Positions 1-64,000 of a stretch of DNA of 64,000 nt are shown here, one piece after another. Location: positions 174,476-238,475 of the IMG/VR virus record IMGVR_UViG_3300043425_001539. The stretch is one strand, 5' to 3'. How positions within the stretch are numbered: position 1 is the stretch's first letter; every line of letters starts with the position of its first letter. The notes below the pieces were generated by a model. It saw nothing but the letters and a program-made list of their open reading frames with translations, was not told the DNA's origin and did not search any database. Both the position numbers and the translations under genes were made by a program.

Positions 1-67
1 TAAATAATAAAATATGCCTCCCACTGTAATCTATCAAAGAATAATTTCATATATTTTTATATTTTTA

Positions 68-616
68 TTACCACAATCCATCAGAACTTTTAATATCCTT
101 GACTTTAGACAAATCCCAATCAAAATCTGAATGAACTTTAGATTTACTAAATATGCCTTTCATATATCTGACATTTCTAATATCCCAATTTCTTAGATTA
201 CCATCAAAAGGAGTATCATAAAACATAGATGCCATGTTGGTTACTTTACTAACATTCCACCCGCTAACGTCACCCTTAAAAGGTGTCCCTTCAAACATAC
301 CTTCCATGTTGGTTACATTGCTAACGTCCCATTCGCTAATGTCACCTTTAAAATCTGACCCATAAAACATGTAGGACATATTTTTTACATTACTAACATT
401 CCATTCGCTAATGTTGCCATTAAAAGGCATTTCTGCAAATAAGAATGACATGTCTTTAATTCGCGAAACATCAACATGACTTAAATCTGCATTAGGCCCA
501 AATTTAGCTATTTCATTTTCAATTATCGACTCTAAAGATTTCCGATCTATTGCATAAATAACTTTGTTTTGAGCAGCTTCGTTAAGAAACTGATCGAAAG
601 ATTTTAAATTTTTCAT
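68..616 (-). CDS. DUF285/BspA-like repeat protein with N-terminal capsid-targeting-like tag
   Basis: 22-aa repeats F(N/K)G(D/N)ISxW(D/N)VSNVxNMxxMF; N-terminus MKNLKSFDQFLNE; GPNADLSHVDVS cap. Confidence 0.85.
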   Translation of the reverse strand: MKNLKSFDQFLNEAAQNKVIYAIDRKSLESIIENEIAKFGPNADLSHVDVSRIKDMSFLFAEMPFNGNISEWNVSNVKNMSYMFYGSDFKGDISEWDVSNVTNMEGMFEGTPFKGDVSGWNVSKVTNMASMFYDTPFDGNLRNWDIRNVRYMKGIFSKSKVHSDFDWDLSKVKDIKSSDGLW

Positions 617-620
617 TTTT

Positions 621-1397
621 TTAAATTTTTATATGTTTCAGACCATACATTCTATCTACATTATCAGCCTTTGATAAATTCCATTGACTAATATCGCCTT
701 TAAACTTAGAGTCTAAGAACATTATAAATACATCTCTGACATTGCTAACGTCCCATTTGCTAATGTCGCCGTTAAATCGAGATTCTGCAAACATGTGCGT
801 CATATCTCTAACTTTGCTAACATTCCACTTGCTGATGTCACCGTTAAAAGTTGTCTTTTGAAACATGTGCGACATATCAATAACTTTGCTGACATCCCAC
901 TTGCTGATGTCGCCATTAAATTTAGACCCTTCAAACAATGATGACATCATTTCAACATTACTTACATCCCATTGACTAATGTCGCCGTTAAATTTAGAAT
1001 ATGCAAACATATCAGACATATCACGTACATTGCTTACATCCCACTTGCTAACATCGCCGTTAAACGAAGAATGACGAAACATTCCCCACACAGTGCGAGC
1101 ATTACTAACATTCCACTTGCTAACATCGCCGTTAAATTTTGAGAATGCAAATGTATCATTAAAATTAGTAACATTGCTTACATCCCACTTGCTAACGTCG
1201 CCGTTAAATTTTGTACCTGAAAAAGCGGCGCTTATATCGGTTAGACCTGAAACATCAATGTGATTTAAGTCAGCATTTGGTCCTAGCAATTGAATTTCTT
1301 TTAAAATAATTGGTTTTAATTCTTTTGCGTTCTTTGGGACAATAATTTCGCGTTCTGCTTCATTAAGAAACTGATCAAATGTTTTTAAATTTTTCAT
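621..1397 (-). CDS. DUF285/BspA-like repeat protein with N-terminal tag
   Basis: About 9 FNGDxSKWDVSNV repeats; MKNLKTFDQFLNE. Confidence 0.85.
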   Translation of the reverse strand: MKNLKTFDQFLNEAEREIIVPKNAKELKPIILKEIQLLGPNADLNHIDVSGLTDISAAFSGTKFNGDVSKWDVSNVTNFNDTFAFSKFNGDVSKWNVSNARTVWGMFRHSSFNGDVSKWDVSNVRDMSDMFAYSKFNGDISQWDVSNVEMMSSLFEGSKFNGDISKWDVSKVIDMSHMFQKTTFNGDISKWNVSKVRDMTHMFAESRFNGDISKWDVSNVRDVFIMFLDSKFKGDISQWNLSKADNVDRMYGLKHIKI

Positions 1398-1422
1398 TTA
1401 CTATGTTTTTTTTTATATATAT

Positions 1423-2262
1423 TTAGTTAAACAAATCTTCTTTAGACGTTACGTCTCGCAGATTTGTCAAATTCCACATATGAACACTTCTTTTAAATTT
1501 AGATCCTTGGAAGATACTTTCAATGTATTGCACTTGTCTTACGTCCCACTTACTAATGTCTTGATTAAATGATGAGCCATTAAACATAAAACTCATATTT
1601 TCTACATTGCTAACGTTCCATTTGCCGATGTTTTGATTAAATCGAGAGTCAGCAAACATCCATTGCATATCGGTAACATTTAATACATTCCAATTGCCGA
1701 TGTCTTGATTAAATTTCGATAACCTAAACATATATGACATATCAGTTACTCGTCTTACGTTCCACTTGCTGATGTCACCGTTAAATTGTGATTCCGTAAA
1801 CATTCCACGCATCAGCTCTACATTACTCACGTTCCAACCACTGATATCTCCTTTAAATTTGGAATCTTTGAACATATTAGACATATCAATGACATTACCA
1901 ACATCCCATTTGCTGATATCTTTATTGAACTCTGATCCTTCAAACATACCTGACATATCTTTTACTTTGCCAACATTCCACTTGCTGATGTCACTATTAA
2001 AATGAGAATACAAAAACATATTTTTCATAGAAGTAACATTGCTAACATCCCACTTGCTGATATTGCCTTTAAATTGTGACCCTTCAAACAAGGATACCAT
2101 GTTGGTAACTTGCGAAACGTCAATATGATTCAGATCTGCTTTAGGTCCAAGTCTAGCAATTTCGCTTTCTACTATATCCTTTAAAGTTTGTCGATCTTTA
2201 GCAATAATAGTTTCTTGTGTAGCTTCATTAAGAAAATGTTCAAAAGTTTTTAAATTTTTCAT
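1423..2262 (-). CDS. DUF285/BspA-like repeat protein with N-terminal tag
   Basis: About 10 repeats; MKNLKTFEHFLNE. Confidence 0.85.
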   Translation of the reverse strand: MKNLKTFEHFLNEATQETIIAKDRQTLKDIVESEIARLGPKADLNHIDVSQVTNMVSLFEGSQFKGNISKWDVSNVTSMKNMFLYSHFNSDISKWNVGKVKDMSGMFEGSEFNKDISKWDVGNVIDMSNMFKDSKFKGDISGWNVSNVELMRGMFTESQFNGDISKWNVRRVTDMSYMFRLSKFNQDIGNWNVLNVTDMQWMFADSRFNQNIGKWNVSNVENMSFMFNGSSFNQDISKWDVRQVQYIESIFQGSKFKRSVHMWNLTNLRDVTSKEDLFN

Positions 2263-2295
2263 TTACTATGTTTTTATTAATTTTAATATTGCACA

Positions 2296-2967
2296 TTATT
2301 TTTTTGCATATGAAGAGATTTTCCAATTTGAAGTATCCCCCTTGAAAGCTGAGTTATTAAACATGTCGGTCATATCCTCAACCTTACTAACATTCCACTT
2401 GCTGATATCTTGATTAAATTCTGAAGATTGAAACATTCCAGCCATATCATAAACATTACCTACATTCCATTTGCTGATGTCTTTGTTAAATCTTGAGTCT
2501 TGAAACATCCAAGACATATCAGTAACATTACTAACATTCCACTTGCTGATATCTTGATTAAATTCTGAATAAGCAAACATACCAGTCATAACTTTTACGT
2601 TGCTTACATTCCACCTGCTGATATCTTGATTAAATTCTGATGATGCAAACATATAGGCCATTAATCGAACATTCCGAACATTCCATCCTGAAATGTTACC
2701 ATTAAAGACTGACTCCTGAAACATATAGGACATGTTTTCAACTTGACTAACATCCCATTTACTTATGTTGCCGTTAAAATCTGAATTTTTAAACAACCCC
2801 GACATATCTTTAACTTTTGATACATCAATATGATTTAAATCCGCCGTAGAACCTTGTGTTTTGATTGCATCTTCAATTAGCTTTATTAAATCTGCTTTAT
2901 CTTTAGCAATAATTGTTGTGCCTGCTGCTTCATTAAGAAACTGCTCAAAGGTTTTAAAATTTTTCAT
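2296..2967 (-). CDS. DUF285/BspA-like repeat protein with N-terminal tag
   Basis: FNQDISKWNVSNV repeats; MKNFKTFEQFLNE. Confidence 0.85.
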   Translation of the reverse strand: MKNFKTFEQFLNEAAGTTIIAKDKADLIKLIEDAIKTQGSTADLNHIDVSKVKDMSGLFKNSDFNGNISKWDVSQVENMSYMFQESVFNGNISGWNVRNVRLMAYMFASSEFNQDISRWNVSNVKVMTGMFAYSEFNQDISKWNVSNVTDMSWMFQDSRFNKDISKWNVGNVYDMAGMFQSSEFNQDISKWNVSKVEDMTDMFNNSAFKGDTSNWKISSYAKK

Positions 2968-3079
2968 TTACTTTGTTTTTTTATACTTCAATTCGGGTAT
3001 TTACAAATATTATATACTACTTTTTCCAAAAGTTCTTAAAATATAAATATTATTTTTACCGATAGTTTTATTTTTTAAA

Positions 3080-3376
3080 TTAATTTGAAGATTCTTCTGT
3101 CTCTTCAACAACTTGTTTTTTTTCTTTTTGGATTTGATTCACAATGTATCCCGCAACCGCAAATTCAGCCCCTGCCCATAGCACTGCATCAGATGCTGTT
3201 AATTTTTCTACATTTTCATAAAAAAACCAAACCATTCCTGATTGGCCAATTATAAATGCAATACTTGATTCTATTCTTTTTTTGGAAAAAAAGGATTCTT
3301 TTGATGTGTATATAAATCCTATTTCTTGTATAAACCATTTGATATTAGTCCAACCAAAAAACCATTTTTTGTTCAT
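3080..3376 (-). CDS. Small membrane protein (holin-like)
   Basis: Two hydrophobic segments after SKKR, charged C-terminal tail. Confidence 0.4.
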   Translation of the reverse strand: MNKKWFFGWTNIKWFIQEIGFIYTSKESFFSKKRIESSIAFIIGQSGMVWFFYENVEKLTASDAVLWAGAEFAVAGYIVNQIQKEKKQVVEETEESSN

Positions 3377-3438
3377 TTTACATAGGCATATTTTTTAATT
3401 ACTTTATATATCCATAAATGTATAATGAACAAAGCATA

Positions 3439-3720
3439 TTATGATTGATACACTTCTTTGTAAATTTCGGCTAATTTAGTATAATCAGCAACTCCATATA
3501 TACGAGTGGCAACGTCGCCGTTTTTAATAAAAACTGTATGTGGAACGCTTTTAATGTTATATTTACGCGCCAGCTCAAAATTTGCATCTTCATCAATATC
3601 CAAATCTTGAATCTCTACAGTATTTTGGTATTCTTCAGAAAATTTTTGAAATGAAGGTGCCATTGCTTTACAAGGTCCGCACCAGCTGGCAGAAAATTTA
3701 ATAATCTTATTCATATTCAT
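3439..3720 (-). CDS. trxA: Thioredoxin
   Basis: FSASWCGPCK active site; IKSVP cis-Pro motif. Confidence 0.92.
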   Translation of the reverse strand: MNMNKIIKFSASWCGPCKAMAPSFQKFSEEYQNTVEIQDLDIDEDANFELARKYNIKSVPHTVFIKNGDVATRIYGVADYTKLAEIYKEVYQS

Positions 3721-3916
3721 TCTTTAAATTTATATAAATCTTAACTTTTTCGTTTTCTTTTGCCGTCATAAACTCGTTATAAATCATTAATGAAAACTCA
3801 TCTTTAAAAATTAATGAATCCGGGTTGACTATGTAATTTTTAAAAAAATTATACTCGCTGTTCTTTGCGCATTGAATAATTTTCTCAGTATCTAAAATTC
3901 TTTTATTAAATCCCAT
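3707..3916 (-). CDS. Hypothetical protein
   Basis: 69-aa ORF in the minus-strand gene run. Confidence 0.55.
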   Translation of the reverse strand: MGFNKRILDTEKIIQCAKNSEYNFFKNYIVNPDSLIFKDEFSLMIYNEFMTAKENEKVKIYINLKNEYE

Positions 3917-4072
3917 AATCTTGTTAGTTAAAAATCTGTTTGTGTGCTTTGTAGACGTTTATCCCAAAAAAAGTTAGCATTCTGTATTTCATAATATATA
4001 GCTTTATTTTAGGCATTAATCTCTGATATACACCAATCCTCAAACAGATTTTTAATTTGTTTATATATCATA

Positions 4073-4342
4073 CTATTCTTGATTCAATTCTTTCATTCCA
4101 CGGTGAATATCCTTGATAGTGTAAATACCTTGTGGACTATTGTCAACAGGATAGACTTTTGTTTTTGGCGGCAAAAATTTTGCGATTGGTGATTTCCAAT
4201 AAAAATTTTTATAGCCTCGGAAAGCAACCTCAACTATTTCCACATCATCATCGTCCAAAATATCTGAAATGTCCGTATCTTCATCAATTTTAATATCTAA
4301 CAATGAATTATCTTTAATAATAACTGCGAATAGTGTACTCAT
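4073..4342 (-). CDS. Hypothetical protein
   Basis: ORF with A-rich leader. Confidence 0.6.
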   Translation of the reverse strand: MSTLFAVIIKDNSLLDIKIDEDTDISDILDDDDVEIVEVAFRGYKNFYWKSPIAKFLPPKTKVYPVDNSPQGIYTIKDIHRGMKELNQE

Positions 4343-4364
4343 ATTTATGTTTTTTAAATGTTAA

Positions 4365-5036
4365 TTAATGTTTTTTAACCGCATCTTTAACTCTGTTAAT
4401 TAAGCTAGAAATTTCTTCGACATTATCCACCGACCAAGCTTCTGTTTTTAGGATAACAAAACCTCCATCAGTACGGTCAAGACCTAAGTCTGAAACAACT
4501 TCTATGGTTAAAGTTTGATCTTCTCCATTAACGCAGTCGCCTTCCTGCCAAAATTCAAATTTTGCTGACATAAGTACTGCTTCTTGTGAATCTAAATCTT
4601 TTTTATTTTCTAAAGTATTATCCATAATTTCTTCAGGTTTCTTTTTCATAATTAAACTATTCTGCCAGCTGCTTGTATCAAATCCTTCACCTAAATAAAT
4701 AAAATGCTTGTCTTTTGATGACCAGTGTCCACACTGAGACTTTGATCTTATTAAAACAGGTTCATTTGCATAAGCAAAAGCTAATCCGTTTTCATTAACC
4801 GCAACATAATTGTATTGGTCAGGTATGTCTTTTTCGGATAGCTGTTTAATCTTTCTTATGACAGAATGTTCCCAATTACTAGAGTCAAAGCCATAATCAA
4901 TAAATTCCATTCCTTCTCCATACCAAATATCTGAAAAATGTCGTGGCACATCTTTAAATCCTTTAGCAAGACCGTCAGGATCAACAGCAGCCCATTCACA
5001 ATTTTCAGGTATGTCCTGTTGTGATAATTTTTTCAT
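4365..5036 (-). CDS. Hypothetical protein with two tandem WAAVDxxG domains (paralog family)
   Basis: Internal duplication KxLSxxDIP..(W/Y)xAV(D/N)xxGLA..G(F)DxSxWxxS(V/L)I; related to ORFs at 35450, 55615 and 57300. Confidence 0.7.
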   Translation of the reverse strand: MKKLSQQDIPENCEWAAVDPDGLAKGFKDVPRHFSDIWYGEGMEFIDYGFDSSNWEHSVIRKIKQLSEKDIPDQYNYVAVNENGLAFAYANEPVLIRSKSQCGHWSSKDKHFIYLGEGFDTSSWQNSLIMKKKPEEIMDNTLENKKDLDSQEAVLMSAKFEFWQEGDCVNGEDQTLTIEVVSDLGLDRTDGGFVILKTEAWSVDNVEEISSLINRVKDAVKKH

Positions 5037-5056
5037 ATAAATAATTATTTAATTTG

Positions 5057-5350
5057 TTAAAGATCCCAACTCAAGATTAAAGTGTGTACAATTTCACCTT
5101 TATTGTTGCGCTCTTCTTTTTCATTTACCGTTATTCCATTATCTTTCAACTTTTGTATCAAAGAATTTTGAAAGCGCTTTTTGTCTGTGATCTGCAAAGA
5201 AGATGCATTCTTTTTAACAGCACTTAAACACAATTCAGCAATCTTTTCATAATTGATATTATTAAAAGATGGATTAGTGCCTTCTTCATTTTGCTTTTTA
5301 ACAAGTTCAGTGCGCGCTTCTTTTAGTTGTTCAAACAGAGTTTTTTCCAT
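5057..5350 (-). CDS. Hypothetical protein
   Basis: 97-aa ORF. Confidence 0.6.
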   Translation of the reverse strand: MEKTLFEQLKEARTELVKKQNEEGTNPSFNNINYEKIAELCLSAVKKNASSLQITDKKRFQNSLIQKLKDNGITVNEKEERNNKGEIVHTLILSWDL

Positions 5351-5353
5351 AAT

Positions 5354-5707
5354 TTATATTTTGTTATTTTTTATAAAATCTTCTAGAATTTCATTTATGC
5401 AAGTACCGCCATCATAATAAACAGCAGTATAAGAAATGCTGCCATCTGCATTGGTGTGAAATACTTGTATGTCTTCATATGCAGCTTTAGAGATTTCTTT
5501 CTCAATCATCCAAATGGTATTATCTGAAAAATTAAAAATATAGTCTTCAAAATCTTCACACTCACTTGAATAATAATCATAATAAGTCACACCAGGAGGC
5601 AACCCTTCAGTTAACGGTCCAATCTGTTCTTTGCACCATTCTTCGATTGTCTTACCTTGTAAATTAATTTGTTTTAATTTTCCAATGTCTAATCTAGTTT
5701 CACTCAT
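5354..5707 (-). CDS. Hypothetical protein
   Basis: 117-aa ORF. Confidence 0.6.
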   Translation of the reverse strand: MSETRLDIGKLKQINLQGKTIEEWCKEQIGPLTEGLPPGVTYYDYYSSECEDFEDYIFNFSDNTIWMIEKEISKAAYEDIQVFHTNADGSISYTAVYYDGGTCINEILEDFIKNNKI

Positions 5708-5765
5708 ATTATTTAAAATTATAAATTCTTCATTGTTTTGTCGATTAATTTTTTACTTATTAAAT

Positions 5766-5796
5766 AAAAAAATCTTGAATTTTACAACTCAAGATT
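5766..5796 (-). terminator. Rho-independent terminator
   Basis: Minus-strand AATCTTGA..TCAAGATT hairpin followed by a T-run, downstream of the 5847-7840 cluster. Confidence 0.55.
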
Positions 5797-5846
5797 ATTT
5801 AACTCCTTATTAAGGATATTTGGTATTTTAGGGGTAGGCGTGTTTT

Positions 5847-6218
5847 TTAGTCTTGAGTAAAATCTTCAATCTTGTCATTGAAAGAAGATTGTTGATATGA
5901 AGATAAATTCTTAATTTCATCGCGTTTTCTTGGAGTTAACTCAATTACAGTGTACCCCATTCGGTAATACTTCTTTTCTGCTGCTGTCAAATTTTTATTA
6001 CGGCGTTTTGCAACTTCTTTTAAAGCTTCTTTGTCATTACCTGTTTCCATAACATCGCCCCAAGTTCCTTTAACAAAAATTGGGTATGTTCTTTTAGTGC
6101 CAATTGAACCTCCGTAATAAACCAAAGCAAATTGGTCAGATAAATTTACTTCATTACCTTCGTTGAGAAATTCTTCCGATTCGTTGATAAAATTATCAAA
6201 GTTTTGAATATGTTTCAT
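5847..6218 (-). CDS. Putative internal head protein (tagged)
   Basis: MKHIQNFDNFINE-S followed by a second EEFLNE site. Confidence 0.65.
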   Translation of the reverse strand: MKHIQNFDNFINESEEFLNEGNEVNLSDQFALVYYGGSIGTKRTYPIFVKGTWGDVMETGNDKEALKEVAKRRNKNLTAAEKKYYRMGYTVIELTPRKRDEIKNLSSYQQSSFNDKIEDFTQD

Positions 6219-6230
6219 ATTTGTGTTTTT

Positions 6231-6845
6231 TTATCCTACAATTGAAAAACTTAATTGATTTTCAGAAACTACCAAATTATAAACTTTATTAAATAGAGTC
6301 TCAACCTCACGTTTAATATCTGATTCAAGCTGTGCCCTACTTTTTTGTGCAAAGTATTGTTTTAGAGATGCTTGTTTAAAAATATTTGCAGTACTCCGGT
6401 AATTGCGTGCGCTTCCTACAAATGAAACATTGACAGTTCTAGTTTTTGCCGAAGGTATATTACTGATTTGCATGTCTTTTCCCAACTTAGATTTCACCAA
6501 ATCATTGTTTGCATTTTGCATCACTGCATCAACAAATAGTTTCAATCCAGCTAAAAAATCGCCCATTTCGTTTGCATTAAAATACGGTCCGCTACCTTGA
6601 GAAACAATTGTGTATTTATCTCCCCAACCGCTTTCTGCTATGTCACTTGTTACTGCATCATACCTACCTGTGCTTATTTTGCTTGGAACGGCCATAACAG
6701 GTACTTTGCCTCCAGCATATTGGATGGTAGCAGAATACCTTAAATCGCCGTATTCACCTACTCTCCATTGTGGCTTTCCTCCTGTCAAAGAAGCCTCGTT
6801 AAGATTTTCATTGATAAAATTATCAAAATTTTGAATGTGTTTCAT
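6231..6845 (-). CDS. Putative internal head protein (tagged)
   Basis: First 13 aa (MKHIQNFDNFINE) identical to the neighbouring ORF; then LNE-A. Confidence 0.65.
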   Translation of the reverse strand: MKHIQNFDNFINENLNEASLTGGKPQWRVGEYGDLRYSATIQYAGGKVPVMAVPSKISTGRYDAVTSDIAESGWGDKYTIVSQGSGPYFNANEMGDFLAGLKLFVDAVMQNANNDLVKSKLGKDMQISNIPSAKTRTVNVSFVGSARNYRSTANIFKQASLKQYFAQKSRAQLESDIKREVETLFNKVYNLVVSENQLSFSIVG

Positions 6846-6859
6846 ACTTGTGTTTTTTT

Positions 6860-7474
6860 TTAATTATAAATTTTTGATTTATCAACAACTGTTGAAATTT
6901 GCCAATCCGATATATCTCCATTAAACTTTGAGTTCTTAAATATACCATTCATAGTCAAAACTCTTCCAACATCCCACTTGCTAACATCGCCATTAAACTT
7001 TGAATCCGCAAACAGCAATCTCATATCTTCAACATTTTTAGTATTCCATTTACTAACATCGCCATTAAACTCAGATCCTTCAAACATACTCTGCATATTT
7101 GCAACATTGCTTACATCCCATTTGCTAATGTCGCCATTAAACTTGGATCCTTCAAACATGCTTTTCATATTAGCAACATTGCCTACATTCCACTTGCTAA
7201 TGTCACCATTAAATTTCGAGAATGCAAACATGCCTTTCATATTGGCTACCTTTCCCACATTCCACTTGCTAATGTCACCATTAAAAGGTGAGTACATAAA
7301 CAAGTCAGACATATCAGTTATTTTGGATACATCTATGTGATTCAAATCAGCATTTGGTCCTTGCTCTGCTATTTCGGTTTTAACCAATTTTAAAAGCTCG
7401 GTTCGATTTGCAGGAACAACAGTTTCTTGTGTTGCTTCATTTATAAACTGTTCAAATGTTTTAACTGTTTTCAT
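6860..7474 (-). CDS. DUF285/BspA-like repeat protein with N-terminal tag
   Basis: FNGDISKWNVG repeats; MKTVKTFEQFINE; GPNADLNHIDVS cap. Confidence 0.85.
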   Translation of the reverse strand: MKTVKTFEQFINEATQETVVPANRTELLKLVKTEIAEQGPNADLNHIDVSKITDMSDLFMYSPFNGDISKWNVGKVANMKGMFAFSKFNGDISKWNVGNVANMKSMFEGSKFNGDISKWDVSNVANMQSMFEGSEFNGDVSKWNTKNVEDMRLLFADSKFNGDVSKWDVGRVLTMNGIFKNSKFNGDISDWQISTVVDKSKIYN

Positions 7475-7477
7475 TGG

Positions 7478-7840
7478 TTATTTATATTTTAAATTTGAAA
7501 TTTCGTCAATTAAACCTCCTAAGTTATAGTCGCTTTGTCTTGAACCGCTAAAAAAATGATCTTGAATTTTTTTATTAGTCGCGGAAGAATATATGTTTTT
7601 GTCCCAATCAATTCGGTCTATTGTCATATAATATCCCACATCTTCACCGCTGCTAAATCCTTTTGCTGTATATTTTTTATTTGAATTAGGCCTATCATCT
7701 GTGATAGCATAAGTTACTTTCAAGTCAAGATTAAGTGGAACAGAAATACCATCAATTGTGTAATTATCCAATTTAATATTTATGGTATTTAATTCTTCAC
7801 TTTCATTTAAAAAAGTTTCAAACGTTTTAATTTTTTTCAT
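7478..7840 (-). CDS. Putative internal head protein (tagged)
   Basis: MKKIKTFETFLNE-S. Confidence 0.65.
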   Translation of the reverse strand: MKKIKTFETFLNESEELNTINIKLDNYTIDGISVPLNLDLKVTYAITDDRPNSNKKYTAKGFSSGEDVGYYMTIDRIDWDKNIYSSATNKKIQDHFFSGSRQSDYNLGGLIDEISNLKYK

Positions 7841-7871
7841 GTCTTTTTTATTTTTCTTTTAAACCTTGCAG

Positions 7872-7882
7872 TATTTATATTC
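7872..7882 (-). promoter_or_regulatory. Putative late promoter (T4-like TATAAATA)
   Basis: Minus strand reads GAATATAAATA about 30 nt upstream of the tagged-gene cluster. Confidence 0.55.
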
Positions 7883-7914
7883 AAATTCTGCAAATAGTTT
7901 TAATAATTGCAATT

Positions 7915-8154
7915 TTATTTTTGTAAAGTTAGCACTTTAACAACATTCATTTGCGCATTTAATACTTCGCCAATTGCGTGTTGGTAAAAGTCAAACGGCT
8001 GTCTTTCTTGATCTTTTGCATTATTTCTTGCTTCATTTAACAGATCAATAAGTTCAGCACAAAGTTGCTTTGCTCTTGCCACTTTGTCATCACCTGATGG
8101 ATTAAAATTTATGCCAACTATGTTTTGTCCTAATGTTTTTTCTTTGTTTTCCAT
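7915..8154 (-). CDS. Small helical protein resembling the Acb2/Tad1-type cyclic-nucleotide sponge hairpin family
   Basis: GINFNPSGDDKV..K..AELIDLL..AIGEVLNAQMNVVK pattern, recognised by eye only. Confidence 0.45.
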   Translation of the reverse strand: MENKEKTLGQNIVGINFNPSGDDKVARAKQLCAELIDLLNEARNNAKDQERQPFDFYQHAIGEVLNAQMNVVKVLTLQK

Positions 8155-8156
8155 GT

Positions 8157-8534
8157 TTAATCTTTATTTCCGATAAAATAACTGATAGATGCTGTTGATA
8201 CCAAAGTATAGGCAACTAAGTTATCAGTTACAACTTCGCCACCTACAGGTAAAAATGCAACATCACCAGGAGAAAGTTTAACAAACGGATCTCCGGTTGT
8301 ACCAAATCCAACAAACACAGGAACCGCGTTTGATGTTGGAGTTGAAAAATAGCAATATGCTGATGAACCGTCAATATCATGAACATTTAATAATTGAGCA
8401 TCGGTACCAACAGTAACAGTGCTAAAAGATGAATAATCTCCATTGATTGGGTTATTATTAATTACGGTAAAAGAAACGGGAGATGGGAATAAATCCGTTG
8501 ACTCCAATTTGATTGTACTTTTGAGTGTAGACAT
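8157..8534 (-). CDS. Putative virion structural protein (beta-rich)
   Basis: Ser/Thr/Val-rich; preceded by GAATATATA motif at 8563-8571. Confidence 0.45.
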   Translation of the reverse strand: MSTLKSTIKLESTDLFPSPVSFTVINNNPINGDYSSFSTVTVGTDAQLLNVHDIDGSSAYCYFSTPTSNAVPVFVGFGTTGDPFVKLSPGDVAFLPVGGEVVTDNLVAYTLVSTASISYFIGNKD

Positions 8535-8591
8535 TTTATTTTGGTATTTTTTTATTCTTTAGTATATATTCATGTCTTTGAACACTTAAAA

Positions 8592-9005
8592 TTAAGAATT
8601 TTTAAGTACAATTTTTTCCGCAATAACAACAGCTTCTTCAATAGTAATAGACGGTAAATCTTTTATTACACCAAATGCGGTATAAACCAATTCATTTTCA
8701 AGATTTTGCCTTTTGGCATTTCTTAATCCTTCTTTAATCCTTTGTAAATGTAATTCTTTTGTATCATGTTCATACTGTATCTTAAAAGGACCAGTAAGTG
8801 TAACAATTTCCTCTAAATCATCTTGTGCATCTTTAATTATAAAATATGTATTTGAGTCAAGAGATACACGCAGAGGGTCATCTACATCATTGATATTGTT
8901 GGAAAATTTAACGGGAGGCGTAGATAAGTTGCCTAATTCCAATTCTTTAACCCATTTAAAAAAAGTATCAAAATCTTTTTGATTAATATAAATAGTCACT
9001 TTCAT
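8592..9005 (-). CDS. Hypothetical protein
   Basis: 137-aa ORF. Confidence 0.6.
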   Translation of the reverse strand: MKVTIYINQKDFDTFFKWVKELELGNLSTPPVKFSNNINDVDDPLRVSLDSNTYFIIKDAQDDLEEIVTLTGPFKIQYEHDTKELHLQRIKEGLRNAKRQNLENELVYTAFGVIKDLPSITIEEAVVIAEKIVLKNS

Positions 9006-9013
9006 AGATTAAT

Positions 9014-9044
9014 AAAAAATGAGGGTTAAGTATATTAACCCTCA
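9014..9044 (-). terminator. Rho-independent terminator
   Basis: TGAGGGTTAA/TTAACCCTCA stem followed by a T-run on the minus strand. Confidence 0.7.
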
Positions 9045-9053
9045 ATGAAAAAA

Positions 9054-9233
9054 TTATTCTTCAGGCTTTTTAGAATTTTGTATTTCTATTCGCAAATCTT
9101 GAGCAAGAACTTTTAAATCCTGCATATACTTACGTGCCCGTGTGCCTGCTGCTTTGTTTCCTGACGCATAAAACTTTTCAATGTCGGATTTTGCCGCAGT
9201 AACTACTTCTAAAATTTGATTGTAAATTTCCAT
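9054..9233 (-). CDS. Histone H1-like (Hc1-family) small DNA-binding protein; likely start at 9233 (MEIYNQ)
   Basis: GNKAAGTRARK motif typical of Bacteroidota/Chlamydia Hc1-like proteins. Confidence 0.75.
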   Translation of the reverse strand: MEIYNQILEVVTAAKSDIEKFYASGNKAAGTRARKYMQDLKVLAQDLRIEIQNSKKPEE

Positions 9234-9267
9234 AAATCTGTTTAATTGTTTAAAAATTATATATCTC

Positions 9268-10338
9268 TTATAATCCGTACCTGGATTTAGTGCTATTAAA
9301 TTCTTGTAAAATTGAAGATGTGTCAAGATTACTTGTCCAAATTTTAAAGGCACCCATATACGCATTCATATAGTAAGAATTTCCTCCTATTGCTCCAATC
9401 CACCAGTTTGGGTTATTAACACCTATATTTGCTACAGGTGTTCCTCCACCCGTAGTTGCAATTTCAACTCCATTTTTATAAAATTTAATTGTTTGATTGG
9501 TCCTGTTAAATACATAAGTTATCATTTGCCATGTATTTTCAGTTACGGTATCATTTGCTGTAAATTGTGTTCCGCCAGCCAAACCATTCCCAGCTTCAAA
9601 ATTAAGATTTCTGTTTTGTGTTTGCCACCCATTCCATGATGCTTTAAAACCGTTTGTGTTGGTGTTTGCTGCAGCATTTGACATCAAGCAATTAATGCTA
9701 AACTCTGACCTTGGATATACCCACCCATTAATTGTTATAGTATTTCCAAAATTATATTGACCAAATGATATTTTATCCGCGCCTCCATCAAAATCAAAAA
9801 CGCCGCTTGCAATTCCTGCATTATAAGCTGCGCCTGATATAGTACCGACGGCTCCTGTTACATTTCCTAAAGAACCTATATTATTTAAAACGGTGCCTGA
9901 TCCTGAATATGAAGAAGAAATTCCTGCATCATAATAAAATTGTGCAGTAATTCCTACAGTAGGTGACCAAGATGTCCAAAAATTGTTTAATGTCATCCAA
10001 TCTTTTGCGTCACTTGCAGACGCAAAGGGGCCTGTGCCTGATACTTCGCGAGATAACACATTTGCTAATCCCAAAAAAGAATTATCGGTTTTTTCTACAG
10101 ATCTCCAAAATTGAACATTACCATCGTTACTTCCATCAGCTGTAGGAAAATTTGCGCCTGTGACAGCCAAAGCAACTATATATCCCAAATCTTCATCAGG
10201 ACCAGCAAACCACTTAATACCTCCTGGATTTTTTGAATAATCCACGGTATTATTGCCAATCGCTAAATTTCCTGATTGCGTTGCACCTGTAATTGCAGAC
10301 ATTGAAGGATTATATGAAAAAGGTCTAACTGTTGCCAT
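9268..10338 (-). CDS. LamG/concanavalin A-like domain virion protein
   Basis: FDFDG..D.I, TITINGWVYP, NTWQMITYVF, KFYKNG, IGAIGG..Y.NAYMG LamG signature. Confidence 0.8.
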   Translation of the reverse strand: MATVRPFSYNPSMSAITGATQSGNLAIGNNTVDYSKNPGGIKWFAGPDEDLGYIVALAVTGANFPTADGSNDGNVQFWRSVEKTDNSFLGLANVLSREVSGTGPFASASDAKDWMTLNNFWTSWSPTVGITAQFYYDAGISSSYSGSGTVLNNIGSLGNVTGAVGTISGAAYNAGIASGVFDFDGGADKISFGQYNFGNTITINGWVYPRSEFSINCLMSNAAANTNTNGFKASWNGWQTQNRNLNFEAGNGLAGGTQFTANDTVTENTWQMITYVFNRTNQTIKFYKNGVEIATTGGGTPVANIGVNNPNWWIGAIGGNSYYMNAYMGAFKIWTSNLDTSSILQEFNSTKSRYGL

Positions 10339-10344
10339 ACAATA

Positions 10345-10827
10345 TTATCTTGTTAATGATGTATTTGTTAAATTTAATTCTCCTTTCATACCCACGTCGC
10401 GAGATTTCCAGTAATCTTTACCGTATGATATGAATATTTCTTCTCCTGCTTTAATAATTCTTGAAGCTCTGAAAACAATTCTTTCCTTGTTTTCATCGTA
10501 ATGCCATCTAGCGTTAGGCTGGTTTCTGTGATTATATAATGATCCGTTTCCTAGTGCTAGTGCATACTTGTTATCTTCAAGTTTAAACGCATAATCAATT
10601 AGTGAAGTATTAACAATTTCTTCTTTGGCAACAATTAAAACTGGGCATTCTTCAATTACTTCATTATCGGTAATTGGTTCAATAGCCCAAATACCTAATC
10701 CATCTACTTGTGAATTACCAACGGCTACTTTATCCCATTTTTTTACGGTTGGTGTTTTTCTTAAAAGTCCACCTCCATGTACAAAAATATCAGACTCTAA
10801 TATTTCTTCAAAAGATTTAAAATCCAT
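10345..10827 (-). CDS. SET-domain protein-lysine methyltransferase (tagged); likely start at 10827
   Basis: GLGIWA, LYNH..PNA and GEEIFISYG SET motifs; N-terminus MDFKSFEEILE-S. Confidence 0.85.
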   Translation of the reverse strand: MDFKSFEEILESDIFVHGGGLLRKTPTVKKWDKVAVGNSQVDGLGIWAIEPITDNEVIEECPVLIVAKEEIVNTSLIDYAFKLEDNKYALALGNGSLYNHRNQPNARWHYDENKERIVFRASRIIKAGEEIFISYGKDYWKSRDVGMKGELNLTNTSLTR

Positions 10828-10837
10828 TTTATCTGAT

Positions 10838-12670
10838 TTATTTTTTAAATGCCATATATTCCTCAAATTTCATAAATCTTTTTGGAACATTTTTATTTTC
10901 CTTTTTAATATCATCTTCATCATCTTTCTTTTCTTCCTCAGGCGCTTTTTCGTCATCTTTCTTTTCCTCCTCAGGTTTCTTTTCCTCAGGCGCTTTTTCG
11001 TCATCTTTCTTTTCCTCCTCGGGTTTCTTTTTATCTTCTTTATCTTCCTCGGGTTTTTTAACATCTGAAGTTTTTTCCTCAGGCTCTTTTTCTTCGCCAC
11101 CTAAATCTTTCAATTCTTGTATTGCATTTGTGATAGCTTCAGTGTCTTTTTCAGGCTCCAATTTAGGAAATTCTTTAAATGCTTTTGCTTCGTCGGGCAT
11201 TTCTTCATCCTCGCTTTCTATTCCTTTGTTAACCAATTCAACCATACGGTTGCGCAAATTAATTTGGTTTATCTTTGCTTGTTTAATTTTTTGTAAATCA
11301 GTGATTCCTTCGGTTGCAATTTTCTTTTTATCTTCGCCATCATAAGAATTAATACTTTTAAGTATAACACTTTTGATAGTACCTAAAGGGTCTTTTGATT
11401 CAGTTTCTTCGATAATTAAATTAATTGCCTCACTTAATTTAAAATTAATCATTCTGAATGAAGCAAAAGAAATTGATTCACTCATATTTTTTAATTCTTC
11501 TTTATAACCGTCAACCGTTTGTTTTGCTTTTTCTAAAGCATCACTAATTAATTTAGCTTTTTCTTCGTCGCCTGCTTCTTCAGCAGATTTTAACTCTTCT
11601 TCAGCTTTTTTAATTTTTTCTTCAGCTGACTCAATTCTATCTTTAAGTTCTTTGGTTTTTGAATCTTCAGTTTTTTCATCAGAAGATTTGTCAGATGTTT
11701 TATTTTGCTTGTCTTGAATAGCTTTTTCTATATCGACCCACTTTTTGTAAACTTCATTTGCTTTATTTGTGTACTCTGTGTATGCATCTTGCCATTGAGT
11801 AATTCCATACTTATTTAGAGATTCAATTTGTTTATTTGCTTTTTCAAATTGTTCATCAACATTTTCATCAACATTTTCATCATCTTTAACATCAGACAGC
11901 TTATTTTTTAATTCTTCAGATGTTTTTTTATCTCCCGTATCAGTTGCTATTTGAATTGCTTCTTCAAGAACCTCAATGTCAGCATTTCTTTTTGCTTCAG
12001 CAAATTCAAGATCCCATTTTTTCTTAAATGAACTTCCCAATATGTTGGATTGAAGTTCAATAAATTTTTCTTGTTTTTTTTCTATTTTTTCTTTTTCGGT
12101 TGTGTAATTATTTTCTGCCTTTTTCCACGCAACCTCTTTCATGTTTTCAGCTTTTTCCAATTCCTTTTTAGCATTTTCGGTATTACCTTTTGCCGCTGCT
12201 AATTTTTGATCTCGCTGTTTTCTTAACTGCTCTTGTTTTGCTGAGTTCCCTTCAGCTCGTTTAATCATTTCACGGTACTCGTCTTCAATTTGTGTTACAG
12301 CTGATTTATCTTCATCATCAGACGATGATTTGGTTTTTGCTTTAAGCGGCTCAATAACTTCAGTTTTATATTTATGATCAAATACATATTTTGATCTATC
12401 AGCGCTGGAATTTTTATAAGCTTCAATATATGGTTTTAATGAACTTTTTAATGACGTATAAATTGTTCTATTATACACAGACTTTGCAGCCAATAAAGCA
12501 ATGGATAACGTTCCTGCTGCTACTACATTTGCAACCGATTCCAATTCATTTCCTCCACCCCACGAAAATGGACCAATATCTAATCGAGTTGCCTCATCAC
12601 CTGAAAATTCATAAAGATGTTCATTGCTTTCAACAACAGTCTTTCTTTCAAGATAATCTTTAAACTTCAT
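10838..12670 (-). CDS. Large acidic/lysine-rich coiled-coil protein, putative head core or ejection protein
   Basis: Directly downstream of the MCP; MKFKDYLE start; one hydrophobic helix; KKPEEEKKDDEKAPEE repeats near the C-terminus. Confidence 0.5.
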   Translation of the reverse strand: MKFKDYLERKTVVESNEHLYEFSGDEATRLDIGPFSWGGGNELESVANVVAAGTLSIALLAAKSVYNRTIYTSLKSSLKPYIEAYKNSSADRSKYVFDHKYKTEVIEPLKAKTKSSSDDEDKSAVTQIEDEYREMIKRAEGNSAKQEQLRKQRDQKLAAAKGNTENAKKELEKAENMKEVAWKKAENNYTTEKEKIEKKQEKFIELQSNILGSSFKKKWDLEFAEAKRNADIEVLEEAIQIATDTGDKKTSEELKNKLSDVKDDENVDENVDEQFEKANKQIESLNKYGITQWQDAYTEYTNKANEVYKKWVDIEKAIQDKQNKTSDKSSDEKTEDSKTKELKDRIESAEEKIKKAEEELKSAEEAGDEEKAKLISDALEKAKQTVDGYKEELKNMSESISFASFRMINFKLSEAINLIIEETESKDPLGTIKSVILKSINSYDGEDKKKIATEGITDLQKIKQAKINQINLRNRMVELVNKGIESEDEEMPDEAKAFKEFPKLEPEKDTEAITNAIQELKDLGGEEKEPEEKTSDVKKPEEDKEDKKKPEEEKKDDEKAPEEKKPEEEKKDDEKAPEEEKKDDEDDIKKENKNVPKRFMKFEEYMAFKK

Positions 12671-12800
12671 AAACTAAAAAGATTTTTTGTTTATCTATAT
12701 ATCTTTATAGTTAATGAGAATAATGTTCTTAGAATCTTTTTTTCTTTAGGACCAATATGCATATTTGTTTTATACACATTTTAAAAAAAGTTTTATAAGT

Positions 12801-12831
12801 AAAAAAAGAGGGTGGCCATTGGCCACCCTCT
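12801..12831 (-). terminator. Terminator after the major capsid gene
   Basis: AGAGGGTGGCC-AAT-GGCCACCCTCT followed by a T-run. Confidence 0.85.
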
Positions 12832-12852
12832 AAGCGTATCTTCTTATAATGC

Positions 12853-14724
12853 TTAAGCAATAGTTGAAGAAGTAGATACTTGATCCCAGAAAGTACCGTT
12901 AAGATCTTTCAAGTTAATCAAGAATGTGAAGTATTGCGTTTGTGGGTGGAAACCAGCCTCAACAAGTGCATAACGAGATTTAACAGCAATTTTTGGTGCC
13001 ATTGTACCTTCTGCAATTGTTTGGATAGATTCAGCCATCAAGTATGGCATGAACTTAAGACCTGGCTCTTCATCAGCGCCTTTTCTACCAACAAGAATAC
13101 GAGTATCTTCGTACTTCATATTTGGATCAACATAAATCGTCATACCAGCGATCGTTCCCAATGGGTAAAGAGCGCCGTTATTTTGATTTACTGTGTTAGC
13201 CAATGGGTAGAAAGTAAACTGTGCAGAATCCTGAAGTGCTGTTGCAATTTGCAAGTTAGTCACTACAAAGTTACCTGGTCCACGACGGCCGCGTTGTGCA
13301 ACAACGTTTGCCGCAGCAAGAACTTTGGATTGGATTCTTCTTTGGAAAGTACCTTGGTTTTCAAAAGTAGTTGCAGAAGAAGTTCCGTATACTTGAACAT
13401 CTGGGCAAGGAATTGAAACCAATGAGTTTTCTTTACCAATGAAACGAGCATTACCAGTTGATGTTTGGTCAACAAGGGTAAGGTTAAGGTTAACACCGTC
13501 TACATTGTAGAAATCATAGTGGTTCTGCCAGCCAAGTGCAAATGCGCGAGACAAGATGTGTTTGTTGATTGACTGAGAAATCTCATTAACCAACGCATTT
13601 TCCATCATAGAAACAACATCGATACCGTACTGACGGTTAAGATCTTGAATTTGCTCAGTTGTTACAGTTGCAGCAACTTGGTAAGTTTCAGCTTCAACAA
13701 ATTTGGTGAAAGCTTGCAAGCCCATTGTTCTGTACTGAGTAGTTTCACCAACACCACGGCGCATTGGCTCGTAAGGAGTCAAACCGTTGGTTGCATCACC
13801 TGCAAAAGCATCGTTATCAAGAGGACCTGATCCAGCAAATCCTGCAATGTGATCTTCAAGAGCGCGAACCAATTCAGCAGAACCAGTGATATCTCCAGCA
13901 GCACCTACAATTGTCATTCCAGTTGTTGTGTAAGTGGAAGGATTAGTAAGAGCATTTCCAGAGTATGAAGTTGCAGAATACAATGTTGCAGCACCGTCCA
14001 ATACATCAGCAAGAGTAATACCTTGTGTATTTGCAGGAAGAGCATTGAATGTTTGAGCGCCTGTGCTTGTTACAGCAGTTGATTCGCCAAGAATACGGAA
14101 GATTTGCCCGCCGTCGATTCTTGATTTACCTACATAAGCAACAAGAAGTCCGTCGATGCCAGCACCTGCAGCAGCAGCGGTAAATACATAACCGTCACCA
14201 GCATTCGCAGTTGCAAGATCAGCAAGTGCAGTTGCGCCCAAGCCAGAACGAGAAATCTTGAATACCAAGAATTTATCAGTAAATCCTGTGTTGCCAGTCA
14301 AACCGTTTTGACCTTTGATACCAGGAGCATTTACATCACGTCCGCCAGCATATACATAATCAAGATATGTAAGAACACCCGCAGGGCCATTCATAGGAAT
14401 TACAGGAACGATATCGAAGCCAACTGTTCTAGCAGCAACCTGAATTGCCAACGGAAGTAAAGATGGGAATTTATCGCCAGATCCCAATGCATTTGCGCTG
14501 TAGAAGGCACCCGCACCGCCAGCAACTGTAGAAGCTGGAGCAACGTTACCCATACCTGGTGTATTTAAAAGTGATGCTTGTGGGTAAGCAAAACCTTCAT
14601 TGAGTGAATGGTAATGAGCATACTTACTCATCCATGTTAGTTTGTTTGATTCTTTAATACCCGTCTTTTCCTCAAGAATAGGGGCCCAAGTCTCAAACAC
14701 TTGTGATTCATTTAACAAGTTCAT
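12853..14724 (-). CDS. gp23: Major capsid protein, T4 gp23-like
   Basis: VIPMNGPAG, EISQSINKHIL, RRGPGNFVV, FMPY and PKIAVKSRYA motifs; long Ala/Gly/Thr-rich insertion. Confidence 0.9.
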   Translation of the reverse strand: MNLLNESQVFETWAPILEEKTGIKESNKLTWMSKYAHYHSLNEGFAYPQASLLNTPGMGNVAPASTVAGGAGAFYSANALGSGDKFPSLLPLAIQVAARTVGFDIVPVIPMNGPAGVLTYLDYVYAGGRDVNAPGIKGQNGLTGNTGFTDKFLVFKISRSGLGATALADLATANAGDGYVFTAAAAGAGIDGLLVAYVGKSRIDGGQIFRILGESTAVTSTGAQTFNALPANTQGITLADVLDGAATLYSATSYSGNALTNPSTYTTTGMTIVGAAGDITGSAELVRALEDHIAGFAGSGPLDNDAFAGDATNGLTPYEPMRRGVGETTQYRTMGLQAFTKFVEAETYQVAATVTTEQIQDLNRQYGIDVVSMMENALVNEISQSINKHILSRAFALGWQNHYDFYNVDGVNLNLTLVDQTSTGNARFIGKENSLVSIPCPDVQVYGTSSATTFENQGTFQRRIQSKVLAAANVVAQRGRRGPGNFVVTNLQIATALQDSAQFTFYPLANTVNQNNGALYPLGTIAGMTIYVDPNMKYEDTRILVGRKGADEEPGLKFMPYLMAESIQTIAEGTMAPKIAVKSRYALVEAGFHPQTQYFTFLINLKDLNGTFWDQVSTSSTIA

Positions 14725-14745
14725 GTTTTTAGAGATTTGTTTTTT

Positions 14746-16590
14746 TTAACGTTTTACGAATCTGTTCAATCCGTTTGCTACATTCTTAACATAATCATTT
14801 GAGTAGCCAAGAGGATTAATGTCATTCTTAGCAGTCTCAATTCTTTTTGATTCATTAAGACTTTCAACAATGGCTTGATCAGTTTTGCCAAGTCCTCTTG
14901 TCTGCCAGAAGTTATTGATTTGGTATTGAGTTTCCAATCTGTAAAGGTTGGCTTGACGTGTGATGCGGTCTTTAACTTCCGTTGATGCTGCTTCCCAAAC
15001 AGGAAGGTATTCAACAGGCATGTTAGTCAACCACTTTTCGTTAGTTTCAACATTTGCAAGTGCAGATTCCCAAACTTTAACAATTCTTTCTTCGCTGAAA
15101 GAAGGATTAGCGTTGAGAGCGTTGGTGACCCTTTGCTTTTCGGTCTCGTTCAAAGAAAAGAATTCATTTCTTTTGTTCTCTCCTAAGAATTTTACGAATG
15201 GATAACGAGCATCATTAGATTTTTCATCTACCTTTTGTTTTTTGATAGAATCCAATACTGCTTCAATTTTATTATCAAGACTAGCGTATCTGTTTACAAT
15301 ATTTTCTTTGATTGAAGAAGATACCATGTCTCTTTCTTTGTTTTCTGATACATCAAATGATTTTCCATCAGCTGAAGGCATCATATTTTCAAACATATGT
15401 TCTGCATATTCAGTAAGATTTTTAAAGTCTTGTTTGGATGCAACATTTTCAGTTATATATTCTGTGTAACGAATTGCATTATCGGTATGTTCAGCAATAT
15501 ATTCTGCATATGAAAGAGTTTGATTCATTTTCTCTGCAAGATAATTGCCATACTTGATGCTCTCTTCCAATTTTTCAGCTACATATTCATTATAGTTGAT
15601 AGAGCTATTTAATTTTTCTGCAAGATAATTGCTATATTCAAATCCTTTGTCCATTTTTTCAGCAATCATTTCTGAGTACTGAATACCACGATCAGATTTT
15701 TCTGCAACATATTCAGAATATTTAATATTTTGGTCCAGTTTTTCACCAAGATATTCTGAATAAGCTAATGCCTGATTTTGTGTTTCAGACAAATAGTTTG
15801 CGTATTTACGGAGATTATGAATTTCTTCTTGAAGCTTGTCAATTTTTTCATCTTTTTCCGTAATGGTGGAAATAGAGTTTAATCTTTCGTTAATCTTAGC
15901 AATTTCGTCTTTAATAATCAACGAATATTTGTTCATTTCCTCAATGGATACAAATTCATTTTGTGACATATTTTCTTTTATTTTTTCCTTTTGAGTATAT
16001 ATCTCATTAGAATCCATGCTTTCAAAAAAAGCTGGGAACTCATTGGTTACATCATAAATTGCAACTTGATCATTATTGTCAAAACCAAGGCTTTCATTAA
16101 TTTTACTTAAGCGTGCATTTTCAAATCCAGGATCAGCAACAAGATCATACGTAAAAATTCTTTTGATCTGAACTTTTTTGTTTTCACCAACCACACCTGC
16201 TGCTCTTGACGAAATGCTAATAGGAACACCCGTGTCAACTAAATTTTTAGCAATTTGTCCACTTGGTGTATCAAGAAGCTTAATTCTTCCTACAATTTGT
16301 CTTTTCTTTGCATCATATTTAATATCTTCAATCAAGTGACTTACTTTTGATAAAGAAATATCAAATTTATCTGGGTGATCCAATTCTCCCAAAAGACGAT
16401 TTTCAGAAATCTTCTTTTTTAAATAATCCAGGTGAGGAAGATATTCTTTTTCTTCATATATACGATTATTATTATTCTCTACTCCAAATTGTGCAAAAAC
16501 ACCTTCAAGAACATAATCGTCATTTTTTTTACTTACTGAAAGATTTTCACCAGATCTTTCAAGTATCATTAAGTATTGCTTGTTACTCAT
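14746..16590 (-). CDS. gp21: Prohead protease (T4 gp21-like) fused to a coiled-coil scaffold/core domain
   Basis: N.N.RIY, LGELDHP, ISSRAAG and TYDLVADPGF protease motifs; YxEYxAEK 14-aa repeats in the C-terminal half; immediately upstream of the MCP. Confidence 0.88.
   Translation of the reverse strand: MSNKQYLMILERSGENLSVSKKNDDYVLEGVFAQFGVENNNNRIYEEKEYLPHLDYLKKKISENRLLGELDHPDKFDISLSKVSHLIEDIKYDAKKRQIVGRIKLLDTPSGQIAKNLVDTGVPISISSRAAGVVGENKKVQIKRIFTYDLVADPGFENARLSKINESLGFDNNDQVAIYDVTNEFPAFFESMDSNEIYTQKEKIKENMSQNEFVSIEEMNKYSLIIKDEIAKINERLNSISTITEKDEKIDKLQEEIHNLRKYANYLSETQNQALAYSEYLGEKLDQNIKYSEYVAEKSDRGIQYSEMIAEKMDKGFEYSNYLAEKLNSSINYNEYVAEKLEESIKYGNYLAEKMNQTLSYAEYIAEHTDNAIRYTEYITENVASKQDFKNLTEYAEHMFENMMPSADGKSFDVSENKERDMVSSSIKENIVNRYASLDNKIEAVLDSIKKQKVDEKSNDARYPFVKFLGENKRNEFFSLNETEKQRVTNALNANPSFSEERIVKVWESALANVETNEKWLTNMPVEYLPVWEAASTEVKDRITRQANLYRLETQYQINNFWQTRGLGKTDQAIVESLNESKRIETAKNDINPLGYSNDYVKNVANGLNRFVKR
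15996..16003 (-). promoter_or_regulatory. Late-promoter motif internal to the protease gene
   Basis: GATATATA followed by an A-rich leader and an in-frame ATG at 15969. Confidence 0.5.
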
Positions 16591-16701
16591 TTCTTTTTTA
16601 TATTTTTGTCTTAACAAATGACGTAATTTTAAAAATTAAACAAATTGCTGAATGTTTAATTTATGTATATATCATACACATTTTCATAAAAAAATAATTC
16701 T

Positions 16702-17346
16702 TTATTTTCTTAATATTACACGTATAACTACTGGGTTTCTATCCCCGAAAGGTGATAAATTGTTGGATTGTATTACATATTCTGGAACAAAACCTATTTC
16801 TTTAACTCTTCTTAAAAAATCTTCCAAAATATTAAATCTACGGTAATGTCCGTCAAATATCCACTCATTTTTACTTATCATTTGTCCTTGTCCACAAAGT
16901 TCATCATAATTTGATCTTGTCTCAACAAAAAATAACCCTCCATCCTCAATTAAATCGTATATGGATTTAATTGTCCTATATTCACTTACATCATCCACAC
17001 TATGTAAAGAAAATCTTGAATATGCAACATCAAATGTTTCTTTTATTTCAAGACGAGTAAAATCCGCAACAAAGTAATTAACCCGAGTATTTTTTTCTTT
17101 TAATTTATTAATTGAAACTTCTGAAAGATCACACGCGTAAACTTCATTTTTTAAAGCTAAATGTTCAGCGTCTCTGCCATTACCGCATCCAATTTCAAGA
17201 ATTTTGTATTTCTTGTCCTTATTTTCAGAATTTAATATTTGTTGTGTAAAAAGAGCAAAGTTTGATGGATTGGATATTTCAGGAGCGTTTTGCTTTTTTT
17301 CATAATATTCATTCCAATATTTATTATCTTTAATATGTGCTATCAT
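16702..17346 (-). CDS. Class I SAM-dependent methyltransferase
   Basis: ILEIGCGNGRDA; FDVAYSRFSLH. Confidence 0.85.
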   Translation of the reverse strand: MIAHIKDNKYWNEYYEKKQNAPEISNPSNFALFTQQILNSENKDKKYKILEIGCGNGRDAEHLALKNEVYACDLSEVSINKLKEKNTRVNYFVADFTRLEIKETFDVAYSRFSLHSVDDVSEYRTIKSIYDLIEDGGLFFVETRSNYDELCGQGQMISKNEWIFDGHYRRFNILEDFLRRVKEIGFVPEYVIQSNNLSPFGDRNPVVIRVILRK

Positions 17347-18065
17347 TTTCTTATTTCCTTTTCTTTGTTTTTAAAATTATAATAATAATGCCCGTCCAAA
17401 TCTAGCAAACACCAGGGTTTATTTTTTCGATAGTCAAATGTAGGATCAGGAACATTCCACTCTTTTCCGTATAACTGTTCCAAATAACTTTCTACATCAG
17501 AAGGTATTTTAAATTTAACACCTTTGAATTGCATGGTATCAAGTTTTTGTATATACTTACTCTTTGTTCTGATGTACTGTTCGCGCCCGCCATATTTAAA
17601 CATATGATAATCTTCATGCGGAAAATATAAAAATATGTCACATGAAATTTCAATATCTTTAAATTTAACAACTTTATTGTTTTTCTTTAATACAAATTTA
17701 AGATTTCTTGATTTAACAAATTCATCATTTTCCAAATGATTTAATATATCTTCAGTATCATAAAACATTCTGTTTGGTACCGATAGTCTATCTTGTAAAT
17801 CTTGTATCAATTTAGGTGTTATGTCTTCAGCTAAAATACCAACATCACAATCACTGTCGCCGTCAATAAGAGCTTTATCTCGGTAAATACCAAGAAGAGT
17901 TCCACAATCAACCCAAAACTTGGCATTGTGTTTGTTAAAGATGGCAATTAAATCTTGTAAATTTTGAAATTGTAAATCCTTTAATTTTTGATAATCATCT
18001 TTGGACCAGCTATCTTTGCTGATATTTGCCTCGTTTAACCAATCTGTGTAATTTTTAATATTCAT
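17343..18065 (-). CDS. LicD-family nucleotidyl/phosphotransferase (tagged)
   Basis: WVDCGTLLGIYRD..GDSDCDV; IPSD..YL..YG..W..P; N-terminus MNIKNYTDWLNE-A. Confidence 0.82.
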   Translation of the reverse strand: MNIKNYTDWLNEANISKDSWSKDDYQKLKDLQFQNLQDLIAIFNKHNAKFWVDCGTLLGIYRDKALIDGDSDCDVGILAEDITPKLIQDLQDRLSVPNRMFYDTEDILNHLENDEFVKSRNLKFVLKKNNKVVKFKDIEISCDIFLYFPHEDYHMFKYGGREQYIRTKSKYIQKLDTMQFKGVKFKIPSDVESYLEQLYGKEWNVPDPTFDYRKNKPWCLLDLDGHYYYNFKNKEKEIRK

Positions 18066-18139
18066 TTCATACTTAAATATTTGGGTAAAGTATATATCAT
18101 TGCAGAAAAGAACGTTTCTAAGTACTTAGAAAAACTTAC

Positions 18140-18170
18140 AAAAAAAGAGACGCCGTATAAGGCATCTCTT
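18140..18170 (-). terminator. Rho-independent terminator
   Basis: AAGAGATGCC/GGCGTCTCTT stem followed by a T-run. Confidence 0.7.
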
Positions 18171-18194
18171 AAGATTTATTATTCACTATCTATT

Positions 18195-18509
18195 TTACAA
18201 AGAAGTTGACACAACAGACTTCCTATCAGGCATTTGAAGGCTATCCTCGTTTGAATTTGAAAATGATACTTGTTTCAATCCATCCTCTGTGCTAAAATCC
18301 GCAATTTTTTTACCAGCGCTATTTTTAACAATCCCTGACATCATTTTTCCGTCAAAATAGCTAACTTCAATATTTTTCCCATTCTTAAGATAGCTTACAG
18401 TTGTTTTAAGCTTTTCCAATGCGCTTTGAATTTTTTGTACCAATACTGATTCTTGCATATTAGATTCATTTAAAAAGGATTCAAACGTTTGAATGTGCTT
18501 GTTTTTCAT
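18195..18509 (-). CDS. Putative internal head protein (tagged)
   Basis: MKNKHIQTFESFLNE-S. Confidence 0.6.
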   Translation of the reverse strand: MKNKHIQTFESFLNESNMQESVLVQKIQSALEKLKTTVSYLKNGKNIEVSYFDGKMMSGIVKNSAGKKIADFSTEDGLKQVSFSNSNEDSLQMPDRKSVVSTSL

Positions 18510-18567
18510 AATTTATTTATTTATTTTTTTGTAAAAAAATTTCTTTTGTTATATATTCATTTTTAAA

Positions 18568-19098
18568 TTACTTTTTAATCCACTCAGGAGCTTTTCGATC
18601 TGTTGGATTTTTAAAATCCATGCCTAATGCTTCAAAAATGGATTCCTCGGTAGATCCTGCAACCTTGACATCTGTCTCACGTTGATATAAACCATATTCA
18701 TTTAGTTTAAATCCTTTTGTTTTTGCCACTTTTCTAATATGAATATTATACATGGCGGGTCCTGTACTTTGATATAAACAAGCACCGTATGATTCAGGTG
18801 TGGTGATAAAAATATTCACTGGGCGTCCTAAATACATTCCAAATAATTTTTTCATTCCGCCATATTCAAACTCAATCGTTTCTTTAATTTTGGCAATAAA
18901 TTCATGGACCGGTGTTTTTGGTATGATTACAATATCTATATCACCTACCATATCTTTGCCTTGACGAAGGGATCCAGCAATATCGTATTTTTCGCAAAAT
19001 TCATCAATGCGACAGCAAAGTTCATTTGCGATAAGTAGTGCTTCATGTGAAGAAGTTTTTTCAAAATTAGCTTTTGCCGTAGATTTAGTTTTGCTCAT
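18568..19098 (-). CDS. polX: Minimal family X DNA polymerase; likely start at 19098 (MSKTKS)
   Basis: AGSLRQG..GDIDI, STG, LNEYGL and EESIFEALG motifs; no 8-kDa lyase domain. Confidence 0.85.
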   Translation of the reverse strand: MSKTKSTAKANFEKTSSHEALLIANELCCRIDEFCEKYDIAGSLRQGKDMVGDIDIVIIPKTPVHEFIAKIKETIEFEYGGMKKLFGMYLGRPVNIFITTPESYGACLYQSTGPAMYNIHIRKVAKTKGFKLNEYGLYQRETDVKVAGSTEESIFEALGMDFKNPTDRKAPEWIKK

Positions 19099-19102
19099 AA
19101 TA

Positions 19103-19195
19103 GTTGTTTTTAATTTATATACAAATATACAACTATTTGTTGAATAAAAAAAATTTTTGGGCAACTTTTTTTCTCAAAAAAGTGTTAAAATTTTT
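19103..19195 (-). promoter_or_regulatory. Early promoter cassette copy
   Basis: GTTGCCCAAAAATTTT..GTTGTATATTTGTATATAAATTAAAAACAAC. Confidence 0.8.
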
Positions 19196-19825
19196 CTAAT
19201 ATTGAATAAATCTTTTTATAGGAGCGTTATACCCTTGAATACCTAATTTGTCAACACCATGAACATATTTAACATTTAACCACTGCCGCATAACAATTTC
19301 AATACTATCTATCTTTTTGTTTGACATATGAAGCAATGATTTTTGCAAAGTTTCAACCCAAATATTTTTTAGGTTTCCTGGAAAAGAATAAAGAGTTGTT
19401 TCATATCCCCATTGTATATGATCATAAAAAGTAAATTTTTCCAGTGAAAAGTTATTAACATCAAAATTATCAGTTAAAGTGTATCTTCCTGACATTTTAA
19501 AAACAAGATCATATTCTTCAAGGGCTACGGCATTTGCCGTGTATATCATCATTACACACTCACCAGGTGATTTAGGCATACTATAAATTAATTTCTTTGC
19601 CTCAAAATCTTTTGCTGGCCTAATTAATTCATCATAATCAAAATTAAGTTCAGATATATCGGTTTCAGATCCTTCAACAAAAAATATTTTAGCCGAAGGA
19701 CATTTACTTCTAATTGATTTAAGCGTTTTATGCGTTTGTTCAATTCTTTCTTTAACACTGTATGCACTTGCTGAACCTCCTTGATAGGGTGTTATAAAAG
19801 ATCCTACAATAAAAGCTATTTTCAT
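19196..19825 (-). CDS. Hypothetical protein, possibly glycosyltransferase-like
   Basis: R..QT..TL.SIR..P, FVEGS and FKMSGRY motifs. Confidence 0.45.
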   Translation of the reverse strand: MKIAFIVGSFITPYQGGSASAYSVKERIEQTHKTLKSIRSKCPSAKIFFVEGSETDISELNFDYDELIRPAKDFEAKKLIYSMPKSPGECVMMIYTANAVALEEYDLVFKMSGRYTLTDNFDVNNFSLEKFTFYDHIQWGYETTLYSFPGNLKNIWVETLQKSLLHMSNKKIDSIEIVMRQWLNVKYVHGVDKLGIQGYNAPIKRFIQY

Positions 19826-21573
19826 ACTTTAATTATTCTATTTAAAAATTCTTCGGGAAATACACCTGTTTCTTTCATTATGTCTTCTAAACATGAATCC
19901 AAAAAATAAGTAACAGCCCAATCATTTTCGTTACGTATGCTTCGTCCAATTCCTTGCAAAATGTTAACTGATGTTTTCCAATTATACCATGAAGGATAAT
20001 GTTTTATTTTTTCTTTAACAAAGTTACTTGCAAGACTGGGATACGGTACCTTCAAGAAAATTTGCAATCTGCTAAAATCATCTTTAAGATCAAGACCTTC
20101 AAGTAATGAAGGTCCCATAACAATTTTATTTGATGTGTCATCGGCTAGACTACTTATTGCATTAATTTTTCCACCTGTGCCTTTATAAATTATAATTCTG
20201 TCTGTGTATTTTTTGTCCAGGTGATAGATAACCTTTTCAGTCAAAGAATATGAACCGCTATGAATAATTCCTGACATATTAGGATGTCTATCCAAAATTT
20301 TACCAATAAGATCGGCTAAATATGGTGCTTTGGCATCAACATTGTTATAACTTAAACGATTATTCTTAAGTAAATAAATAGGAGATTTTTCATAGTTAAA
20401 AGAATTCTTAAGCCTGTTATATCTTGCATTTTTGCCACCAATTGAATTTAAGAAAAAATCTGCTTTACCAAATGTTGCTGACATTAAAACTTTAAACCCA
20501 AATTTTTTGCTGAAATATCTATCAACCATAGATCCTTCGTCTACATAATTAAAAATTATTTCAGGTGTTCCTTTTAGTACAGGTATAACAGTTTTTACCA
20601 TTTTATCAACGCTTCCGTTTTCAAGAATTTTTAGGTAATCTTCTATCTTACAGCATATGTCAGCAATAAAATCAATTTGCTTAAGAGCTGACTTCCATTC
20701 GGGTGGCATTTTTTGCCATTCTTTAAATTTTTTACCCGCATCTTCAGAAACAATCCTATCTTTAAATCTTTGTTTAACAAGATATGAATATAATTTTTGT
20801 AAATGTGTTTTTAAGATTTTTTTGTCGGTTTCTTCCTCAATTAAAAATAGAAGAGACATTATGTTTGATGACAAAACTTCTCCGCCATATTTATTTCTTT
20901 TTTGGAAATTTTCTAAATTTTTAATTGCTGTCACAAATTCATGGTTTATTCTTGGCGAAAAGTGATCCTGCACAATATCAATAAGTCGATGTCCTTCGTC
21001 GCAAAACACAAAGTCTCTTGCAGGAAAAGGAACACCATATCCGTTTTTTTGTTGCTGTTCTTCAACATAATTGCGCTGAATTAAAGCATACGAATAATTT
21101 AATAAAGAAACTGGCGCTTCTATTGCTTTTTTGCGGTTAACAAGATATCCACAGCTTGACCAGCAAGGCAAAGATTCAGCATCTTCATAAGACATTTTTT
21201 GTAAACGGCATTCACCCATTGTAAACGGCATAGAATTTACCGAACATGTATATGTATCAGATCCTTTGATATTTCCCCAATTAAGTTTATATCTTTTAAA
21301 ATCTTTTACATACTGATCCTGTAAAGCAATTTCACTTGTAAGAATATATCCTCGTAAATTAATTGATTCAAAAAAAGCTGAACATATCATAGCAATATGA
21401 CTCTTTCCTGAACCTGTTGGCGCTTCACATATGTATGTAGTAATATCAGTGTTAAAATAAGTATCAATAATATCGACGACAGCTTCAAGCTGTCCTTTTC
21501 TAAACTTATAATCTTCACCAAACTTTTTATGTGTTATCTCAATGACACTTTTCTCAATTTCAGTACGATTCAT
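19822..21573 (-). CDS. DinG/Rad3-like SF2 helicase
   Basis: EAPTGSGKS, DEGH, MSAT, EGLD, KVPYP and QGIGRSIR motifs; Cys cluster. Confidence 0.88.
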   Translation of the reverse strand: MNRTEIEKSVIEITHKKFGEDYKFRKGQLEAVVDIIDTYFNTDITTYICEAPTGSGKSHIAMICSAFFESINLRGYILTSEIALQDQYVKDFKRYKLNWGNIKGSDTYTCSVNSMPFTMGECRLQKMSYEDAESLPCWSSCGYLVNRKKAIEAPVSLLNYSYALIQRNYVEEQQQKNGYGVPFPARDFVFCDEGHRLIDIVQDHFSPRINHEFVTAIKNLENFQKRNKYGGEVLSSNIMSLLFLIEEETDKKILKTHLQKLYSYLVKQRFKDRIVSEDAGKKFKEWQKMPPEWKSALKQIDFIADICCKIEDYLKILENGSVDKMVKTVIPVLKGTPEIIFNYVDEGSMVDRYFSKKFGFKVLMSATFGKADFFLNSIGGKNARYNRLKNSFNYEKSPIYLLKNNRLSYNNVDAKAPYLADLIGKILDRHPNMSGIIHSGSYSLTEKVIYHLDKKYTDRIIIYKGTGGKINAISSLADDTSNKIVMGPSLLEGLDLKDDFSRLQIFLKVPYPSLASNFVKEKIKHYPSWYNWKTSVNILQGIGRSIRNENDWAVTYFLDSCLEDIMKETGVFPEEFLNRIIKV

Positions 21574-21591
21574 AGTTATTGTGTTGATTAA

Positions 21592-22128
21592 TTACCACCA
21601 ATGTGGAGTGCGCCCTTCGGGCCATTTAGCAAAATTATGTTTGTATAGTTTATAATATTTTCGATATGCTTTGACGGCATCTTGATCTTTGCAATCTTCA
21701 GGCATTGCCTGTGCAAAAGGAGTTAAACCTAATTGTGGTAAATCAGGTATGTTTTTTGCGTACCATTCATTAATCTTTTCACACGCATGTTTTTTGCCAT
21801 ACCTCCTTGTGTATTCTTTACTCATTTCGCTGGTTAATTCAGTCAACCAATTATAGTTATCAAGAGATCTTGCAGCCCATTGAGTACAAGGATGATTGCG
21901 ATATCCTATACCATAAGGGTGTGGGTTTCCTTCTAGTGTTCTTGGAAACCCTTGAAAAGTTTTATTTACAAAATTTGCTGTAATATCGGACTTACGATTA
22001 ATGCCGCGTGCCGTATATGCTATTGATCCTAAAATTTGACAATGTTCAACCAACATCTTGACGAGGTGCTTGTTGCAGTGATATTGGGCGCAAAGCGCAG
22101 GATCGGTATCAAGAATAAATATGTTCAT
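21592..22128 (-). CDS. Pyrimidine-dimer DNA glycosylase (DenV-like family)
   Basis: MNIF.LD.DP..CA.YH..KH..KM..E..Q.L; NHPCT.W; QAMP. Confidence 0.75.
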   Translation of the reverse strand: MNIFILDTDPALCAQYHCNKHLVKMLVEHCQILGSIAYTARGINRKSDITANFVNKTFQGFPRTLEGNPHPYGIGYRNHPCTQWAARSLDNYNWLTELTSEMSKEYTRRYGKKHACEKINEWYAKNIPDLPQLGLTPFAQAMPEDCKDQDAVKAYRKYYKLYKHNFAKWPEGRTPHWW

Positions 22129-22343
22129 AAGAATAAATTATGACTGTTTAAATTATATTCTTATTTAAAATAAAGTTTTGTCTTTTTTGGAATTTTCTAA
22201 ATATAATTCATATTCTTGATAACTCATCCAAGCAGTTTCTCCAGTTGGAGCAATAACCAAATATCCGTTTTCATATTCATCTATGACCGTTAATTCCCAA
22301 ACTTCACAAAAATGATTATTTTCACAATTAATATTTTCCATAA

Positions 22344-22895
22344 TTAATCCGCTTCTACTTTTGAACCGTCTGGTCTGCTATAAACAATTTTTTCCGTTGC
22401 GGGCTTGATATTTTTAAAATTTTCGAATTTTTTGATATATTTCTCACCCATCCCTTTTTTAAGATAAGCTATCGTTACATGTGGATGATATTCGTCAAAA
22501 TAATTTGTATTTGGAAATTTTGCCAACTTTTGATTTATTTCATCAAGCAACGTTCCTTTGACATCAAATTTAAGTACATCATAATTATCATTATTAAATG
22601 TGGAGATCTTTGTTAATGTTATATCATCACCCAATGCTTCTTTACTAATATTAAGAATTTTAGTTATTTCAGCTGATGATAACTCTTTGTGCTTATCACC
22701 GTCGTGAATCCCATATAGTAGTGTAATATGAGGTTCATTTTCTAAACCGTTTTCATCTAAATCAGCAGCATCAATTTGTGCTTGTATTTCTTTAATCTCA
22801 GGAAGATTTAAAAATAACATTGAGCACCCATATTCATATTTTTCAAATAGAGCAATAAATTCTTCAAATAGCTTAATAAATTTTTTCTGTTGCAT
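22344..22895 (-). CDS. 2H phosphoesterase, Acb1/T4 57B-like (tagged); likely start at 22895
   Basis: Two HxT motifs: PHITLLYG and FDEYHPHVTIAY; N-terminus MQQKKFIKLFEEFI. Confidence 0.8.
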   Translation of the reverse strand: MQQKKFIKLFEEFIALFEKYEYGCSMLFLNLPEIKEIQAQIDAADLDENGLENEPHITLLYGIHDGDKHKELSSAEITKILNISKEALGDDITLTKISTFNNDNYDVLKFDVKGTLLDEINQKLAKFPNTNYFDEYHPHVTIAYLKKGMGEKYIKKFENFKNIKPATEKIVYSRPDGSKVEAD

Positions 22896-22896
22896 A

Positions 22897-23241
22897 CTAA
22901 ATAATTTTTTGTAAATGTTGTGGATGACATCTATATTCAATTGCATCAGTTCCTATACGCATATCAGAGTTTTCAATCTTCCAACGAATAGTTACGTCTT
23001 CAAATGCAACAATTGATCCTACTTGTCCATATGAACCTGAGTAAGGATCAACACACCTTACTTTATCTCCGATAGAAAAATTAGCCATTGACTGTGAATC
23101 ATCTAAATATTCATCATAACTATTATTAACAACGTTATGTCCTATGCTACCTACCTGTGCGTTTGGTTTTGCCCAAGCTGGCAAAACACCATTTCCTTGT
23201 ATTTGTTCAAACTCTTCAAAAAGTTTTATGTGTTGTTTCAT
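22897..23241 (-). CDS. Tagged protein with an SH3/KOW-like C-terminal domain
   Basis: MKQHIKLFEEFE; FSIGDKVRC..YGQVGSIV. Confidence 0.55.
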   Translation of the reverse strand: MKQHIKLFEEFEQIQGNGVLPAWAKPNAQVGSIGHNVVNNSYDEYLDDSQSMANFSIGDKVRCVDPYSGSYGQVGSIVAFEDVTIRWKIENSDMRIGTDAIEYRCHPQHLQKII

Positions 23242-23256
23242 TGGTATGTATTTATT

Positions 23257-23727
23257 TTATATCAATTTATTATTTGTATACGAATAGTCTAAATCATCTA
23301 TCTCATCTTTTAACTTTGCTATCTGATTTACTTTACTCGTATCTCCGTTTTCTTGATATTTAATTTGCAATGCCATTAAATCATTAAAGGCATTATGTAT
23401 TTTTACTCTATCTTTTGAGTTAACCGCAGCAATTATTTTATCACCCAATTTTTTGTCTATTTCTGGATGGTCATCAAGAATTTCTTCAATTGATGCTTTT
23501 CTCTTAGAAACTTTTTTATCAATTTTTTCTTCCTCCTCTTCCTTTTTCTTTTTTATTGCCTTCTTTTCCTTTTTAAAAGGATCTTCTTCATCGGATTTTG
23601 ATTTATCCTTTTTATCTGAATCATCAGATTTATCTTTGTTATCAGATTTTTCTTTATCTTTATTTAAAAAAGCCAACGGATCTTCTTCTGTAATAAAATC
23701 TTCAAACAATTTAATGTATTGTTTCAT
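23257..23727 (-). CDS. Tagged acidic/lysine-rich putative internal head protein
   Basis: MKQYIKLFEDFITE-E; GATATATA motif 4 nt upstream. Confidence 0.6.
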   Translation of the reverse strand: MKQYIKLFEDFITEEDPLAFLNKDKEKSDNKDKSDDSDKKDKSKSDEEDPFKKEKKAIKKKKEEEEEKIDKKVSKRKASIEEILDDHPEIDKKLGDKIIAAVNSKDRVKIHNAFNDLMALQIKYQENGDTSKVNQIAKLKDEIDDLDYSYTNNKLI

Positions 23728-23739
23728 AGTTTATATATC

Positions 23740-24345
23740 TTATATTATATCGGTTGACTCAATTAACGTATAAGAAAAACTGTTGCCGTGAATCTTTGCA
23801 GCTTTTTTGCATATTCTCATAAATTCATCAAAATCTTTAACGCGTTTAAACACTTGGCATCCTTCTGACCAATTTTCAACCCACGTTGAATCTTGACCCG
23901 CTTTATGAATGTTTATGCCAAACATTCCCGTATCAGTAACCTGTTCAGAAAAATTCATGTTACGGTCAGCGTCTCGATAAACTGTCACATTGCCGTTTCT
24001 TTGACATAAAGCATCGTATTTGCCTTGATGTTTATCTATTCGCCAGACTCCTAAATATTGATTGGGAACCAATCGAGCAACTCCTCTACGATTTGAAAAC
24101 TCAATTACTCCTTTTTTTCCTGGGTCAGTAGTTGCATTCCAGCAGAAAAATTTCCAAACACCCAATTCATCTTTATAACTAATAGTTAAATAATCATCAA
24201 ATACATTTGTTACTTTGTCAGCAATTAAAGGAGCATTGTTTCTTACACCAACAATATTTACATTGTAAGATTCGTTGGCATCATCATTAAACCATCTGTA
24301 ACCTTTTTTGGTAACCGCCGCCTTGATTTGATTGAGTGTGTACAT
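23740..24345 (-). CDS. YkuD/L,D-transpeptidase-like putative peptidoglycan enzyme
   Basis: GINIH..SEGCQ His/Cys motif. Confidence 0.55.
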   Translation of the reverse strand: MYTLNQIKAAVTKKGYRWFNDDANESYNVNIVGVRNNAPLIADKVTNVFDDYLTISYKDELGVWKFFCWNATTDPGKKGVIEFSNRRGVARLVPNQYLGVWRIDKHQGKYDALCQRNGNVTVYRDADRNMNFSEQVTDTGMFGINIHKAGQDSTWVENWSEGCQVFKRVKDFDEFMRICKKAAKIHGNSFSYTLIESTDII

Positions 24346-24360
24346 AATTCAAATATTTTT

Positions 24361-24639
24361 TTACTTAATATCAATCTTGATATTATTAAATTGAATACTC
24401 TGTAAACCTGAATATTCTTTCTTTAATTTTGTAATATTTGCCTGATCTTGCAAAAGACCAACAATTAAGGATGTATCAATACTTTTTAATGTTCCATCCG
24501 AAGAAATGGTTAAAACGCCATTTTTATATGATACATCCTTAATTATATTTGAATTTGATAATATTCCTCCAATTAATTTCTCAAACTTTTCCCCACTTTC
24601 CGATTGTGATTCATTAAGAAATTCCAAAAATGATAACAT
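24361..24639 (-). CDS. Small tagged protein
   Basis: MLSFLEFLNE-S. Confidence 0.55.
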   Translation of the reverse strand: MLSFLEFLNESQSESGEKFEKLIGGILSNSNIIKDVSYKNGVLTISSDGTLKSIDTSLIVGLLQDQANITKLKKEYSGLQSIQFNNIKIDIK

Positions 24640-24687
24640 TGTATAGATTTGTTTTATTTATTTATCCTTACACAATGTTTCATATTA

Positions 24688-27600
24688 TCATACTTTTAAG
24701 AATTTCTCAATTCCTTGAATAACCATATCGGGCGTAATTGATGTTGAGCATTCAAACATTCTTGAAGTATTTTTGTGATCAGGACACCAATTCCAATCTC
24801 CTGCATCAAGACGATATCTGTTAAAACAGCTGTTACATTTTTCAGGATTAAAAATTCTCACAACATCATCACCTATAAATTCGGTTTTAGGATCGCTGAA
24901 CCCAGATATTAAAACTACTGGTGTACCTGCAGCCCAAGCAAGCCAGCTTAATCCTGAACCCATACCTATATAAAATTCGGCATGTCTTAAATCATTAATC
25001 CTATCGGCAAAATCATAATCACCTGTTTTATCAATAATACCTGTAGGTGGAAGATTGCCCATAAATTCACCTGATTCTTTGGAGATCAAGACAACCTGAT
25101 AACCTAAGTTTTTGAGATAGTCAACTATTCTTTGCCAGCCCCCTGGGTAATTCCAATATTTTGCTTGGGCGGTTGAATGTATTCCTATACAAACGTATTT
25201 CCCTTGAATGCTTCTTTCTTGTTGCGGCGCATAAACTTTTGGTCTAACTTGTTTGTACTCCAGCCCTAAAATATCTGCGGCAGTTTTTTGCATTTCTTGA
25301 TCTCTAAAATCATTGGGATGTTTAATCTCACTAAATTTATCACTGTCGCCGTCATAGAACCATCCAATATTATATTGAGCAATAATGTTATGAACACTTA
25401 CACCTCGTTCAACAAATTCCAATTCTGGATATTGCCCAACAAATAGTTCGTTGTGAAAAGTCGAGACAATTACTTTGCAATCATGTTTTTTTCTAAATTC
25501 ATCAGCATATCCAATCCAAGCAAGAGTATCACCCAAAGAAGACGAATCAAAGCAAATAAATACTCTTTGATTTTTTAAGTTAATTCTTTGATCATATATT
25601 ACTTGTCCGTTTGATATGTCAGTGATCATAATTCTCCAATCCGTATACCACTCTCGGCTTGCTTTTGTCCAACAATTATTTTCAATCGTTGATGAATAAA
25701 TAACCTTTTCAGTTTTCTGATCAATAAATTTGACTAGGTATTTTCCAGGTATCTGATCTTTAATTTCAACAAACGGTCCATTAATATTATGTACTATAAT
25801 TTTTCGAGTAATGTTGGAAATATTTTGAAAATCATTAATATCCAACACTTGAATTACGTCCCAGTTCTTTACCACAATATCTCCCATTTTGGATAATTTG
25901 CCAATAAACCTTGATTGTTCAAAAGAAGGTAATTGTATTTCAATTCCAATGTAAGGAAAATTCAAAAACCGGCCAATTGCAAAGTGTTTAACTTCTTTTC
26001 CTATATTAAACGAAAAGAATTTATTTCCTGCTTTAAGCCTAACTTTAATTTCATAATCAGTTGTTCCAAAAAACGATAAAATAAATTTCTGAGTTGACTT
26101 TTCTTGTGTTATCGCATAATGCAATTTGTCTTTACCTAAATTAAAAAAAGAATGCGTTTGCAAGGATTCAGTATCTTTGATTATTTCTGCAGTATCAAGA
26201 GGAGGTAACACACATAAATCAACATTTTCTTTTTGCATAAGATTACTCATAAACTCTTCAAATAAAACTCCGTAATTATAGTAATCATTAATCGAATTAA
26301 TTTTATTAAACACTTTTTTAAGTTTGCGAGTTTTCACACTAAAAAAGCCCCAATCGTTTCCCTTTGCCGATTCTGCTTGATATGTTATACAACCTATGCC
26401 ATCCATTGTTCTTAACGCTTTAGAATGACTCTGTATGACTTCCATATTTTGGATGTAATAATCATAATTCATAAAATGAACAACATCGTGCCCTTTAGAG
26501 AGTGCAAAGTCCAAACCGTTTTTAACCAAAGAAAAAATTGCTGGCCCGTAATTGACTTGATATGGCATTATAATACTCACCAAATCATCAGAGTACTTAT
26601 ACACAGGAACGGGATAATTTAACGTTGCAGCGGTTTCTTGTGTTATTACAAAATTATTTGAATCAATAATTGTAAAGTTAGCAGGCGATTCTTCGTTAAT
26701 GTGAGTTGACAAAACAGTTGTGTAACCTTCCTTTTTAAGATGATTGACAAGGTCAACCATTTTCATCTTTTTCACAAGTGTATCTGCGTGCGACAGGACG
26801 ACCACACATTCACCTAGTTGCTTAATATTAACAGGTGATAATTTTTCATTTATAAATGATAAACCTTGCTTAACTGCGTTTTCCCAGGTAAATTGCTCTC
26901 TTAAGGCATATGAATCTTGAACTGCTTTTGCTTTTAGAACTGAATAATTTTCATATGCATAACGCATTTTCCGGGCAAAGTCTCTATAATTAGGTTGTGC
27001 ATAATATCCTGGAATTTCAGTTCCCGCTCTTGCCTGAACATTATATGTGTCACCGCTTAAACATTCAACTAGTCCCACAGTTTCAACAGGAATACCTCTC
27101 CCCGCAGCAAATTCCAATTGAGCGCCGTAATCAGTATATAAAGCGGGAGTGCCTGCAGCCATTGCTTCAATCAAAGGAATATTCCAACCTTCCGATCTTG
27201 CACATGTTAACATTACATGTCCATTCTTGATATACTTGATGTAGTCTTGTCGGCTGACAAAATGTTTAACCTTGATCCTTTCGTCAATAAATCCATAATG
27301 TTCCAGTCTTTCTTCGGTACTATTCATCCCATCAACTGAATATGGATTATCCACGCTAATAATCAGGTCAACTGGCTCGTCTTTGTTAAATTCTTTTAAA
27401 AATGCCGCAATCATTTCAGGAATAGATTTTCTAAAATCCCATCGTCCAAAAATATTAAACTTGAAACGCCCATATTGATATTCGTCAAAATCAGGATCAA
27501 ACGAATCGGGAAAAAAATCTGCGTCCACTGCTTCATTGACCACATGAATACGTGAAATAGGATATCCTTGTTCAGATAAAACTTGTTTATGCCATTCCGT

Positions 27601-28044
27601 AACAACCCAAACAAAATCAAAGTTATTGATTAGTTGTTCTACAAAATAATCAGGCAATCTTGTGCTTTCCCAAACCGTATATGCAATCTTGAGGCGCGAA
27701 TCAAACTTTTCATAAAAGTAATGGTGATTCATATCCATCAAGACAATGTCCACGTCGGGTTGAAACTTGTCTTTAGGTGTAGTAAATTGGAAATCTTTAA
27801 AATGCGAATGTTCATCAATTGGAAAATCCGCATACTTATCTGGGCCAGTTGTAAGCGTGATTGTTTCCAGGATACTTAAATCGGTTTCATTGAGATAACT
27901 GGGGTTTTCGTCCCAAGTGTAATTCCTAACTCGTAAATTTACATGTTTTGAGAGTTCTCTGAAAAATCCACGGGCATGTGCATTATAGCCTGTCTTGCCT
28001 AAATAACAAGTGTGTGCTCTTACATTAATTGCGTTCTTATTCAT
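24688..28044 (-). CDS. Multidomain glycosyltransferase: GT4 domain plus TibC/Aah-like (GT9-type) heptosyltransferase domain
   Basis: RWDFRK and SEGWNIPLIEAMAAG (GT4); SLGDTLAW, TAQAKYWN, GMGSGLSWLAWA and CNSC..C..C in the C-terminal part. Confidence 0.82.
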   Translation of the reverse strand: MNKNAINVRAHTCYLGKTGYNAHARGFFRELSKHVNLRVRNYTWDENPSYLNETDLSILETITLTTGPDKYADFPIDEHSHFKDFQFTTPKDKFQPDVDIVLMDMNHHYFYEKFDSRLKIAYTVWESTRLPDYFVEQLINNFDFVWVVTEWHKQVLSEQGYPISRIHVVNEAVDADFFPDSFDPDFDEYQYGRFKFNIFGRWDFRKSIPEMIAAFLKEFNKDEPVDLIISVDNPYSVDGMNSTEERLEHYGFIDERIKVKHFVSRQDYIKYIKNGHVMLTCARSEGWNIPLIEAMAAGTPALYTDYGAQLEFAAGRGIPVETVGLVECLSGDTYNVQARAGTEIPGYYAQPNYRDFARKMRYAYENYSVLKAKAVQDSYALREQFTWENAVKQGLSFINEKLSPVNIKQLGECVVVLSHADTLVKKMKMVDLVNHLKKEGYTTVLSTHINEESPANFTIIDSNNFVITQETAATLNYPVPVYKYSDDLVSIIMPYQVNYGPAIFSLVKNGLDFALSKGHDVVHFMNYDYYIQNMEVIQSHSKALRTMDGIGCITYQAESAKGNDWGFFSVKTRKLKKVFNKINSINDYYNYGVLFEEFMSNLMQKENVDLCVLPPLDTAEIIKDTESLQTHSFFNLGKDKLHYAITQEKSTQKFILSFFGTTDYEIKVRLKAGNKFFSFNIGKEVKHFAIGRFLNFPYIGIEIQLPSFEQSRFIGKLSKMGDIVVKNWDVIQVLDINDFQNISNITRKIIVHNINGPFVEIKDQIPGKYLVKFIDQKTEKVIYSSTIENNCWTKASREWYTDWRIMITDISNGQVIYDQRINLKNQRVFICFDSSSLGDTLAWIGYADEFRKKHDCKVIVSTFHNELFVGQYPELEFVERGVSVHNIIAQYNIGWFYDGDSDKFSEIKHPNDFRDQEMQKTAADILGLEYKQVRPKVYAPQQERSIQGKYVCIGIHSTAQAKYWNYPGGWQRIVDYLKNLGYQVVLISKESGEFMGNLPPTGIIDKTGDYDFADRINDLRHAEFYIGMGSGLSWLAWAAGTPVVLISGFSDPKTEFIGDDVVRIFNPEKCNSCFNRYRLDAGDWNWCPDHKNTSRMFECSTSITPDMVIQGIEKFLKV

Positions 28045-28096
28045 TGTGAAGTTAACTGTTCTAAAATAGTTTTATTCAAATTATATATTGTAGTTC

Positions 28097-28453
28097 TTAA
28101 ACTTCACCAAATTCTTTAATCTTTTCAAACAATTCATCAAGAGTGTGATCACACTTAGCGTTTTTAAGTTTGTTTTGTTTGGCCTTTAACATTTGCAAGT
28201 TGCAAGGATGCGCAATATAAAACGGATTTATCTTGTCTTTAAATCCTTGTGAAATACTATACTTGTGATCCACATGATTAGCCTTCCAACCGCGCTTAAG
28301 ATTTTTGGGATTAATCTCGTTTTTAAATAATTCGTAATTTCTTTCGGTTAATGCTCTCACAAAAATCTGATAATCTTCACGGCTTTCAAACAATTCCTCG
28401 TAATTTTCGCGGTATGTTTCAAAATTTATCAAATTGGCATTTAACATGTTCAA
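28097..28453 (-). CDS. HNH-like endonuclease domain protein
   Basis: HVDHKYSI..HPCNLQML....N. Confidence 0.55.
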   Translation of the reverse strand: MNMLNANLINFETYRENYEELFESREDYQIFVRALTERNYELFKNEINPKNLKRGWKANHVDHKYSISQGFKDKINPFYIAHPCNLQMLKAKQNKLKNAKCDHTLDELFEKIKEFGEV

Positions 28454-28488
28454 AATGTATCTGTTATAAGCTATGCAATAACAGATGA

Positions 28489-29565
28489 TTATTTTAAGAG
28501 AGATTTGGCTAAAGCAACATACTCTTGAATGACTTTTCTCACCTTTTCAATGGTTTTAATTGCTTCGGGTGATTCAGCTTTATTAAACTTGGATGCATTA
28601 AACATCTTCATCATTTTTTCTTCGTATCTTGCAACAACTGCGCGATAAAATTCATCAGCTGATTTGTATTTAATGGTTGTTCCAAATTCGCCCAACTGTT
28701 CAAGTGTTTCACCTAAACCACGAATACCTTCACAAAGATCTTCAAACTTAGGACTGTTGGCATTCATACCTCGCCAATTTGCTAAGCGGGATGCAGGCTC
28801 ATATTTTTGTGATGTTCCTGATTGTTCCCAAAAGAATTTGCCAATATCACGGATAAAGTTTTGTGCATCCGCAGTTATAAGAATATCATCAACACCCGCT
28901 CTTTTGCTATACGGCGCCATCACTTGTCCGTTAAATTTGGCACGTACACCTCTTGCTTGAATTGAAATGTCAAGAACCTCACCTAATGATGAATAGAGAT
29001 TACCCAAGACAAATCCTTTAACATTTCGTATAGGTGTCATTCGGAAAAGTGTCCATTGAGTGTATTCTTGAGGTGTAACTACCAAATCCACTTGTACGTA
29101 TCCCACACCGCCGTTGCGCATTGCAACCTCCAATATCAATTTAAGTGACGCATCACTTGATACTGCTTGACTTTCCTCCAGGTCAACCTCTGGAATCTTA
29201 GCAGACTTCAACCAATCCATAAATTCAGAATTATACAATTTGGTAGAAGAGATTTCGTTGTTGCGTTCGTTGGCGTCCAATGCAAGAGTGGGATAACCTA
29301 CCAAATAGTCAACATCACCATATGTCTTGTCGGGTTGATTCTCTAAATCTTCGGTCCACCAAGTTCCACTTCCAATCGGGCGAACAAAATCCAGCGGCGG
29401 CAGACCAATACTGGCCAAATGCTGATTGAATCCTTTGGAGATTTTTTCCATAAGTTTAACCACTTCACCAATTACATCAGGTGTAATACTGGTGCCTTGC
29501 GTTTTGGTAGTGGCCCATCCGCCTTCAGCGATAAATTCTTCAAATAGTTTTATGTATAGTTTCAT
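28489..29565 (-). CDS. Pol-beta-fold nucleotidyltransferase (tagged)
   Basis: IGSG..YGDVD..VQVD catalytic pattern; N-terminus MKLYIKLFEEFIAE-G. Confidence 0.65.
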   Translation of the reverse strand: MKLYIKLFEEFIAEGGWATTKTQGTSITPDVIGEVVKLMEKISKGFNQHLASIGLPPLDFVRPIGSGTWWTEDLENQPDKTYGDVDYLVGYPTLALDANERNNEISSTKLYNSEFMDWLKSAKIPEVDLEESQAVSSDASLKLILEVAMRNGGVGYVQVDLVVTPQEYTQWTLFRMTPIRNVKGFVLGNLYSSLGEVLDISIQARGVRAKFNGQVMAPYSKRAGVDDILITADAQNFIRDIGKFFWEQSGTSQKYEPASRLANWRGMNANSPKFEDLCEGIRGLGETLEQLGEFGTTIKYKSADEFYRAVVARYEEKMMKMFNASKFNKAESPEAIKTIEKVRKVIQEYVALAKSLLK

Positions 29566-30515
29566 TGTATTAAATTGTTTTCAAATATAATATCCGCAAT
29601 CTTTCTTGACGCTCGTGTATCACTGGGATAATGAATTGCCGTTATCTCGCGACTGCGTGCAATCTTTTCCCCCAAGGCCTTGAGTTCATCCTGAAGCGCA
29701 GGATATTTTTGCGCATAATATCGACTCATAACCAATCCTGTAAGTGCATGTCCACTGGGATATGAAGCCGTCATTGCATCAGTTTGAATCAAGGGATAAA
29801 TAGGCATGTTATAGCATTTTGCCAATTGGTAAGGACGAGGACGATTAATCACGTCTTTCAGAAAGAACAGCAGACTATCGGTTTGACTGTCAATTCTAAA
29901 AAAGTCTCCCATACTCTCATCATACCCACCGGCTTTCAATAAGTCAATAAATGTTTGTGCCAAATTGCTTACATCATCAACGTAGCGCGCAAAAGTAATC
30001 TCATCAGCCGTCACTTCACTACAGAATTGTAACAATTCTTCCAAATCCGCGCGTGTTTCTCCGCTTGAATTGCGAGGCGCCTCGGCCCGCAACTTGTCAA
30101 CCCAACCCTGCGCAATAAACCAGTTTTTAATCCGGTCGTGGGTATGTTCTGCAATCTCTTGAAACTCTTGAGTCTGATTCCCGTAAACTACTCGATCCAC
30201 ATCCCAATTGTCAACATCAGTCAACTCCGCTTCGGCCAACAAGTCTTTCCGTCCCAATTGCCGATAAACCTCTTTCCGTGTCTTTTCCATTTTTTCTGCG
30301 TATTCCGGGTCTTCATTCCTGTTAAAAACAATTTGTTGCGTTAGACTTCCGCTGATCTTTTTGAGATCACTCTTGCGTGTTTTGATTAGCCAGGCAGCCA
30401 AATCCCGGATACTCAAATCCCGAAATCTTCCCTCTGCCTCAGGCGCATCACTGTCTCTCCATTTGGGACGTTTGGCTTCAGACAACCATTCTTGAAAACT
30501 TTTCATATCAATCAA
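29562..30515 (-). CDS. PAP2/vanadium-haloperoxidase-like phosphatase (tagged)
   Basis: K....RPRP, SYPSGH and SR....HYPSD motifs; N-terminus MKSFQEWLSE-A. Confidence 0.82.
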   Translation of the reverse strand: MIDMKSFQEWLSEAKRPKWRDSDAPEAEGRFRDLSIRDLAAWLIKTRKSDLKKISGSLTQQIVFNRNEDPEYAEKMEKTRKEVYRQLGRKDLLAEAELTDVDNWDVDRVVYGNQTQEFQEIAEHTHDRIKNWFIAQGWVDKLRAEAPRNSSGETRADLEELLQFCSEVTADEITFARYVDDVSNLAQTFIDLLKAGGYDESMGDFFRIDSQTDSLLFFLKDVINRPRPYQLAKCYNMPIYPLIQTDAMTASYPSGHALTGLVMSRYYAQKYPALQDELKALGEKIARSREITAIHYPSDTRASRKIADIIFENNLIQ

Positions 30516-31302
30516 TTTTTGTAATTGTGGTAATCACGCTGGGCACAGCTGGTCTAACCGGACCTGTCCGACTGGCAATGGCTTCCAATTTAACATTACT
30601 GGTATCAGGTGACCAAACCAAGCTAACTGTGTCCCCTGCATTAAGAGCCACTTGATAGTTAATAACAAACAAATCACGAGTGCCGTTGCCATTAAGTGAA
30701 AGATCAGTTGACGAATAAGCCACATCCAAACCATTGATTCGCAACCAAAAAGTTGCCGCCGCGCTTCCTCCCGCAGTATGAACCACCTGTATACTACTCA
30801 AAATAAGATATATGCCATCAACCCCAATCTCAATCTCTTGTCCATCCAGGCTGAGACTTACGCCAGTTGCCTGATCAACAAGATCATGACTAATCACCTG
30901 TGCCACATCTTCAACGCCCAATTGTTGAACCGTTGACAAGAAAGACCCATACGCAGCAATTCCACTACTACCACTTGAACCACTACTACCACTTGAACCA
31001 CTACTACCACTTGAGGGAAAAGTCTCAACCACTTCAGTAATTGCATGTATAGGAACAACATGAGCAGAGCCCAATACCTGAATCCAACCCTCAGAAGACC
31101 TCGTTGCCCGATTACATAAATAGGCACTAGCAGCAAAAAAACTAGTAGCGTCCGTAGAGAATTGTTGATCCTGTCCAGTTAATAATAGATCAGTACGAAA
31201 AGGAACTTGTGTTTCATCAAGAATCCAATAATACTCTTGATCCTGATAATAACCACTGGTAGGATCATATCCATAACCGCGAATGATTTTGGGTAACAAC
31301 AT
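30508..31302 (-). CDS. Virion fibre-like protein with SSG linker and C1q/BclA-like C-terminal domain
   Basis: (SSG)n linker, then YGSF..Q, G.Y.I..SIQ, WLR.NG.DV..S and LNAGD.V.L.W. Confidence 0.65.
   Translation of the reverse strand: MLLPKIIRGYGYDPTSGYYQDQEYYWILDETQVPFRTDLLLTGQDQQFSTDATSFFAASAYLCNRATRSSEGWIQVLGSAHVVPIHAITEVVETFPSSGSSGSSGSSGSSGSSGIAAYGSFLSTVQQLGVEDVAQVISHDLVDQATGVSLSLDGQEIEIGVDGIYLILSSIQVVHTAGGSAAATFWLRINGLDVAYSSTDLSLNGNGTRDLFVINYQVALNAGDTVSLVWSPDTSNVKLEAIASRTGPVRPAVPSVITTITKID
30962..31013. repeat. 18-bp-period tandem repeat encoding the (SSG)n linker
   Basis: ccactactaccacttgaa, about 3 copies. Confidence 0.85.
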
Positions 31303-31653
31303 AACAAACTATATATCAACAATGGAAACAATATAACAGTAGAACCAACACTCCCAGTGCTGGCGGAAGGCCTGATCATGGGAATTGACCAGTGGATAAA
31401 TGTACTCGTTTTAATAAGTACAAATCACTCTAAAGAGTCTTGAAGACAACCAAAAAATTAAAAATGTACTCTAAATGATTGCCATTGATTGGACTATGAA
31501 AAGCGTGTAGTGGGAAGATTTTAGACGTTAGAAGTGAAATACGGCAAGGCTCTTTGTGTGTGATTTCTTCCGTGTTGGAAAGTATATTTTTCGCAGAGAT
31601 TTCTGCCCATTCTACCCAAATTACGTCTATTGGAGATATCGGAAGTGATTTTG

Positions 31654-31725
31654 TGGTACTGACTGGAATCGAACCAGTGCTACTGGTTCTTCAGACCAGC
31701 GCTCTACCAACTGAGCTACAATACC
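31654..31725 (-). tRNA. tRNA-Phe(GAA)
   Basis: GGTATTG/CAGTACC acceptor; CTGGT-CTGAAGA-ACCAG anticodon arm; TTCGATT T-loop. Confidence 0.9.
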
Positions 31726-31734
31726 AAATAATTG

Positions 31735-31819
31735 CGGATGGGGAGAGATTCGAACTCTCGGTACCTTTCAGTACGACGGTTTTCAAGACCGCTCCATTAA
31801 ACCACTCTGGCACCCATCC
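31735..31819 (-). tRNA. tRNA-Ser(TGA)
   Basis: GGATGGG/CCCATCC acceptor; GCGGT-CTTGAAA-ACCGT; long variable arm. Confidence 0.9.
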
Positions 31820-31934
31820 GTATAGACTATATATTCCTTATTCAAGGGCAAGCATTACGGCCACTTGCCCTGATGGGTCTGGCCTAACCCAATAACTCTT
31901 CGCCACTGTATGGCGGTTTTCTTAACAACTTAAA

Positions 31935-32300
31935 CTAACGAGACAACCATTTTTCCCGATGTACCGCCTTCCAAGCGCGTAGTGCCCGCGACACATACCT
32001 GGATTCTGAGAGACCGTTTTCTTCACGCTCTCGACGGGTCTGGCGGTAGAAAGAAATTCGGGCGGATTCCATCACGTCTTCCTTGGCTTTAAGATAGTCA
32101 GGATAACGACGTTCCAATTCGAGTTCTTCCAACTCTTCTTCGCGATTTTGGGAAGATTTCAGTTGTGCTTCAAATGAATGGTCGGGTTTAACCCGCATGG
32201 TACCTGTTACCCCGGTACCTCCACGTTCAATTAGACGGATCATTTTGTCCATTGCTCTATCAGATTTTGAGCTGCCAACAATACCTTTACCTTTTCCCAT
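31935..32300 (-). CDS. Hypothetical basic protein
   Basis: 121-aa ORF. Confidence 0.55.
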   Translation of the reverse strand: MGKGKGIVGSSKSDRAMDKMIRLIERGGTGVTGTMRVKPDHSFEAQLKSSQNREEELEELELERRYPDYLKAKEDVMESARISFYRQTRREREENGLSESRYVSRALRAWKAVHREKWLSR

Positions 32301-32357
32301 GGTTGTTAATGTTTAAGAAGTTAAGAAGTTAAAAAAATCAAGAATAGTTATAAACTG

Positions 32358-32645
32358 TTACTCTGGATAGAGGTTTTCAAATTCAGCCACAATCTTGTAA
32401 GAAGGAATGCCTACGGCATACAGTTGGTTGATGTATGTGCGTTTTGCCTCGCGTAGATCTCGTGTTTCAAAGCAGTTGTCATCGTGACGGTTGATTACCC
32501 GGAACACTCCATTTAGATTAGCCTCTAGATTGATTCTGTCTTGAGCACAGATGGTTACCCATGTGTTGGCAAGCAGTTCAGAGATTTCAGCGTCAAGCAG
32601 TTCACAGATTGCAGCGTCAGTCAGTTTAATTGTTGTGGTTGTCAT
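32358..32645 (-). CDS. Hypothetical early protein
   Basis: ATG directly follows a promoter cassette. Confidence 0.65.
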   Translation of the reverse strand: MTTTTIKLTDAAICELLDAEISELLANTWVTICAQDRINLEANLNGVFRVINRHDDNCFETRDLREAKRTYINQLYAVGIPSYKIVAEFENLYPE

Positions 32646-32736
32646 AATTGTTGTTTTTTAATTATATACAAATATACATACTTTTTGCGACCTGGCAAAA
32701 TTTTTTCACAACTTTTTTTGTTAATGAATTGTTAAC
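32646..32736 (-). promoter_or_regulatory. Early promoter cassette copy
   Basis: TTTG-ccaggtcgcaaaaagtatg (19 nt)-TATATTTG matches the Bacteroidota -33/-7 promoter. Confidence 0.85.
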
Positions 32737-32861
32737 AGAGCGCGCTGCGGAAAATTTAAACTGGCTGCTTTCTGACCGATTATTCCCTGTTTCTTTCAAC
32801 TGAATCTGCAAACCCTTCGATTGCAATAGCAAATCGTTCAGCGCCATTTCTTTCTGACCGA

Positions 32862-33125
32862 TTATTCCCTGTTTCTTTCAACCGAATCCACAAAATCTTC
32901 AATTGCAAGGGCAAGCCGTTCAACCCGCGCTCTCTCAATTTGACCTTCATTGAGAAGTGCTTGAAGCTGATGAATCAGAGTAAGCGACTCTCGAGTCATA
33001 GTGCAAACAAAGGACTCTCGAGTAGGATCAACTGGTTGATGCTCAACATTGCAAAATTCCTTGTCATTTTCAAAGACACCTGAAACCTCTGTTAGTTTGT
33101 AGCCAAAAGTAAGAGCTCTTATCAT
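32862..33125 (-). CDS. Hypothetical protein
   Basis: 87-aa ORF; its 3' end is duplicated immediately downstream. Confidence 0.6.
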   Translation of the reverse strand: MIRALTFGYKLTEVSGVFENDKEFCNVEHQPVDPTRESFVCTMTRESLTLIHQLQALLNEGQIERARVERLALAIEDFVDSVERNRE

Positions 33126-33185
33126 TGCTTTATTATTTAATTTATATTACTGATATGAAATTAGTTTTCGGGAATCCCCAACTTT

Positions 33186-33665
33186 TTATCGGGCATCAGC
33201 GCCTGTCAAACGGCACACTGCATAATCAACATAATCACCCGGATTAGCTCCTTGTGCCTGACAAAACTCAACCAAGTTGTCAATGTGGTTTTTAATGGCC
33301 CGGTCAAGTCGGTCTTCAGATTCATAAAATCCACGCAGGCGGAACAAGAAAGAATCAAGATATTCAAGGGCATCATCCCGGGTTGGGTCATATGCAATTG
33401 TATGGCTGGTAATATTGCCTGAATCAGCATCGGGTTTTATCAAGCAGCGCATATAAATTTCATCCCGGTCAAACTCCTTGTTCTTAAAGAGACCAATGTG
33501 TATTACCGCGTACAGCGGACTCTCAATCTGAATTTCTTTCCTGTTAAAAGTTTTCTCGTTTTCTTCAAGAACCCGATATTTTTCTTTGCGGTTATTGAGA
33601 AAATCTGTCGTCAGATTAAACAGTTGTTTGATACCTGGGTTGTGTGACAAAGATTTTGCTGGCAT
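33186..33665 (-). CDS. Paralog family A protein
   Basis: ESPL..V..G...DEIY..FL..FC...G..P..YV shared with ORFs at 33681, 34502 and 53670. Confidence 0.7.
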   Translation of the reverse strand: MPAKSLSHNPGIKQLFNLTTDFLNNRKEKYRVLEENEKTFNRKEIQIESPLYAVIHIGLFKNKEFDRDEIYMRCLIKPDADSGNITSHTIAYDPTRDDALEYLDSFLFRLRGFYESEDRLDRAIKNHIDNLVEFCQAQGANPGDYVDYAVCRLTGADAR

Positions 33666-33680
33666 AAGACAGTAATAGGT

Positions 33681-34148
33681 TTAGGGCTTTGGGTTAACGG
33701 GTGCAGTGGGATTTGACATTCTTGAGACCACATAGTCAACATAGCGGTTGGGATGAATCCCCAGATGGAGGCAATATCCAATTACATCCTCAATCTTTTC
33801 CCGAATTGTCTGGTCAAGCTGAATCTCTTTTTCCAGGATTTCTCTTGTTTGATACAGGAACCAATCCAATCCATCGGCCACTTGTTGTACCTCGGGATTG
33901 TAAGAGATAGACGAATATTTCAGCGCCTGCGTTTCCGGATGGTTTTTGACCGTGTACTTAACGTAGATTTCATCCATACCTGTGTCTTCATCTTCATTAC
34001 GTCCCAGAGTAACCACCACATGCAGGGGGCTTTCCACCAGAAATTCCACTCGACCGTTTAGAGGTGTCATGGTATAAGTCAAATGGTTTTTCTTGAGCCT
34101 GTCAACGATAACGTTGTGAAGAAACCGAAGTTTAATTGCTGAGTCCAT
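33681..34148 (-). CDS. Paralog family A protein (likely start MDSAIK)
   Basis: VESPLHVVVTLGR..DEIYVKY..YCLHLGIHPNRYV. Confidence 0.65.
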   Translation of the reverse strand: MDSAIKLRFLHNVIVDRLKKNHLTYTMTPLNGRVEFLVESPLHVVVTLGRNEDEDTGMDEIYVKYTVKNHPETQALKYSSISYNPEVQQVADGLDWFLYQTREILEKEIQLDQTIREKIEDVIGYCLHLGIHPNRYVDYVVSRMSNPTAPVNPKP

Positions 34149-34197
34149 ATGAATGAGAATTGCTGGTGAATAGGTTTTCTGGGGTTGGCTTTTGGAA

Positions 34198-34404
34198 TTA
34201 CAATTTATCGTTTTCCCGATCACAGAATATCCTACATTGGTCGTAGGTACCGCGGTAAATGATTTCGTCGTCTTCAGCTAATTCGTAGTTGATAGCCGAC
34301 TCAACGAAATTGCTGGTGCCGTCAAAGATGACGATCGAATCCCGTTCTTGAGAGCGATTAGAACGATTGGCGGTGGCAGTGGAAATGGAGCGGAGAGTGC
34401 GCAT
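34198..34404 (-). CDS. Hypothetical early protein (start MRTLRS)
   Basis: Lies after a promoter cassette. Confidence 0.5.
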   Translation of the reverse strand: MRTLRSISTATANRSNRSQERDSIVIFDGTSNFVESAINYELAEDDEIIYRGTYDQCRIFCDRENDKL

Positions 34405-34429
34405 AGGATGGTGATTGGTGAACGTGATT

Positions 34430-34516
34430 GGTTGTTTATTAATTATATACAAATATACAAACTTTTCGCGACCTGGCAAAACTATTTCACAACTTTTTTT
34501 GTTAACAAAGTGTTAA
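34430..34516 (-). promoter_or_regulatory. Early promoter cassette copy
   Basis: TTTGCCAGGTCGCGAAAAGTTTGTATATTTGTATATAA. Confidence 0.8.
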
Positions 34517-34975
34517 TCCCGTATCGCGTTTAATTCTGCCAGCCAAATAAGAGACAAAAACTTCTGGGTTGATGTCATGTTGCAAACAAAAGGTAATTAC
34601 TTCATAAACCTGGCTTCGAAGAATTTCCTCCAGTGCTGCTTCTTGCAGTTCCTCTTGTTGTACGCGGTTCAAAAAAGCTGTTATTTCATGAGCAGTCTCT
34701 TCGGGAGTGGGGTTAAATGAAGTGGAAGAATACAGCTTTTGCTCAATATCAGAATAAGGCAACCGGGTTGTGATGCTATACTTAGTGTAGAACTCATAGA
34801 GTTCATCAGTGTCTTTACTGTCGTTTGTGAAACGGCCAAGTTCAATAACAACATGTAGACGGCTGTGAACAGTAAATTCTTTGTGGTCAAAGCAATGGTC
34901 AAAGCTGTATTCTGTTCCGTTTGCTTCAAGCTGGTTAACGATTGCGTTGTAGAGTGATTGGAATTTGTCGGTCAT
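34502..34975 (-). CDS. Paralog family A protein (start MTDKFQ)
   Basis: HSRLHVVIELGRF..DE.Y..FCLQHDINPEVFV; stop codon lies inside the next cassette. Confidence 0.7.
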   Translation of the reverse strand: MTDKFQSLYNAIVNQLEANGTEYSFDHCFDHKEFTVHSRLHVVIELGRFTNDSKDTDELYEFYTKYSITTRLPYSDIEQKLYSSTSFNPTPEETAHEITAFLNRVQQEELQEAALEEILRSQVYEVITFCLQHDINPEVFVSYLAGRIKRDTGLTLC

Positions 34976-34983
34976 GTTGTTGC

Positions 34984-35069
34984 GTTGTTTTAATTTATAT
35001 ACAAATATACATACTTTTTGCGAACTGGCAAAATTTTTGGGCAACTTTTTTTGTTAATGAATTGTTAAC
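34984..35069 (-). promoter_or_regulatory. Early promoter cassette copy
   Basis: Same consensus. Confidence 0.8.
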
Positions 35070-35346
35070 AAGGAGCGCCCACAATGTTGATTTCTCTGAC
35101 CTGTGCAACCTCCATAAAACCGTTGTTGATGTCAACATACCAGGTCCAAGTATTTTTAGTAGGCAAGTGTTCCTGGAACATACCTGCAGGCTCATCAGTT
35201 TCTGCAGCCATTTCGGCACATTCACGGGCATATTCCTTGGCCCGATTAAACGCTGCTTCCTGGTCTACATAAGTATTCAAGAGAGAGTAAGAGGTACCAG
35301 CGGTATACTCCTCGCACATAAAAACCTGGTATGCTTTAAATTCCAT
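35065..35346 (-). CDS. Hypothetical early protein (start MEFKAY)
   Basis: Single gene between two cassettes. Confidence 0.65.
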   Translation of the reverse strand: MEFKAYQVFMCEEYTAGTSYSLLNTYVDQEAAFNRAKEYARECAEMAAETDEPAGMFQEHLPTKNTWTWYVDINNGFMEVAQVREINIVGAPC

Positions 35347-35350
35347 GATC

Positions 35351-35443
35351 GGTTGTTTTTTAATTATATACAAATATACATACTTTTTGCAACCTGGCAA
35401 AATTTTTGGGCAACTTTTTTTCTCAAAAAGTGTTAAAATTTTC
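35351..35443 (-). promoter_or_regulatory. Early promoter cassette copy
   Basis: Same consensus. Confidence 0.8.
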
Positions 35444-35449
35444 GCCTTA

Positions 35450-35908
35450 TCATCTTTGCAATTCAAGAATTATTGCTTCGCGGGCCCTCTCTATTTCCTC
35501 AATTTTTTCGTTCAGCTTGGCTAATTCTTTTAATAGTAAAGTTTTGGCGTAATTAACTCCTCCTTCAGCGGCGGGATTCAGTATGACATATTCATTTCCG
35601 GGTTGTATGATGTCCAAGAAATCCGTCTCGCGGCTAAGATGTTGCAGGTGTTCATCGAAAATGAGGTGGTCTCCCATAAAAGGAGTGCGCTCTATAAGAG
35701 AGTTTTGCCAACCGTTGTGATCAAACGGATGTCCCAAATGATAGGCGGTAGGTTTACCCAAATGATAGGCGGCTGAGCTTGACTGCCAGGCACCTGCGCG
35801 TAAACGGGGTTTGGTAATAAAGGCATACGCATGCCCATTTGAGTCAATGGCGGCATAATTGTAACCCACGGGTATCATTTCAATTTCCAGAGTTTTCATA
35901 GAGGACAT
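35450..35908 (-). CDS. WAAVD-family paralog
   Basis: IPVGYNYAAIDSNGHAYAF..WQNSLI. Confidence 0.65.
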   Translation of the reverse strand: MSSMKTLEIEMIPVGYNYAAIDSNGHAYAFITKPRLRAGAWQSSSAAYHLGKPTAYHLGHPFDHNGWQNSLIERTPFMGDHLIFDEHLQHLSRETDFLDIIQPGNEYVILNPAAEGGVNYAKTLLLKELAKLNEKIEEIERAREAIILELQR

Positions 35909-36190
35909 AATAAATAAATTGTTGGTTGATATACAAATAAAAAAACAAACGCTTGAGAAAGTGAAATATAAGGACATCTTTGCCGCCAAAGTTTTAAATT
36001 TCCTGGTAATCTTCCCGAATTATGCGTTCAAGACGAGCAACTCGCTCTTTAAGAAATTCACGCCGCCTGTGCATTTCATGCCGGGCATCAATGTCATCGG
36101 TTTCAAGCATTTGTTCGGCAATGTAGTCAATGTTTTCCTGTAGTTGCCTCCGGGTTAATTGTAGCTGTTCAAGAGTTTGATTCATAGTTT

Positions 36191-36406
36191 TTATTGTGCA
36201 AATGTGAGTTGACGTAAATTGTGAAAATGGTATTCCTCGATTTGTTTGGTAAAATAATTCCTGAGGGCTGATGTTAGTCTTGCCCATTTGACTGTCTCTT
36301 GATTCTTAAATACTCCTGCTAAATAATCAGCGGTGTGTACATAGTCCTCAGCCCGAAAATAATCAAGTAAGTCTTGAACCCGGATATAAGTAATAGAATC
36401 CTTCAT
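36191..36406 (-). CDS. Hypothetical protein
   Basis: 71-aa ORF in the gene run. Confidence 0.5.
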   Translation of the reverse strand: MKDSITYIRVQDLLDYFRAEDYVHTADYLAGVFKNQETVKWARLTSALRNYFTKQIEEYHFHNLRQLTFAQ

Positions 36407-36412
36407 ATAAAA

Positions 36413-36715
36413 TTATTGTTTGACTTGTGGAAACAACTCAGCCTTGACCGTGTCTTCAATCTCTGCAATCCGCGTAAGCAAATCATTTTGCTGTTTACGG
36501 ATGTCATTGATTCGTTCGTCTGATTGGGTAAAGTGAAGTTGTTCCTCCAAATAGCCAACCATAAACAAGAGTGACTGTTTTTCAATTGTCAATTGCTTGA
36601 GAGTGGTGTCTTCCATAAATTTTTGTTCTGCTCTCGCTCCATAAACCGAATTTTCTAAAATTCGGTATAAAGTTTGATGGGATTTTTCTTTTGATGCCGG
36701 GCTTAATTTTGACAT
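36413..36715 (-). CDS. Hypothetical coiled-coil protein
   Basis: 100-aa ORF. Confidence 0.55.
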   Translation of the reverse strand: MSKLSPASKEKSHQTLYRILENSVYGARAEQKFMEDTTLKQLTIEKQSLLFMVGYLEEQLHFTQSDERINDIRKQQNDLLTRIAEIEDTVKAELFPQVKQ

Positions 36716-36828
36716 AGTTAAAGTTTTTTTAAAATTAAGAAGCTTATACTACATTCGAAGGATACGAGACTTAGCTTCTTTCTTTGCTTTGGGCTTTCGG
36801 CCGACTTGCAATTCAAGTTTTTATCCAC

Positions 36829-36964
36829 TGGCGGTCAGGACAGGAGTCGAACCTGTATGAAGATAAGTAACTTCTTCAATCCCGTGCTTTATTCTCCGCT
36901 CAACTACCTCGCGGGTTAGATTCACTTACACGTTATTTTCGGATGCCAATTCCGTCACCTGACC
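36829..36964 (-). ncRNA. tRNA-like RNA with expanded central region (possible intron-containing tRNA)
   Basis: GGTCAGG/CCTGACC acceptor + G-CCA; ACAGG-TTCGACT-CCTGT T-arm; CGGAATTGG D-loop; 136 nt long. Confidence 0.65.
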
Positions 36965-36971
36965 TTGATTG

Positions 36972-37065
36972 TGGAACACTGGGATTCGAACCCACACGGT
37001 ACCTGTATAAATTTGCCGGCAATTCATACAGGCCAACCCAGTTGTTTTAAACCACACTGTGTCCC
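36972..37065 (-). ncRNA. tRNA-like RNA with a 12-bp central hairpin
   Basis: GGGACAC/GTGTTCC acceptor; TGGG-TTCGAAT-CCCA T-arm; CCTGTATGAATT/AATTTATACAGG stem. Confidence 0.6.
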
Positions 37066-37078
37066 GTTTTTTAATTGT

Positions 37079-37211
37079 GATCAGGCCAGGGTCAAACTGT
37101 ATGTGACGCTCTTAGGGCTTAAGCGAGTCCCAGCCATAGGGTTAACACATGCCTCGGTCAATTCCGATTTTTGTATCTTCACTAGCAGTTGAATCAACCC
37201 TGGTCCTGATC
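37079..37211 (-). ncRNA. Structured ncRNA of unknown family
   Basis: Terminal pairing GATCAGGACCAGGGTTGA..TTGACCCTGGCCTGATC with internal hairpins. Confidence 0.55.
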
Positions 37212-37220
37212 GGTGGTTAA

Positions 37221-37480
37221 CAACGGTACGCGCGCCGTTGATTTTCAAAAACTCCGTGCGCCGTGGGAAATCCTTGTGTATCCTGATCCAGGAGGATTTC
37301 CCAGCGGTACTCGGGAAAGCAAGATTTATGTCGAGTCAACATTTCATCAGCGGATTCTTTGGTTAAACCAGCTGTGTGGATTTACCCATTCTTAATTAGG
37401 GAATAAGATGGCGCTTTTTCTAAAGTAGCTTCCTGTCCTGGACCTTGAAACCAAGCCTGGCTTGTCAACCAAGCTTGGTA
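37221..37480 (-). ncRNA. Putative structured ncRNA
   Basis: No minus-strand ORF; perfect TGGGAAATCCT/AGGATTTCCCA stem; CCAAGCTTGG/CCAGGCTTGG stem with a G-U pair on the minus strand. Confidence 0.45.
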
Positions 37481-37561
37481 TGATTTAGGTGTGGACAAGA
37501 ATGACTGCCCGCGGAATTTGCCAAATTTGAGAATGAAATCTTGCATAGTATAAATTATTTA

Positions 37562-37837
37562 TTAATATTGACACTCAACCTGGTACAAACGTTGTCCGTC
37601 AACCTTGACCAAGCGCCATGGGTTTTGCTTTGTAAACTTGTAAAAGTAGCCAGTTAAATCAGTAATGGAACCTACGTAATAGCCACGGTGCTTGCGCCAG
37701 TCATATTCACTCAAGTCCTTGATTTCTCCGTTAACCAAGAGTACTTCCTTCACAATGTCAGTGTAAGTAAATTCTTGATTGCCAAAGCGCAACATAAGTC
37801 CTTGCATTACCCGGGATTTAACGTTTTTGTTTTTCAT
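37562..37837 (-). CDS. Paralog family B protein (YDWRKHRGYY)
   Basis: Close paralog of ORFs at 41122 and 54176. Confidence 0.75.
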   Translation of the reverse strand: MKNKNVKSRVMQGLMLRFGNQEFTYTDIVKEVLLVNGEIKDLSEYDWRKHRGYYVGSITDLTGYFYKFTKQNPWRLVKVDGQRLYQVECQY

Positions 37838-37915
37838 AATTGTTGTTGTTTTTAATTTATATACAAATATACAACTATTAGTTGACTAAAAAAAATTTTT
37901 GGGCAACTTTTTTTT
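37838..37915 (-). promoter_or_regulatory. Early promoter cassette copy
   Basis: Same consensus. Confidence 0.8.
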
Positions 37916-37922
37916 ATTTTTT

Positions 37923-38192
37923 TTAAAAAAAGTCTATCGGGTCACAGCCAGGAATAAATTGGTCAATGAAAATAGCAAAGTTGTTGTTGTAGCCTTCAGC
38001 AAATGACATGTCACTTTTGGCAACACCCATTTTAACTAGTTTGGCAATTGCCGCTTGGCGCTTCTTGTCGGTGTCAAACATAAAAACCATTTGCTCGATA
38101 GCGTCAATGTAGTCGGTGTCCACGCGTTTTTCTATGCAGTTAAAATGGCTGGCAGGAAGTTGGGCAAGTGTTTTAAAAAGCTTGGTTGTCAT
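37923..38192 (-). CDS. Hypothetical early protein
   Basis: Single gene between two cassettes. Confidence 0.65.
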   Translation of the reverse strand: MTTKLFKTLAQLPASHFNCIEKRVDTDYIDAIEQMVFMFDTDKKRQAAIAKLVKMGVAKSDMSFAEGYNNNFAIFIDQFIPGCDPIDFF

Positions 38193-38322
38193 AATTGTTG
38201 TTGTTTTTTAATTATATACAAATATACATACTTTTTACAAGCTGGCAAAATTTTTTCACAACTTTTTTTCTCCAAAAGTGTTAAAATTTTCTGAGACAAG
38301 AGATAAGAGATAAAAGAGATAA
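38193..38322 (-). promoter_or_regulatory. Early promoter cassette copy with upstream TTATCTC repeats
   Basis: Cassette plus gagacaagagataagagataaaagagataa. Confidence 0.8.
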
Positions 38323-38444
38323 TTAAAAGGGTCCTTCGTTGGTACTCATCGTTATCGGCCGATTCGAGTTTTCCCCATTCTTGTTTTATTAAAGTGTACT
38401 TCCCTACTGGACATTTGAAGTCAACACATTTTAATTTATTATTG

Positions 38445-38516
38445 CGGACTATGTAGGATTTGAACCTACGACCTCTGAATTAAAAGTTCAGGCTCTACCT
38501 GCTGAGCTAATAGTCC
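38445..38516 (-). tRNA. tRNA-Lys(TTT)
   Basis: GGACTAT/ATAGTCC acceptor; CTGAA-CTTTTAA-TTCAG anticodon arm. Confidence 0.85.
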
Positions 38517-38526
38517 TGTTTTATTT

Positions 38527-38775
38527 TTAAGAAAATTCAGCAATGTCAACAAAAATAGAATTGCCAAAACTATTAGGACAAATGGTACAAATAAAAGAGT
38601 CCGTTGAGTTTGACACTTGCAACACTTCACATGCTGAATCGTATGATGTCATATTAAAAATTGAAAAACCAGCTGATTTAAGTTTATTAAAATCCAAACT
38701 TGATGAATCTCCTGCTGTGTTAATAAATTGAGACTCAAACTTCATAATCTTTTCGACTTTTTCTAAATGCTTCAT
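38527..38775 (-). CDS. Hypothetical protein
   Basis: 82-aa ORF. Confidence 0.5.
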   Translation of the reverse strand: MKHLEKVEKIMKFESQFINTAGDSSSLDFNKLKSAGFSIFNMTSYDSACEVLQVSNSTDSFICTICPNSFGNSIFVDIAEFS

Positions 38776-38799
38776 ATTATAAATTATTTAATTTGTGAA

Positions 38800-39075
38800 T
38801 TAGTTTTTTAAATAAATGTTATTAATTAATACGTTCCAAAAAATAATCATTTGTGAAAAAGCAATACATCCATATATGTATGCAACAAAATATTCATTCT
38901 TGTCTATTGCTTTAATTGTTAAAAAAATAAAAGCGCCTGTTAAAAAAAGAGTAAATATTGCTAATGCAATGTTAATACATAAAGATTGTAAAGCTTCGTC
39001 AAGATTAAATGTAACCAAAATGCTGGGTATTAAAATGATAGCTATAATAGACAAGGTCTTAATAATTGCCTTCAT
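38800..39075 (-). CDS. Small membrane protein (3 predicted TM helices)
   Basis: Three hydrophobic segments. Confidence 0.6.
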   Translation of the reverse strand: MKAIIKTLSIIAIILIPSILVTFNLDEALQSLCINIALAIFTLFLTGAFIFLTIKAIDKNEYFVAYIYGCIAFSQMIIFWNVLINNIYLKN

Positions 39076-39109
39076 ATTTTAAATATTTAATTTGTGAATT
39101 AGTTTTTTA

Positions 39110-39196
39110 AATTAATTGATATACAAATATACAACTAATAGTTGACACTGCAAAATTTTTGGGTAACTTTTTTTCTCAAAAAGTGTTAAAATTTTT
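39110..39196 (-). promoter_or_regulatory. Early promoter cassette copy
   Basis: TTTTGCAG..GTTGTATATTTGTATAT. Confidence 0.75.
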
Positions 39197-39216
39197 GGGA
39201 AGATATTGCCGGCCTA

Positions 39217-39474
39217 TTACAAGTAAACGCACCTGTTTACAAGCATAGTTGCTAATTCTTCAGCACTGCCGAAAGCATCCTGTTCATATACCTCAGCTGT
39301 TCCATCCGCGGTTTTAATATTGTAGCAAATGGTTATATTGTTTTGCCCTTCGTCGTTGATGCGGATTCTTGTTATCAACCCTTCATAAATTTTACCTTCA
39401 TTAAGAATGGCGAAAATAAAGTCCCCAACATTTCGTGGAAGCTCAATGGTTCTGGTGCTTTTAACGTTTTCCAT
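39217..39474 (-). CDS. Paralog family C protein
   Basis: LPRNVGDFIF..EGLITRIR..IKTADGTAEVYEQDAFGS; tandem paralog at 39603. Confidence 0.7.
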   Translation of the reverse strand: MENVKSTRTIELPRNVGDFIFAILNEGKIYEGLITRIRINDEGQNNITICYNIKTADGTAEVYEQDAFGSAEELATMLVNRCVYL

Positions 39475-39479
39475 AAATA

Positions 39480-39580
39480 AGTTGTTTAAAAATTATTGAT
39501 ATACAAATATACAACTAATAGTCGAGAGTAACAAACTTTTGGGCAACTTTTTTTGTTAATAAATTGTTAAAATTTCTGAG
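39480..39580 (-). promoter_or_regulatory. Early promoter cassette copy
   Basis: Same consensus. Confidence 0.75.
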
Positions 39581-39602
39581 AAGTTATTGCTGATTGTTTA
39601 CT

Positions 39603-39833
39603 TTAAGTAAACACAAGCGTAGCCGCTAATTCTACAATACTGCCAAAGGCATCCTGTTCATATACCTCAGCTGTTCCATCCGCGGTTTTAATATCATAGC
39701 AAATGGTTATATTGTTTTGGTCTTCATTGTTGACACGGATTCTTGTTATCAAACCCTCGCAAATTTTGCCGTCATTGAGGACGGTGAAAATAAAGTCCCC
39801 AACATTGCGCGGAAGCTTAGTGGTATTTTCCAT
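39603..39833 (-). CDS. Paralog family C protein
   Basis: Near-identical to the ORF at 39217. Confidence 0.7.
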   Translation of the reverse strand: MENTTKLPRNVGDFIFTVLNDGKICEGLITRIRVNNEDQNNITICYDIKTADGTAEVYEQDAFGSIVELAATLVFT

Positions 39834-40057
39834 TTTATTATTCTTTTAAATTAGTTAAGTAAATTGCTTTTGGGTTATATGTTGATTCAATAATTTCTGA
39901 ATTGCAATGTCCAAGTTTGGTGCTCATCACTTGCCGATAATGCATTGCTTCATCAAGGCTTGAAAATATCCTGACCGAATTGTGGTCGATATCAGCGCTA
40001 TCGCTGAAATAGGGTATGTAAATATAAACTTGTTCCACTTATAAAGAGTTTAAGAGT

Positions 40058-40291
40058 TTAAGAGTAATTGTTTTTAATTTTTAGGTAAGCATCAATCTTA
40101 TTTACAAGATTGTGTGCATCCTCTTCAGTAAGAGAACCTATTGCTTTAAGTTGTTTGATAACACAAAGCAAATCATATTCAGATTTTTGCAATGTGATTT
40201 CTTGTGAATTGTCATCAATTGTTACAGTTAAAAGTCCTTTCTCTTGATCTTCATCAACGAGCCTTATTTTACTATTAAAATTTTTCAACAT
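40058..40291 (-). CDS. Hypothetical protein
   Basis: 77-aa ORF. Confidence 0.5.
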   Translation of the reverse strand: MLKNFNSKIRLVDEDQEKGLLTVTIDDNSQEITLQKSEYDLLCVIKQLKAIGSLTEEDAHNLVNKIDAYLKIKNNYS

Positions 40292-40664
40292 AAATAATAT
40301 ATTATTTTGTTTAAGACTAATTAGTTTAACCTCCTATTCTAGATGTGCCTCTAACGGACTTTTATTTTTAGGCAAATAATATTACAATGAATAATCTTTA
40401 GTAATCAATTAATGTATTCTCGATGATTTCCCATTTTTGATATCCATACTTGCGGTTTGTCACCTCCTGATATGCTTCAGCTTCAGCCCGAGTAAAAAAA
40501 CTACAAACGCGGTTGGGGTCAATGTCACCGCCATACATAAACGGAATGTAAGTAAAGATGGTCTTAATCATGGTTAGAGAGATTTAGCGGTTACGAGCAA
40601 GTAGGCCCAATAGAAGGGCGGCACAAAAACCACCCAAGAAACAGAGTATTGCGGTTGTCATAAT

Positions 40665-41102
40665 TTACTTAGTAAGTGAGTTACAAAAATCATACAGGGA
40701 CCGGGATTGGCTGACCTGGTTTTCATAATCATAATATTCCACTTGGTCACGGCTGGCTTTAACTCCATAGTAGCTGTCGTCATTTGCCTTAACTCTCTCA
40801 ATCATTTCTTCAACTGAGCAAATGAGAGTTTCAGCGTCTTCAATGGGTTCAGCATTGGGATTATTGGTTAGCAAAAGAATAGTGGACTCCAACTGATAAT
40901 CAGACAAAAACTTTTGACAGTTGACTTCATTTCTCAACCTAACCACAGTTCCGCTGTGCCTTCCCACAAAGTGGTCACGGTCATTGAGAATGAGTACATA
41001 AACAAAGCCATCCTGAAAAGCGTGAATCTGTTTATCCAATTCAGTTGCTTGTCTTCTTAGGTGGGTTTGCAAATCAAGCATTGCTTTAAGAGTATCGTTC
41101 AT
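40665..41102 (-). CDS. Paralog family D protein (start MNDTLK)
   Basis: DGFVYVL..NE.NC.K..L.TNNPN shared with the ORF at 41433. Confidence 0.65.
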   Translation of the reverse strand: MNDTLKAMLDLQTHLRRQATELDKQIHAFQDGFVYVLILNDRDHFVGRHSGTVVRLRNEVNCQKFLSDYQLESTILLLTNNPNAEPIEDAETLICSVEEMIERVKANDDSYYGVKASRDQVEYYDYENQVSQSRSLYDFCNSLTK

Positions 41103-41121
41103 TATTGAAAGCGGTGAATGG

Positions 41122-41415
41122 TTAAGAAAAAATTGGATTAGGACCTTCAACCCGATACCGGGGTTTGTCATCAACGTAAACCACTACCAGGCGCCATGGG
41201 TTTTGTGGAGTTGACTTGTAAAAGTATCCCCACCATTTGCTGATGGTGCCAGCATAATACCCACGGTGCTTGCGCCAGTCATATTCACTCAAGTCAGTGA
41301 TTTCTCCGTTGACCAAGAGCACTTCTTTGACAATATCAGTATATGAAAATTCCCCGTCACCAAACCTATTTTTAAGGGCGCGCATTACTCGGGATTTAAC
41401 ATTTTTGTTTCTCAT
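41122..41415 (-). CDS. Paralog family B protein
   Basis: NKNVKSRVM..YDWRKHRGYY..QNPWRLV. Confidence 0.75.
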   Translation of the reverse strand: MRNKNVKSRVMRALKNRFGDGEFSYTDIVKEVLLVNGEITDLSEYDWRKHRGYYAGTISKWWGYFYKSTPQNPWRLVVVYVDDKPRYRVEGPNPIFS

Positions 41416-41432
41416 AAACAAGCTGTTTAAGA

Positions 41433-41864
41433 TTAAGCTAAGATAATTTCACTAATTTTTTCCAGGGATGTTGAAGAAGAAGCAGCATAATTTTTGTACC
41501 ATACCGTTCTTACATTGACGTCATCTTCAAAAACGGCAACGTCCTCTTCTTCCATTTTTTGTATGATTTCTTCGGCAGTGCAAAATACCGCATCAATCTT
41601 GCCTATTTTTTGGCAGTTGGGATTGTTGGTCATTAACACTTTTGTATAATCCCATGTATTAACCATGGATTTTTTGCAATTGTATTCATTTTTCGTCACC
41701 ACCCAAAAACTTTCGATTCGGTTGTCTTGGTGGTCCGTTAGCAACAAAACATAAACAAAACCATCTTCATACTCGTTGATCTTCCGATCAATCTCATTAA
41801 TCTTGTTTTGGTGTTTTTCTTTTTCAGCAATCAGTTTCAGAATATCAGTGCTAACGTTTTTCAT
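41433..41864 (-). CDS. Paralog family D protein
   Basis: EDGFVYVLLL..KNEYNC..MTNNPNC. Confidence 0.7.
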   Translation of the reverse strand: MKNVSTDILKLIAEKEKHQNKINEIDRKINEYEDGFVYVLLLTDHQDNRIESFWVVTKNEYNCKKSMVNTWDYTKVLMTNNPNCQKIGKIDAVFCTAEEIIQKMEEEDVAVFEDDVNVRTVWYKNYAASSSTSLEKISEIILA

Positions 41865-41955
41865 AATTGTTGTTTTTTAATTATATACAAATATACAACC
41901 ATTTCGCGAACTAAAAAAATTTTTGGGCAACTTTTTTGTTAATGAAATGTTAACA
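41865..41955 (-). promoter_or_regulatory. Early promoter cassette copy
   Basis: Same consensus. Confidence 0.8.
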
Positions 41956-42274
41956 ACTCTGTGGTTTATTGGCCTTTCAACAAGTCAACATATTTATCAA
42001 GAGTATCCGCAAGCCGCTCAAGTTCAGCTGTTCCAATTTTCCCATCGGCATGCAATTGCTTAAATTGCATAATAAGAGAGTACTTGGCGCCAAACATGGT
42101 CATTTCAGTTGAACGGTCAGCAGGGTTATTGGGAGTAAGCTGAACAACAACCGGCATTCCTTTAGCGCCATGAAACCTGTCAACCTCCTTCATCTGATAA
42201 TCAAAAATTATTTTCTTGAACATAACTAATTTTTTTAATTTGTTGATAAATGTAAAGACCAAGATTATTACCGA

Positions 42275-42685
42275 TTAATACCGGCCCAACACATCCTCAA
42301 TTTCTAAGCCATGTTTATCACACAGTTTTTCAATTGCTGCAATGCGGCGGGCAATTTTAGCCTCAACTTCAACAATCTGTTTTTCGTGGTTTTCTAATGC
42401 CGTCAAGAACGTCATATAATTCATAGCCACTTGGTCCATTGTAGGGAATGGCAAAGTAAGAATTAACAGGGTTTCAGTTTGGTTGGGATTCATAATTTCA
42501 AAAGTAACAGGTGGCGCATCAACTCCCATTGTCTCGCAAGCATCAATATGAAATGTGATGGTCGCTTTACAGCGAGTTTCAAGCAAGAAGGTGACATTAA
42601 AATCCCGCGTAATGATGTAGGGAAATTTTTCGCGAGACAATCCTTCAACGATAATACGTTCAGCTAAAGCGAGATCAAAGTTCAT
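42275..42685 (-). CDS. Distant paralog family A protein (start MNFDLA)
   Basis: C-terminal FL..E..I..LC..HG motif. Confidence 0.55.
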   Translation of the reverse strand: MNFDLALAERIIVEGLSREKFPYIITRDFNVTFLLETRCKATITFHIDACETMGVDAPPVTFEIMNPNQTETLLILTLPFPTMDQVAMNYMTFLTALENHEKQIVEVEAKIARRIAAIEKLCDKHGLEIEDVLGRY

Positions 42686-42699
42686 AATGAATTTTGTTT

Positions 42700-42795
42700 T
42701 TGTTGTTTTTAATTTATATACAAATATACAACCATTTCGCGAACTAAAAAAATTTTTGGGCAACTTTTTTTCTCAAAAAAGTGTTAAAATTTTCT
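42700..42795 (-). promoter_or_regulatory. Early promoter cassette copy
   Basis: Same consensus. Confidence 0.8.
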
Positions 42796-43155
42796 GGGAT
42801 TTAGATACCTTAAATGGGCCCAAAATCTGCGGGTTTTCAGGTAATCAGGATTAGCCTCATTCCGGTATGCCTCCCGCTCAAAACTGATAGAATAATATGG
42901 ATTAGCGCCTGTCAAGGCACGGTATATCCATTCCATAAAATACCATAGATAAAAGCCCACTACCAATAGCTCTATCTGTTGCCTGATATGGATTCTCTCG
43001 TGGTTAATGGTTAATTCAATACCCTTCTGGGTTGTCCTGTTGTACCAACTGTCTCTCAGTATAATAAACGGATAGAGGGTAATACCTATTGAACCTGGAC
43101 TAACCATATCCAATAGTTTAAATAGTTTCTCAGATCTAAGTATTCTAGTTGCCAT
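42784..43155 (-). CDS. HExxH zincin-like membrane-associated protein
   Basis: GITLYPFI..NHERIH..Q..E..SFEREAY. Confidence 0.6.
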   Translation of the reverse strand: MATRILRSEKLFKLLDMVSPGSIGITLYPFIILRDSWYNRTTQKGIELTINHERIHIRQQIELLVVGFYLWYFMEWIYRALTGANPYYSISFEREAYRNEANPDYLKTRRFWAHLRYLNPRKF

Positions 43156-43610
43156 AAGTAAGATATTATTTATATACCATCCGGGAAAATAGTTTGCCCG
43201 CAATGGGAGATCTTGTTGTTAATGAGATGTTAACAGGTAGTTGGGACAAAGGTAATAGGACTCAGACTGAGATAAAACGCAACACACATTTCTGTGCAAA
43301 AAGGTATGCAGGTTTTCATAGACTTTCTAAGAGCTATTTAAAACAAACTTTTCTTGACCCAGAAGGCGGGCATGGTCAAGTCTTCACATAAAGAGACCAA
43401 TTTTATGAGTATCTCTGAGTATCTTATGTTACTCAGAGATCTCAGATTTTGCACACAGGTTTACAGGTTTCATAGTTTTGCCCGCAACCATTTTTTGCAA
43501 TCTCCAGTATATGTCCTGGTCAAAAAAAATTTCCAGGAAAAAAATTTCCAAATTTGTTGAACTTGAGAATGCACCTTGTTATTGAGAATAATATTCTTGA
43601 TAAAAACAAT

Positions 43611-43638
43611 AGGGAATGTCAATTAATTGACATTCCCT
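43611..43638. terminator. Perfect 28-bp palindrome (terminator or protein-binding site)
   Basis: agggaatgtcaattaattgacattccct. Confidence 0.6.
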
Positions 43639-43695
43639 TGGTTGACAGTCGAGACATACTGCAAGTCGCTCAAACGATTAATGTTAACTATTCTA

Positions 43696-43983
43696 TTAAC
43701 TATTAAGTGGCAACATCTCATCATCTGAGTCATTATGAGATTCACTTTGGATAAACTTTTGATCTAATAGATAATTGATTAACAATCCAGTCAACAATAA
43801 GTCAACCACAATAAATTCCAGGGTGTATTTTTTTATCACAGCCCCCAATGCGCTTGCGATATACGCCAACATGGCTCCTGTGACGATCAAGTTAAACACC
43901 AATACAATTAAAAATACAATCAGTGCTCGTTTTGATCCTGTGAGAGTAATGCGATAGTTTTGTTCTGCTTTCATGCTAATCAA
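43696..43983 (-). CDS. Two-TM membrane protein
   Basis: Two hydrophobic helices; adjacent to the glucosaminidase gene. Confidence 0.55.
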   Translation of the reverse strand: MISMKAEQNYRITLTGSKRALIVFLIVLVFNLIVTGAMLAYIASALGAVIKKYTLEFIVVDLLLTGLLINYLLDQKFIQSESHNDSDDEMLPLNS

Positions 43984-44818
43984 ATTTATCTAACTCATAA
44001 TATTCAACCGTTCGAATCAATGCCTTGGCATAAGTGCGACTGGTTGCGTATCCGCATTGCTTTAAACCTTTGGCCCAATCCCGATAGTTTTTGTTGCGAT
44101 ACAATCGGGCGTACCTGGGTTGTTGCAGAAAATGCGAATGGTCGCGGAATGATTGCCATACGGATTTGTATTTTCTAAATCGTTCGCGAGGTGCATCATC
44201 GTCTGCACGAATGAAACCTGCTGGGCCCACTCCTTTGATTCCAAAAGCGTTATTGGCTTTTTTATAGAGTCGACTTTTGCCTGCGTTGGTTTCCACAATT
44301 GCTTGTGCCAATTTAATACTTGCAGGAATGCCAAACTTAGCTTGTTCCTGTTGTGCCACTTGATAGTATTTCAAGATAAACAACTGTTGTTCACTCATTG
44401 CCGATTTGGGAAGTTTAGTTACCCAATCCGGAGTTCGTTTGGATTTGGTGCGTTCTCTCTTTGCCTGTTTTTCTCGCTTCTTTTTAGCGGGAGATTTTTT
44501 TTCTGCGGATTGCTTCTCGTCTAAAATGCTGTGAGCGGAGACGTGTGTCTCCACTCTTACAGGCAATAAACTCATTTCTTCAGCATTTGCCATCAGCGGT
44601 GTTTCGATGGTTTCTCGAGATTCCCGTGGACCAATATCATTGAGTTTGATATTAATCTCTATCGAGGAATTGGGCAACCAAATGACCACCAAGATAAACA
44701 TAGTTGTCAAAAAAATCAGTCTCAACAACAAGAGATTAGGTCCTTTGTTGAGTTCGGTTTGAATCCATTCTTTTGCGCCTTGCAGAGTTAGACCGGGTTT
44801 GTCTGGTAAATTATTCAT
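43976..44818 (-). CDS. Membrane-anchored glucosaminidase (GH73/FlgJ-like) peptidoglycan hydrolase
   Basis: IPASIKLAQAIVET, NNAFGIK, FRKY.S...SF.DH and GYATS..YA motifs; N-terminal TM helix. Confidence 0.85.
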   Translation of the reverse strand: MNNLPDKPGLTLQGAKEWIQTELNKGPNLLLLRLIFLTTMFILVVIWLPNSSIEINIKLNDIGPRESRETIETPLMANAEEMSLLPVRVETHVSAHSILDEKQSAEKKSPAKKKREKQAKRERTKSKRTPDWVTKLPKSAMSEQQLFILKYYQVAQQEQAKFGIPASIKLAQAIVETNAGKSRLYKKANNAFGIKGVGPAGFIRADDDAPRERFRKYKSVWQSFRDHSHFLQQPRYARLYRNKNYRDWAKGLKQCGYATSRTYAKALIRTVEYYELDKFD

Positions 44819-45015
44819 ATAATAAGGATTAAGATAATCAGATTAAAACGTTCTCTATATGTTGACGTGCTGATTGAGCAGATATAGTTTTTCACGCCTT
44901 GAGTCATCGAGAAGTCAAGGGAAATCTATAAGCATAACACGGAGTACAGCTGGTATATGAATTATTAATAGTAGTTATATACTTAAGATATGGAATAGTT
45001 TTGGACAAGATTATT

Positions 45016-45849
45016 CTATTCCTTAATCCTACCTATAACATCACGCATTCGAGTAAAGGTTTCTACACCAATAGGTATTGACAACAGAGAAGCCAAGAAT
45101 TGGTTGATATATGAAAACATTGAGACAGCTTCTCCTTGTGAAATGGTTTGGTTGCCTTGTGTAAGAACAACCAAACCCAGGATTAAAAATAGGTTTTTCG
45201 TTGAGTTGAGAGATGTCCAATTTCTTCCTTGCAATGTTGATCCCAAGATCAAGATTTTTCTGCGACGTTGAAAAAATGTCTGTACGCGTTCGGGTAAATT
45301 TTCTGTAAGGATTTGCGCACGCTTTTCAAACTGTGTGTTTTGCAACCTGGTACTCTGTTCAATCTTTTGATAGAAAAAATAAACAATTGCCACAATTGGA
45401 CCTATACACGATAAGACAATAAATGCGGTAAGTGGGTCACGCCAAAAAATAAACAGGAAAGATCCCAGGACAGCCAAGACCGCAGAAATATAATAGTGGA
45501 TGTGGTTTTCCAAAAAGTCAATTATATCATATGACATGGATGTACGTGCAATTCGAGTTGACGGGTCCAAATCTTTGCCTCTCTCTAAATATTTAAAAAC
45601 AATTTGATTGTAAATATTGGTATAGACTTTGGTGTCAAAAACCATTCTGCGATAGACAAAGAAATTTTCAAACACCGCAATTCCAATAAACAGATACAAC
45701 CAAAAATAGTCATGTGCAATTAAGCCGTCGATCATTTTGCCAATAACATAAGGCTCAGTCAAAAACAGCAGTTGCGCCACAAACATATAAAAATAGATCA
45801 AGAGCAATTCATACTTGTGCTCTTTAAATATTGTGATAATGTATTTCAT
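45016..45849 (-). CDS. ABC-transporter six-TM-domain-like protein (no ATPase domain)
   Basis: Multiple TM helices; P.VIG..IDGL, RRMVFDTKVYT.IY. Confidence 0.65.
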   Translation of the reverse strand: MKYIITIFKEHKYELLLIYFYMFVAQLLFLTEPYVIGKMIDGLIAHDYFWLYLFIGIAVFENFFVYRRMVFDTKVYTNIYNQIVFKYLERGKDLDPSTRIARTSMSYDIIDFLENHIHYYISAVLAVLGSFLFIFWRDPLTAFIVLSCIGPIVAIVYFFYQKIEQSTRLQNTQFEKRAQILTENLPERVQTFFQRRRKILILGSTLQGRNWTSLNSTKNLFLILGLVVLTQGNQTISQGEAVSMFSYINQFLASLLSIPIGVETFTRMRDVIGRIKE

Positions 45850-45851
45850 AA

Positions 45852-46166
45852 TTAGAGAGATGATAACAAATAGTAAGAAAGTTTATAACCCACAAATGCA
45901 CCCAATGCTGATGGAACAGGAAAGACAATTAATTGTCCTAGGTCAGTTACATATTTAGGCCGATTAACAATTTTACCCATAAAGAAATAATAAGTAAGAT
46001 ACCCAAGTAATACTGCAATATCAGTTTGTGTTGCAATAAAGACCACCAAAGTTGCGCCCAAAAAACCAAAAATAAAATTGTCTCTTACGCCTTCCCAAAT
46101 TTCAAGCATGGTGGCGCTTTTCCATTCACGGTAAATTTTTTGTGTTTTGTTTTTTACTTTTTTCAT
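45852..46166 (-). CDS. Membrane protein
   Basis: Hydrophobic segments. Confidence 0.55.
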   Translation of the reverse strand: MKKVKNKTQKIYREWKSATMLEIWEGVRDNFIFGFLGATLVVFIATQTDIAVLLGYLTYYFFMGKIVNRPKYVTDLGQLIVFPVPSALGAFVGYKLSYYLLSSL

Positions 46167-46606
46167 GAGTACTTCTTCATATAAGTAATTGGGTGATCTG
46201 CGCAAACTCCTGATTCAGATACAATTTTTTTGTTTTCGGATTCAACAAATGTTATACAGTCTTTAATAAAGAGATTGTCATTAAACAACAAAACAGTACC
46301 ACCTGACGAAATAGTCAATTCATCGGTTTCATGCCAAAACCAATTGAGATTTAAAGAGTTTAAAAATTTAACCGCATCAACATTCCTTGCTTGAATCAGC
46401 AAATCCGCTTCACGATAAATCAACCAATGCGGATCAATTAAATAAGTGGGTTCTTCATTACCCAAATAAAATTTATTATCAACCACCCAAACGTCGATCT
46501 TGACAAATAAGCCGTGATTAACAATTGCTTCATCAACATATTGAGGTTGGTTTTCAAATTCAGATATTCTTCCGTTGAGATTGCCTCGATTTGATATAAT
46601 ATACAT
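46163..46606 (-). CDS. GDPD-like phage protein, catalytic residues degenerate
   Basis: IISNRGNL..EN.P.Y..IDVW..YLG.E.P. Confidence 0.45.
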   Translation of the reverse strand: MYIISNRGNLNGRISEFENQPQYVDEAIVNHGLFVKIDVWVVDNKFYLGNEEPTYLIDPHWLIYREADLLIQARNVDAVKFLNSLNLNWFWHETDELTISSGGTVLLFNDNLFIKDCITFVESENKKIVSESGVCADHPITYMKKYS

Positions 46607-46611
46607 AAGAA

Positions 46612-47700
46612 TTAATTTGAGAGAGGAAACTGAATTGTGGGATGAGGTTTATAATTTTCCAGAGTAAAATCAGAGATTTGACAACTGTTTAAAAAATCAT
46701 CAATGTTGCCGTTAAAATTAACAGACTCAGAAATTTTTAAGTTGGGCAATTCACGAGATTCTCTGGTCAACTGTTCATTAACGCCTTCAGCCTGGTTTAA
46801 ATAAATATGTGTATCACCCAGATTGCCAATTAATTCTTCAGGAACCATGTTGACAATTTTTCCAATAATTGTTAATAGCAAAGCGTATGAAGCAATATTA
46901 AAAGGAAGTCCTAAAGGTGTATCTACTGAACGCTGATTCCACATTAAAGAGATTGCTCTTCTTGGGACATCAAAACTGTCTAAGTATTTATGATTTTTAT
47001 TATCATAATCAATCACGCCGTTTTTGGTTTCTTTTTTCCTGATGTCAAGTCTTTCTTCCAAACTTAATTCTCTTGTATAAACTTGAAACCCATAATGACA
47101 CGGCGGCAAAACCATACTTTCAATTTCATCAACATGCCAGCTATTAACCATCAACCTTCTGCTATCTGGGTTTGCTCTTAATGAATGAATTAATTGCGCT
47201 ATTTGGTCATACCAAACCGAAAAGCCCTTGCCAGTCTTAGCCTGCAAGTCCCGCCAACCTTGCCATTGCCGCCATTGCTTACCATAAATTGGTCCTAAAT
47301 CTCCAAGTTTATAACCTGTATGATCTGGCATAAAATGTGGCTTTTTATTGTTGCCGTTTTTAATAGCCGAAATAAATTCCTCTCTCGTCATAGGATCTGT
47401 CATGTGAATGAAGCATTCTCGTTCATATCCTTTGTAAGCATCGCCATCCCAAATATGGCAATTATTATCTACCAAATATTTAATATTGGTTTCTCCTTTT
47501 AAGAACCACAAAAGTTCAGCAACCACTAAACGAAATGGAATTTTCTTGGTTGTTAAAACAGGAAAGCCTTCGGACATTTGATGACGGATTTGTTTACCAA
47601 ATACAGATAATGTTCCTGTTCCAGTTCGGTCGTCTTTCTTAATACCCGAATTTAAAATTTCCTGTAAAAGATTTTGATAATCTCTGTCTAGTTTATTCAT
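46612..47700 (-). CDS. thyA: Thymidylate synthase
   Basis: DRTGTGT, ELLWFLKG, LGPIYGKQWR, LPPCH, QRSVD..LG.PFNIASY and HIY.N motifs. Confidence 0.97.
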   Translation of the reverse strand: MNKLDRDYQNLLQEILNSGIKKDDRTGTGTLSVFGKQIRHQMSEGFPVLTTKKIPFRLVVAELLWFLKGETNIKYLVDNNCHIWDGDAYKGYERECFIHMTDPMTREEFISAIKNGNNKKPHFMPDHTGYKLGDLGPIYGKQWRQWQGWRDLQAKTGKGFSVWYDQIAQLIHSLRANPDSRRLMVNSWHVDEIESMVLPPCHYGFQVYTRELSLEERLDIRKKETKNGVIDYDNKNHKYLDSFDVPRRAISLMWNQRSVDTPLGLPFNIASYALLLTIIGKIVNMVPEELIGNLGDTHIYLNQAEGVNEQLTRESRELPNLKISESVNFNGNIDDFLNSCQISDFTLENYKPHPTIQFPLSN

Positions 47701-47710
47701 AATTTATAAA

Positions 47711-48229
47711 TTATCCAAGTAAAAATAAAACATTATCTTTGATACCAGGAGTAATTATCCCCAATGAATCGTTATCAATTGGAATAAATTTAGCTTCTTT
47801 GAGTCGATCGGAAATTACTCCGTCAATTGCAACCCATTGAATCACTTCCTTTTGTTGTTTAACCCAATTTAAAATTTCAGATTGTCTTTGCTCAGGCGAG
47901 CAAGCAAATTCATAATCGCCAACGGTCATTGCTATGGGTTGTTTGTTTACACCTTGCTCTTTGTAAAAACTGGCAAATTCTTCAAGAGATGCGTGGTTTT
48001 TCCATTCCGAAGTAATCACAAGTTCAGCATCAGTTTTTTCCAAAATTTCATTTAGGATATTTACTGCTTCTTTGTCAAAATCATCAAACCTATAAGCAAT
48101 AGGAATGTCTTTAAAAGACATTCCAGGTTTTTTACCTGCCCATGTATTTTGCTTCTGTTTCCTTGAACCCCAATTTTGGGGTAAACATAATACGCCGTCG
48201 TGGTCTAAAAAAATTATTTTCTTTGTCAT
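47711..48229 (-). CDS. HAD-superfamily protein (Swiss-army-knife RNA-repair type)
   Basis: IFLDHDGVL; ITSEW; WVAID. Confidence 0.75.
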   Translation of the reverse strand: MTKKIIFLDHDGVLCLPQNWGSRKQKQNTWAGKKPGMSFKDIPIAYRFDDFDKEAVNILNEILEKTDAELVITSEWKNHASLEEFASFYKEQGVNKQPIAMTVGDYEFACSPEQRQSEILNWVKQQKEVIQWVAIDGVISDRLKEAKFIPIDNDSLGIITPGIKDNVLFLLG

Positions 48230-48235
48230 ATTTTA

Positions 48236-48475
48236 TTATTTGTTTCTTGCTCTATATCTAGCAAAATCTAATTTGATTTGATTTATAGTTTTTTCCAAAA
48301 TAGCAATCTTTTCTTCAAGAAGCTGTATTCGTTTTTCCTTTTCTTGTTGTTCAACAAGCAAGCGTTGTTTGTCTCTTTTCTCTTGACTCTCTAAGAGTCT
48401 TTGCTTTTTTGCCAAGACAATTTTTTCAATTCTTTCACGCCGTTGTTTTTGCGCTTCTTTAATAGTTTGCTTCAT
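48236..48475 (-). CDS. Coiled-coil hypothetical protein
   Basis: 79-aa charged ORF. Confidence 0.5.
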   Translation of the reverse strand: MKQTIKEAQKQRRERIEKIVLAKKQRLLESQEKRDKQRLLVEQQEKEKRIQLLEEKIAILEKTINQIKLDFARYRARNK

Positions 48476-48478
48476 ATA

Positions 48479-48964
48479 TTAATAATCATATTCATCTGTG
48501 ATGTCTTCTTGTAATGCTTTAACCAAAGGATCAACAATTTCATCTTCATCTTCATTGCTTGTTTCATCATCAATCCTTGTCCATACGCCTGATTCTTCAA
48601 TTTCTTCGGATTCATTTTCATCAGAAGAAATATCCATAGGTGTTAGATTCTTGGATGTAAATACCCAATCCTTATGTTCTTGGCCCGTTACAAGATTTCT
48701 CATATTATAAATTCCCATACCTTGACATACAATTTTGCTGTCTTCAAAAGCATAAGTTCCATTTTCAGAACGCAACAAAATTTGTCTGCGGATTCCTTCA
48801 ATATCCCATAATCCAACAATTGTCCAATTTACACCATTAATTACTGAAGTTTTTCCCAAGTCTTCCTTAAGAAGCCAAGATGTGTGAATAAATTTGCTGT
48901 GGTCATTTAAATATTCTTTCCTGAATTTTTCTTCAGACGATGGTGATAGACTTAAAAGCTTCAT
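48479..48964 (-). CDS. Hypothetical protein with acidic tail
   Basis: Likely start MKLLSL. Confidence 0.55.
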   Translation of the reverse strand: MKLLSLSPSSEEKFRKEYLNDHSKFIHTSWLLKEDLGKTSVINGVNWTIVGLWDIEGIRRQILLRSENGTYAFEDSKIVCQGMGIYNMRNLVTGQEHKDWVFTSKNLTPMDISSDENESEEIEESGVWTRIDDETSNEDEDEIVDPLVKALQEDITDEYDY

Positions 48965-48965
48965 A

Positions 48966-49247
48966 TTAATTAATTTTGTTTTTGATAAGTTTACACAAGT
49001 TTGCAATTTGTGGATTATATGTCATCATATGTTTAATACTTTGACATGCATTAATAACGGTTGCATGATTATTTTTTCCATGCTGTTCGGATATTTTTTG
49101 CAGAGAATATTCTGTGAAATATCTACAAGCCCACATGGACAAATGACGAGCGGTTACAACCGATTCTTTGCGAGAATTTCCTGTAATGTCTTTAACAGGT
49201 ATGTGAGTTTCCTCGGATACAATTTGAATAATTTCTTGTATTGACAT
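48966..49247 (-). CDS. Stand-alone DnaA C-terminal (domain IV) HTH protein
   Basis: I..I...V, R....V.ARH..MW, T..SL..I...G..HATVI.A pattern of Bac_DnaA_C. Confidence 0.8.
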   Translation of the reverse strand: MSIQEIIQIVSEETHIPVKDITGNSRKESVVTARHLSMWACRYFTEYSLQKISEQHGKNNHATVINACQSIKHMMTYNPQIANLCKLIKNKIN

Positions 49248-49301
49248 ATAACAATTATATTGGTTTAATCCAAAAAAGTTTTAAAAAAAGCAAATTATTT
49301 T

Positions 49302-49694
49302 TTAAAAAATTAAAGCCAAAAGAGCACCTATACTTCCAATTGCCACAGTTGCAGCAGTATAAAAACGACGCTTATAAATTTTATTCTCGTGTGCTAATAC
49401 ACCGTTTTTTGCAAGTAGAATTTCTTCGTCGTGGAAATTTTTAACTCGCTCGCGGTATAATTCATTTTCAATTTTTTTCTGATTGAGTTCCAACAAAGTT
49501 ATTCGATATTCTTCAGACAAGCTGTCAATCGTATGTGCTTGCATTACTCGGTCATAATTAATATTGTCTATGACACGCACAAGTTCATGGAGTTTTGTTT
49601 CGTCTTCTTCACATTGTGGGTGCAAAGGATTTTCAGTTTGTGCATAAACACTTGAAAAGCTAAAAAGCAAAGAAATTAAAAGTAAGTCTTTCAT
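49302..49694 (-). CDS. Signal-peptide/TM coiled-coil protein (spanin-like?)
   Basis: N-terminal signal-like segment and C-terminal TM helix. Confidence 0.4.
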   Translation of the reverse strand: MKDLLLISLLFSFSSVYAQTENPLHPQCEEDETKLHELVRVIDNINYDRVMQAHTIDSLSEEYRITLLELNQKKIENELYRERVKNFHDEEILLAKNGVLAHENKIYKRRFYTAATVAIGSIGALLALIF

Positions 49695-49705
49695 ATGTAT
49701 AAATT

Positions 49706-49954
49706 TTATTTTTTCCATCTGGGCAATCTTTTTTCGAGAAAAGCATCGTTTGCTTCAACCAAAGTTGCGTCTTTGTTAACTTTTATAAAAGATGCGGATT
49801 CTGAAACGTCATCAAGCTTTCCTATTGTAGGATCAAGCGAATATCTTCCATCTTTTCCTTCAAATAAAATGGCGGTGTCATCATCCAATATATTAATAGC
49901 TGCGTATTTGGGATCTCTATATATTTTATAAAATCCGCGTAATTTTGTTTCCAT
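49706..49954 (-). CDS. Hypothetical protein
   Basis: 82-aa ORF. Confidence 0.5.
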   Translation of the reverse strand: METKLRGFYKIYRDPKYAAINILDDDTAILFEGKDGRYSLDPTIGKLDDVSESASFIKVNKDATLVEANDAFLEKRLPRWKK

Positions 49955-50323
49955 TTAAAAATAATAATTAAAAATATCACATTCAGGATTTAGGTTATGC
50001 AGGTCAGGAAATTTAGTGTCTCCTGGTGTTGAATCATCAATGTATGATATATGCAATTCAGTAAAATAAGGAGCATACTTTTCATATGTTTTTTTGCCTC
50101 CTATACACCAATCAACGTCAAGATTAATTTCTCCTTTAATATCCATAATTAAAATTCTATCTTTTAATATAGGCAATTCTAAGAGAGTATTATGACCTAC
50201 TAATAAAGTCTGTCCGTATGTTAATTTTTTAAAATGTTTAAGATCTTCAGAATTTTTTCCCCAAGGCAATTTTCCTTTTAATCCAATGTACCCTTCTTTA
50301 TTTACTGCAATTATTGCCTTCAT
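49955..50323 (-). CDS. folA: Dihydrofolate reductase
   Basis: IG..GKLPW..EDL.HFK.LT, VG..T, IGG..TY and GDT.FP motifs. Confidence 0.9.
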   Translation of the reverse strand: MKAIIAVNKEGYIGLKGKLPWGKNSEDLKHFKKLTYGQTLLVGHNTLLELPILKDRILIMDIKGEINLDVDWCIGGKKTYEKYAPYFTELHISYIDDSTPGDTKFPDLHNLNPECDIFNYYF

Positions 50324-50459
50324 TTATTTTTGTTTGTTGTTTGTCGCTTGTTTAATTTTGTTAAAAATAGAATCTGTTTTTTCAAAGAAAGAAAGAAAGA
50401 AAATTATTCTTAAATAAAGTGCTGCTGCTATAAAAGCAAAGATAAAAAAATATGACATA

Positions 50460-50780
50460 CTAAAGTTGGTTTATAAATTCTTGAGGGTAAAGTGACCTTG
50501 TGTATGGGTTATCTATTTCATCCCATAAAATAATATTATATTGCCCTCTCTTAAATAGAAAATCTGTTAAATCTTTTTTATGAACAAAGAAAAATATGTC
50601 TGTCCATTTTTTATGCTTGTCGTAAATTACTTTGGGCTTATCATATGTTTCAACTTCGCAGAAAAATTTAACATTGCAATCAAAAGTTTTTAGAAACCAC
50701 TCATTAAACATATCTTGTGTATCTTCACCTAATGTGGTAAACTTCATTAAGGCTAATGTATATTCTTTATCTGTCTTCAT
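50460..50780 (-). CDS. Hypothetical protein
   Basis: 106-aa ORF. Confidence 0.55.
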   Translation of the reverse strand: MKTDKEYTLALMKFTTLGEDTQDMFNEWFLKTFDCNVKFFCEVETYDKPKVIYDKHKKWTDIFFFVHKKDLTDFLFKRGQYNIILWDEIDNPYTRSLYPQEFINQL

Positions 50781-51103
50781 ACAAATTGATTAATATAAAA
50801 ATAAGCAACTTCATCAGGAGAAGTGCAAGAACCATTAAATGATTCTATCTTTCTATTTACTTTTTTATTTAGATTTTGATAGCAGTCATATATAACCGTT
50901 TCATATTGCCTAACTACATATTTAATAGTATCTTCATTCAAGGTAGCCTTCTTTCCATTATTTAATCGAATAACTTCTGAGTCCAATCGGTATCTTACAT
51001 ATTTATGAAATGATATTGTGCCAGTGTCATAACACAAAGGACATAATTTATTTTTGTAAAAGTCTCTTGTCTCTTTATTAAAGTTGCAAATTATACAGTT
51101 CAT
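50777..51103 (-). CDS. Zinc-finger-containing hypothetical protein
   Basis: CxxC..CxxC at the N-terminus. Confidence 0.55.
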   Translation of the reverse strand: MNCIICNFNKETRDFYKNKLCPLCYDTGTISFHKYVRYRLDSEVIRLNNGKKATLNEDTIKYVVRQYETVIYDCYQNLNKKVNRKIESFNGSCTSPDEVAYFYINQFV

Positions 51104-51490
51104 ATGAAAGACATTTTAAGTTAAGCCCAATAAAAATTAAAATACTTCGGGTTATCCAAATCCATTTTACGCAAACGTTTATGCAGTAACCGCTTCATCC
51201 TTTTTTTAACATTTTTGTTTACGTTTCTTTTTTGTTCTTTGCAATGTTTACAAGTACAAGATTTGATATAATTACTCATTTTTTGCTTATAATTTTGGTT
51301 GAAAATAATAATGCTATCAGCAAAGAAAAGAAAAAAATTTTTATCTCTTGAATAGGAGAAAAGCCCATATCAGCAAATAAACCGCTCAATGCTAATGTTA
51401 CAATTGAACCAAATAAAAGTGCAATTACCAAATAGCATTTCCTGATATACAGCTTCATGGGCTTTCTTTTGATTATATATTTTTCACCGT

Positions 51491-51709
51491 CTATACAAGT
51501 TCTACCAACCCTTCAAAAGAATCGCGAAATACTTCCAACAAATGGTCATAATCACCAGACATCATCTTTTCTTGAATTTCTTTAACTTGTTCAGGCGAGT
51601 AGCCAAAGCTACGACCAAGACTTTTAACTCGTCCTAAGATATAAAAGGCATTGCCCATTGGACCATTTAGATCGATCATTTCGTCACGGATAATAAGTGT
51701 TGAGTACAT
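51491..51709 (-). CDS. Conserved small phage protein
   Basis: IDL.GP.GNAF.ILG..M.SGDYDHL motif. Confidence 0.6.
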   Translation of the reverse strand: MYSTLIIRDEMIDLNGPMGNAFYILGRVKSLGRSFGYSPEQVKEIQEKMMSGDYDHLLEVFRDSFEGLVELV

Positions 51710-51965
51710 AATGAATAAATTTTTTAAAGTGATGTATTAAGTTTTGCGTTTGCTAATTGAATATTTTTTTGATCCCAACCGTTCATCCAGGCTTTACATG
51801 CTGCAACAAATTCAACGCCTTCGGAAAATACGGCTTCTTTGAATTTTGCATTTAGAATAGGCACTCGTGGCTCATCAGCTAATTTAGCGTCTTCGCCCAT
51901 TTTCTGAAATCGAAGAAGAGGAATAGACTTTTTATTTTTCTGAGACATAAGAAACAGTTTAGATA

Positions 51966-52223
51966 TTAATTATCTGATTCAGTTTTAATAAGTGCACGTT
52001 GGCGCTTGTATTCTTGAATTTTGATATCTATGCTGTCAATTGTGTTTTCAGCCAATGTATCATTGATTGCAATTTTATAACCGTAATTGTTTGGTTCTGC
52101 AATTATAGCTGGCGCAGCAATTACCGGTGGTTTTTTTGTTTTTGCAGATTGTGCTGTTTGTGCAGTTTGTGCAGTTAAGGCAATCGGAGAAAAGGCAAGA
52201 ACAGCAATGGCGAATAATTTCAT
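51966..52223 (-). CDS. Secreted-type small early protein (start MKLFAIA)
   Basis: Signal-peptide-like N-terminus, AQT repeats. Confidence 0.55.
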   Translation of the reverse strand: MKLFAIAVLAFSPIALTAQTAQTAQSAKTKKPPVIAAPAIIAEPNNYGYKIAINDTLAENTIDSIDIKIQEYKRQRALIKTESDN

Positions 52224-52237
52224 GATTGTATTGTTTA

Positions 52238-52328
52238 GTTGTTTATTAATTATATACAAATATACAAACTTTTTGCGAACTAAAAAAATTTTTGGGTAAC
52301 TTTTTTTCTTAAAAAGTGTTAAAATTTT
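52238..52328 (-). promoter_or_regulatory. Early promoter cassette copy
   Basis: Same consensus. Confidence 0.8.
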
Positions 52329-52642
52329 AAAGTCTTGGACCACTTCTGCTCGCGTTCTTCAAGTTTACTTAAACATTCTTCAATGTCTTCAAGTAAAATT
52401 TCGCCGTATTCTGTTTCCCGAAATATTTTATGTGATTTGGCCATATCGGTTAGGTCTTCTAGATTATTAAGCAAATCATAAGCAACCGACATTGTTGCTA
52501 ACAGCTTTGGCAAATTTACGCCAGCTGTAAAGCGGATAGTCATAGACTCTTCATTATCAAGAGACATTAAATATGGGTGTCCGTCATCTTCGGGATAAAA
52601 GATTTGCAAATTAAGATCTGCTGGGCGTTTATCTTCTGTCAT
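52319..52642 (-). CDS. Hypothetical protein
   Basis: Stop codon lies inside the cassette. Confidence 0.6.
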   Translation of the reverse strand: MTEDKRPADLNLQIFYPEDDGHPYLMSLDNEESMTIRFTAGVNLPKLLATMSVAYDLLNNLEDLTDMAKSHKIFRETEYGEILLEDIEECLSKLEEREQKWSKTLKF

Positions 52643-52682
52643 CGTATTAAATTTTAATTGTTAAATAAATGAATAATTTGCA

Positions 52683-53123
52683 TTACTTAATTAGTTGTGG
52701 GTGTAAATATTTTTCAGGTGGGATTCCAATTTCTTGACAAAGACTGATAAATTCCTTAAGTTTTACATTTAACTGCTCTACTTCTTTTTCTTTAATCCTG
52801 ATCTTTTCAAGAAATGCTTGCAGTTCATTGGTTAATCCTTCATCGGAATTGTAAACCATAATTCCAGAGAATACGCCTTCAGACCTCCACCATTTTCCAT
52901 TCGGCTTGTTTATCTTAACGTTTGCTTGATAATGAACACTTACATCATCATCGCCCCAGCTTTTAATTAAAAGACGGGCATCAAGAGATGTAGAAAATTC
53001 GATCTCTTTATTTATTTCATCACCGTCAAAAATGGTATAAAAATCATATTTTATTTGTTGGCTATCAAGAAACTTGGTTATTTTTTCATAAGTGGAAATA
53101 ACCTTAAGATTTTTATGCAGCAT
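52683..53123 (-). CDS. Paralog family A protein
   Basis: FL....KY..FL..I..LCQEIGIPPEKYL. Confidence 0.6.
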   Translation of the reverse strand: MLHKNLKVISTYEKITKFLDSQQIKYDFYTIFDGDEINKEIEFSTSLDARLLIKSWGDDDVSVHYQANVKINKPNGKWWRSEGVFSGIMVYNSDEGLTNELQAFLEKIRIKEKEVEQLNVKLKEFISLCQEIGIPPEKYLHPQLIK

Positions 53124-53150
53124 AATAATTTTAATTAAAGAGTTGAATAA

Positions 53151-53663
53151 TTACTTCCGAATTGAAAAAATTTCAGGAACCCACTTAATTACAGGAGGAG
53201 TAAACGACTCCCAGACTTCTTCACGTTTAACAGAAGTCCAATAATCTTGATGAGGTTTCCAAATCGGGTCATCGTCAGGAAAATATGGCGCACCGGGGTT
53301 TTCTTCAAAAAACTCTTTTTCAATTTCCTTTCGGGCAATGTCATCACGTCTCTTAACTTCTTCGTATGGAATTTCAACCATTTCTGACCAATCTTCAAAA
53401 TACTGAATAGTTGATCTTGTGCCATACATCATTATTGTATTTGGTCTACATGTCCGTCTGACCTCTTTAATATAAAAATCCTTATGTTCTTGTGCCCAAG
53501 TACGCTTAATTTTGCCATCACATTCAAGCTTCCATCCTATCAACCACTTTGGAGGAATCACAAGAATTTCTTTATCGTAATACGGAACGTCGATGATAAA
53601 AGGCACATTAACAGGTGCTTTAAATTCACCGAGGATGGGCAAAGAATTTTTTGAATTTTCCAT
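53151..53663 (-). CDS. Hypothetical protein
   Basis: 170-aa Pro/Trp-rich ORF. Confidence 0.6.
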   Translation of the reverse strand: MENSKNSLPILGEFKAPVNVPFIIDVPYYDKEILVIPPKWLIGWKLECDGKIKRTWAQEHKDFYIKEVRRTCRPNTIMMYGTRSTIQYFEDWSEMVEIPYEEVKRRDDIARKEIEKEFFEENPGAPYFPDDDPIWKPHQDYWTSVKREEVWESFTPPVIKWVPEIFSIRK

Positions 53664-53669
53664 GGAAAA

Positions 53670-54131
53670 TTAATTGTTTGGTGTTAAATATTTTTTAATG
53701 TCAATGTTATGCACTTTACAAAATTCACGCAACTCTTTAATCTTGGTTTTTAATTCCTGATTAATTTTTGCTTGTTCCTGCTCAGCATTCTTGACATGCA
53801 ACAAAAAATTGCGTGTCATATCCAATATTTTTTCTATTGGCTGATTGTATACTGCATTAAACCATGACAGGTTTTCACGTATGTACAAGTCACTTATCAT
53901 AAATTTAACATAAAATTCATCGGCATCCGTTACAGGATCAACGAATCTTCCTACCTTTATATAAGGCCACTTGCCGCTTTCTTTTAATTCGTCTTGCCCT
54001 TTTAGGATAACTTCTATGCATTGAAATTCGTCTCGCATAATATATTTAATACCTTCACTCTCCAATAAATCCAAAATAGAATGACAGGTTGAAACAACTT
54101 GTTTGTCAAGTACTGATTTATCTTTTGACAT
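53670..54131 (-). CDS. Paralog family A protein (start MSKDKS)
   Basis: VGRF.D..DADEFYVKF..FCKVHNID..KYL. Confidence 0.65.
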   Translation of the reverse strand: MSKDKSVLDKQVVSTCHSILDLLESEGIKYIMRDEFQCIEVILKGQDELKESGKWPYIKVGRFVDPVTDADEFYVKFMISDLYIRENLSWFNAVYNQPIEKILDMTRNFLLHVKNAEQEQAKINQELKTKIKELREFCKVHNIDIKKYLTPNN

Positions 54132-54175
54132 ATGTGATAATTTTTGGTATAATGATAATAAATTGTTAATACAAA

Positions 54176-54460
54176 TTATAGGCAACACTCAACCTGATAA
54201 CAGGTTTTTCCTTCAAAAGAAAATTTAACCAGGCGCCATGGATTTTGCGCCGTAAACTTGTACCAATATTTTCCACCGTGACCTGTAATTGCTGATGCAT
54301 AATAGCCGCGGTGCTGTGGATTACGCCAATCATATTCAGAAAAATCGTTAATCTTTTGATTAAATAAAAGAACCTCTTTTAATATGTCGGTATATCCAAA
54401 AGACTTGTTACCGAAACGCATTTGAAGAGCTTGAAGAACATGCATTTTAACGTTTTTCAT
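54176..54460 (-). CDS. Paralog family B protein
   Basis: YTDILKEVL..YDWR...HRGYY..QNPWRLVK. Confidence 0.75.
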   Translation of the reverse strand: MKNVKMHVLQALQMRFGNKSFGYTDILKEVLLFNQKINDFSEYDWRNPQHRGYYASAITGHGGKYWYKFTAQNPWRLVKFSFEGKTCYQVECCL

Positions 54461-54550
54461 AATTGTTGTTTATTAATTATATACAAATATACATACTTTT
54501 TACAACCTGGCAAAATATTTTTACCAAAAAAATGTTAATGAAATGTTAAC
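54461..54550 (-). promoter_or_regulatory. Early promoter cassette copy
   Basis: Same consensus with a shortened upstream part. Confidence 0.75.
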
Positions 54551-54929
54551 GAAAATTTTGGTATTTGAAATAATCATTTAAGGTATTCATAATTCCAATT
54601 GCTCCTACAGTATTAGCGCTGTGAACAAAGCATTTGGGAAAACTGATGTTATTGTCTATGCAGAAAGCAACAAGCCATTTTGCACAATCTTTTCCCGTAT
54701 ATTCAACATTATCTTGAAAGTCTGCTAAGTCATGGTCAAAAGATACGGTTTCAATAGTTTTTCCTGCGGCATAATATTCTTTGATAACATCAACAAATTC
54801 GTTATAGCTGCGAACAATCACCCAATCTTCTTTATAAATATCCTGAGTTTTTGGCATGTTAGGGGTATTGTATTTTGTGCAGTCAAGTGGCACCCGGATA
54901 TCGTCAAGAAATAATTTGTAGTTTTGCAT
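54546..54929 (-). CDS. Cyclic-phosphate-processing receiver-like domain protein
   Basis: LFLDDIR, SFDHDL, TG.DCAKWL and VHSAN..G motifs. Confidence 0.7.
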   Translation of the reverse strand: MQNYKLFLDDIRVPLDCTKYNTPNMPKTQDIYKEDWVIVRSYNEFVDVIKEYYAAGKTIETVSFDHDLADFQDNVEYTGKDCAKWLVAFCIDNNISFPKCFVHSANTVGAIGIMNTLNDYFKYQNFR

Positions 54930-54936
54930 ATCAGCG

Positions 54937-55059
54937 GTTGTTTTTAATTTATATACAAATATACAAACTTTTCGCGACCTGGCAAAATTTTTTCACAACT
55001 TTTTTTCTAAAAAAGTGTTAAAATTTTCTGAGACAAGAGATAAGAGATAAAAGAGATAA
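54937..55059 (-). promoter_or_regulatory. Early promoter cassette copy with TTATCTC repeats
   Basis: Upstream extension identical to 38291-38322. Confidence 0.8.
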
Positions 55060-55060
55060 A

Positions 55061-55579
55061 TTATATTTTAGAATCAAAAAATACTTCACAATGGTCTCGT
55101 GAATACCAACCAGTAATACTCATACCAATACCGGGCTTATTAATACCAGATTCAAGTAAATCTTTATCTCGGCCATATCTGTAACGAGTAGACATTTTAG
55201 AAAAAGCTGCAACCCAAACCTTTATACTGGTTTTTACCCAAGTACCATGTTTTTGTATTACATCAGCCTCACTTACATATTCTTCAAGGTGATGCCAAAT
55301 TACTCCATTAGTCTTGCGGAACTCTTTTCTGATTTGACGTAATTTAGTTCTCCAGTGCAGTGTGCCATCATTGGACTTAGGAAAAACTCCAGGCTGGGTT
55401 TTATCAAGAGCACCCAATAGAAAAAACTCCTGTGCTATTTTAGGCATAGCATAAAAGCCTCTTTTTGCTGGTGGACTGTGGTAAGAATATTTTGAATCGT
55501 CTTTCTTAAAAGCTTTTTGTTTTTTAAGATTAAGACCGCCAAATCTTACAAATATGTATGGATCTTTTCCTTTTAACAT
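55061..55579 (-). CDS. Hypothetical protein
   Basis: 172-aa ORF; H.PPA.RGFYA.P. Confidence 0.6.
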   Translation of the reverse strand: MLKGKDPYIFVRFGGLNLKKQKAFKKDDSKYSYHSPPAKRGFYAMPKIAQEFFLLGALDKTQPGVFPKSNDGTLHWRTKLRQIRKEFRKTNGVIWHHLEEYVSEADVIQKHGTWVKTSIKVWVAAFSKMSTRYRYGRDKDLLESGINKPGIGMSITGWYSRDHCEVFFDSKI

Positions 55580-55614
55580 AAGTCTTTAATTATAAATTTT
55601 TAGTATTTGGATAA

Positions 55615-56058
55615 TTAACTCATTAGCGCATTAATTAGTTTTTTTCTAAGTTTGTTAACGTGGGCCAGTTCCGCAAGCAATTCTGTTTTCTTAACATTCT
55701 TTATTGCTTTTCCATTCACTCTATTTATTACAATGTAATGTTCATCTTTACTTGGCGAAAATTCGGATAATAAATTATAACATTTTTCAAAATCACACAT
55801 CGTGCCTTCTTCTAAAGTACGCTCTTTTATAGAGGATTCTACTGAAGTATTTGCTCTACTCACTAAACTATTTTCCCAATTTTTGGGATTAAATCCTTCT
55901 CCAATTTGGAAAGGATTTTCATTTTCATTTTCCAATTCAATCCATTCATCGCAGCCGTCAGAAATTGGTTTAGATTTATACGCATAAGCATAACCGTTTT
56001 GGTCAACCGCCGCCCAGCTAAAACCCTCAGGTATCAGATCAGGTGTTAAAGTTTTCAT
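55615..56058 (-). CDS. WAAVD-family paralog
   Basis: IPEGFSWAAVDQNGYAYAY..GEGF...WENSLV. Confidence 0.7.
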   Translation of the reverse strand: MKTLTPDLIPEGFSWAAVDQNGYAYAYKSKPISDGCDEWIELENENENPFQIGEGFNPKNWENSLVSRANTSVESSIKERTLEEGTMCDFEKCYNLLSEFSPSKDEHYIVINRVNGKAIKNVKKTELLAELAHVNKLRKKLINALMS

Positions 56059-56082
56059 ATTCTGTTGTTATATTATTTGTTT

Positions 56083-56307
56083 TTAACTGTATGTTTCTGA
56101 CAAATATTCCCAAGCAACAACCTTATGTTCTAAAACTTTGGCTGTGAAATTATCCTTCCATTCGCCGTATTCATTAAAATACGCAATGCAACTTTTGAAA
56201 GGGAGTGGGATATCAATATCAATAGGTTTAGCATTGTCTGTTTGCATAATAACAATGCATGTACAATAAACCATTGGTTTTTCGTCTGCAAATTTTTTAA
56301 ATTTCAT
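56083..56307 (-). CDS. Hypothetical protein (DUF551-like)
   Basis: ..KP..AY..W..VVAW pattern. Confidence 0.45.
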   Translation of the reverse strand: MKFKKFADEKPMVYCTCIVIMQTDNAKPIDIDIPLPFKSCIAYFNEYGEWKDNFTAKVLEHKVVAWEYLSETYS

Positions 56308-57173
56308 AGCTTTTGCAATTCTTTTGATATTTCATTAAAAAATATTTTGCTGTCTTTTTCGCTAATGATAAGATATTCAAATGTATACCCTTCCCAATCT
56401 TCATTATCCACAATGGTATAACTAGCCTCATTTAATATCTTGTTTAAACGTTCTACTAAATCAGTTTTATATTCTAAATGATTGATGATTGATTTAGGAA
56501 TAATTATTTTTTTCCCATAAGTGTCTGATGAATATCTGCTATTAAAAAAATTTGCAAAATCAATCATCGAAATATTGTGAATTTCTAAACCTGTTCTGCC
56601 TGACTGACTATAACTAACATACAAATGTGAACCACTGCGCAAGTCCAACGAATTAGGTTTTAATTGTTTAATGTCATTTATTGAAGGCGAAACATTAACC
56701 GCATGTTTAATACTAAAAACATTTGATTTGTTTTTTCCGTTAACACTAAACCATCCATTATTATGTTGCATTAATGTTGCCATATACCAGCCGTCATTAA
56801 CTTGCGTTTTTCCACAATAGTTGGAATGCGAAGATGAAGGAGCAGGCACCCAAAACACACCTTTATCAAAAACTAATCCATCTTTGACTTCAATTAATTT
56901 AGTATTACCTTTACTAATACAACCAACCGAAATATAAAAAGACCACTCTTTAAAAGAGTTATAATATTTAATAACCTCTTCTTTGTTTGCCCAATCAATT
57001 GGTATATCCAAATTTTTTTGAGAGATAATTTCGCTATCATTAAAGTTTGTAAATAATCGGTTTATAGAGTTCCAACTGTGGCGCTTGCCATTCAGCCAAC
57101 AACTTTTCTCATTCATCTTAGTCACCACCGAATCCATTATGGTATCTCCAATGTTTAAATTAAAATTTTCCAT
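56304..57173 (-). CDS. Hypothetical protein (start MENFNL)
   Basis: Long ORF. Confidence 0.6.
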   Translation of the reverse strand: MENFNLNIGDTIMDSVVTKMNEKSCWLNGKRHSWNSINRLFTNFNDSEIISQKNLDIPIDWANKEEVIKYYNSFKEWSFYISVGCISKGNTKLIEVKDGLVFDKGVFWVPAPSSSHSNYCGKTQVNDGWYMATLMQHNNGWFSVNGKNKSNVFSIKHAVNVSPSINDIKQLKPNSLDLRSGSHLYVSYSQSGRTGLEIHNISMIDFANFFNSRYSSDTYGKKIIIPKSIINHLEYKTDLVERLNKILNEASYTIVDNEDWEGYTFEYLIISEKDSKIFFNEISKELQKL

Positions 57174-57224
57174 ATTTTGATTGTAGTTTTGGGTAAAAAA
57201 TATTGTTTGATGAAATATTATTAA

Positions 57225-57301
57225 AGCCAGGTCAGAACTCAATTCTATAAACTTTTTGTTTCCAAACCGATGTATCGTCTACCAAATTCCGCTGCTTGAC
57301 T
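57225..57301 (-). pseudogene. Degenerate tRNA-like element
   Basis: AGTCAAG..GCGGAATTTGGTAGACG 5' half and CCTGGCT 3' end like 61400-61521; T-arm decayed. Confidence 0.5.
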
Positions 57302-57521
57302 AAATTCGTCTAATTGATGTTAAAGGTTTATACCCGCTATTCTCAACTTCTTCGCCAATCGGTTCATATCCTCTCCAGCTTTCTGATGCCCAAGTGTATC
57401 TTGGATTAATTGCTCTTCCAAATTTTAATAAACCATCATAATCAACGCCAGCCCAATTTACTTCTGATGGTTGATTATTAAAAACTTCTTGAGTTAATTC
57501 TTTTTGCCCTTGATATGCCAT
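57300..57521 (-). CDS. WAAVD-family paralog (single domain)
   Basis: P..VNWAGVDYDG. Confidence 0.55.
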   Translation of the reverse strand: MAYQGQKELTQEVFNNQPSEVNWAGVDYDGLLKFGRAINPRYTWASESWRGYEPIGEEVENSGYKPLTSIRRI

Positions 57522-57568
57522 GAACTTATTTTTTATACATGTCTTTTAATTGTGGATGATTTTACCAC

Positions 57569-57796
57569 TTAATATCCGTAATTTACTTTTATTGATAAGG
57601 ACTCATTCTTTGCAATTTCTCCAAAGCTTTTGGATAATTTATCAAATACTTGAATAGCTACATCAGTATCAAACTGACACATAATTTGTGAGCAAATATT
57701 TAAAAATTCCTCGGGTGTTAAAGTTTTTCCGTATGCAACCCAAGAATCTTCTATCGTAGAAGATATGAAATTTACTATTGAATCTTTATTTTCCAT
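57569..57796 (-). CDS. Hypothetical protein
   Basis: 75-aa ORF. Confidence 0.5.
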   Translation of the reverse strand: MENKDSIVNFISSTIEDSWVAYGKTLTPEEFLNICSQIMCQFDTDVAIQVFDKLSKSFGEIAKNESLSIKVNYGY

Positions 57797-58147
57797 ATTA
57801 AATTTTTTAATTAGTGTTATTCGATTGGATTAATGATATCTGCAATTTCGCACATAATTTCAATTGCTCTAATTTGTGCTTCGTCTCCTTGCGCAATACA
57901 TTCACTGTTACCGTATTCATCCAAATATTCTGATATCATTTTTAATATAGTTTCTTTTTGTTCTTTATTAAAAGTTATCATTGCATTTTATATTTCTTCG
58001 CTATAATGTTGAATAAATTTAACAATCCAAACATTTTCCAATTCGTAAATGCCACAAGTATTTAATGCATCATCCTTGGTGTCAAAATATTTTATTTCAT
58101 TGGATTCAGTTAAAAAAGGTTTTAAATCTGGAGTAACTATTATATAC

Positions 58148-58444
58148 TTATTTTTCATCTTTTATTGTGGTCACTTTAGCATTGTTTGCAATTTGTATGG
58201 CGCAAGCAATTTCACAACGGTTGTGATGTTTGATATACTTATATTGGCCATCATGGTCATCAGCCATATCTTTAATATCTTTTGATACAGCATAAACTGC
58301 TGCATTATTAAGACACTTTTCTATAGTCTGAATATAGTAATATTCATCAAGGCAATCTTTCTCTTTTTCAAAGATATCATCTGGAACTTCGAAAATTATA
58401 TGATCAAAATTAACGTCTAATTCTATCTCTATTTTGAATTTCAT
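58148..58444 (-). CDS. Hypothetical protein
   Basis: 98-aa ORF. Confidence 0.5.
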   Translation of the reverse strand: MKFKIEIELDVNFDHIIFEVPDDIFEKEKDCLDEYYYIQTIEKCLNNAAVYAVSKDIKDMADDHDGQYKYIKHHNRCEIACAIQIANNAKVTTIKDEK

Positions 58445-58493
58445 ATGAATAAATATTTATGATAAATAATTGATTTTGATTATTTTATAAGAA

Positions 58494-59171
58494 TTAAATT
58501 TCAAAATAATTTCCGTGGGATGTAAGTCCCAAATCAAAGCGTCCATCAGTTACACAAGATGCATTTGAAAAAATTGTTCTTAGTCCTGATGTTTTAAAAG
58601 TTCCAGCATTTAAAACATTTTTGCAATTATGTACATGCCCAAACATCATATATCTAGGAGCAATTTCAAATACACGTTTCCTAAGATGAGGGCAACCGCA
58701 TTGCTCAAATTTATTTTGACGATTCAGTGTTAAATCCAATATTTCCTTTGGAGGTCCGTGTGTAATTAAAATGTCTGTGTCATCAGGAATATGTTTCCAA
58801 TAATTAAAAATTGTGCTTCCTTTATTAAAGGCCCATCCATGCCCAAAAGAAGGGGTTATAGGGCTTCCAAATATTTTCAATCCTTCAAGTAAAACCCAAT
58901 CATTTTCAAGATATATTATACCTTTATCAATATATGGTTTTAAAAAAAGACTGTCTCTTTCAATTATTACGTCGTGGTTTCCCGCAACAAGAATTTTATA
59001 TTTAACGTTGAGGTCAACATACCAATTAAGAAAATCTTCGGCTTCCATTTTGCTTTCTAGAGTTTCTCTTGAATTTGTAAAGTCTCCAGAATGGATAATC
59101 ATATCCGTGTCATTTGCAATTGACAAATTCTTATGAAAGCCGTGGGTGTCGCTTATGTGCAATATTTTCAT
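58494..59171 (-). CDS. Calcineurin-like metallophosphoesterase
   Basis: SDTH, HSGD, GNHD, THGPP and FGHVH motifs. Confidence 0.9.
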   Translation of the reverse strand: MKILHISDTHGFHKNLSIANDTDMIIHSGDFTNSRETLESKMEAEDFLNWYVDLNVKYKILVAGNHDVIIERDSLFLKPYIDKGIIYLENDWVLLEGLKIFGSPITPSFGHGWAFNKGSTIFNYWKHIPDDTDILITHGPPKEILDLTLNRQNKFEQCGCPHLRKRVFEIAPRYMMFGHVHNCKNVLNAGTFKTSGLRTIFSNASCVTDGRFDLGLTSHGNYFEI

Positions 59172-59177
59172 TTTTAA

Positions 59178-59450
59178 TTATGCATTATTTTCGTTATACA
59201 CCTTAACAAAAGATTTGGCGTCGAAAACTTCGTCTCCATATAGTTTTACTACTTCATCTTCCAGATTAATACGTATTTCTCCGCCTTGGTAAGTCAAATC
59301 AAGAATGAGCGTATCATAATATTTACCAATAGCAGTTCCACCTACAATTTGTTTATCAACTTTTTTTGCCCATCTTGCTATTTGTTTAACTAAAGATTCA
59401 GCTCCTTTTTCTTTGGCAAATTTCAAAATGTTTGAAGGTACAGTACTCAT
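59178..59450 (-). CDS. Hypothetical protein
   Basis: 90-aa ORF. Confidence 0.55.
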   Translation of the reverse strand: MSTVPSNILKFAKEKGAESLVKQIARWAKKVDKQIVGGTAIGKYYDTLILDLTYQGGEIRINLEDEVVKLYGDEVFDAKSFVKVYNENNA

Positions 59451-59501
59451 AATGTTTAAAAAATTTAAGGTGAATAAAAAAATGAATAATTTATTTTTTT
59501 G

Positions 59502-59696
59502 TTATTTCTTGTTACAAGGGGTAACCAATTCAAAACCTACGCGTATTGCTTCAGATTCAGCCGCATCTAATGTTTTTAGTAGATCCTTCCAAATTTTAGA
59601 TCTTTGAGGATAGCGCATTAGACGAGGTTTTCCTATCAAAGTTTTAGAATTTTCCACATCAAGATTTTCTGTAAAGAATTGGTAATACCTTTTCAT
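59502..59696 (-). CDS. Hypothetical early protein (start MKRYYQ)
   Basis: Lies after a cassette. Confidence 0.55.
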   Translation of the reverse strand: MKRYYQFFTENLDVENSKTLIGKPRLMRYPQRSKIWKDLLKTLDAAESEAIRVGFELVTPCNKK

Positions 59697-59980
59697 AATT
59701 AGTTGTTTAATCAATTATAATACAAATATACAACCATTTCGCGAACTAAAAAAATTTTTGGGCAACTTTTTTTCTCAAAAAAGTGTTAAAATTTTCGAGG
59801 AAGGATTAAATCTTGTAAGAATTGGTAATACCTTTTCATAATTAGTTGTTTAATCAATTATAATACAAATATACAAACTTTTTGCGAACTAAAAAAATTT
59901 TTGGGTAACTTTTTTCTCTAAAAAGTGTTAAAATTTTCTAGCCCAAGAGAAAAAAGATAAGAGATAAGAGATAAGAGTTA
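59674..59980 (-). repeat. Tandem duplicated promoter cassette including the first 7 codons of the downstream gene
   Basis: aagaattggtaataccttttcataattagttgtttaatcaattataatacaaatatacaa occurs at about 59674 and 59817. Confidence 0.85.
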
Positions 59981-59987
59981 AAAAACA

Positions 59988-60311
59988 TTAATTTGTAACA
60001 GGTTCCCAATAGCGTTCTTTTATTATTCTGATTTTTGGGATAACTCGTTCAAGATTTGTTATATCTCTGCTATCATAACCATATTCTGTATCAAAAATAA
60101 AATTATTGGTTTGCCAAAAACCATAAAATTTGGAATCAAACTCTGGAAAGTATTTCTCATTAATCTCAATTACATATATTTGAAAAAAATTACTTCCTCT
60201 GCGGTGTTCATCATAAATACATTCAAATTCTCTTACTGATTCCGCAACTTTGTCAAAGTCAAATCCTATTTCTTTAGCTGTATCTCTGGATATCAAATTT
60301 ATTTTTTCCAT
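59988..60311 (-). CDS. Hypothetical protein
   Basis: 107-aa ORF. Confidence 0.55.
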   Translation of the reverse strand: MEKINLISRDTAKEIGFDFDKVAESVREFECIYDEHRRGSNFFQIYVIEINEKYFPEFDSKFYGFWQTNNFIFDTEYGYDSRDITNLERVIPKIRIIKERYWEPVTN

Positions 60312-60366
60312 ATTTATATTTTAATAATAGTTAAGGGCCTCCTTGTATCAAAGAGGCCCTGTAATT

Positions 60367-60603
60367 TTACTTTTCTTCTGCTGAAATTTCTTCAAAATCA
60401 AGGTCTATAACAGTTTCACAAAAAACAAAATGTGTAGTTGTCTTAAACACATGGTCAGCTTCAAGCCATTGTTTCCAAGCATTATATTTTTCTGCTATGA
60501 TTGTTCCATCTTTACGTAAAAATTGGTGAAGTGGCATTGTCCTTAATACTTGATATGCTTTTCCTCCATGTTTGACCAATTTAAAAAGTGTAATTTCTTC
60601 CAT
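60367..60603 (-). CDS. Hypothetical protein
   Basis: 78-aa ORF followed by an agggcctc/gaggccct hairpin. Confidence 0.55.
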   Translation of the reverse strand: MEEITLFKLVKHGGKAYQVLRTMPLHQFLRKDGTIIAEKYNAWKQWLEADHVFKTTTHFVFCETVIDLDFEEISAEEK

Positions 60604-60604
60604 T

Positions 60605-60835
60605 TTAATGCGCTCGCATACCTTTTAACAAATCTTGCATTTCCATAAATTCTGAAACTGTTAATTCATATCTTTTAAACCACTCAATAACCTTTGATTC
60701 CAAAATTGTTCCAGAATTTGAAAAATCTTCAATCCATTTTTTGCTTAAAGTAGAATAACCAACCCAATTTAAAAAGTGAGCAATCTGATCAACCTGATAA
60801 GTTACTTCTTCATTAACTTCGTTGTACATGTTCAT
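60605..60835 (-). CDS. Hypothetical protein
   Basis: 76-aa ORF. Confidence 0.5.
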   Translation of the reverse strand: MNMYNEVNEEVTYQVDQIAHFLNWVGYSTLSKKWIEDFSNSGTILESKVIEWFKRYELTVSEFMEMQDLLKGMRAH

Positions 60836-60883
60836 GGCATTTTAATTTTTAAATTTTATAATAGCATTTATTAAATTGTTTAG

Positions 60884-60965
60884 TACTCCGAACAGGACTT
60901 GAACCTGCACAGCTTAAAGCCAAGGGATTTTAAGTCCCTCATGTCTACCATTCCATCATCGGAGC
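60884..60965 (-). tRNA. tRNA-Leu(TAA)
   Basis: GCTCCGA/TCGGAGT acceptor; AGGGA-CTTAAAA-TCCCT; variable arm. Confidence 0.9.
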
Positions 60966-61191
60966 ATTTTGACCGTATTTTTATCTATATCGCCATTCGT
61001 AATTCCTTTCATTCCAAAAAGGAATTGGTGTAATAAAACCCGATTTGCCCTTAAACCAATTATAAATCATAGGATCAGATGTTCTAACTAACTCATCATT
61101 TAAAATATCCCATAAGACCATTAATTCACCGCTTGAATCAAATGACACAACAATTTTTTTATTTTTTGAAATTTTATATCTCATAAAAAAA

Positions 61192-61380
61192 TTATGTATT
61201 TTCTGTTTCACTCCCTAAATCATCAGGATAAAAAGATACTGTTTCACAATTTTCTTTTACCACGCCTTCACTGCTGCCATAAGCCAATGTAAATCCAATA
61301 TCTCTATAATTAGAAATTACAAATACATCAGCATCCTGATTATATTGCTTAAGCTCTTCTATTAAATCTCTTACTTTCAT
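61192..61380 (-). CDS. Small conserved phage protein
   Basis: MKV.DLIEELK.Y.QDA.V motif. Confidence 0.55.
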   Translation of the reverse strand: MKVRDLIEELKQYNQDADVFVISNYRDIGFTLAYGSSEGVVKENCETVSFYPDDLGSETENT

Positions 61381-61399
61381 ATTTTATTTTTTTATTTTG

Positions 61400-61521
61400 T
61401 AGCCAGGACAGGATTCGAACCTGCACGACGATTGAGAACTGATTAACCCTGCTAATAGTTAAGGAGATTCACCTTCCAGCAAAATCATCACAGCTGCGTC
61501 TACCAATTCCGCCACCTGACT
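61400..61521 (-). ncRNA. tRNA-like RNA with an elongated anticodon arm (possible intron)
   Basis: AGTCAGG/CCTGGCT acceptor; GGCGGAATTGGTAGACGC D-arm; GCAGG-TTCGAAT-CCTGT T-arm; 122 nt long. Confidence 0.7.
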
Positions 61522-61760
61522 ATTTTGATTAAAAAATACTTAAGTTCATTAACTATGATTAAGGTTTTTCCTTGATTGAAAGTTTAATCATATTTGACTT
61601 AAATTTTAACTTTAGGATTTCATCTTCTTTACTTTGAATATAAGAATCAAATTTACGAACCTCGTCTACAGCATTTTCTTTGTTGCCTTCATAAAGAACT
61701 TTGCCGTTTTCGTAACGAATGTTTTTTAATAAATGATCAACCTTCATAGCTTTAAAAAAT

Positions 61761-62111
61761 TTATTTAGCCCATTTACCTCGGCTAACTATTTGAGATATA
61801 ATGCCATAAACTGACAAGTCTTGAAATGTATCTTGAATGGATTCACCAACCTCATCTCGATAACTTAAAACCACCAATTGTTTGAGACGTTGCACCTTAT
61901 CATTAATTCTAAACCAAATTCCTGTTAATGAAAGTTTAACGTCATCATCTGTTTGAAGATTTGTCCCTACAGAAATATTAGTAGGTCCATAATTCATTTG
62001 TTTTTTACAAAACGTTTCATACATTTCCTCCTGAATTTTTTTAAATTCTTGAGTCATTTGTGGAAACTTTTCTTCACAATATTCAATTGCGGATTTATTA
62101 TTTTGCTCCAT
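61761..62111 (-). CDS. Nucleotide-modification-associated domain 1 (DUF1599/MazG-like helical) protein
   Basis: KK..NYG, R.NDK..RL and E...DT..DL..Y motifs. Confidence 0.7.
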   Translation of the reverse strand: MEQNNKSAIEYCEEKFPQMTQEFKKIQEEMYETFCKKQMNYGPTNISVGTNLQTDDDVKLSLTGIWFRINDKVQRLKQLVVLSYRDEVGESIQDTFQDLSVYGIISQIVSRGKWAK

Positions 62112-62128
62112 AGTATGTTTTTAAATTG

Positions 62129-62201
62129 TGGACTTGACAGGAATCGAACCTGTGACCGTCCGCTTAGAAGGCGGATGCTCTATCCCCTGAGCTACAAGTC
62201 C
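62129..62201 (-). tRNA. tRNA-Arg(TCT)
   Basis: GGACTTG/CAAGTCC acceptor; TCCGC-CTTCTAA-GCGGA anticodon arm. Confidence 0.92.
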
Positions 62202-62493
62202 AATGGAAATTATATTAAATTGAAATTTTTTATTGCATCATTAATATTAAAATGAACTCCTACTGTATCACCTAAATGTATCACTTTATAATAAACCATC
62301 TGATTGCCTAAGCCATCATTTTCTATAATCTCTACAACACAGTTTAATTTTTTCTGATTAGCTGTCATTAGATTAATTTCATGTTTGCCTGATATTTTTT
62401 CGACATTGAGTAAATATGTATTCATAACGTATATTATATACAGTTGGTTGTTAAAAATTTTTGTTAGAATATTAAATATTTGTTAATGAAATG

Positions 62494-62814
62494 TTAATTT
62501 TTAAAAAATTTTCTGCCAGCATCAGTTAGCCAAAAAATTTCTTCATCTTCTTCTTTTTTGTATGAATTAACAAGTCCTGTGTCTTTCATAGATAAGAGAT
62601 GACTATATATAATAATTTTTTGGAGTAATTCTGGCGCAGCATCTTCTTCTATAAAAGCTTCGCCTGTGTTAACCCATTGGTCCAATAATATTGGACCAAT
62701 GATAGTCTCAACAGCATTTCTTTGGTGGTTGATATTGTCGGTTAATTCTGTTTCATCTTCAAAAATAATTTGGCGCCAATCTTCTATTACTTCTTGTATT
62801 TTATTTGGGTACAT
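62494..62814 (-). CDS. Hypothetical protein with a winged-helix-like C-terminus
   Basis: G.V..FWLTDAGR. Confidence 0.5.
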   Translation of the reverse strand: MYPNKIQEVIEDWRQIIFEDETELTDNINHQRNAVETIIGPILLDQWVNTGEAFIEEDAAPELLQKIIIYSHLLSMKDTGLVNSYKKEEDEEIFWLTDAGRKFFKN

Positions 62815-62867
62815 TAAAAAAATTATTTTACCTGATTTATATAATTTATTTAAGAATTATAAAAATA

Positions 62868-63482
62868 TTACTTAATTTCAATTGTATAAATTTCACCTAC
62901 ATATCTACCAATCAACATAAACTTAATACCTGATGGCAGATACATTTTTCGCAATCTCCTAATAATACTCTTAATTGTTTTGCCATTCATTGTATTTGTG
63001 TCAGATGGGAATGATTCGGGCACAGTCCAAGCATCTAATTTAGAAGAGTAAGATAGGTCATTGCCGTCTTCTGTTTGCACCCACCAATAATGGTGTCGGT
63101 TTGATATTCCTTTATTTTTTAAAGGCCATTTTGTAAGTTTATCTTTAACTACTCGAATTTTTCTGTTGGTCTTGAAATTATCCGGAATTTTATTAAGATC
63201 AACTGTTTCCAAATAATTTCCACCGTAAACCTGTCGTAACCTATCAATAACAAACTGACAAGGACAAGTATCCCAAAGAAACCTGTCTTCCCAAGTAGCT
63301 GTATTAAGAACAGGCAATTCACTTACAAAATCCTGCTCATCCCATTCATAAATCGAATTAGCAACAGGAATCTTTAAAGTTTTTTTACCGTATTTAAACT
63401 CTATCGCTTTTCCTCTTGACCATTCTACTAACTCTTGATATTCTTTGTAATTAGAAGTGTATGTTTTGTCAATTCCAGCCAT
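62868..63482 (-). CDS. Hypothetical protein
   Basis: 204-aa ORF. Confidence 0.6.
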   Translation of the reverse strand: MAGIDKTYTSNYKEYQELVEWSRGKAIEFKYGKKTLKIPVANSIYEWDEQDFVSELPVLNTATWEDRFLWDTCPCQFVIDRLRQVYGGNYLETVDLNKIPDNFKTNRKIRVVKDKLTKWPLKNKGISNRHHYWWVQTEDGNDLSYSSKLDAWTVPESFPSDTNTMNGKTIKSIIRRLRKMYLPSGIKFMLIGRYVGEIYTIEIK

Positions 63483-63517
63483 AATTATTGTTTTAAAAGT
63501 TAGTTTATAGTTTATAC

Positions 63518-63706
63518 TTAATCACGTTGATCTCCTCTAGGATCACGTTGACCTTCTGTCCCAAAAAAATCATTTGACAATTGATTATCTAACATTTCAT
63601 TTAAATCATCACACATAGTCTGTTTATCATCAGAATCGCTATGTTCAAATAATTTTTTCATATTTTCTAATACTGTAATATAATTTTTAATAGTTACTAT
63701 TTTCAT
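63518..63706 (-). CDS. Small conserved phage protein
   Basis: FFGTEGQRDPRGDQRD C-terminus. Confidence 0.5.
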   Translation of the reverse strand: MKIVTIKNYITVLENMKKLFEHSDSDDKQTMCDDLNEMLDNQLSNDFFGTEGQRDPRGDQRD

Positions 63707-63708
63707 AG

Positions 63709-63999
63709 TTATTTATTTTTATTTTTGTTATACCAGTTAAGGAACAGCCAGATAGCTTGTACTACTGCTGCTTTCCTTCCTTTATTTTTAAAGTCAAAGT
63801 CTTGTACAATATGATGTTTATACATTGGATGTTTGTAATCATCCATTGGATTTGAAGTTAATTTTAAATGAAGTAGTGAATTATTGCTAGGGTTAAAATA
63901 AAATTCAACTATGGTTCTACTTATTGTAAAATCTCCTTTTAAAGTTATATTAAAAATAGTATTTGAGCTTAGCTCTTCCATTTTTTCTATCACCTTCAT
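63709..63999 (-). CDS. Hypothetical protein
   Basis: 96-aa ORF at the window edge. Confidence 0.45.
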   Translation of the reverse strand: MKVIEKMEELSSNTIFNITLKGDFTISRTIVEFYFNPSNNSLLHLKLTSNPMDDYKHPMYKHHIVQDFDFKNKGRKAAVVQAIWLFLNWYNKNKNK

Positions 64000-64000
64000 A

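What the first reader, a model, noticed from the sequence alone, without database searches (positions are those of the whole stretch)
22344..22895. Acb1-like 2H phosphoesterase carrying the packaging tag
Seen: two HxT motifs (PHITLLY, YHPHVTIAY) and a tag-like N-terminus, in a late-promoter operon with two more tagged genes. Established: T4 Acb1 (57B) is a 2H phosphodiesterase that degrades CBASS cyclic nucleotides and has a similar DYxPHxTxxY second motif. Inference: a pre-packaged anti-CBASS (or anti-type III CRISPR signal) enzyme delivered with the DNA.
Basis: partly seen in the sequence, partly recalled or inferred. Interest (0 to 1): 0.7.

Follow-up and report, generated by a model that had tools for sequence, protein, structure and literature searches.

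The report
Capsid-tagged Acb1-like 2H phosphodiesterase
A freshwater jumbo phage encodes a small phosphodiesterase, most similar in sequence to the phage anti-CBASS enzyme Acb1, with a T4-style capsid-addressing peptide on its front end, so it is probably loaded into the virus head and injected with the DNA; what it cleaves has not been determined.

Summary
The gene is real: window 22344..22895, minus strand, 183 aa. Residues 19-183 are a confidently modelled 2H phosphoesterase with both HxT motifs intact. By sequence its nearest characterised relatives are Acb1 anti-CBASS nucleases. It is nevertheless a separate, very large phage clade, and it lacks Acb1's C-terminal Trp lid and its adenine-reading Glu.

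Residues 1-18 are disordered in the model. They carry a motif that opens at least 26 of about 307 genes in this 238-kb genome, against 1.7 expected by chance. The motif closely matches the T4 capsid targeting sequence MKTYQEFIAE; one homologue begins MKTYNEFINE. It ends in an L-x-E site of the kind T4 prohead protease cuts.

The phage encodes a T4-type S77 prohead protease fused to a scaffold. That scaffold has nine 14-residue repeats of the same motif. The phage also has a gp23-type capsid protein.

Packaging therefore looks likely, at about 0.75. The anti-signalling role is plausible, at about 0.45, but untested. RNA 2',3'-cyclic-phosphate healing is a real rival, because some relatives sit beside RNA ligase and kinase genes or are fused to CCA-adding enzymes. 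The 'late promoter' label is unverified. Packaged 2H domains acting against nucleotide signals were already predicted in 2017, so this is a new variant of a known kind.

The parts
22344..22895 (-). Gene for the 183-aa protein: an 18-residue N-terminal tag followed by a 165-residue 2H phosphoesterase domain (the stop codon is included in these coordinates)
   Evidence: ORF and translation. Pfam PF13563 at 30.6 bits and PF23474 Acb1 at 26.5 bits. AlphaFold model with pLDDT 88.5. 2H structural matches.
22842..22895 (-). Residues 1-18 (MQQKKFIKLFEEFIALFE): the capsid-targeting-like propeptide
   Evidence: pLDDT below 50 for residues 1-18. The same motif opens at least 26 genes in the genome. It matches the T4 CTS MKTYQEFIAE. 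An N-terminal extension ending in [LIVFM]xE is present in 113 of 114 close homologues.
22842..22850 (-). L16-F17-E18, the predicted prohead-protease cleavage site. The mature enzyme would start at K19.
   Evidence: T4 gp21 cuts after L/I-x-E (PMC9026906). In homologues the site aligns with LNE, LLE or INE directly before the folded core. Inference; no cleavage has been observed.
22722..22730 (-). Catalytic motif 1, H56-I-T58 (within H-x-T-L-L-Y)
   Evidence: Invariant in the joint alignment with Acb1.
22473..22481 (-). Catalytic motif 2, H139-V-T141 (within Y-H-P-H-V-T-I-A-Y)
   Evidence: Y-x-P-H-x-T is invariant in the joint alignment with Acb1.
22897..23241 (-). Upstream tagged gene, 114 aa (MKQHIKLFEEF...), with no family match
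23257..23727 (-). First gene of the tagged cluster, 156 aa (MKQYIKLFEDFITEE...), with a Lys/Asp/Glu-rich middle
   Evidence: A 175-nt contig from a metatranscriptome run matches 23508-23682.
23731..23737 (-). TATATAA, a promoter-like motif 10 nt upstream of the first gene of the cluster
   Evidence: About 9-fold enriched upstream of genes across the genome. Position confirmed. Its timing class is not known.
22165..22341 (-). 58-aa ORF two bases downstream of the 2H gene, untagged; possibly the last gene of the same transcription unit
   Evidence: One metagenome variant has a +1 A at 22307 inside it.
14746..16590 (-). T4-type prohead protease (Peptidase_S77) fused to a scaffold-like region with nine 14-residue repeats of Y-x-E-Y-[LIV]-A-E-K
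   Evidence: PF03420 at 47.1 bits. Translation and repeats. The same architecture occurs in huge phage LR745206.
12853..14724 (-). gp23-type major capsid protein, with ILE-EK and LNE-G sites in its N-terminal region
   Evidence: PF07068 at 132.7 bits. BLASTP against T4 gp23 at E 3e-8. Translation.
28489..29565 (-). Tagged 358-aa protein that starts MKLYIKLFEEFIAE; its last five tag residues are identical to T4 CTS residues 6-10
29562..30506 (-). Tagged PAP2-family phosphatase (MKSFQEWLSEAK...)
68..7840 (-). Array that includes eight tagged genes, with window starts 616, 1397, 2262, 2967, 6218, 6845, 7474 and 7840. The four of them scanned with Pfam (starts 616, 1397, 2967, 7474) are DUF285 repeat proteins. 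Untagged genes lie between them.
10345..10827 (-). Tagged SET-domain methyltransferase (MDFKSFEEILE...). The SET-domain homologue in the related contig L005 is tagged too.
17343..18509 (-). Tagged LicD-family protein (start 18065) and a tagged 104-aa protein (start 18509)

Best explanation
The gene encodes a two-part protein.

Part 1, residues 1-18, is a T4-type capsid targeting propeptide. It has two aromatic residues three apart, then an aliphatic residue, then a Glu.

Part 2, residues 19-183, is a 2H phosphoesterase whose closest characterised relatives by sequence are the phage anti-CBASS nucleases Acb1.

Proposed mechanism:
1. The protein is made together with the head proteins.
2. The propeptide docks it onto the scaffold core of the prohead. 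The scaffold is fused to the protease and is built from nine repeats of the same motif.
3. The S77 prohead protease cuts after L16-F17-E18.
4. The mature enzyme stays in the head with the DNA and enters the cell with it.
5. Inside the cell, the HxT/HxT tetrad cleaves a phosphodiester next to a ribose 2'-OH without metal, through a 2',3'-cyclic phosphate.
6. The most likely substrates are cyclic oligonucleotide alarm signals (CBASS or type III CRISPR). The enzyme would then blunt abortive-infection signalling from the first minute of infection.

Shown here: the gene, the fold, the catalytic residues, the modular tag, the protease and scaffold, and the family-wide propeptide.

Inferred: packaging, the cleavage site, injection and the substrate.

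Sub-confidences: 2H enzyme 0.97; tag directs virion incorporation 0.75; substrate is an immune cyclic oligonucleotide 0.45.
For: Enzyme:
- PF13563 scores above its cut-off and PF23474 Acb1 scores 26.5 against 27. 29 of 30 relatives match each of the two models.
- The family profile against all PDB sequences finds only Acb1 chains significantly (9q2g E 2.7e-5, 9q2y E 7.6e-4), with 7t26 as the next 2H hit.
- hhalign against an Acb1 family profile gives 95% probability and E 2.5e-8. Against E. coli ThpR it gives 2% probability.
- Both motifs have the Acb1-type H-x-T-[IL]-x-Y form. The aromatic residues equivalent to Acb1 Y12, W74, F107 and Y110 align.
- AF2 pLDDT is 88.5, and the best structural matches include viral immune-signal phosphodiesterases.

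Tag:
- 26 genes carry it against 1.7 expected.
- The T4 CTS is MKTYQEFIAE. Its targeting residues are 4 and 7, its processing residues are 8 and 10, and gp21 cuts after L/I-x-E.
- Homologues start MKTYNEFINE or ...EFIAE.
- Residues 1-18 are disordered in the model.
- S77 protease, scaffold repeats and gp23 are all present.
- The same tag-plus-scaffold system occurs in related contig L005 and in huge phage LR745206.
- 113 of 114 close homologues and 92 of 99 distant representatives have a short pre-core extension containing [LIVFM]xE.

Delivery theme:
- Relatives are fused to an Alt-like ADP-ribosyltransferase. T4 Alt is a packaged, injected enzyme.

Against the RNA-repair reading for this phage:
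- No RNA ligase, RtcB or polynucleotide kinase was detected in the genome.
Against: - No substrate or virion data exist for this protein or any close relative.
- The protein lacks Acb1's C-terminal Trp147 lid and has Ser at the Glu141 position. Its C-terminus is predicted to be an ordered hairpin.
- It scores similarly on generic 2H and LigT models, and structure does not separate the subfamilies.
- One homologue with a different N-terminal dialect lies beside an RNA ligase and a kinase-HD protein. Others are fused to CCA-adding enzymes.
- The Maribacter phage homologue has no tag, so the enzyme can act without packaging.
- The mature domain contains four more [LI]xE triplets. If exposed, these might be cut.
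- Late expression is not shown.
- The genome record is about 84% complete, so missing partner genes cannot be excluded.
Confidence: 0.5

Rival explanations
1. It is an RNA end-healing enzyme of the LigT/ThpR type. It would open the 2',3'-cyclic phosphate ends left on tRNA or mRNA by host metal-independent ribonucleases, so that the RNA can be repaired. Whether it is also packaged is a separate question.
For: - TIGR02258 (RNA 2',3'-cyclic phosphodiesterase) matches at 32 bits, E 9e-8. PF02834 LigT_PEase matches weakly.
- Homologue P0079 lies one small gene away from a kinase-HD protein and close to an RNA ligase.
- Family members are fused to PolyA_pol / CCA-adding domains (P0310, P0331).
- The core size of 165 aa and the ordered C-terminal hairpin resemble LigT more than Acb1.
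Against: - The TIGR02258 score is far below its cut-off of 65.7.
- No LigT-type chain appears in the PDB profile search at E <= 10, whereas Acb1 chains do.
- hhalign to E. coli ThpR gives 2% probability.
- Motif 2 is followed by Tyr, as in Acb1, not by the Arg of LigT.
- No RNA ligase, RtcB or kinase was found in this genome.
- Iyer et al. 2017 noted that the phage and polyvalent versions of 2H do not associate with RNA ligases.
Confidence: 0.25
2. It is an offensive or processing RNase of the Usb1 type, or a degrader of 2'-5'-linked oligonucleotides. It would be injected to trim or destroy host RNAs rather than to remove immune signals.
For: - Human Usb1 gives the top VIA-align Z score, 13.8, and rotavirus VP3 2',5'-PDE gives 13.2.
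- The homologue in huge phage LR745206 is fused to an RNase_T-family 3'-5' exonuclease.
- Iyer et al. 2017 proposed exactly these two roles for packaged 2H domains.
Against: Z scores of all 2H families lie within 11.5-13.8, so Usb1's rank carries no weight. There is no sequence-level similarity to Usb1 or VP3 in the PDB profile search.
Confidence: 0.1
3. The shared N-terminal motif is not a signal for packaging inside the head. It could anchor proteins to the outside of the capsid (several tagged proteins are DUF285 repeat proteins). It could be a docking peptide for another phage machine. Or it could be a leader removed by the protease without the cargo being retained. In each case the 2H enzyme would act only after new synthesis in the infected cell.
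For: - No virion data exist.
- Four of the tagged proteins scanned with Pfam are DUF285 repeat proteins. I read these as more typical of surface proteins; that reading is my own inference, not a tool result.
- A relative, Tenacibaculum phage pT24, belongs to the same capsid lineage. Its description as having head appendages comes from my recollection of the literature and was not checked here.
- The Molly homologue works without a tag.
Against: - Up to 8 of 10 residues are identical to the experimentally defined T4 internal-protein CTS.
- The motif is repeated nine times in the scaffold fused to the prohead protease.
- The tagged cargo is mostly enzymes: SET, PAP2, cytidylyltransferase-like, LicD and 2H. 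Their substrates are intracellular.
- T4 precedent shows that any protein carrying the CTS is retained in heads and injected.
Confidence: 0.2

Closest known systems
Acb1 anti-CBASS nuclease (T4 gp57B; Erwinia phage FBB1, PDB 7T26/7T27; Burkholderia phage BCSR5 phosphodiesterase, PDB 9Q2G/9Q2Y)
   Same: - 2H fold with an HxT/HxT tetrad, and the H-x-T-[IL]-x-Y form of both motifs.
- The F-P-D-Y-x-P-H-[IV]-T signature before motif 2.
- Aromatic residues aligning with Acb1 Y12, W74, F107 and Y110.
- It is the only family found by the profile search of PDB sequences.
- Phage-encoded. In T4 the acb1 gene lies directly beside an internal-protein gene, ipI.
   Different: - The core is 165 aa against about 140 aa, with an extra helix at residues 74-89.
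- It ends before the Trp147 lid and has Ser at the Glu141 position.
- It falls just under the Pfam gathering score.
- It carries an 18-residue cleavable-looking propeptide. Canonical Acb1 has only 8-9 residues before the core and no L-x-E site.
- Its substrate range is unknown.
T4 internal proteins IPI, IPII, IPIII and Alt (capsid targeting sequence, gp21 processing)
   Same: - An N-terminal peptide with aromatics three apart, followed by an aliphatic-x-Glu site (T4: MKTYQEFIAE and MKTFKEF...ITE).
- A phage-encoded S77 protease, a scaffold core and a gp23-type shell.
- A diverse, non-homologous cargo recognised only by the tag.
   Different: - The known T4 internal proteins are small inhibitors of type IV restriction enzymes, plus one ADP-ribosyltransferase. 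Here the cargo is an Acb1-like phosphodiesterase, one of about 30 tagged proteins, roughly a tenth of the gene set.
- The tag is longer and sits 5-9 residues from the Met.
- The protease and scaffold are one polypeptide.
LigT/ThpR RNA 2',3'-cyclic phosphodiesterase (E. coli ThpR, PDB 5LDM; TIGR02258)
   Same: Same superfamily and size class, with Z about 12. It gives a weak HMM match at 32 bits.
   Different: It scores far below the family cut-off. Motif 2 is followed by Tyr, not Arg. hhalign probability is 2%. It has no propeptide and is a cellular housekeeping enzyme.
2H domains of phage polyvalent proteins (Iyer, Burroughs, Anand, de Souza, Aravind 2017, PMC5512222)
   Same: These 2H domains were predicted to be packaged in the head and injected. 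They were proposed to act as RNases or to degrade nucleotide signals of host defence. Members of the present family do occur in such multidomain proteins.
   Different: There, delivery is inferred from fusion to MuF, portal or other effector domains. Here a single-domain enzyme is addressed by a short T4-type propeptide.
Eukaryotic-virus 2H immune-signal phosphodiesterases (penguinpox cGAMP PDE 9BKQ; rotavirus VP3 C-terminal domain; coronavirus ns2)
   Same: They give the top Foldseek matches. They are viral 2H enzymes that destroy host nucleotide second messengers.
   Different: Sequence identity is only 14-17%. The hosts and signals differ, and these enzymes are not known to be addressed by a propeptide.

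Membership tests
2H phosphoesterase superfamily | Two H-x-T/S motifs on the two lobes | tested here: met
   H56-I-T58 and H139-V-T141. Both are invariant across 30 relatives and in the joint alignment with Acb1.
2H phosphoesterase superfamily | Bilobed alpha+beta fold with a central cleft | tested here: met
   AF2 pLDDT 88.5. Foldseek gives 32 matches at E <= 1e-3, and every one listed is a 2H protein. VIA-align Z is 11.5-13.8 over residues 19-183.
Acb1 (Pfam PF23474) | Score at or above Pfam's gathering threshold (27 bits) | tested here: not met
   26.5 bits for this protein. 29 of 30 relatives match at E <= 1e-3, best 5e-9, and some relatives are above the cut-off. The miss is marginal.
Acb1 (Pfam PF23474) | Catalytic tetrad in the form H-x-T-[IL]-x-Y, preceded by [FY]-x-D/E-Y-x-P in motif 2 | tested here: met
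Acb1 (Pfam PF23474) | Base-stacking aromatics Y12, W74 and F107 (Hobbs et al. 2022) | tested here: met
   In alignment A3 these correspond to F28, F100 and F133 here. F100 is invariant in the family, and the others are mostly aromatic. This rests on alignment only, not on a bound-ligand model.
Acb1 (Pfam PF23474) | C-terminal lid that closes over the ligand, with W147 | tested here: not met
   The protein ends at the position aligned with about residue 144 of T4 Acb1, with no Trp. Its C-terminus is predicted as an ordered beta hairpin with pLDDT above 90.
Acb1 (Pfam PF23474) | Glu141 reading adenine N6 | tested here: not met
   The aligned residue is Ser178. The position varies in the family (S, E, T). 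hhalign does not extend into this region, so the alignment there is soft.
Acb1 (Pfam PF23474) | Cleaves 3'3'-cGAMP, cUA and cA3 3' of adenosine; rescues phage from CBASS | not testable with these tools
   The ligand co-folding job was not run by the tool.
LigT/ThpR (TIGR02258) | Score at or above the curated cut-off of 65.7 bits; H-x-T-L-x-R in motif 2 | tested here: not met
   32.2 bits. Tyr144 sits where LigT has Arg. hhalign probability is 2%.
T4-type capsid-targeted internal proteins | N-terminal peptide with the CTS pattern (aromatic, x, x, aromatic, aliphatic, x, Glu) ahead of the folded domain | tested here: met
   F10-E-E-F13-I14 ... L16-F17-E18. The segment is disordered in the model. 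Homologues have up to 8 of 10 residues identical to MKTYQEFIAE.
T4-type capsid-targeted internal proteins | The same phage encodes an S77 prohead protease, a scaffold core and a gp23-type shell | tested here: met
T4-type capsid-targeted internal proteins | The tag is shared by unrelated proteins of the same phage | tested here: met
   26 strict matches against 1.7 expected. The cargo includes SET, PAP2, LicD, cytidylyltransferase-like, Hint and DUF285 proteins.
T4-type capsid-targeted internal proteins | The protein is present in virions, is cut after the Glu, and is ejected into the host | not testable with these tools
   The phage is uncultured and comes from freshwater metagenomes. I found no proteome for any relative that carries the gene.
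T4-type capsid-targeted internal proteins | Expressed late, together with the head proteins | tested here: inconclusive
   A TATATAA motif lies upstream and is enriched before tagged genes. Its timing class is unknown, and the T4 late consensus is not enriched.

The most novel reading that the evidence does not exclude
A whole lineage of jumbo and huge phages may use a T4-type capsid targeting propeptide to pre-load roughly a tenth of its proteome into the head as an injected enzyme arsenal. This lineage is related by its capsid protein to the Lak phages, Tenacibaculum phage pT24 and Sphingomonas phage PAU. The Acb1-like phosphodiesterase would be a recurrent, near-universal item of that cargo, so cyclic-oligonucleotide immunity would be disarmed before any phage gene is expressed.

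A corollary concerns canonical T4 Acb1. It sits beside ipI, begins with aromatics at the two CTS targeting positions (F4 and F7), and has no processing site. It may itself be a virion-delivered protein, which has not been noticed.
Probability: 0.3. Interest if true: 0.8.

Novelty: new variant of a known kind. Interest (0 to 1): 0.62.

Why it matters
Known anti-CBASS and anti-cOA enzymes are thought to act after they are made in the infected cell. An enzyme that arrives with the DNA would change the timing of the contest between phage and signalling-based immunity. It would also add an enzymatic counter-defence to the short list of injected phage proteins whose function is known; in T4 these are inhibitors of type IV restriction plus Alt.

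The tag is short, recognisable and nearly identical to the T4 CTS. It therefore gives a sequence-only way to list the injected proteome of uncultured jumbo and huge phages, and the idea can be tested directly in T4 with reporter fusions.

The family is very large, with about 4,500 clusters at 50% identity, so a measured substrate would annotate thousands of phage genes.

Tried and rejected
1. T4 late promoter TATAAATA: not enriched and absent from the locus. The sigma-70 and terminator scans gave no more matches than shuffled sequence.

2. Structure as a discriminator: Foldseek and VIA-align put all 2H subfamilies within Z 11.5-13.8. The fold confirms the superfamily only.

3. Ligand co-folding with 3'3'-cGAMP: the tool did not fold it, so it gives no evidence either way.

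4. Single-sequence search of PDB sequences: no hit. Only the family profile reached Acb1.

5. RNA-repair partners in the genome: none found for PF09414, PF09511, PF01139 or PF13671. The PF09511 control rang nowhere, so that result is void. The record is also only 84% complete.

6. A second 2H or Acb1 gene in the genome: none.

7. Names from public sources for relatives: only '2'-5' RNA ligase' or hypothetical.

8. Transcription evidence: one poly(A) metatranscriptome holds a 175-nt piece of the neighbouring gene, which is uninformative.

9. Literature: no paper in the searchable library links Acb1 or a 2H enzyme with a capsid targeting sequence. The nearest prior idea is the packaged 2H domain of polyvalent proteins.

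10. The longer ORF start at 22946: rejected. It overlaps the upstream gene, and homologues begin at the tag.
Full report
**Setting.** The window is the last 64 kb of a 238,475-bp IMG/VR virus record with 32% G+C, and almost all genes lie on the minus strand. CheckV estimates the record to be 84% complete. Near-identical DNA occurs in freshwater, subsurface and wastewater metagenomes from separate studies. The major capsid protein is of the T4 gp23 type: PF07068 at 132.7 bits, and BLASTP against T4 gp23 at E 3e-8. Its closest relatives are in the Lak phages of Prevotella, several 460-735-kb 'huge phages', Tenacibaculum phage pT24 and Sphingomonas phage PAU. This is therefore an uncultured jumbo phage of that lineage. 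Most cultured or assigned relatives infect Bacteroidota.

**The observation.** The ORF at 22344..22895 (minus strand) encodes 183 residues. Its ATG lies one base after the stop of the upstream gene. A longer ORF from 22946 overlaps that gene and is not supported by homologues, which begin at the tag. The two genes upstream (22897..23241 and 23257..23727) begin with the same peptide. The one element I could not confirm is the 'late promoter'.
- The T4 late consensus TATAAATA is at chance level and is absent here.
- A related AT-rich motif, TATATAA, is about 9-fold enriched upstream of genes.
- That motif lies 10 nt before the first gene of the cluster, at 23731-23737, and precedes many other tagged genes.
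- Nothing shows when it fires.

**The enzyme domain.** Pfam places the protein in the 2H superfamily: PF13563 at 30.6 bits against a cut-off of 27, and PF23474 Acb1 at 26.5 against 27. PHROGs gives phrog_755. An AlphaFold model built on 30 relatives has mean pLDDT 88.5. Residues 19-183 are confident and residues 1-18 are below 50. Foldseek and VIA-align return only 2H phosphoesterases at the top:
- penguinpox cGAMP phosphodiesterase
- rotavirus VP3 2',5'-phosphodiesterase
- the Burkholderia phage BCSR5 phosphodiesterase, deposited as Acb1
- Usb1, plant CPDase and LigT
- FBB1 Acb1

All lie within Z 11.5-13.8, so the fold proves the superfamily and nothing finer.

**Which 2H family?** Sequence is more discriminating than structure here.
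- A profile of the family searched against all PDB chain sequences finds two significant hits, both Acb1: 9q2g at E 2.7e-5 and 9q2y at 7.6e-4. FBB1 Acb1 comes next, and no LigT, YjcG, CPDase or Usb1 chain appears at E <= 10.
- Profile-profile comparison with an alignment of 22 canonical Acb1 proteins gives 95% probability and E 2.5e-8, spanning both motifs.
- The same profile against E. coli ThpR gives 2% probability.
- Shared signatures are the H-x-T-[IL]-x-Y form of both motifs and the F-P-D-Y-x-P-H-[IV]-T block. Aromatic residues also align with Acb1's base-stacking Y12, W74 and F107.

There are clear differences from Acb1 as well.
- NCBIfam's LigT model also matches, at 32 bits, far under its cut-off of 65.7.
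- PF13563 and PF23474 each match 29 of 30 relatives.
- The core is about 25 residues longer than Acb1, with an extra helix at residues 74-89.
- In a joint alignment the protein stops before Acb1's Trp147 lid and has Ser where Acb1 has the adenine-reading Glu141.

I therefore file it as an Acb1-like sister clade. It is not Acb1 proper, and no substrate specificity can be carried over.

**Size and shape of the family.** The word-indexed search found 274 relatives at 90% clustering. An exhaustive HMM search of 1.84 billion representatives found 5,774 at E <= 1e-3 and 4,534 at E <= 1e-10. Most are stand-alone proteins of 170-195 residues. Some are fused to other effector-like domains:
- an Alt-like ADP-ribosyltransferase (P0217)
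- PolyA_pol / CCA-adding domains (P0310, P0331)
- a type IB topoisomerase (P0351)
- an RNase_T exonuclease, in huge phage LR745206

These architectures match the 'polyvalent proteins' of Iyer et al. 2017. Those authors predicted that such proteins are packaged and injected. They also proposed that the 2H domains act as RNases or degrade nucleotide signals of host defence.

**The tag.** The first 18 residues are MQQKKFIKLFEEFIALFE. The strict pattern of aromatic, two residues, aromatic, aliphatic, one residue, Glu starts within the first 15 residues of 26 of 307 called genes, against 1.7 expected. Looser variants bring the set to about 30, including this gene.

The cargo proteins are unrelated to one another:
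- DUF285 repeat proteins
- a SET-domain methyltransferase
- a PAP2 phosphatase
- a LicD protein
- a cytidylyltransferase-like protein
- a Hint-domain protein
- an AAA/HTH protein
- many proteins with no family match

The T4 capsid targeting sequence is MKTYQEFIAE. In T4, positions 4 and 7 direct targeting, and positions 8 and 10 direct processing by gp21, which cuts after L/I-x-E. Any protein that carries the peptide is packaged and injected. T4 IPI begins MKTFKEF and is cut after ITE. One gene in the window begins MKLYIKLFEEFIAE. A homologue of the 2H protein begins MKTYNEFINE, which is 8 of 10 identical to T4.

**The machinery for the tag is present.** Window ORF 14746..16590 is a Peptidase_S77 (T4 gp21 family) protease at 47.1 bits. 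It is fused to a long helical region with nine 14-residue repeats of Y-x-E-Y-[LIV]-A-E-K. The tag motif is thus written nine times into the scaffold. This suggests that the tag co-assembles with the scaffold repeats and is released by the same cuts; that step is inference. The capsid protein has ILE-EK and LNE-G in its N-terminal region.

The same arrangement recurs in two other places.
- In related contig L005, S77 and gp23 lie about 8 kb from the 2H gene, and neighbouring genes are tagged, including a SET protein.
- In the 635-kb phage LR745206, every neighbour of the 2H gene starts MKHLKKFNE..., and the protease-scaffold has about 13 YSEYLAEN repeats.

Within the 2H family, 113 of 114 close homologues and 92 of 99 distant representatives have a short pre-core extension containing [LIVFM]-x-E. 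A propeptide is thus the rule in this family. The Maribacter phage Molly homologue is an exception, and canonical Acb1 also lacks the site.

**Mechanism proposed.**
1. The protein is made with the head proteins.
2. Its tag docks it on the scaffold core.
3. The protease cuts after L16-F17-E18.
4. The 165-residue enzyme stays with the DNA and is ejected into the host.
5. The two His-Thr pairs catalyse metal-independent attack of a ribose 2'-OH on the adjacent phosphate.

Steps 1-4 rest on homology with T4 and are not observed here. The substrate is the weakest link. I favour cyclic oligonucleotide signals for three reasons: the sequence kinship with Acb1, the absence of RNA ligase, RtcB or polynucleotide kinase in this genome (the PF09511 control failed), and the company of other likely host-manipulating enzymes in the tagged set.

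**Rivals.**
- RNA end-healing is supported by homologue P0079. It has a different N-terminal dialect and lies next to an RNA ligase and a kinase-HD protein. The CCA-adding fusions point the same way.
- An RNase or 2'-5' phosphodiesterase role was proposed by Iyer et al. 2017. It is compatible with the exonuclease fusion.
- The tag could mean virion association of another kind, for example on the outside of the capsid, or it could be a leader without retention of the cargo.

None of these is excluded.

**Novelty.** The parts are known: Acb1-type 2H enzymes, T4 capsid targeting, and the predicted packaging of 2H domains in polyvalent proteins. I did not find their combination described. That combination is a stand-alone Acb1-like enzyme addressed by a T4-type propeptide, as a family-wide trait and as one item of a roughly 30-protein tagged cargo. 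I rate it a new variant of a known kind, with interest 0.62. Everything that would make it important, namely presence in virions, cleavage, substrate and effect on immunity, can be tested with ordinary experiments, several of them in T4.

Noticed in passing
L004:3592-4411 (T4 NC_000866 73591-74410): T4 acb1 (57B) lies directly upstream of ipI, the gene for internal protein I. T4 Acb1 begins MMEFKDF, with aromatics at positions 4 and 7. These are the two targeting positions of the T4 CTS (IPIII MKTYQEF, IPI MKTFKEF). It has no I-x-E processing site. The crystallised FBB1 Acb1 chain lacks residues 1-9. Canonical Acb1 may carry a vestigial or uncleaved capsid tag.
   Followed up: partly
window 14746-16590 (-): The prohead protease (S77) and the scaffold are one 614-aa polypeptide. 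The scaffold part has nine 14-residue repeats of Y-x-E-Y-[LIV]-A-E-K at residues 263-381, the same motif as the cargo tag. The 707-aa homologue in LR745206 (L016:1780-3903) has about 13 such repeats.
   Followed up: partly
whole genome G000; window gene starts 616, 1397, 2262, 2967, 6218, 6845, 7474, 7840, 10827, 18065, 18509, 22895, 23241, 23727, 24639, 29565, 30506: About 30 of about 307 genes start with the tag, and they are clustered in arrays. A second large array lies at genome 63-78 kb (L007, L008). It includes a tagged cytidylyltransferase-like protein, a tagged 579-aa Hint-domain protein and a tagged AAA/HTH protein.
   Followed up: partly
L015:3001-4317 (LR745206, 635-kb huge phage): The homologue there is a three-part protein: tag, 2H domain and RNase_T-family 3'-5' exonuclease. 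All flanking genes begin MKHLKKFNE or similar.
   Followed up: partly
L006:6387-10564: A homologue whose N-terminus reads MNIRYAVRKALLTEAEKK has no aromatic pair but still has an L-x-E site. It lies next to an RNA ligase (PF09414) and a kinase-HD protein, with NAD-salvage genes (NAMPT, NUDIX) nearby. This looks like an RNA-repair or counter-defence island.
   Followed up: no
L012:6001-6606 (Maribacter phage Molly_1): The Molly 2H gene starts without a tag (MSDSKNNRRFGC). A tag-like peptide, KTYEEFTKVVE, lies upstream in the same frame, at the end of the preceding annotated ORF, separated by one stop codon. It could be a decayed tag, a mis-annotation or read-through; I could not tell which.
   Followed up: no
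window 19098-54929, upstream of gene starts 19098, 32645, 34975, 35346, 37837, 38192, 41864, 42685, 52223, 54460 and 54929: A conserved motif of about 30 nt, TTGTATATTTGTATATAA[AT]TTAAAAACAAC, precedes at least 11 genes, most of them under 180 aa. Many lie in the G+C-richer stretch at 28-48 kb (36-41% against 30-33% elsewhere). It is probably a distinct promoter class, possibly early.
   Followed up: no
window 21592-22128 (-) and 18568-19101 (-): Close to the tagged cluster are a pyrimidine-dimer DNA glycosylase (DenV-like, PF03013) and a very small Pol-beta-like protein (thumb and palm only, about 177 aa).
   Followed up: no
window 24688-28044 (-): An 1118-aa protein combines GT4-type and GT9 (heptosyltransferase-like) glycosyltransferase domains. 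LicD and methyltransferase genes lie nearby at 16702-18065. This suggests glycan or phosphocholine modification functions.
   Followed up: no
window 22307: One independent freshwater metagenome (run X3) carries an extra A after 22307, inside the 58-aa ORF 22165..22341 just downstream of the 2H gene. No difference in the 2H gene itself was listed for that run.
   Followed up: no
window 31653-31819, 38444-38516, 60883-60965, 62128-62201: Five tRNA genes on the minus strand: Phe-GAA, Ser-TGA, Lys-TTT, Leu-TAA and Arg-TCT.
   Followed up: no

What the first reader, a model, noticed from the sequence alone, without database searches (positions are those of the whole stretch)
37079..37530. Cluster of unannotated structured ncRNAs in an 800-bp ORF-free early transcript
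Seen: 36716-37561 has no minus-strand ORF in the track although the genome is otherwise densely coding. 37079-37211 is closed by a long terminal helix with internal hairpins (TCGG/CCGA, CGCTTAAG/CTAAGAGCG). 37221-37480 has an 11-bp perfect stem (37264-37274 with 37293-37303) and a 10-bp stem whose single mismatch becomes G-U only on the minus strand. I do not recognise tmRNA, RNase P or SRP signatures. Inference: one or more novel phage ncRNAs co-transcribed with the tRNA mimics.
Basis: partly seen in the sequence, partly recalled or inferred. Interest (0 to 1): 0.6.

Follow-up and report, generated by a model that had tools for sequence, protein, structure and literature searches.

The report
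Phage small RNA in decayed tRNA scaffold
Half of the flagged stretch is an ordinary small protein gene carrying a premature stop, while the other half is a real structured phage RNA from a previously unnamed family found in the tRNA gene arrays of freshwater phages, here carried in a worn-down tRNA-like frame.

Summary
The finding is two different things.

- Sister strains carry an intact 109-aa ORF here. The window has a TAC>TAA nonsense change at codon 55.
- A 118-aa homologue from an unrelated phage aligns over residues 1-105 at 52% identity.

**37079-37211 (-) is a genuine structured RNA.**
- Its middle, 37097-37189, is a four-helix core found in 16 other phage and metagenome loci, each time in or beside a tRNA array or tRNA-like gene.
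- 8 of its 22 base pairs show compensatory changes.
- A covariance model built without the window hits it at 101 bits (E about 1e-21). It is the only hit in the 238-kb genome.
- In several relatives the same core sits at the anticodon position of a tRNA-Leu-like scaffold. More than 120 viral contigs carry that scaffold, with highly variable middles.
- In the window the scaffold's D and T arms have changed into a 10-bp extension of the acceptor helix.

**What it is not.** It matches no Rfam family. It is not a Y RNA, although the phage encodes Ro60. It is not a pistol ribozyme, although 14 nt equal the pistol active-site strand.

Its function is unknown. I think it is most likely a stable trans-acting small RNA cut out of a tRNA-type precursor.

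The parts
37079..37211 (-). 133-nt structured RNA: a conserved four-helix core closed by a long rod that derives from a tRNA-Leu-like scaffold
   Evidence: Fold is -50.1 kcal/mol, z = -4.8. It is a single copy in the 238-kb genome. It is identical in two other assemblies (A2). It is collinear over its full length with the scaffold RNAs L163:121-264, L166:363-506 and L168:3581-3723 (A4).
37097..37189 (-). Conserved core module: closing helix P0 plus hairpins H1, H2 and H3. This is the part shared with 16 other loci.
   Evidence: Model R3, built without the window, scores 101.4 bits, E = 1.3e-21, and this is the only hit in the genome. Covariation was counted on A3. Homologues were found.
37205..37211 (-). 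5' strand of the acceptor-type helix (GAUCAGG). It pairs with 37079-37085.
   Evidence: It lies in the same register as GGUCAGG/CCUGACC of the neighbouring tRNA-like gene and AGUCAGG/CCUGACU of the family. Pairs 1:72 and 2:71 are changed on both sides.
37194..37203 (-). Former D-arm region, now the 5' strand of a 10-bp extension helix that pairs with 37086-37095
   Evidence: One search gives the fold. Alignment A4 shows this stretch is unlike the family's D arm, whereas the core differs from its relatives at only a few positions.
37079..37102 (-). Former T arm plus the acceptor 3' strand. Two bases are missing relative to the family and the T-loop motif is lost. It is followed by the family's usual ACAA trailer at 37075-37078.
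   Evidence: Local alignment with the neighbouring tRNA-like gene falls at the same offset from the 3' end. Score is 26 against 14.9 +/- 2.1 in shuffles, and 1 of 2000 shuffles reaches it.
37111..37124 (-). Invariant 14-nt block in H3 (GCUUAAGCCCUAAG), identical to the active-site and pseudoknot strand of the env25 pistol ribozyme
   Evidence: It is invariant in all 10 distinct core sequences. The identity with pistol was found. The Pistol covariance model does not match.
37217..37546 (-). Small protein gene of 109 aa in sister strains, with a DUF3820-like N-terminus. Here it is interrupted by an in-frame TAA at 37382-37384, leaving a 54-aa product.
   Evidence: ORFs are listed. The intact ORF is seen in L031 and L033. 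DNA runs X3, X7 and X8 read G at 37382, which gives TAC. The RNA-library run X5 has the window's allele. Homologue P0003 is 52% identical over residues 1-105. The Pfam PF12843 match is weak, 18.5 bits against a cut-off of 22.
36972..37065 (-). tRNA-like gene 1, the next gene downstream. It has a 7-bp acceptor stem, a T arm and a 12-bp stem where the anticodon stem would be. ARAGORN does not call it a tRNA.
   Evidence: Sequence, fold, ARAGORN.
36829..36964 (-). tRNA-like gene 2. It is a diverged member of the tRNA-Leu-like scaffold family, with an encoded CCA and its own conserved cargo, which it shares with L050.
   Evidence: nhmmer with the 3' block gives E = 3e-7. Rfam tRNA gives only 18.5 bits. 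The cargo is 84% identical to L050.

Best explanation
**The gene (shown).** 37217-37546 is a small protein gene with a recent nonsense allele. It is not an RNA gene.

**The RNA (shown).**
- 37079-37211 encodes a small structured RNA on the minus strand.
- Its working part is a conserved core of about 90 nt: a closing helix P0 and three hairpins.
- The core belongs to a phage-only family that lies in or beside tRNA genes or tRNA-like scaffold RNAs, on their strand.
- The core travels in three kinds of packaging:
  - at the anticodon position of a tRNA-Leu-like scaffold;
  - closed by an unrelated long helix;
  - closed by a short helix directly after a promoter-like site.
- The window's copy began as the scaffold type. 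Its D and T arms have since been converted into an extension of the acceptor helix, which makes a rod.

**How it works (inferred).**
- The RNA is transcribed together with the upstream small genes and the downstream tRNA-like genes.
- It is released from that precursor by the enzymes that mature tRNAs and long hairpin RNAs (RNase P-type 5' cleavage, 3' trimming).
- The closing helix gives stability. The invariant H1 and H3 surfaces bind a protein or RNA partner that is still unknown.
For: **The gene**
- The ORF is intact in two assemblies and three DNA runs.
- A homologue covers its full length.
- Changes downstream of the stop fall on third codon positions.

**The RNA family**
- 16 further loci carry the core.
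- Across 10 distinct sequences, 92.7% of cells are paired and 8 of 22 pairs change on both sides. 0 of 500 shuffles reach this, and slid controls give 28-47% paired.
- P0 reads GUGG/CCAC, GCGG/CCGC, ACGG/CCGU, AAAG/CUUU, and GUGA/UCAC in the window.
- H2 reads CCC/GGG, CGG/CCG and CAG/CUG.
- Three invariant G-U pairs would be mismatches on the other strand.
- Model R3, built without the window, scores 101.4 bits.

**Context**
- In the six loci where ARAGORN calls tRNAs (L160, L161, L166, L168, L171, L172) the core is on their strand. L146 shows a tRNA array in the sequence itself. L164 and L173 have no called tRNA, and there the core sits in or beside a tRNA-Leu-like scaffold.
- In the window it stands directly upstream of two tRNA-like genes, and the window's tRNAs are on the same strand.

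**Scaffold origin**
- The element aligns collinearly over its full length with scaffold-borne copies.
- Its 3' end matches the neighbouring scaffold gene at the same offset, z about 5.
- Acceptor pairs 1:72 and 2:71 changed on both sides.

**One transcription unit**
- There is no terminator-like site in 36300-38400.
- One adapter-flanked fragment in an RNA library spans 37104-37538, joining the gene to the RNA.

**Precedent.** In T4, one 1.75-kb transcript is the precursor of eight tRNAs, the species I and II RNAs and the segB mRNA (PMC2330249).
Against: - No direct evidence exists for a discrete processed RNA, for its ends, or for a partner.
- The single RNA-library contig may be DNA carry-over. 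If it is RNA, it shows the unprocessed form.
- The core alone is not thermodynamically unusual.
- The invariance of H1 and H3 is partly an effect of fishing with exact words taken from those hairpins.
- There are only 10 distinct sequences, about 85% alike, so the covariation rests on few events.
- One related strain (run X8) replaces 36939-37182 with 450 other letters. This removes the core, so the RNA is dispensable there.
- The T arm that RNase P and CCA-adding enzymes normally use is gone in this copy.
Confidence: 0.7

Rival explanations
1. The 133-nt element is a dead pseudogene of a scaffold RNA. The rod arose by chance or by a single template-switch event that copied the complement of the 3' end into the 5' end. 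Nothing selects for it now.
For: - The D and T arms, which are the hallmarks of the scaffold, are destroyed.
- Profiles of the scaffold ends do not detect it.
- A related strain lacks most of it.
- The upstream gene is itself broken in this strain.
Against: - The core differs from its relatives at only a few positions (about 96% identical to L146 over 72 nt), while the flanks changed heavily.
- P0 carries a copy-specific compensatory change, G-C to A-U.
- The acceptor helix kept all 7 pairs through two double changes.
- Rod-closed copies of the same core exist independently in L171, L172 and L146.
- Two G-U pairs extend the rod only on the transcribed strand.
Confidence: 0.13
2. It acts in cis. 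The long double-stranded rod would be an RNase III-type processing site or a 3' stabiliser. It would separate the upstream mRNA from the downstream tRNA-like RNAs, and the core would be incidental.
For: - The rod has about 21 nearly continuous base pairs and starts 5 nt after the stop codon of the upstream gene.
- There is no terminator in the unit.
- The z-score comes from the rod, not from the core.
Against: - What is conserved across loci is the core. The closing helix differs completely in sequence and length between loci.
- In other loci the core is not preceded by an mRNA. It follows a promoter-like site or a scaffold RNA.
Confidence: 0.08
3. It is the Y RNA partner of the phage's Ro60/Rsr protein.
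For: - The genome encodes a 541-aa TROVE plus vWA-like protein.
- The element has the paired 5' and 3' ends of a Y RNA, with UUGACC on the 3' strand.
- The next ORF downstream, 36413-36715, starts like the Rsr protein: 43% identity over 40 aa.
Against: - It lies about 41 kb from rsr, whereas YrlA-type RNAs lie within 4 kb (PMC4201824).
- It lacks the GNCGAAN0-1G motif and the T- and D-like arms.
- Better Y RNA candidates flank tRNA-Gly right beside rsr. They carry a GAAGCGG motif and a covarying closing stem, and relatives have them too.
- A 118-kb contig that carries the core has no TROVE gene.
Confidence: 0.03
4. It is a DNA-level element: a miniature transposon with terminal inverted repeats, or a recombination or homing target. 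It would not be an RNA.
For: - The termini are 14-nt near-perfect inverted repeats.
- The plus strand folds almost as well.
- The region is mosaic between strains, with breakpoints inside the tRNA-like genes.
- An HNH endonuclease gene sits next to the core in L160.
Against: - It is a single copy in the genome.
- No target-site duplication is visible.
- Compensatory changes and strand-specific G-U pairs point to selection on RNA pairing.
- In each locus with called tRNAs its orientation follows theirs.
Confidence: 0.04

Closest known systems
T4 species I and II RNAs (small stable RNAs encoded inside the T4 tRNA gene cluster)
   Same: Both are small non-tRNA RNAs of roughly 100-140 nt encoded among phage tRNA genes. 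Both are made from one precursor that also carries an mRNA (PMC2330249). Function is unknown in both cases.
   Different: The present core moves between different closing helices and scaffolds, which has not been described for the T4 RNAs. The sizes quoted for the T4 RNAs come from my own knowledge.
YrlA-type bacterial and phage Y RNAs (Chen et al. 2014, PMC4201824)
   Same: Both are tRNA-mimicking non-coding RNAs encoded by phages, with a long helix formed by the two ends. This phage also encodes Ro60.
   Different: In YrlA the ends form the Ro-binding stem and the tRNA-like part is internal. Here the ends form the acceptor-type stem and the foreign module sits where the anticodon arm would be. 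The motif, distance and arm criteria are not met (see the membership test).
Pistol self-cleaving ribozyme (Rfam RF02679; env25 sequence in PMC7373991 and PMC6101554)
   Same: 14 consecutive nucleotides of hairpin H3 equal the env25 strand that carries the pseudoknot and the active-site purines.
   Different: The covariance model does not match. There is no cis partner for the pseudoknot. There is no P3 hairpin and no G-U junction. In the core this strand is closed into a simple hairpin.
Engineered tRNA scaffolds for expressing recombinant RNAs (for example PMC4402540)
   Same: A foreign structured RNA replaces the anticodon arm of a tRNA body. In the engineered case this gives processing and stability.
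   Different: Those are laboratory constructs. Here the arrangement is natural, occurs in more than 120 viral contigs with 69 unrelated cargo groups, and no function has been shown.
GOLLD and ROOL RNAs (large ornate RNAs of phages, often beside tRNA arrays; PMC12286853)
   Same: Both are phage non-coding RNAs of unknown function located in tRNA arrays. A GOLLD RNA lies in one of the contigs that carries scaffold RNAs (L115).
   Different: They are several-fold larger (about 400-800 nt), have their own Rfam families, and show no similarity to the core.

Membership tests
Core RNA motif defined here (models R2 and R3; no published name found) | Significant match to a covariance model built without the candidate | tested here: met
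   R3 was built from 10 other sequences. It gives 101.4 bits, E = 1.3e-21, at 37097-37189(-), the only hit in the 238-kb genome.
Core RNA motif defined here (models R2 and R3; no published name found) | Closing helix P0 and hairpin H2 kept through compensatory changes | tested here: met
   P0 has 4 of 4 pairs and H2 has 3 of 4 pairs with changes on both sides. The window has GUGA/UCAC where most others have GUGG/CCAC.
Core RNA motif defined here (models R2 and R3; no published name found) | Location in or beside a phage tRNA array or tRNA-like scaffold gene, on the same strand | tested here: met
   Six loci (L160, L161, L166, L168, L171, L172) have called tRNAs on the core's strand. L146 shows an array in its sequence. 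In L164 and L173 the context is a tRNA-Leu-like scaffold only. In the window the element stands next to two tRNA-like genes, and the tRNAs are on the minus strand.
tRNA-Leu-like scaffold RNAs with variable middle (family seen; no published name found) | Conserved 5' block: acceptor strand plus a tRNA-Leu-type D arm | tested here: not met
   Only UCAGG of the acceptor strand remains. An nhmmer profile of the 5' block does not find the element. Alignment A4 shows the D arm replaced.
tRNA-Leu-like scaffold RNAs with variable middle (family seen; no published name found) | Conserved 3' block: CAU, T arm, acceptor strand, A, then a CAA-type trailer | tested here: inconclusive
   24 of 31 aligned positions match, with two 1-nt gaps. 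The local alignment to the neighbouring member lies at the same offset, and 1 of 2000 shuffles reaches its score. However, the nhmmer profile does not reach E < 100 genome-wide, and the T-loop motif is lost.
tRNA-Leu-like scaffold RNAs with variable middle (family seen; no published name found) | Cargo placed between the D arm and the T arm, collinear with other members | tested here: met
   The element aligns over its full length with L163, L166 and L168, which carry the same core in an intact scaffold.
tRNA (Rfam RF00005) | Cloverleaf with D, anticodon and T arms recognised by tRNA finders | tested here: not met
   ARAGORN makes no call here. Rfam tRNA gives no match on 37079-37211 even at E <= 10.
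Y RNA / YrlA | Encoded within about 4 kb of the Ro60/rsr gene on the same strand | tested here: not met
   rsr is at G000:C1:169529-171154(-) and the element at 211554-211686(-). They share a strand but lie about 41 kb apart. The criterion comes from PMC4201824.
Y RNA / YrlA | GNCGAAN0-1G motif near the 5' end | tested here: not met
   The motif is absent from the first 30 nt of the element. The rsr-adjacent RNAs carry a related GAAGCGG motif.
Y RNA / YrlA | Internal T-arm-like and D-arm-like hairpins | tested here: not met
   None of H1-H3 has a T-loop or D-loop consensus.
Pistol ribozyme (RF02679) | Score at or above the family's gathering threshold of 34.5 bits | tested here: not met
   There is no match at E <= 10 on 37060-37230, nor in G000 or in four records that carry the core.
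Pistol ribozyme (RF02679) | Pseudoknot between the P1 loop and the internal strand, plus a P3 hairpin followed by the G-U cleavage junction | tested here: not met
   No UUAGGG-type partner is present in cis. The strand is closed by GC/GC into hairpin H3, with no P3 and no G-U junction.
DUF3820-like small proteins (Pfam PF12843), for 37217-37546 | Pfam match above the gathering score | tested here: not met
   The score is 18.5 bits (54-aa form) and 17.4 bits (109-aa form) against a cut-off of 22. One homologue is named 'DUF3820 family' by its source. The N-terminal 36 residues are nearly invariant among 7 homologues.

The most novel reading that the evidence does not exclude
Freshwater phages use a tRNA-Leu-like body as a natural expression cassette. 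The acceptor, D and T arms are kept almost letter for letter, while the anticodon position carries dozens of unrelated structured RNAs. I counted 69 cargo groups among 105 distinct members.

On this reading the core in the window is one such cargo with a function of its own. It could be a new catalytic or ligand- or RNA-binding fold related to the pistol ribozyme, whose active-site strand it shares. It could instead be a decoy aimed at a host defence factor. Because it works in any packaging, it survives loss of the scaffold.
Probability: 0.2. Interest if true: 0.85.

Novelty: new variant of a known kind. Interest (0 to 1): 0.62.

Why it matters
**For annotation**
- Half of the flagged 'non-coding' stretch is a gene with a strain-specific nonsense allele.
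- Hairpins inside it are a by-product of coding repeats.

**For RNA biology**
- The other half leads to two things I could find neither in Rfam 15 nor in the paper library.
- The first is a small four-helix RNA module, seen only in phages, that moves between different closing helices.
- The second is a widespread tRNA-Leu-like scaffold whose anticodon position carries highly variable inserts.
- If those inserts are functional, phage tRNA arrays would be a store of small effector RNAs that tRNA finders skip or score as poor tRNAs.
- That would also give a natural counterpart to the engineered tRNA scaffold.
- The small stable RNAs of phage tRNA clusters have had no known function since the T4 species I and II RNAs were described. 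This family offers many natural variants for testing.

Tried and rejected
- **Rfam.** Searched at gathering thresholds and at E <= 10 on the window, the region and the 171-nt stretch. Only chance-level matches appeared.
- **Y RNA idea.** Prompted by the TROVE gene. Rejected on distance, motif and arms. The likely Y RNAs lie beside rsr.
- **Flanking proteins as anchors in IMG/VR.** No relatives were found for the 91-aa and 100-aa ORFs.
- **DNA and single-sequence model R1 against ten and five related phage records respectively.** Only short chance matches. Two hits that looked promising near rsr genes fell inside coding sequence.
- **Exact-word scans for the element's odd 3' end.** Nothing in viral or metagenome contigs. 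The rod form is confined to this strain cluster.
- **Core word in one genome per bacterial and archaeal species (about 186,000).** No hit.
- **Model R2 over about 1.3 Mb of fetched loci.** No further diverged members.
- **Pistol ribozyme.** The model does not match. An env25-specific word is absent from viral contigs.
- **Pairing of the H3 loop with the anticodon loop of tRNA-Leu(UAG).** The tRNA in L160 offers only 4 bp, so I dropped this.
- **Shared motif among scaffold cargoes.** No k-mer exceeds the shuffle expectation.
- **Retron and miniature-transposon readings.** Single copy and no target duplication. I did not search for a reverse transcriptase.
- **Limits of the protein word search.** It sees only proteins of 0.55-1.75 times the query length, so longer fusions of the 109-aa protein would have been missed.

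Full report
**Setting.** The window is the last 64 kb of a 238,475-bp IMG/VR virus record, estimated 84% complete. Nearly all genes, including 12 tRNA genes, lie on the minus strand. Public runs that hold the stretch are mostly freshwater metagenomes. The flagged region lies in a segment of raised G+C: 0.40-0.44 at 30-38 kb against about 0.30 on either side.

**Checking the observation.**
- The 133 nt at 37079-37211 fold on the minus strand into a long terminal helix that closes three hairpins. The energy is -50.1 kcal/mol, z = -4.8.
- The plus strand folds nearly as well.
- The claim that 36716-37561 has no minus-strand ORF is not right. A 54-aa ORF lies at 37382-37546. It has a weak DUF3820-type Pfam match.

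**The second 'ncRNA' is a gene.**
- A word search with the upstream 91-aa protein led to short contigs of the same phage from other samples. In these the next gene is 109 aa, not 54.
- The alignment shows TAC in those contigs where the window has TAA, at codon 55 (37382-37384). The frame then runs on to the stop at 37217.
- Laying public runs on the region shows the TAC allele in three DNA runs. The window's TAA allele appears in a contig from an RNA library, so the stop is a real variant and not an assembly error.
- A 118-aa protein from a different, smaller phage is 52% identical over residues 1-105, including the part behind the window's stop.
- Six further homologues share a nearly invariant 36-residue N-terminus.
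- The stems in this stretch are therefore features of coding sequence. One comes from a repeated Gln-Ala-Trp motif.

**The first 'ncRNA' has relatives.**
- The element is a single copy in the genome.
- It is identical in the sister contigs.
- It was not found in related phages that share a Ro60 gene at 49-62% protein identity.
- The lead came from the read-laying step. Two joints skipped exactly 244 letters, which is the offset between the element and the second tRNA-like gene downstream.
- The two 3' ends align at the same offset. Both read CAUACAG, then a T-arm-like stretch, then CCUGNCCUGA. The score lies about 5 standard deviations above shuffles, and 1 of 2000 shuffles reaches it.
- The terminal 7-bp helices are in register, with compensatory differences.

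**The scaffold family.**
- A degenerate word from that 3' end found more than 120 viral contigs.
- Their members share a tRNA-Leu-type 5' block (acceptor strand and D arm) and a 3' block (T arm, acceptor strand, A, trailer).
- The middle runs from 32 to 158 nt and falls into 69 unrelated groups among 105 distinct sequences.
- They sit in phage tRNA arrays.
- ARAGORN does not call them tRNAs. Rfam's tRNA model gives some of them 29-44 bits.
- The window holds an intact member at 61400-61521 and a diverged one at 36829-36964.

**The core.**
- Comparing the element's middle with all fetched loci gave a 72-nt match at 96% identity in L146.
- Word scans with two of its hairpins then found 15 more loci.
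- The core occurs in three kinds of packaging:
  - inside an intact scaffold: L163/L164, L166, L168/L170, L173;
  - after a scaffold RNA and closed by an unrelated long helix: L146, L169, L171, L172;
  - directly after a promoter-like site and closed by AAUUAAAG/CUUUAAUU: L159-L162, L165, L167.
- On ten distinct sequences, the four-helix structure has 92.7% of cells paired. 8 of 22 pairs change on both sides. No shuffle out of 500 reaches the observed values, and slid controls give 28-47% paired.
- P0 and H2 carry the covariation. The H1 apex and H3 never vary, which is partly because the loci were fished with words from those hairpins.
- A model built without the window scores it at 101.4 bits.
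- The core alone is not unusually stable. The word from H3 is absent from about 186,000 bacterial and archaeal species genomes.

**What happened in the window.**
- The element aligns end to end with the scaffold-borne copies.
- The core differs at a few positions. P0 has a compensated change.
- The D-arm region is almost wholly different, and the T arm has lost two bases and its loop motif.
- The altered 5' and 3' regions are now complementary to each other: 10 bp, two of them G-U, plus a further 4 bp. The acceptor helix is thus prolonged into a rod.
- Independent rod-closed copies elsewhere show that the core does not need the tRNA body.
- I cannot tell whether the rod arose by gradual selection or by one template-switch event.

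**How it probably works.**
- *Shown:* the family, the structure, the strand, the context, and the origin from a scaffold.
- *Inferred:* co-transcription with neighbours. There is no terminator-like site in 36300-38400. One adapter-flanked fragment at 37104-37538 comes from an RNA library and could be DNA.
- *Inferred:* release by tRNA-type processing, by analogy with the T4 tRNA cluster transcript that yields tRNAs, the species I and II RNAs and an mRNA (PMC2330249).
- *Inferred:* action in trans through the invariant H1 and H3 surfaces. The partner is unknown.

**Comparison with known families.**
- *Y RNA.* The phage encodes a Ro60/Rsr homologue, so I tested this. The criteria of Chen et al. 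2014 are not met. Better candidates flank tRNA-Gly beside rsr, with a GAAGCGG motif and a covarying closing stem. Relatives have them too. A 118-kb contig that carries the core has no TROVE gene.
- *Pistol ribozyme.* Fourteen nucleotides of H3 equal the env25 pistol strand that bears the pseudoknot and the active-site purines. The Pistol model does not match, and the other pistol elements are missing. I report this as an unexplained lead.
- *Literature.* The paper library gave no description of the scaffold family or of the core.

**Verdict.** The rest is a broken small gene.

**Scores.**
- Confidence in the anatomy and the general mode of action is 0.7.
- Interest is 0.62. The single element is a modest find, but it exposes a widespread and odd scaffold-plus-cargo arrangement in phage tRNA arrays.

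Noticed in passing
window 61400-61521 (-) and 36829-36964 (-); L039-L158: A tRNA-Leu-like scaffold RNA family. The acceptor, D-arm and T-arm blocks are nearly constant, and the middle is highly variable at 32-158 nt. More than 120 viral contigs carry it, and 105 distinct members fall into 69 cargo groups. Members sit in tRNA arrays, and some contigs hold 2-4 copies. ARAGORN does not call them tRNAs. Some cargoes covary between phages, for example the window's 36829-36964 against L050.
   Followed up: partly
G000:C1 about 171160-171430 (= L002 2430-2700, minus strand), just outside the window; L004-L014: Two RNAs of about 80 nt flank tRNA-Gly directly upstream of the phage Ro60/Rsr gene. Each starts YYNGAAGCGG, carries GUUACUUCA, and ends with a complementary UCRRR. 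Relatives have three such units with covarying closing stems. In L011 the units include a T-arm. These are the likely Y RNAs of this phage group.
   Followed up: partly
window 36413-36715 (-): The first 40 residues of this 100-aa ORF are 43% identical to the N-terminus of the phage's own 541-aa Ro60/Rsr protein (E = 3e-5 for the pair). The rest looks like a coiled coil. It may be a remnant of a partial duplication of the rsr 5' end.
   Followed up: partly
window 36972-37065 (-): A tRNA-like gene with a normal acceptor stem (a G-U at pair 3:70) and a normal T arm. It has a 12-bp stem with a 7-nt loop where the 5-bp anticodon stem should be. tRNA finders do not call it.
   Followed up: no
window 36939-37182, and L031 from about position 1550: The RNA cluster is mosaic between strains. 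One metagenome run replaces 244 letters with 450 others, and both breakpoints fall just behind the 5' blocks of two tRNA-like genes. In L031 the sequence diverges from the window inside the T arm of the second tRNA-like gene and continues into a different scaffold gene.
   Followed up: partly
window 37111-37124 (-): A 14-nt identity with the env25 pistol ribozyme strand that holds its pseudoknot and active-site purines. No other pistol feature is present, and the similarity is unexplained.
   Followed up: yes
window about 37840-37935, 38200-38295, 35350-35440, 34450-34535 (-): A repeated block of about 70 nt sits upstream of many small ORFs, with an A/T run, TTGCC and TATA-like boxes. It is probably a phage promoter type. 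One copy is 76% identical over 103 nt to a 635-kb uncultured phage (LR745206.1). Assemblies break at these repeats.
   Followed up: no
window 30000-38000: A segment of raised G+C (0.40-0.44 against about 0.30) holds many small ORFs. It includes three paralogous genes of 159-180 aa at 33186-35044. The 91-aa gene at 37562-37837 has a 70%-identical paralogue at 41122-41385.
   Followed up: no
L115 (IMGVR_UViG_3300046004_002124): One contig with scaffold RNAs also carries a GOLLD RNA (317 bits), a tmRNA and a freshwater-1 RNA among its tRNA genes.
   Followed up: no
L160 437-943 (+): An HNH-type endonuclease gene stands directly upstream of the promoter-like site and the core RNA, inside a tRNA array.
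   Followed up: no
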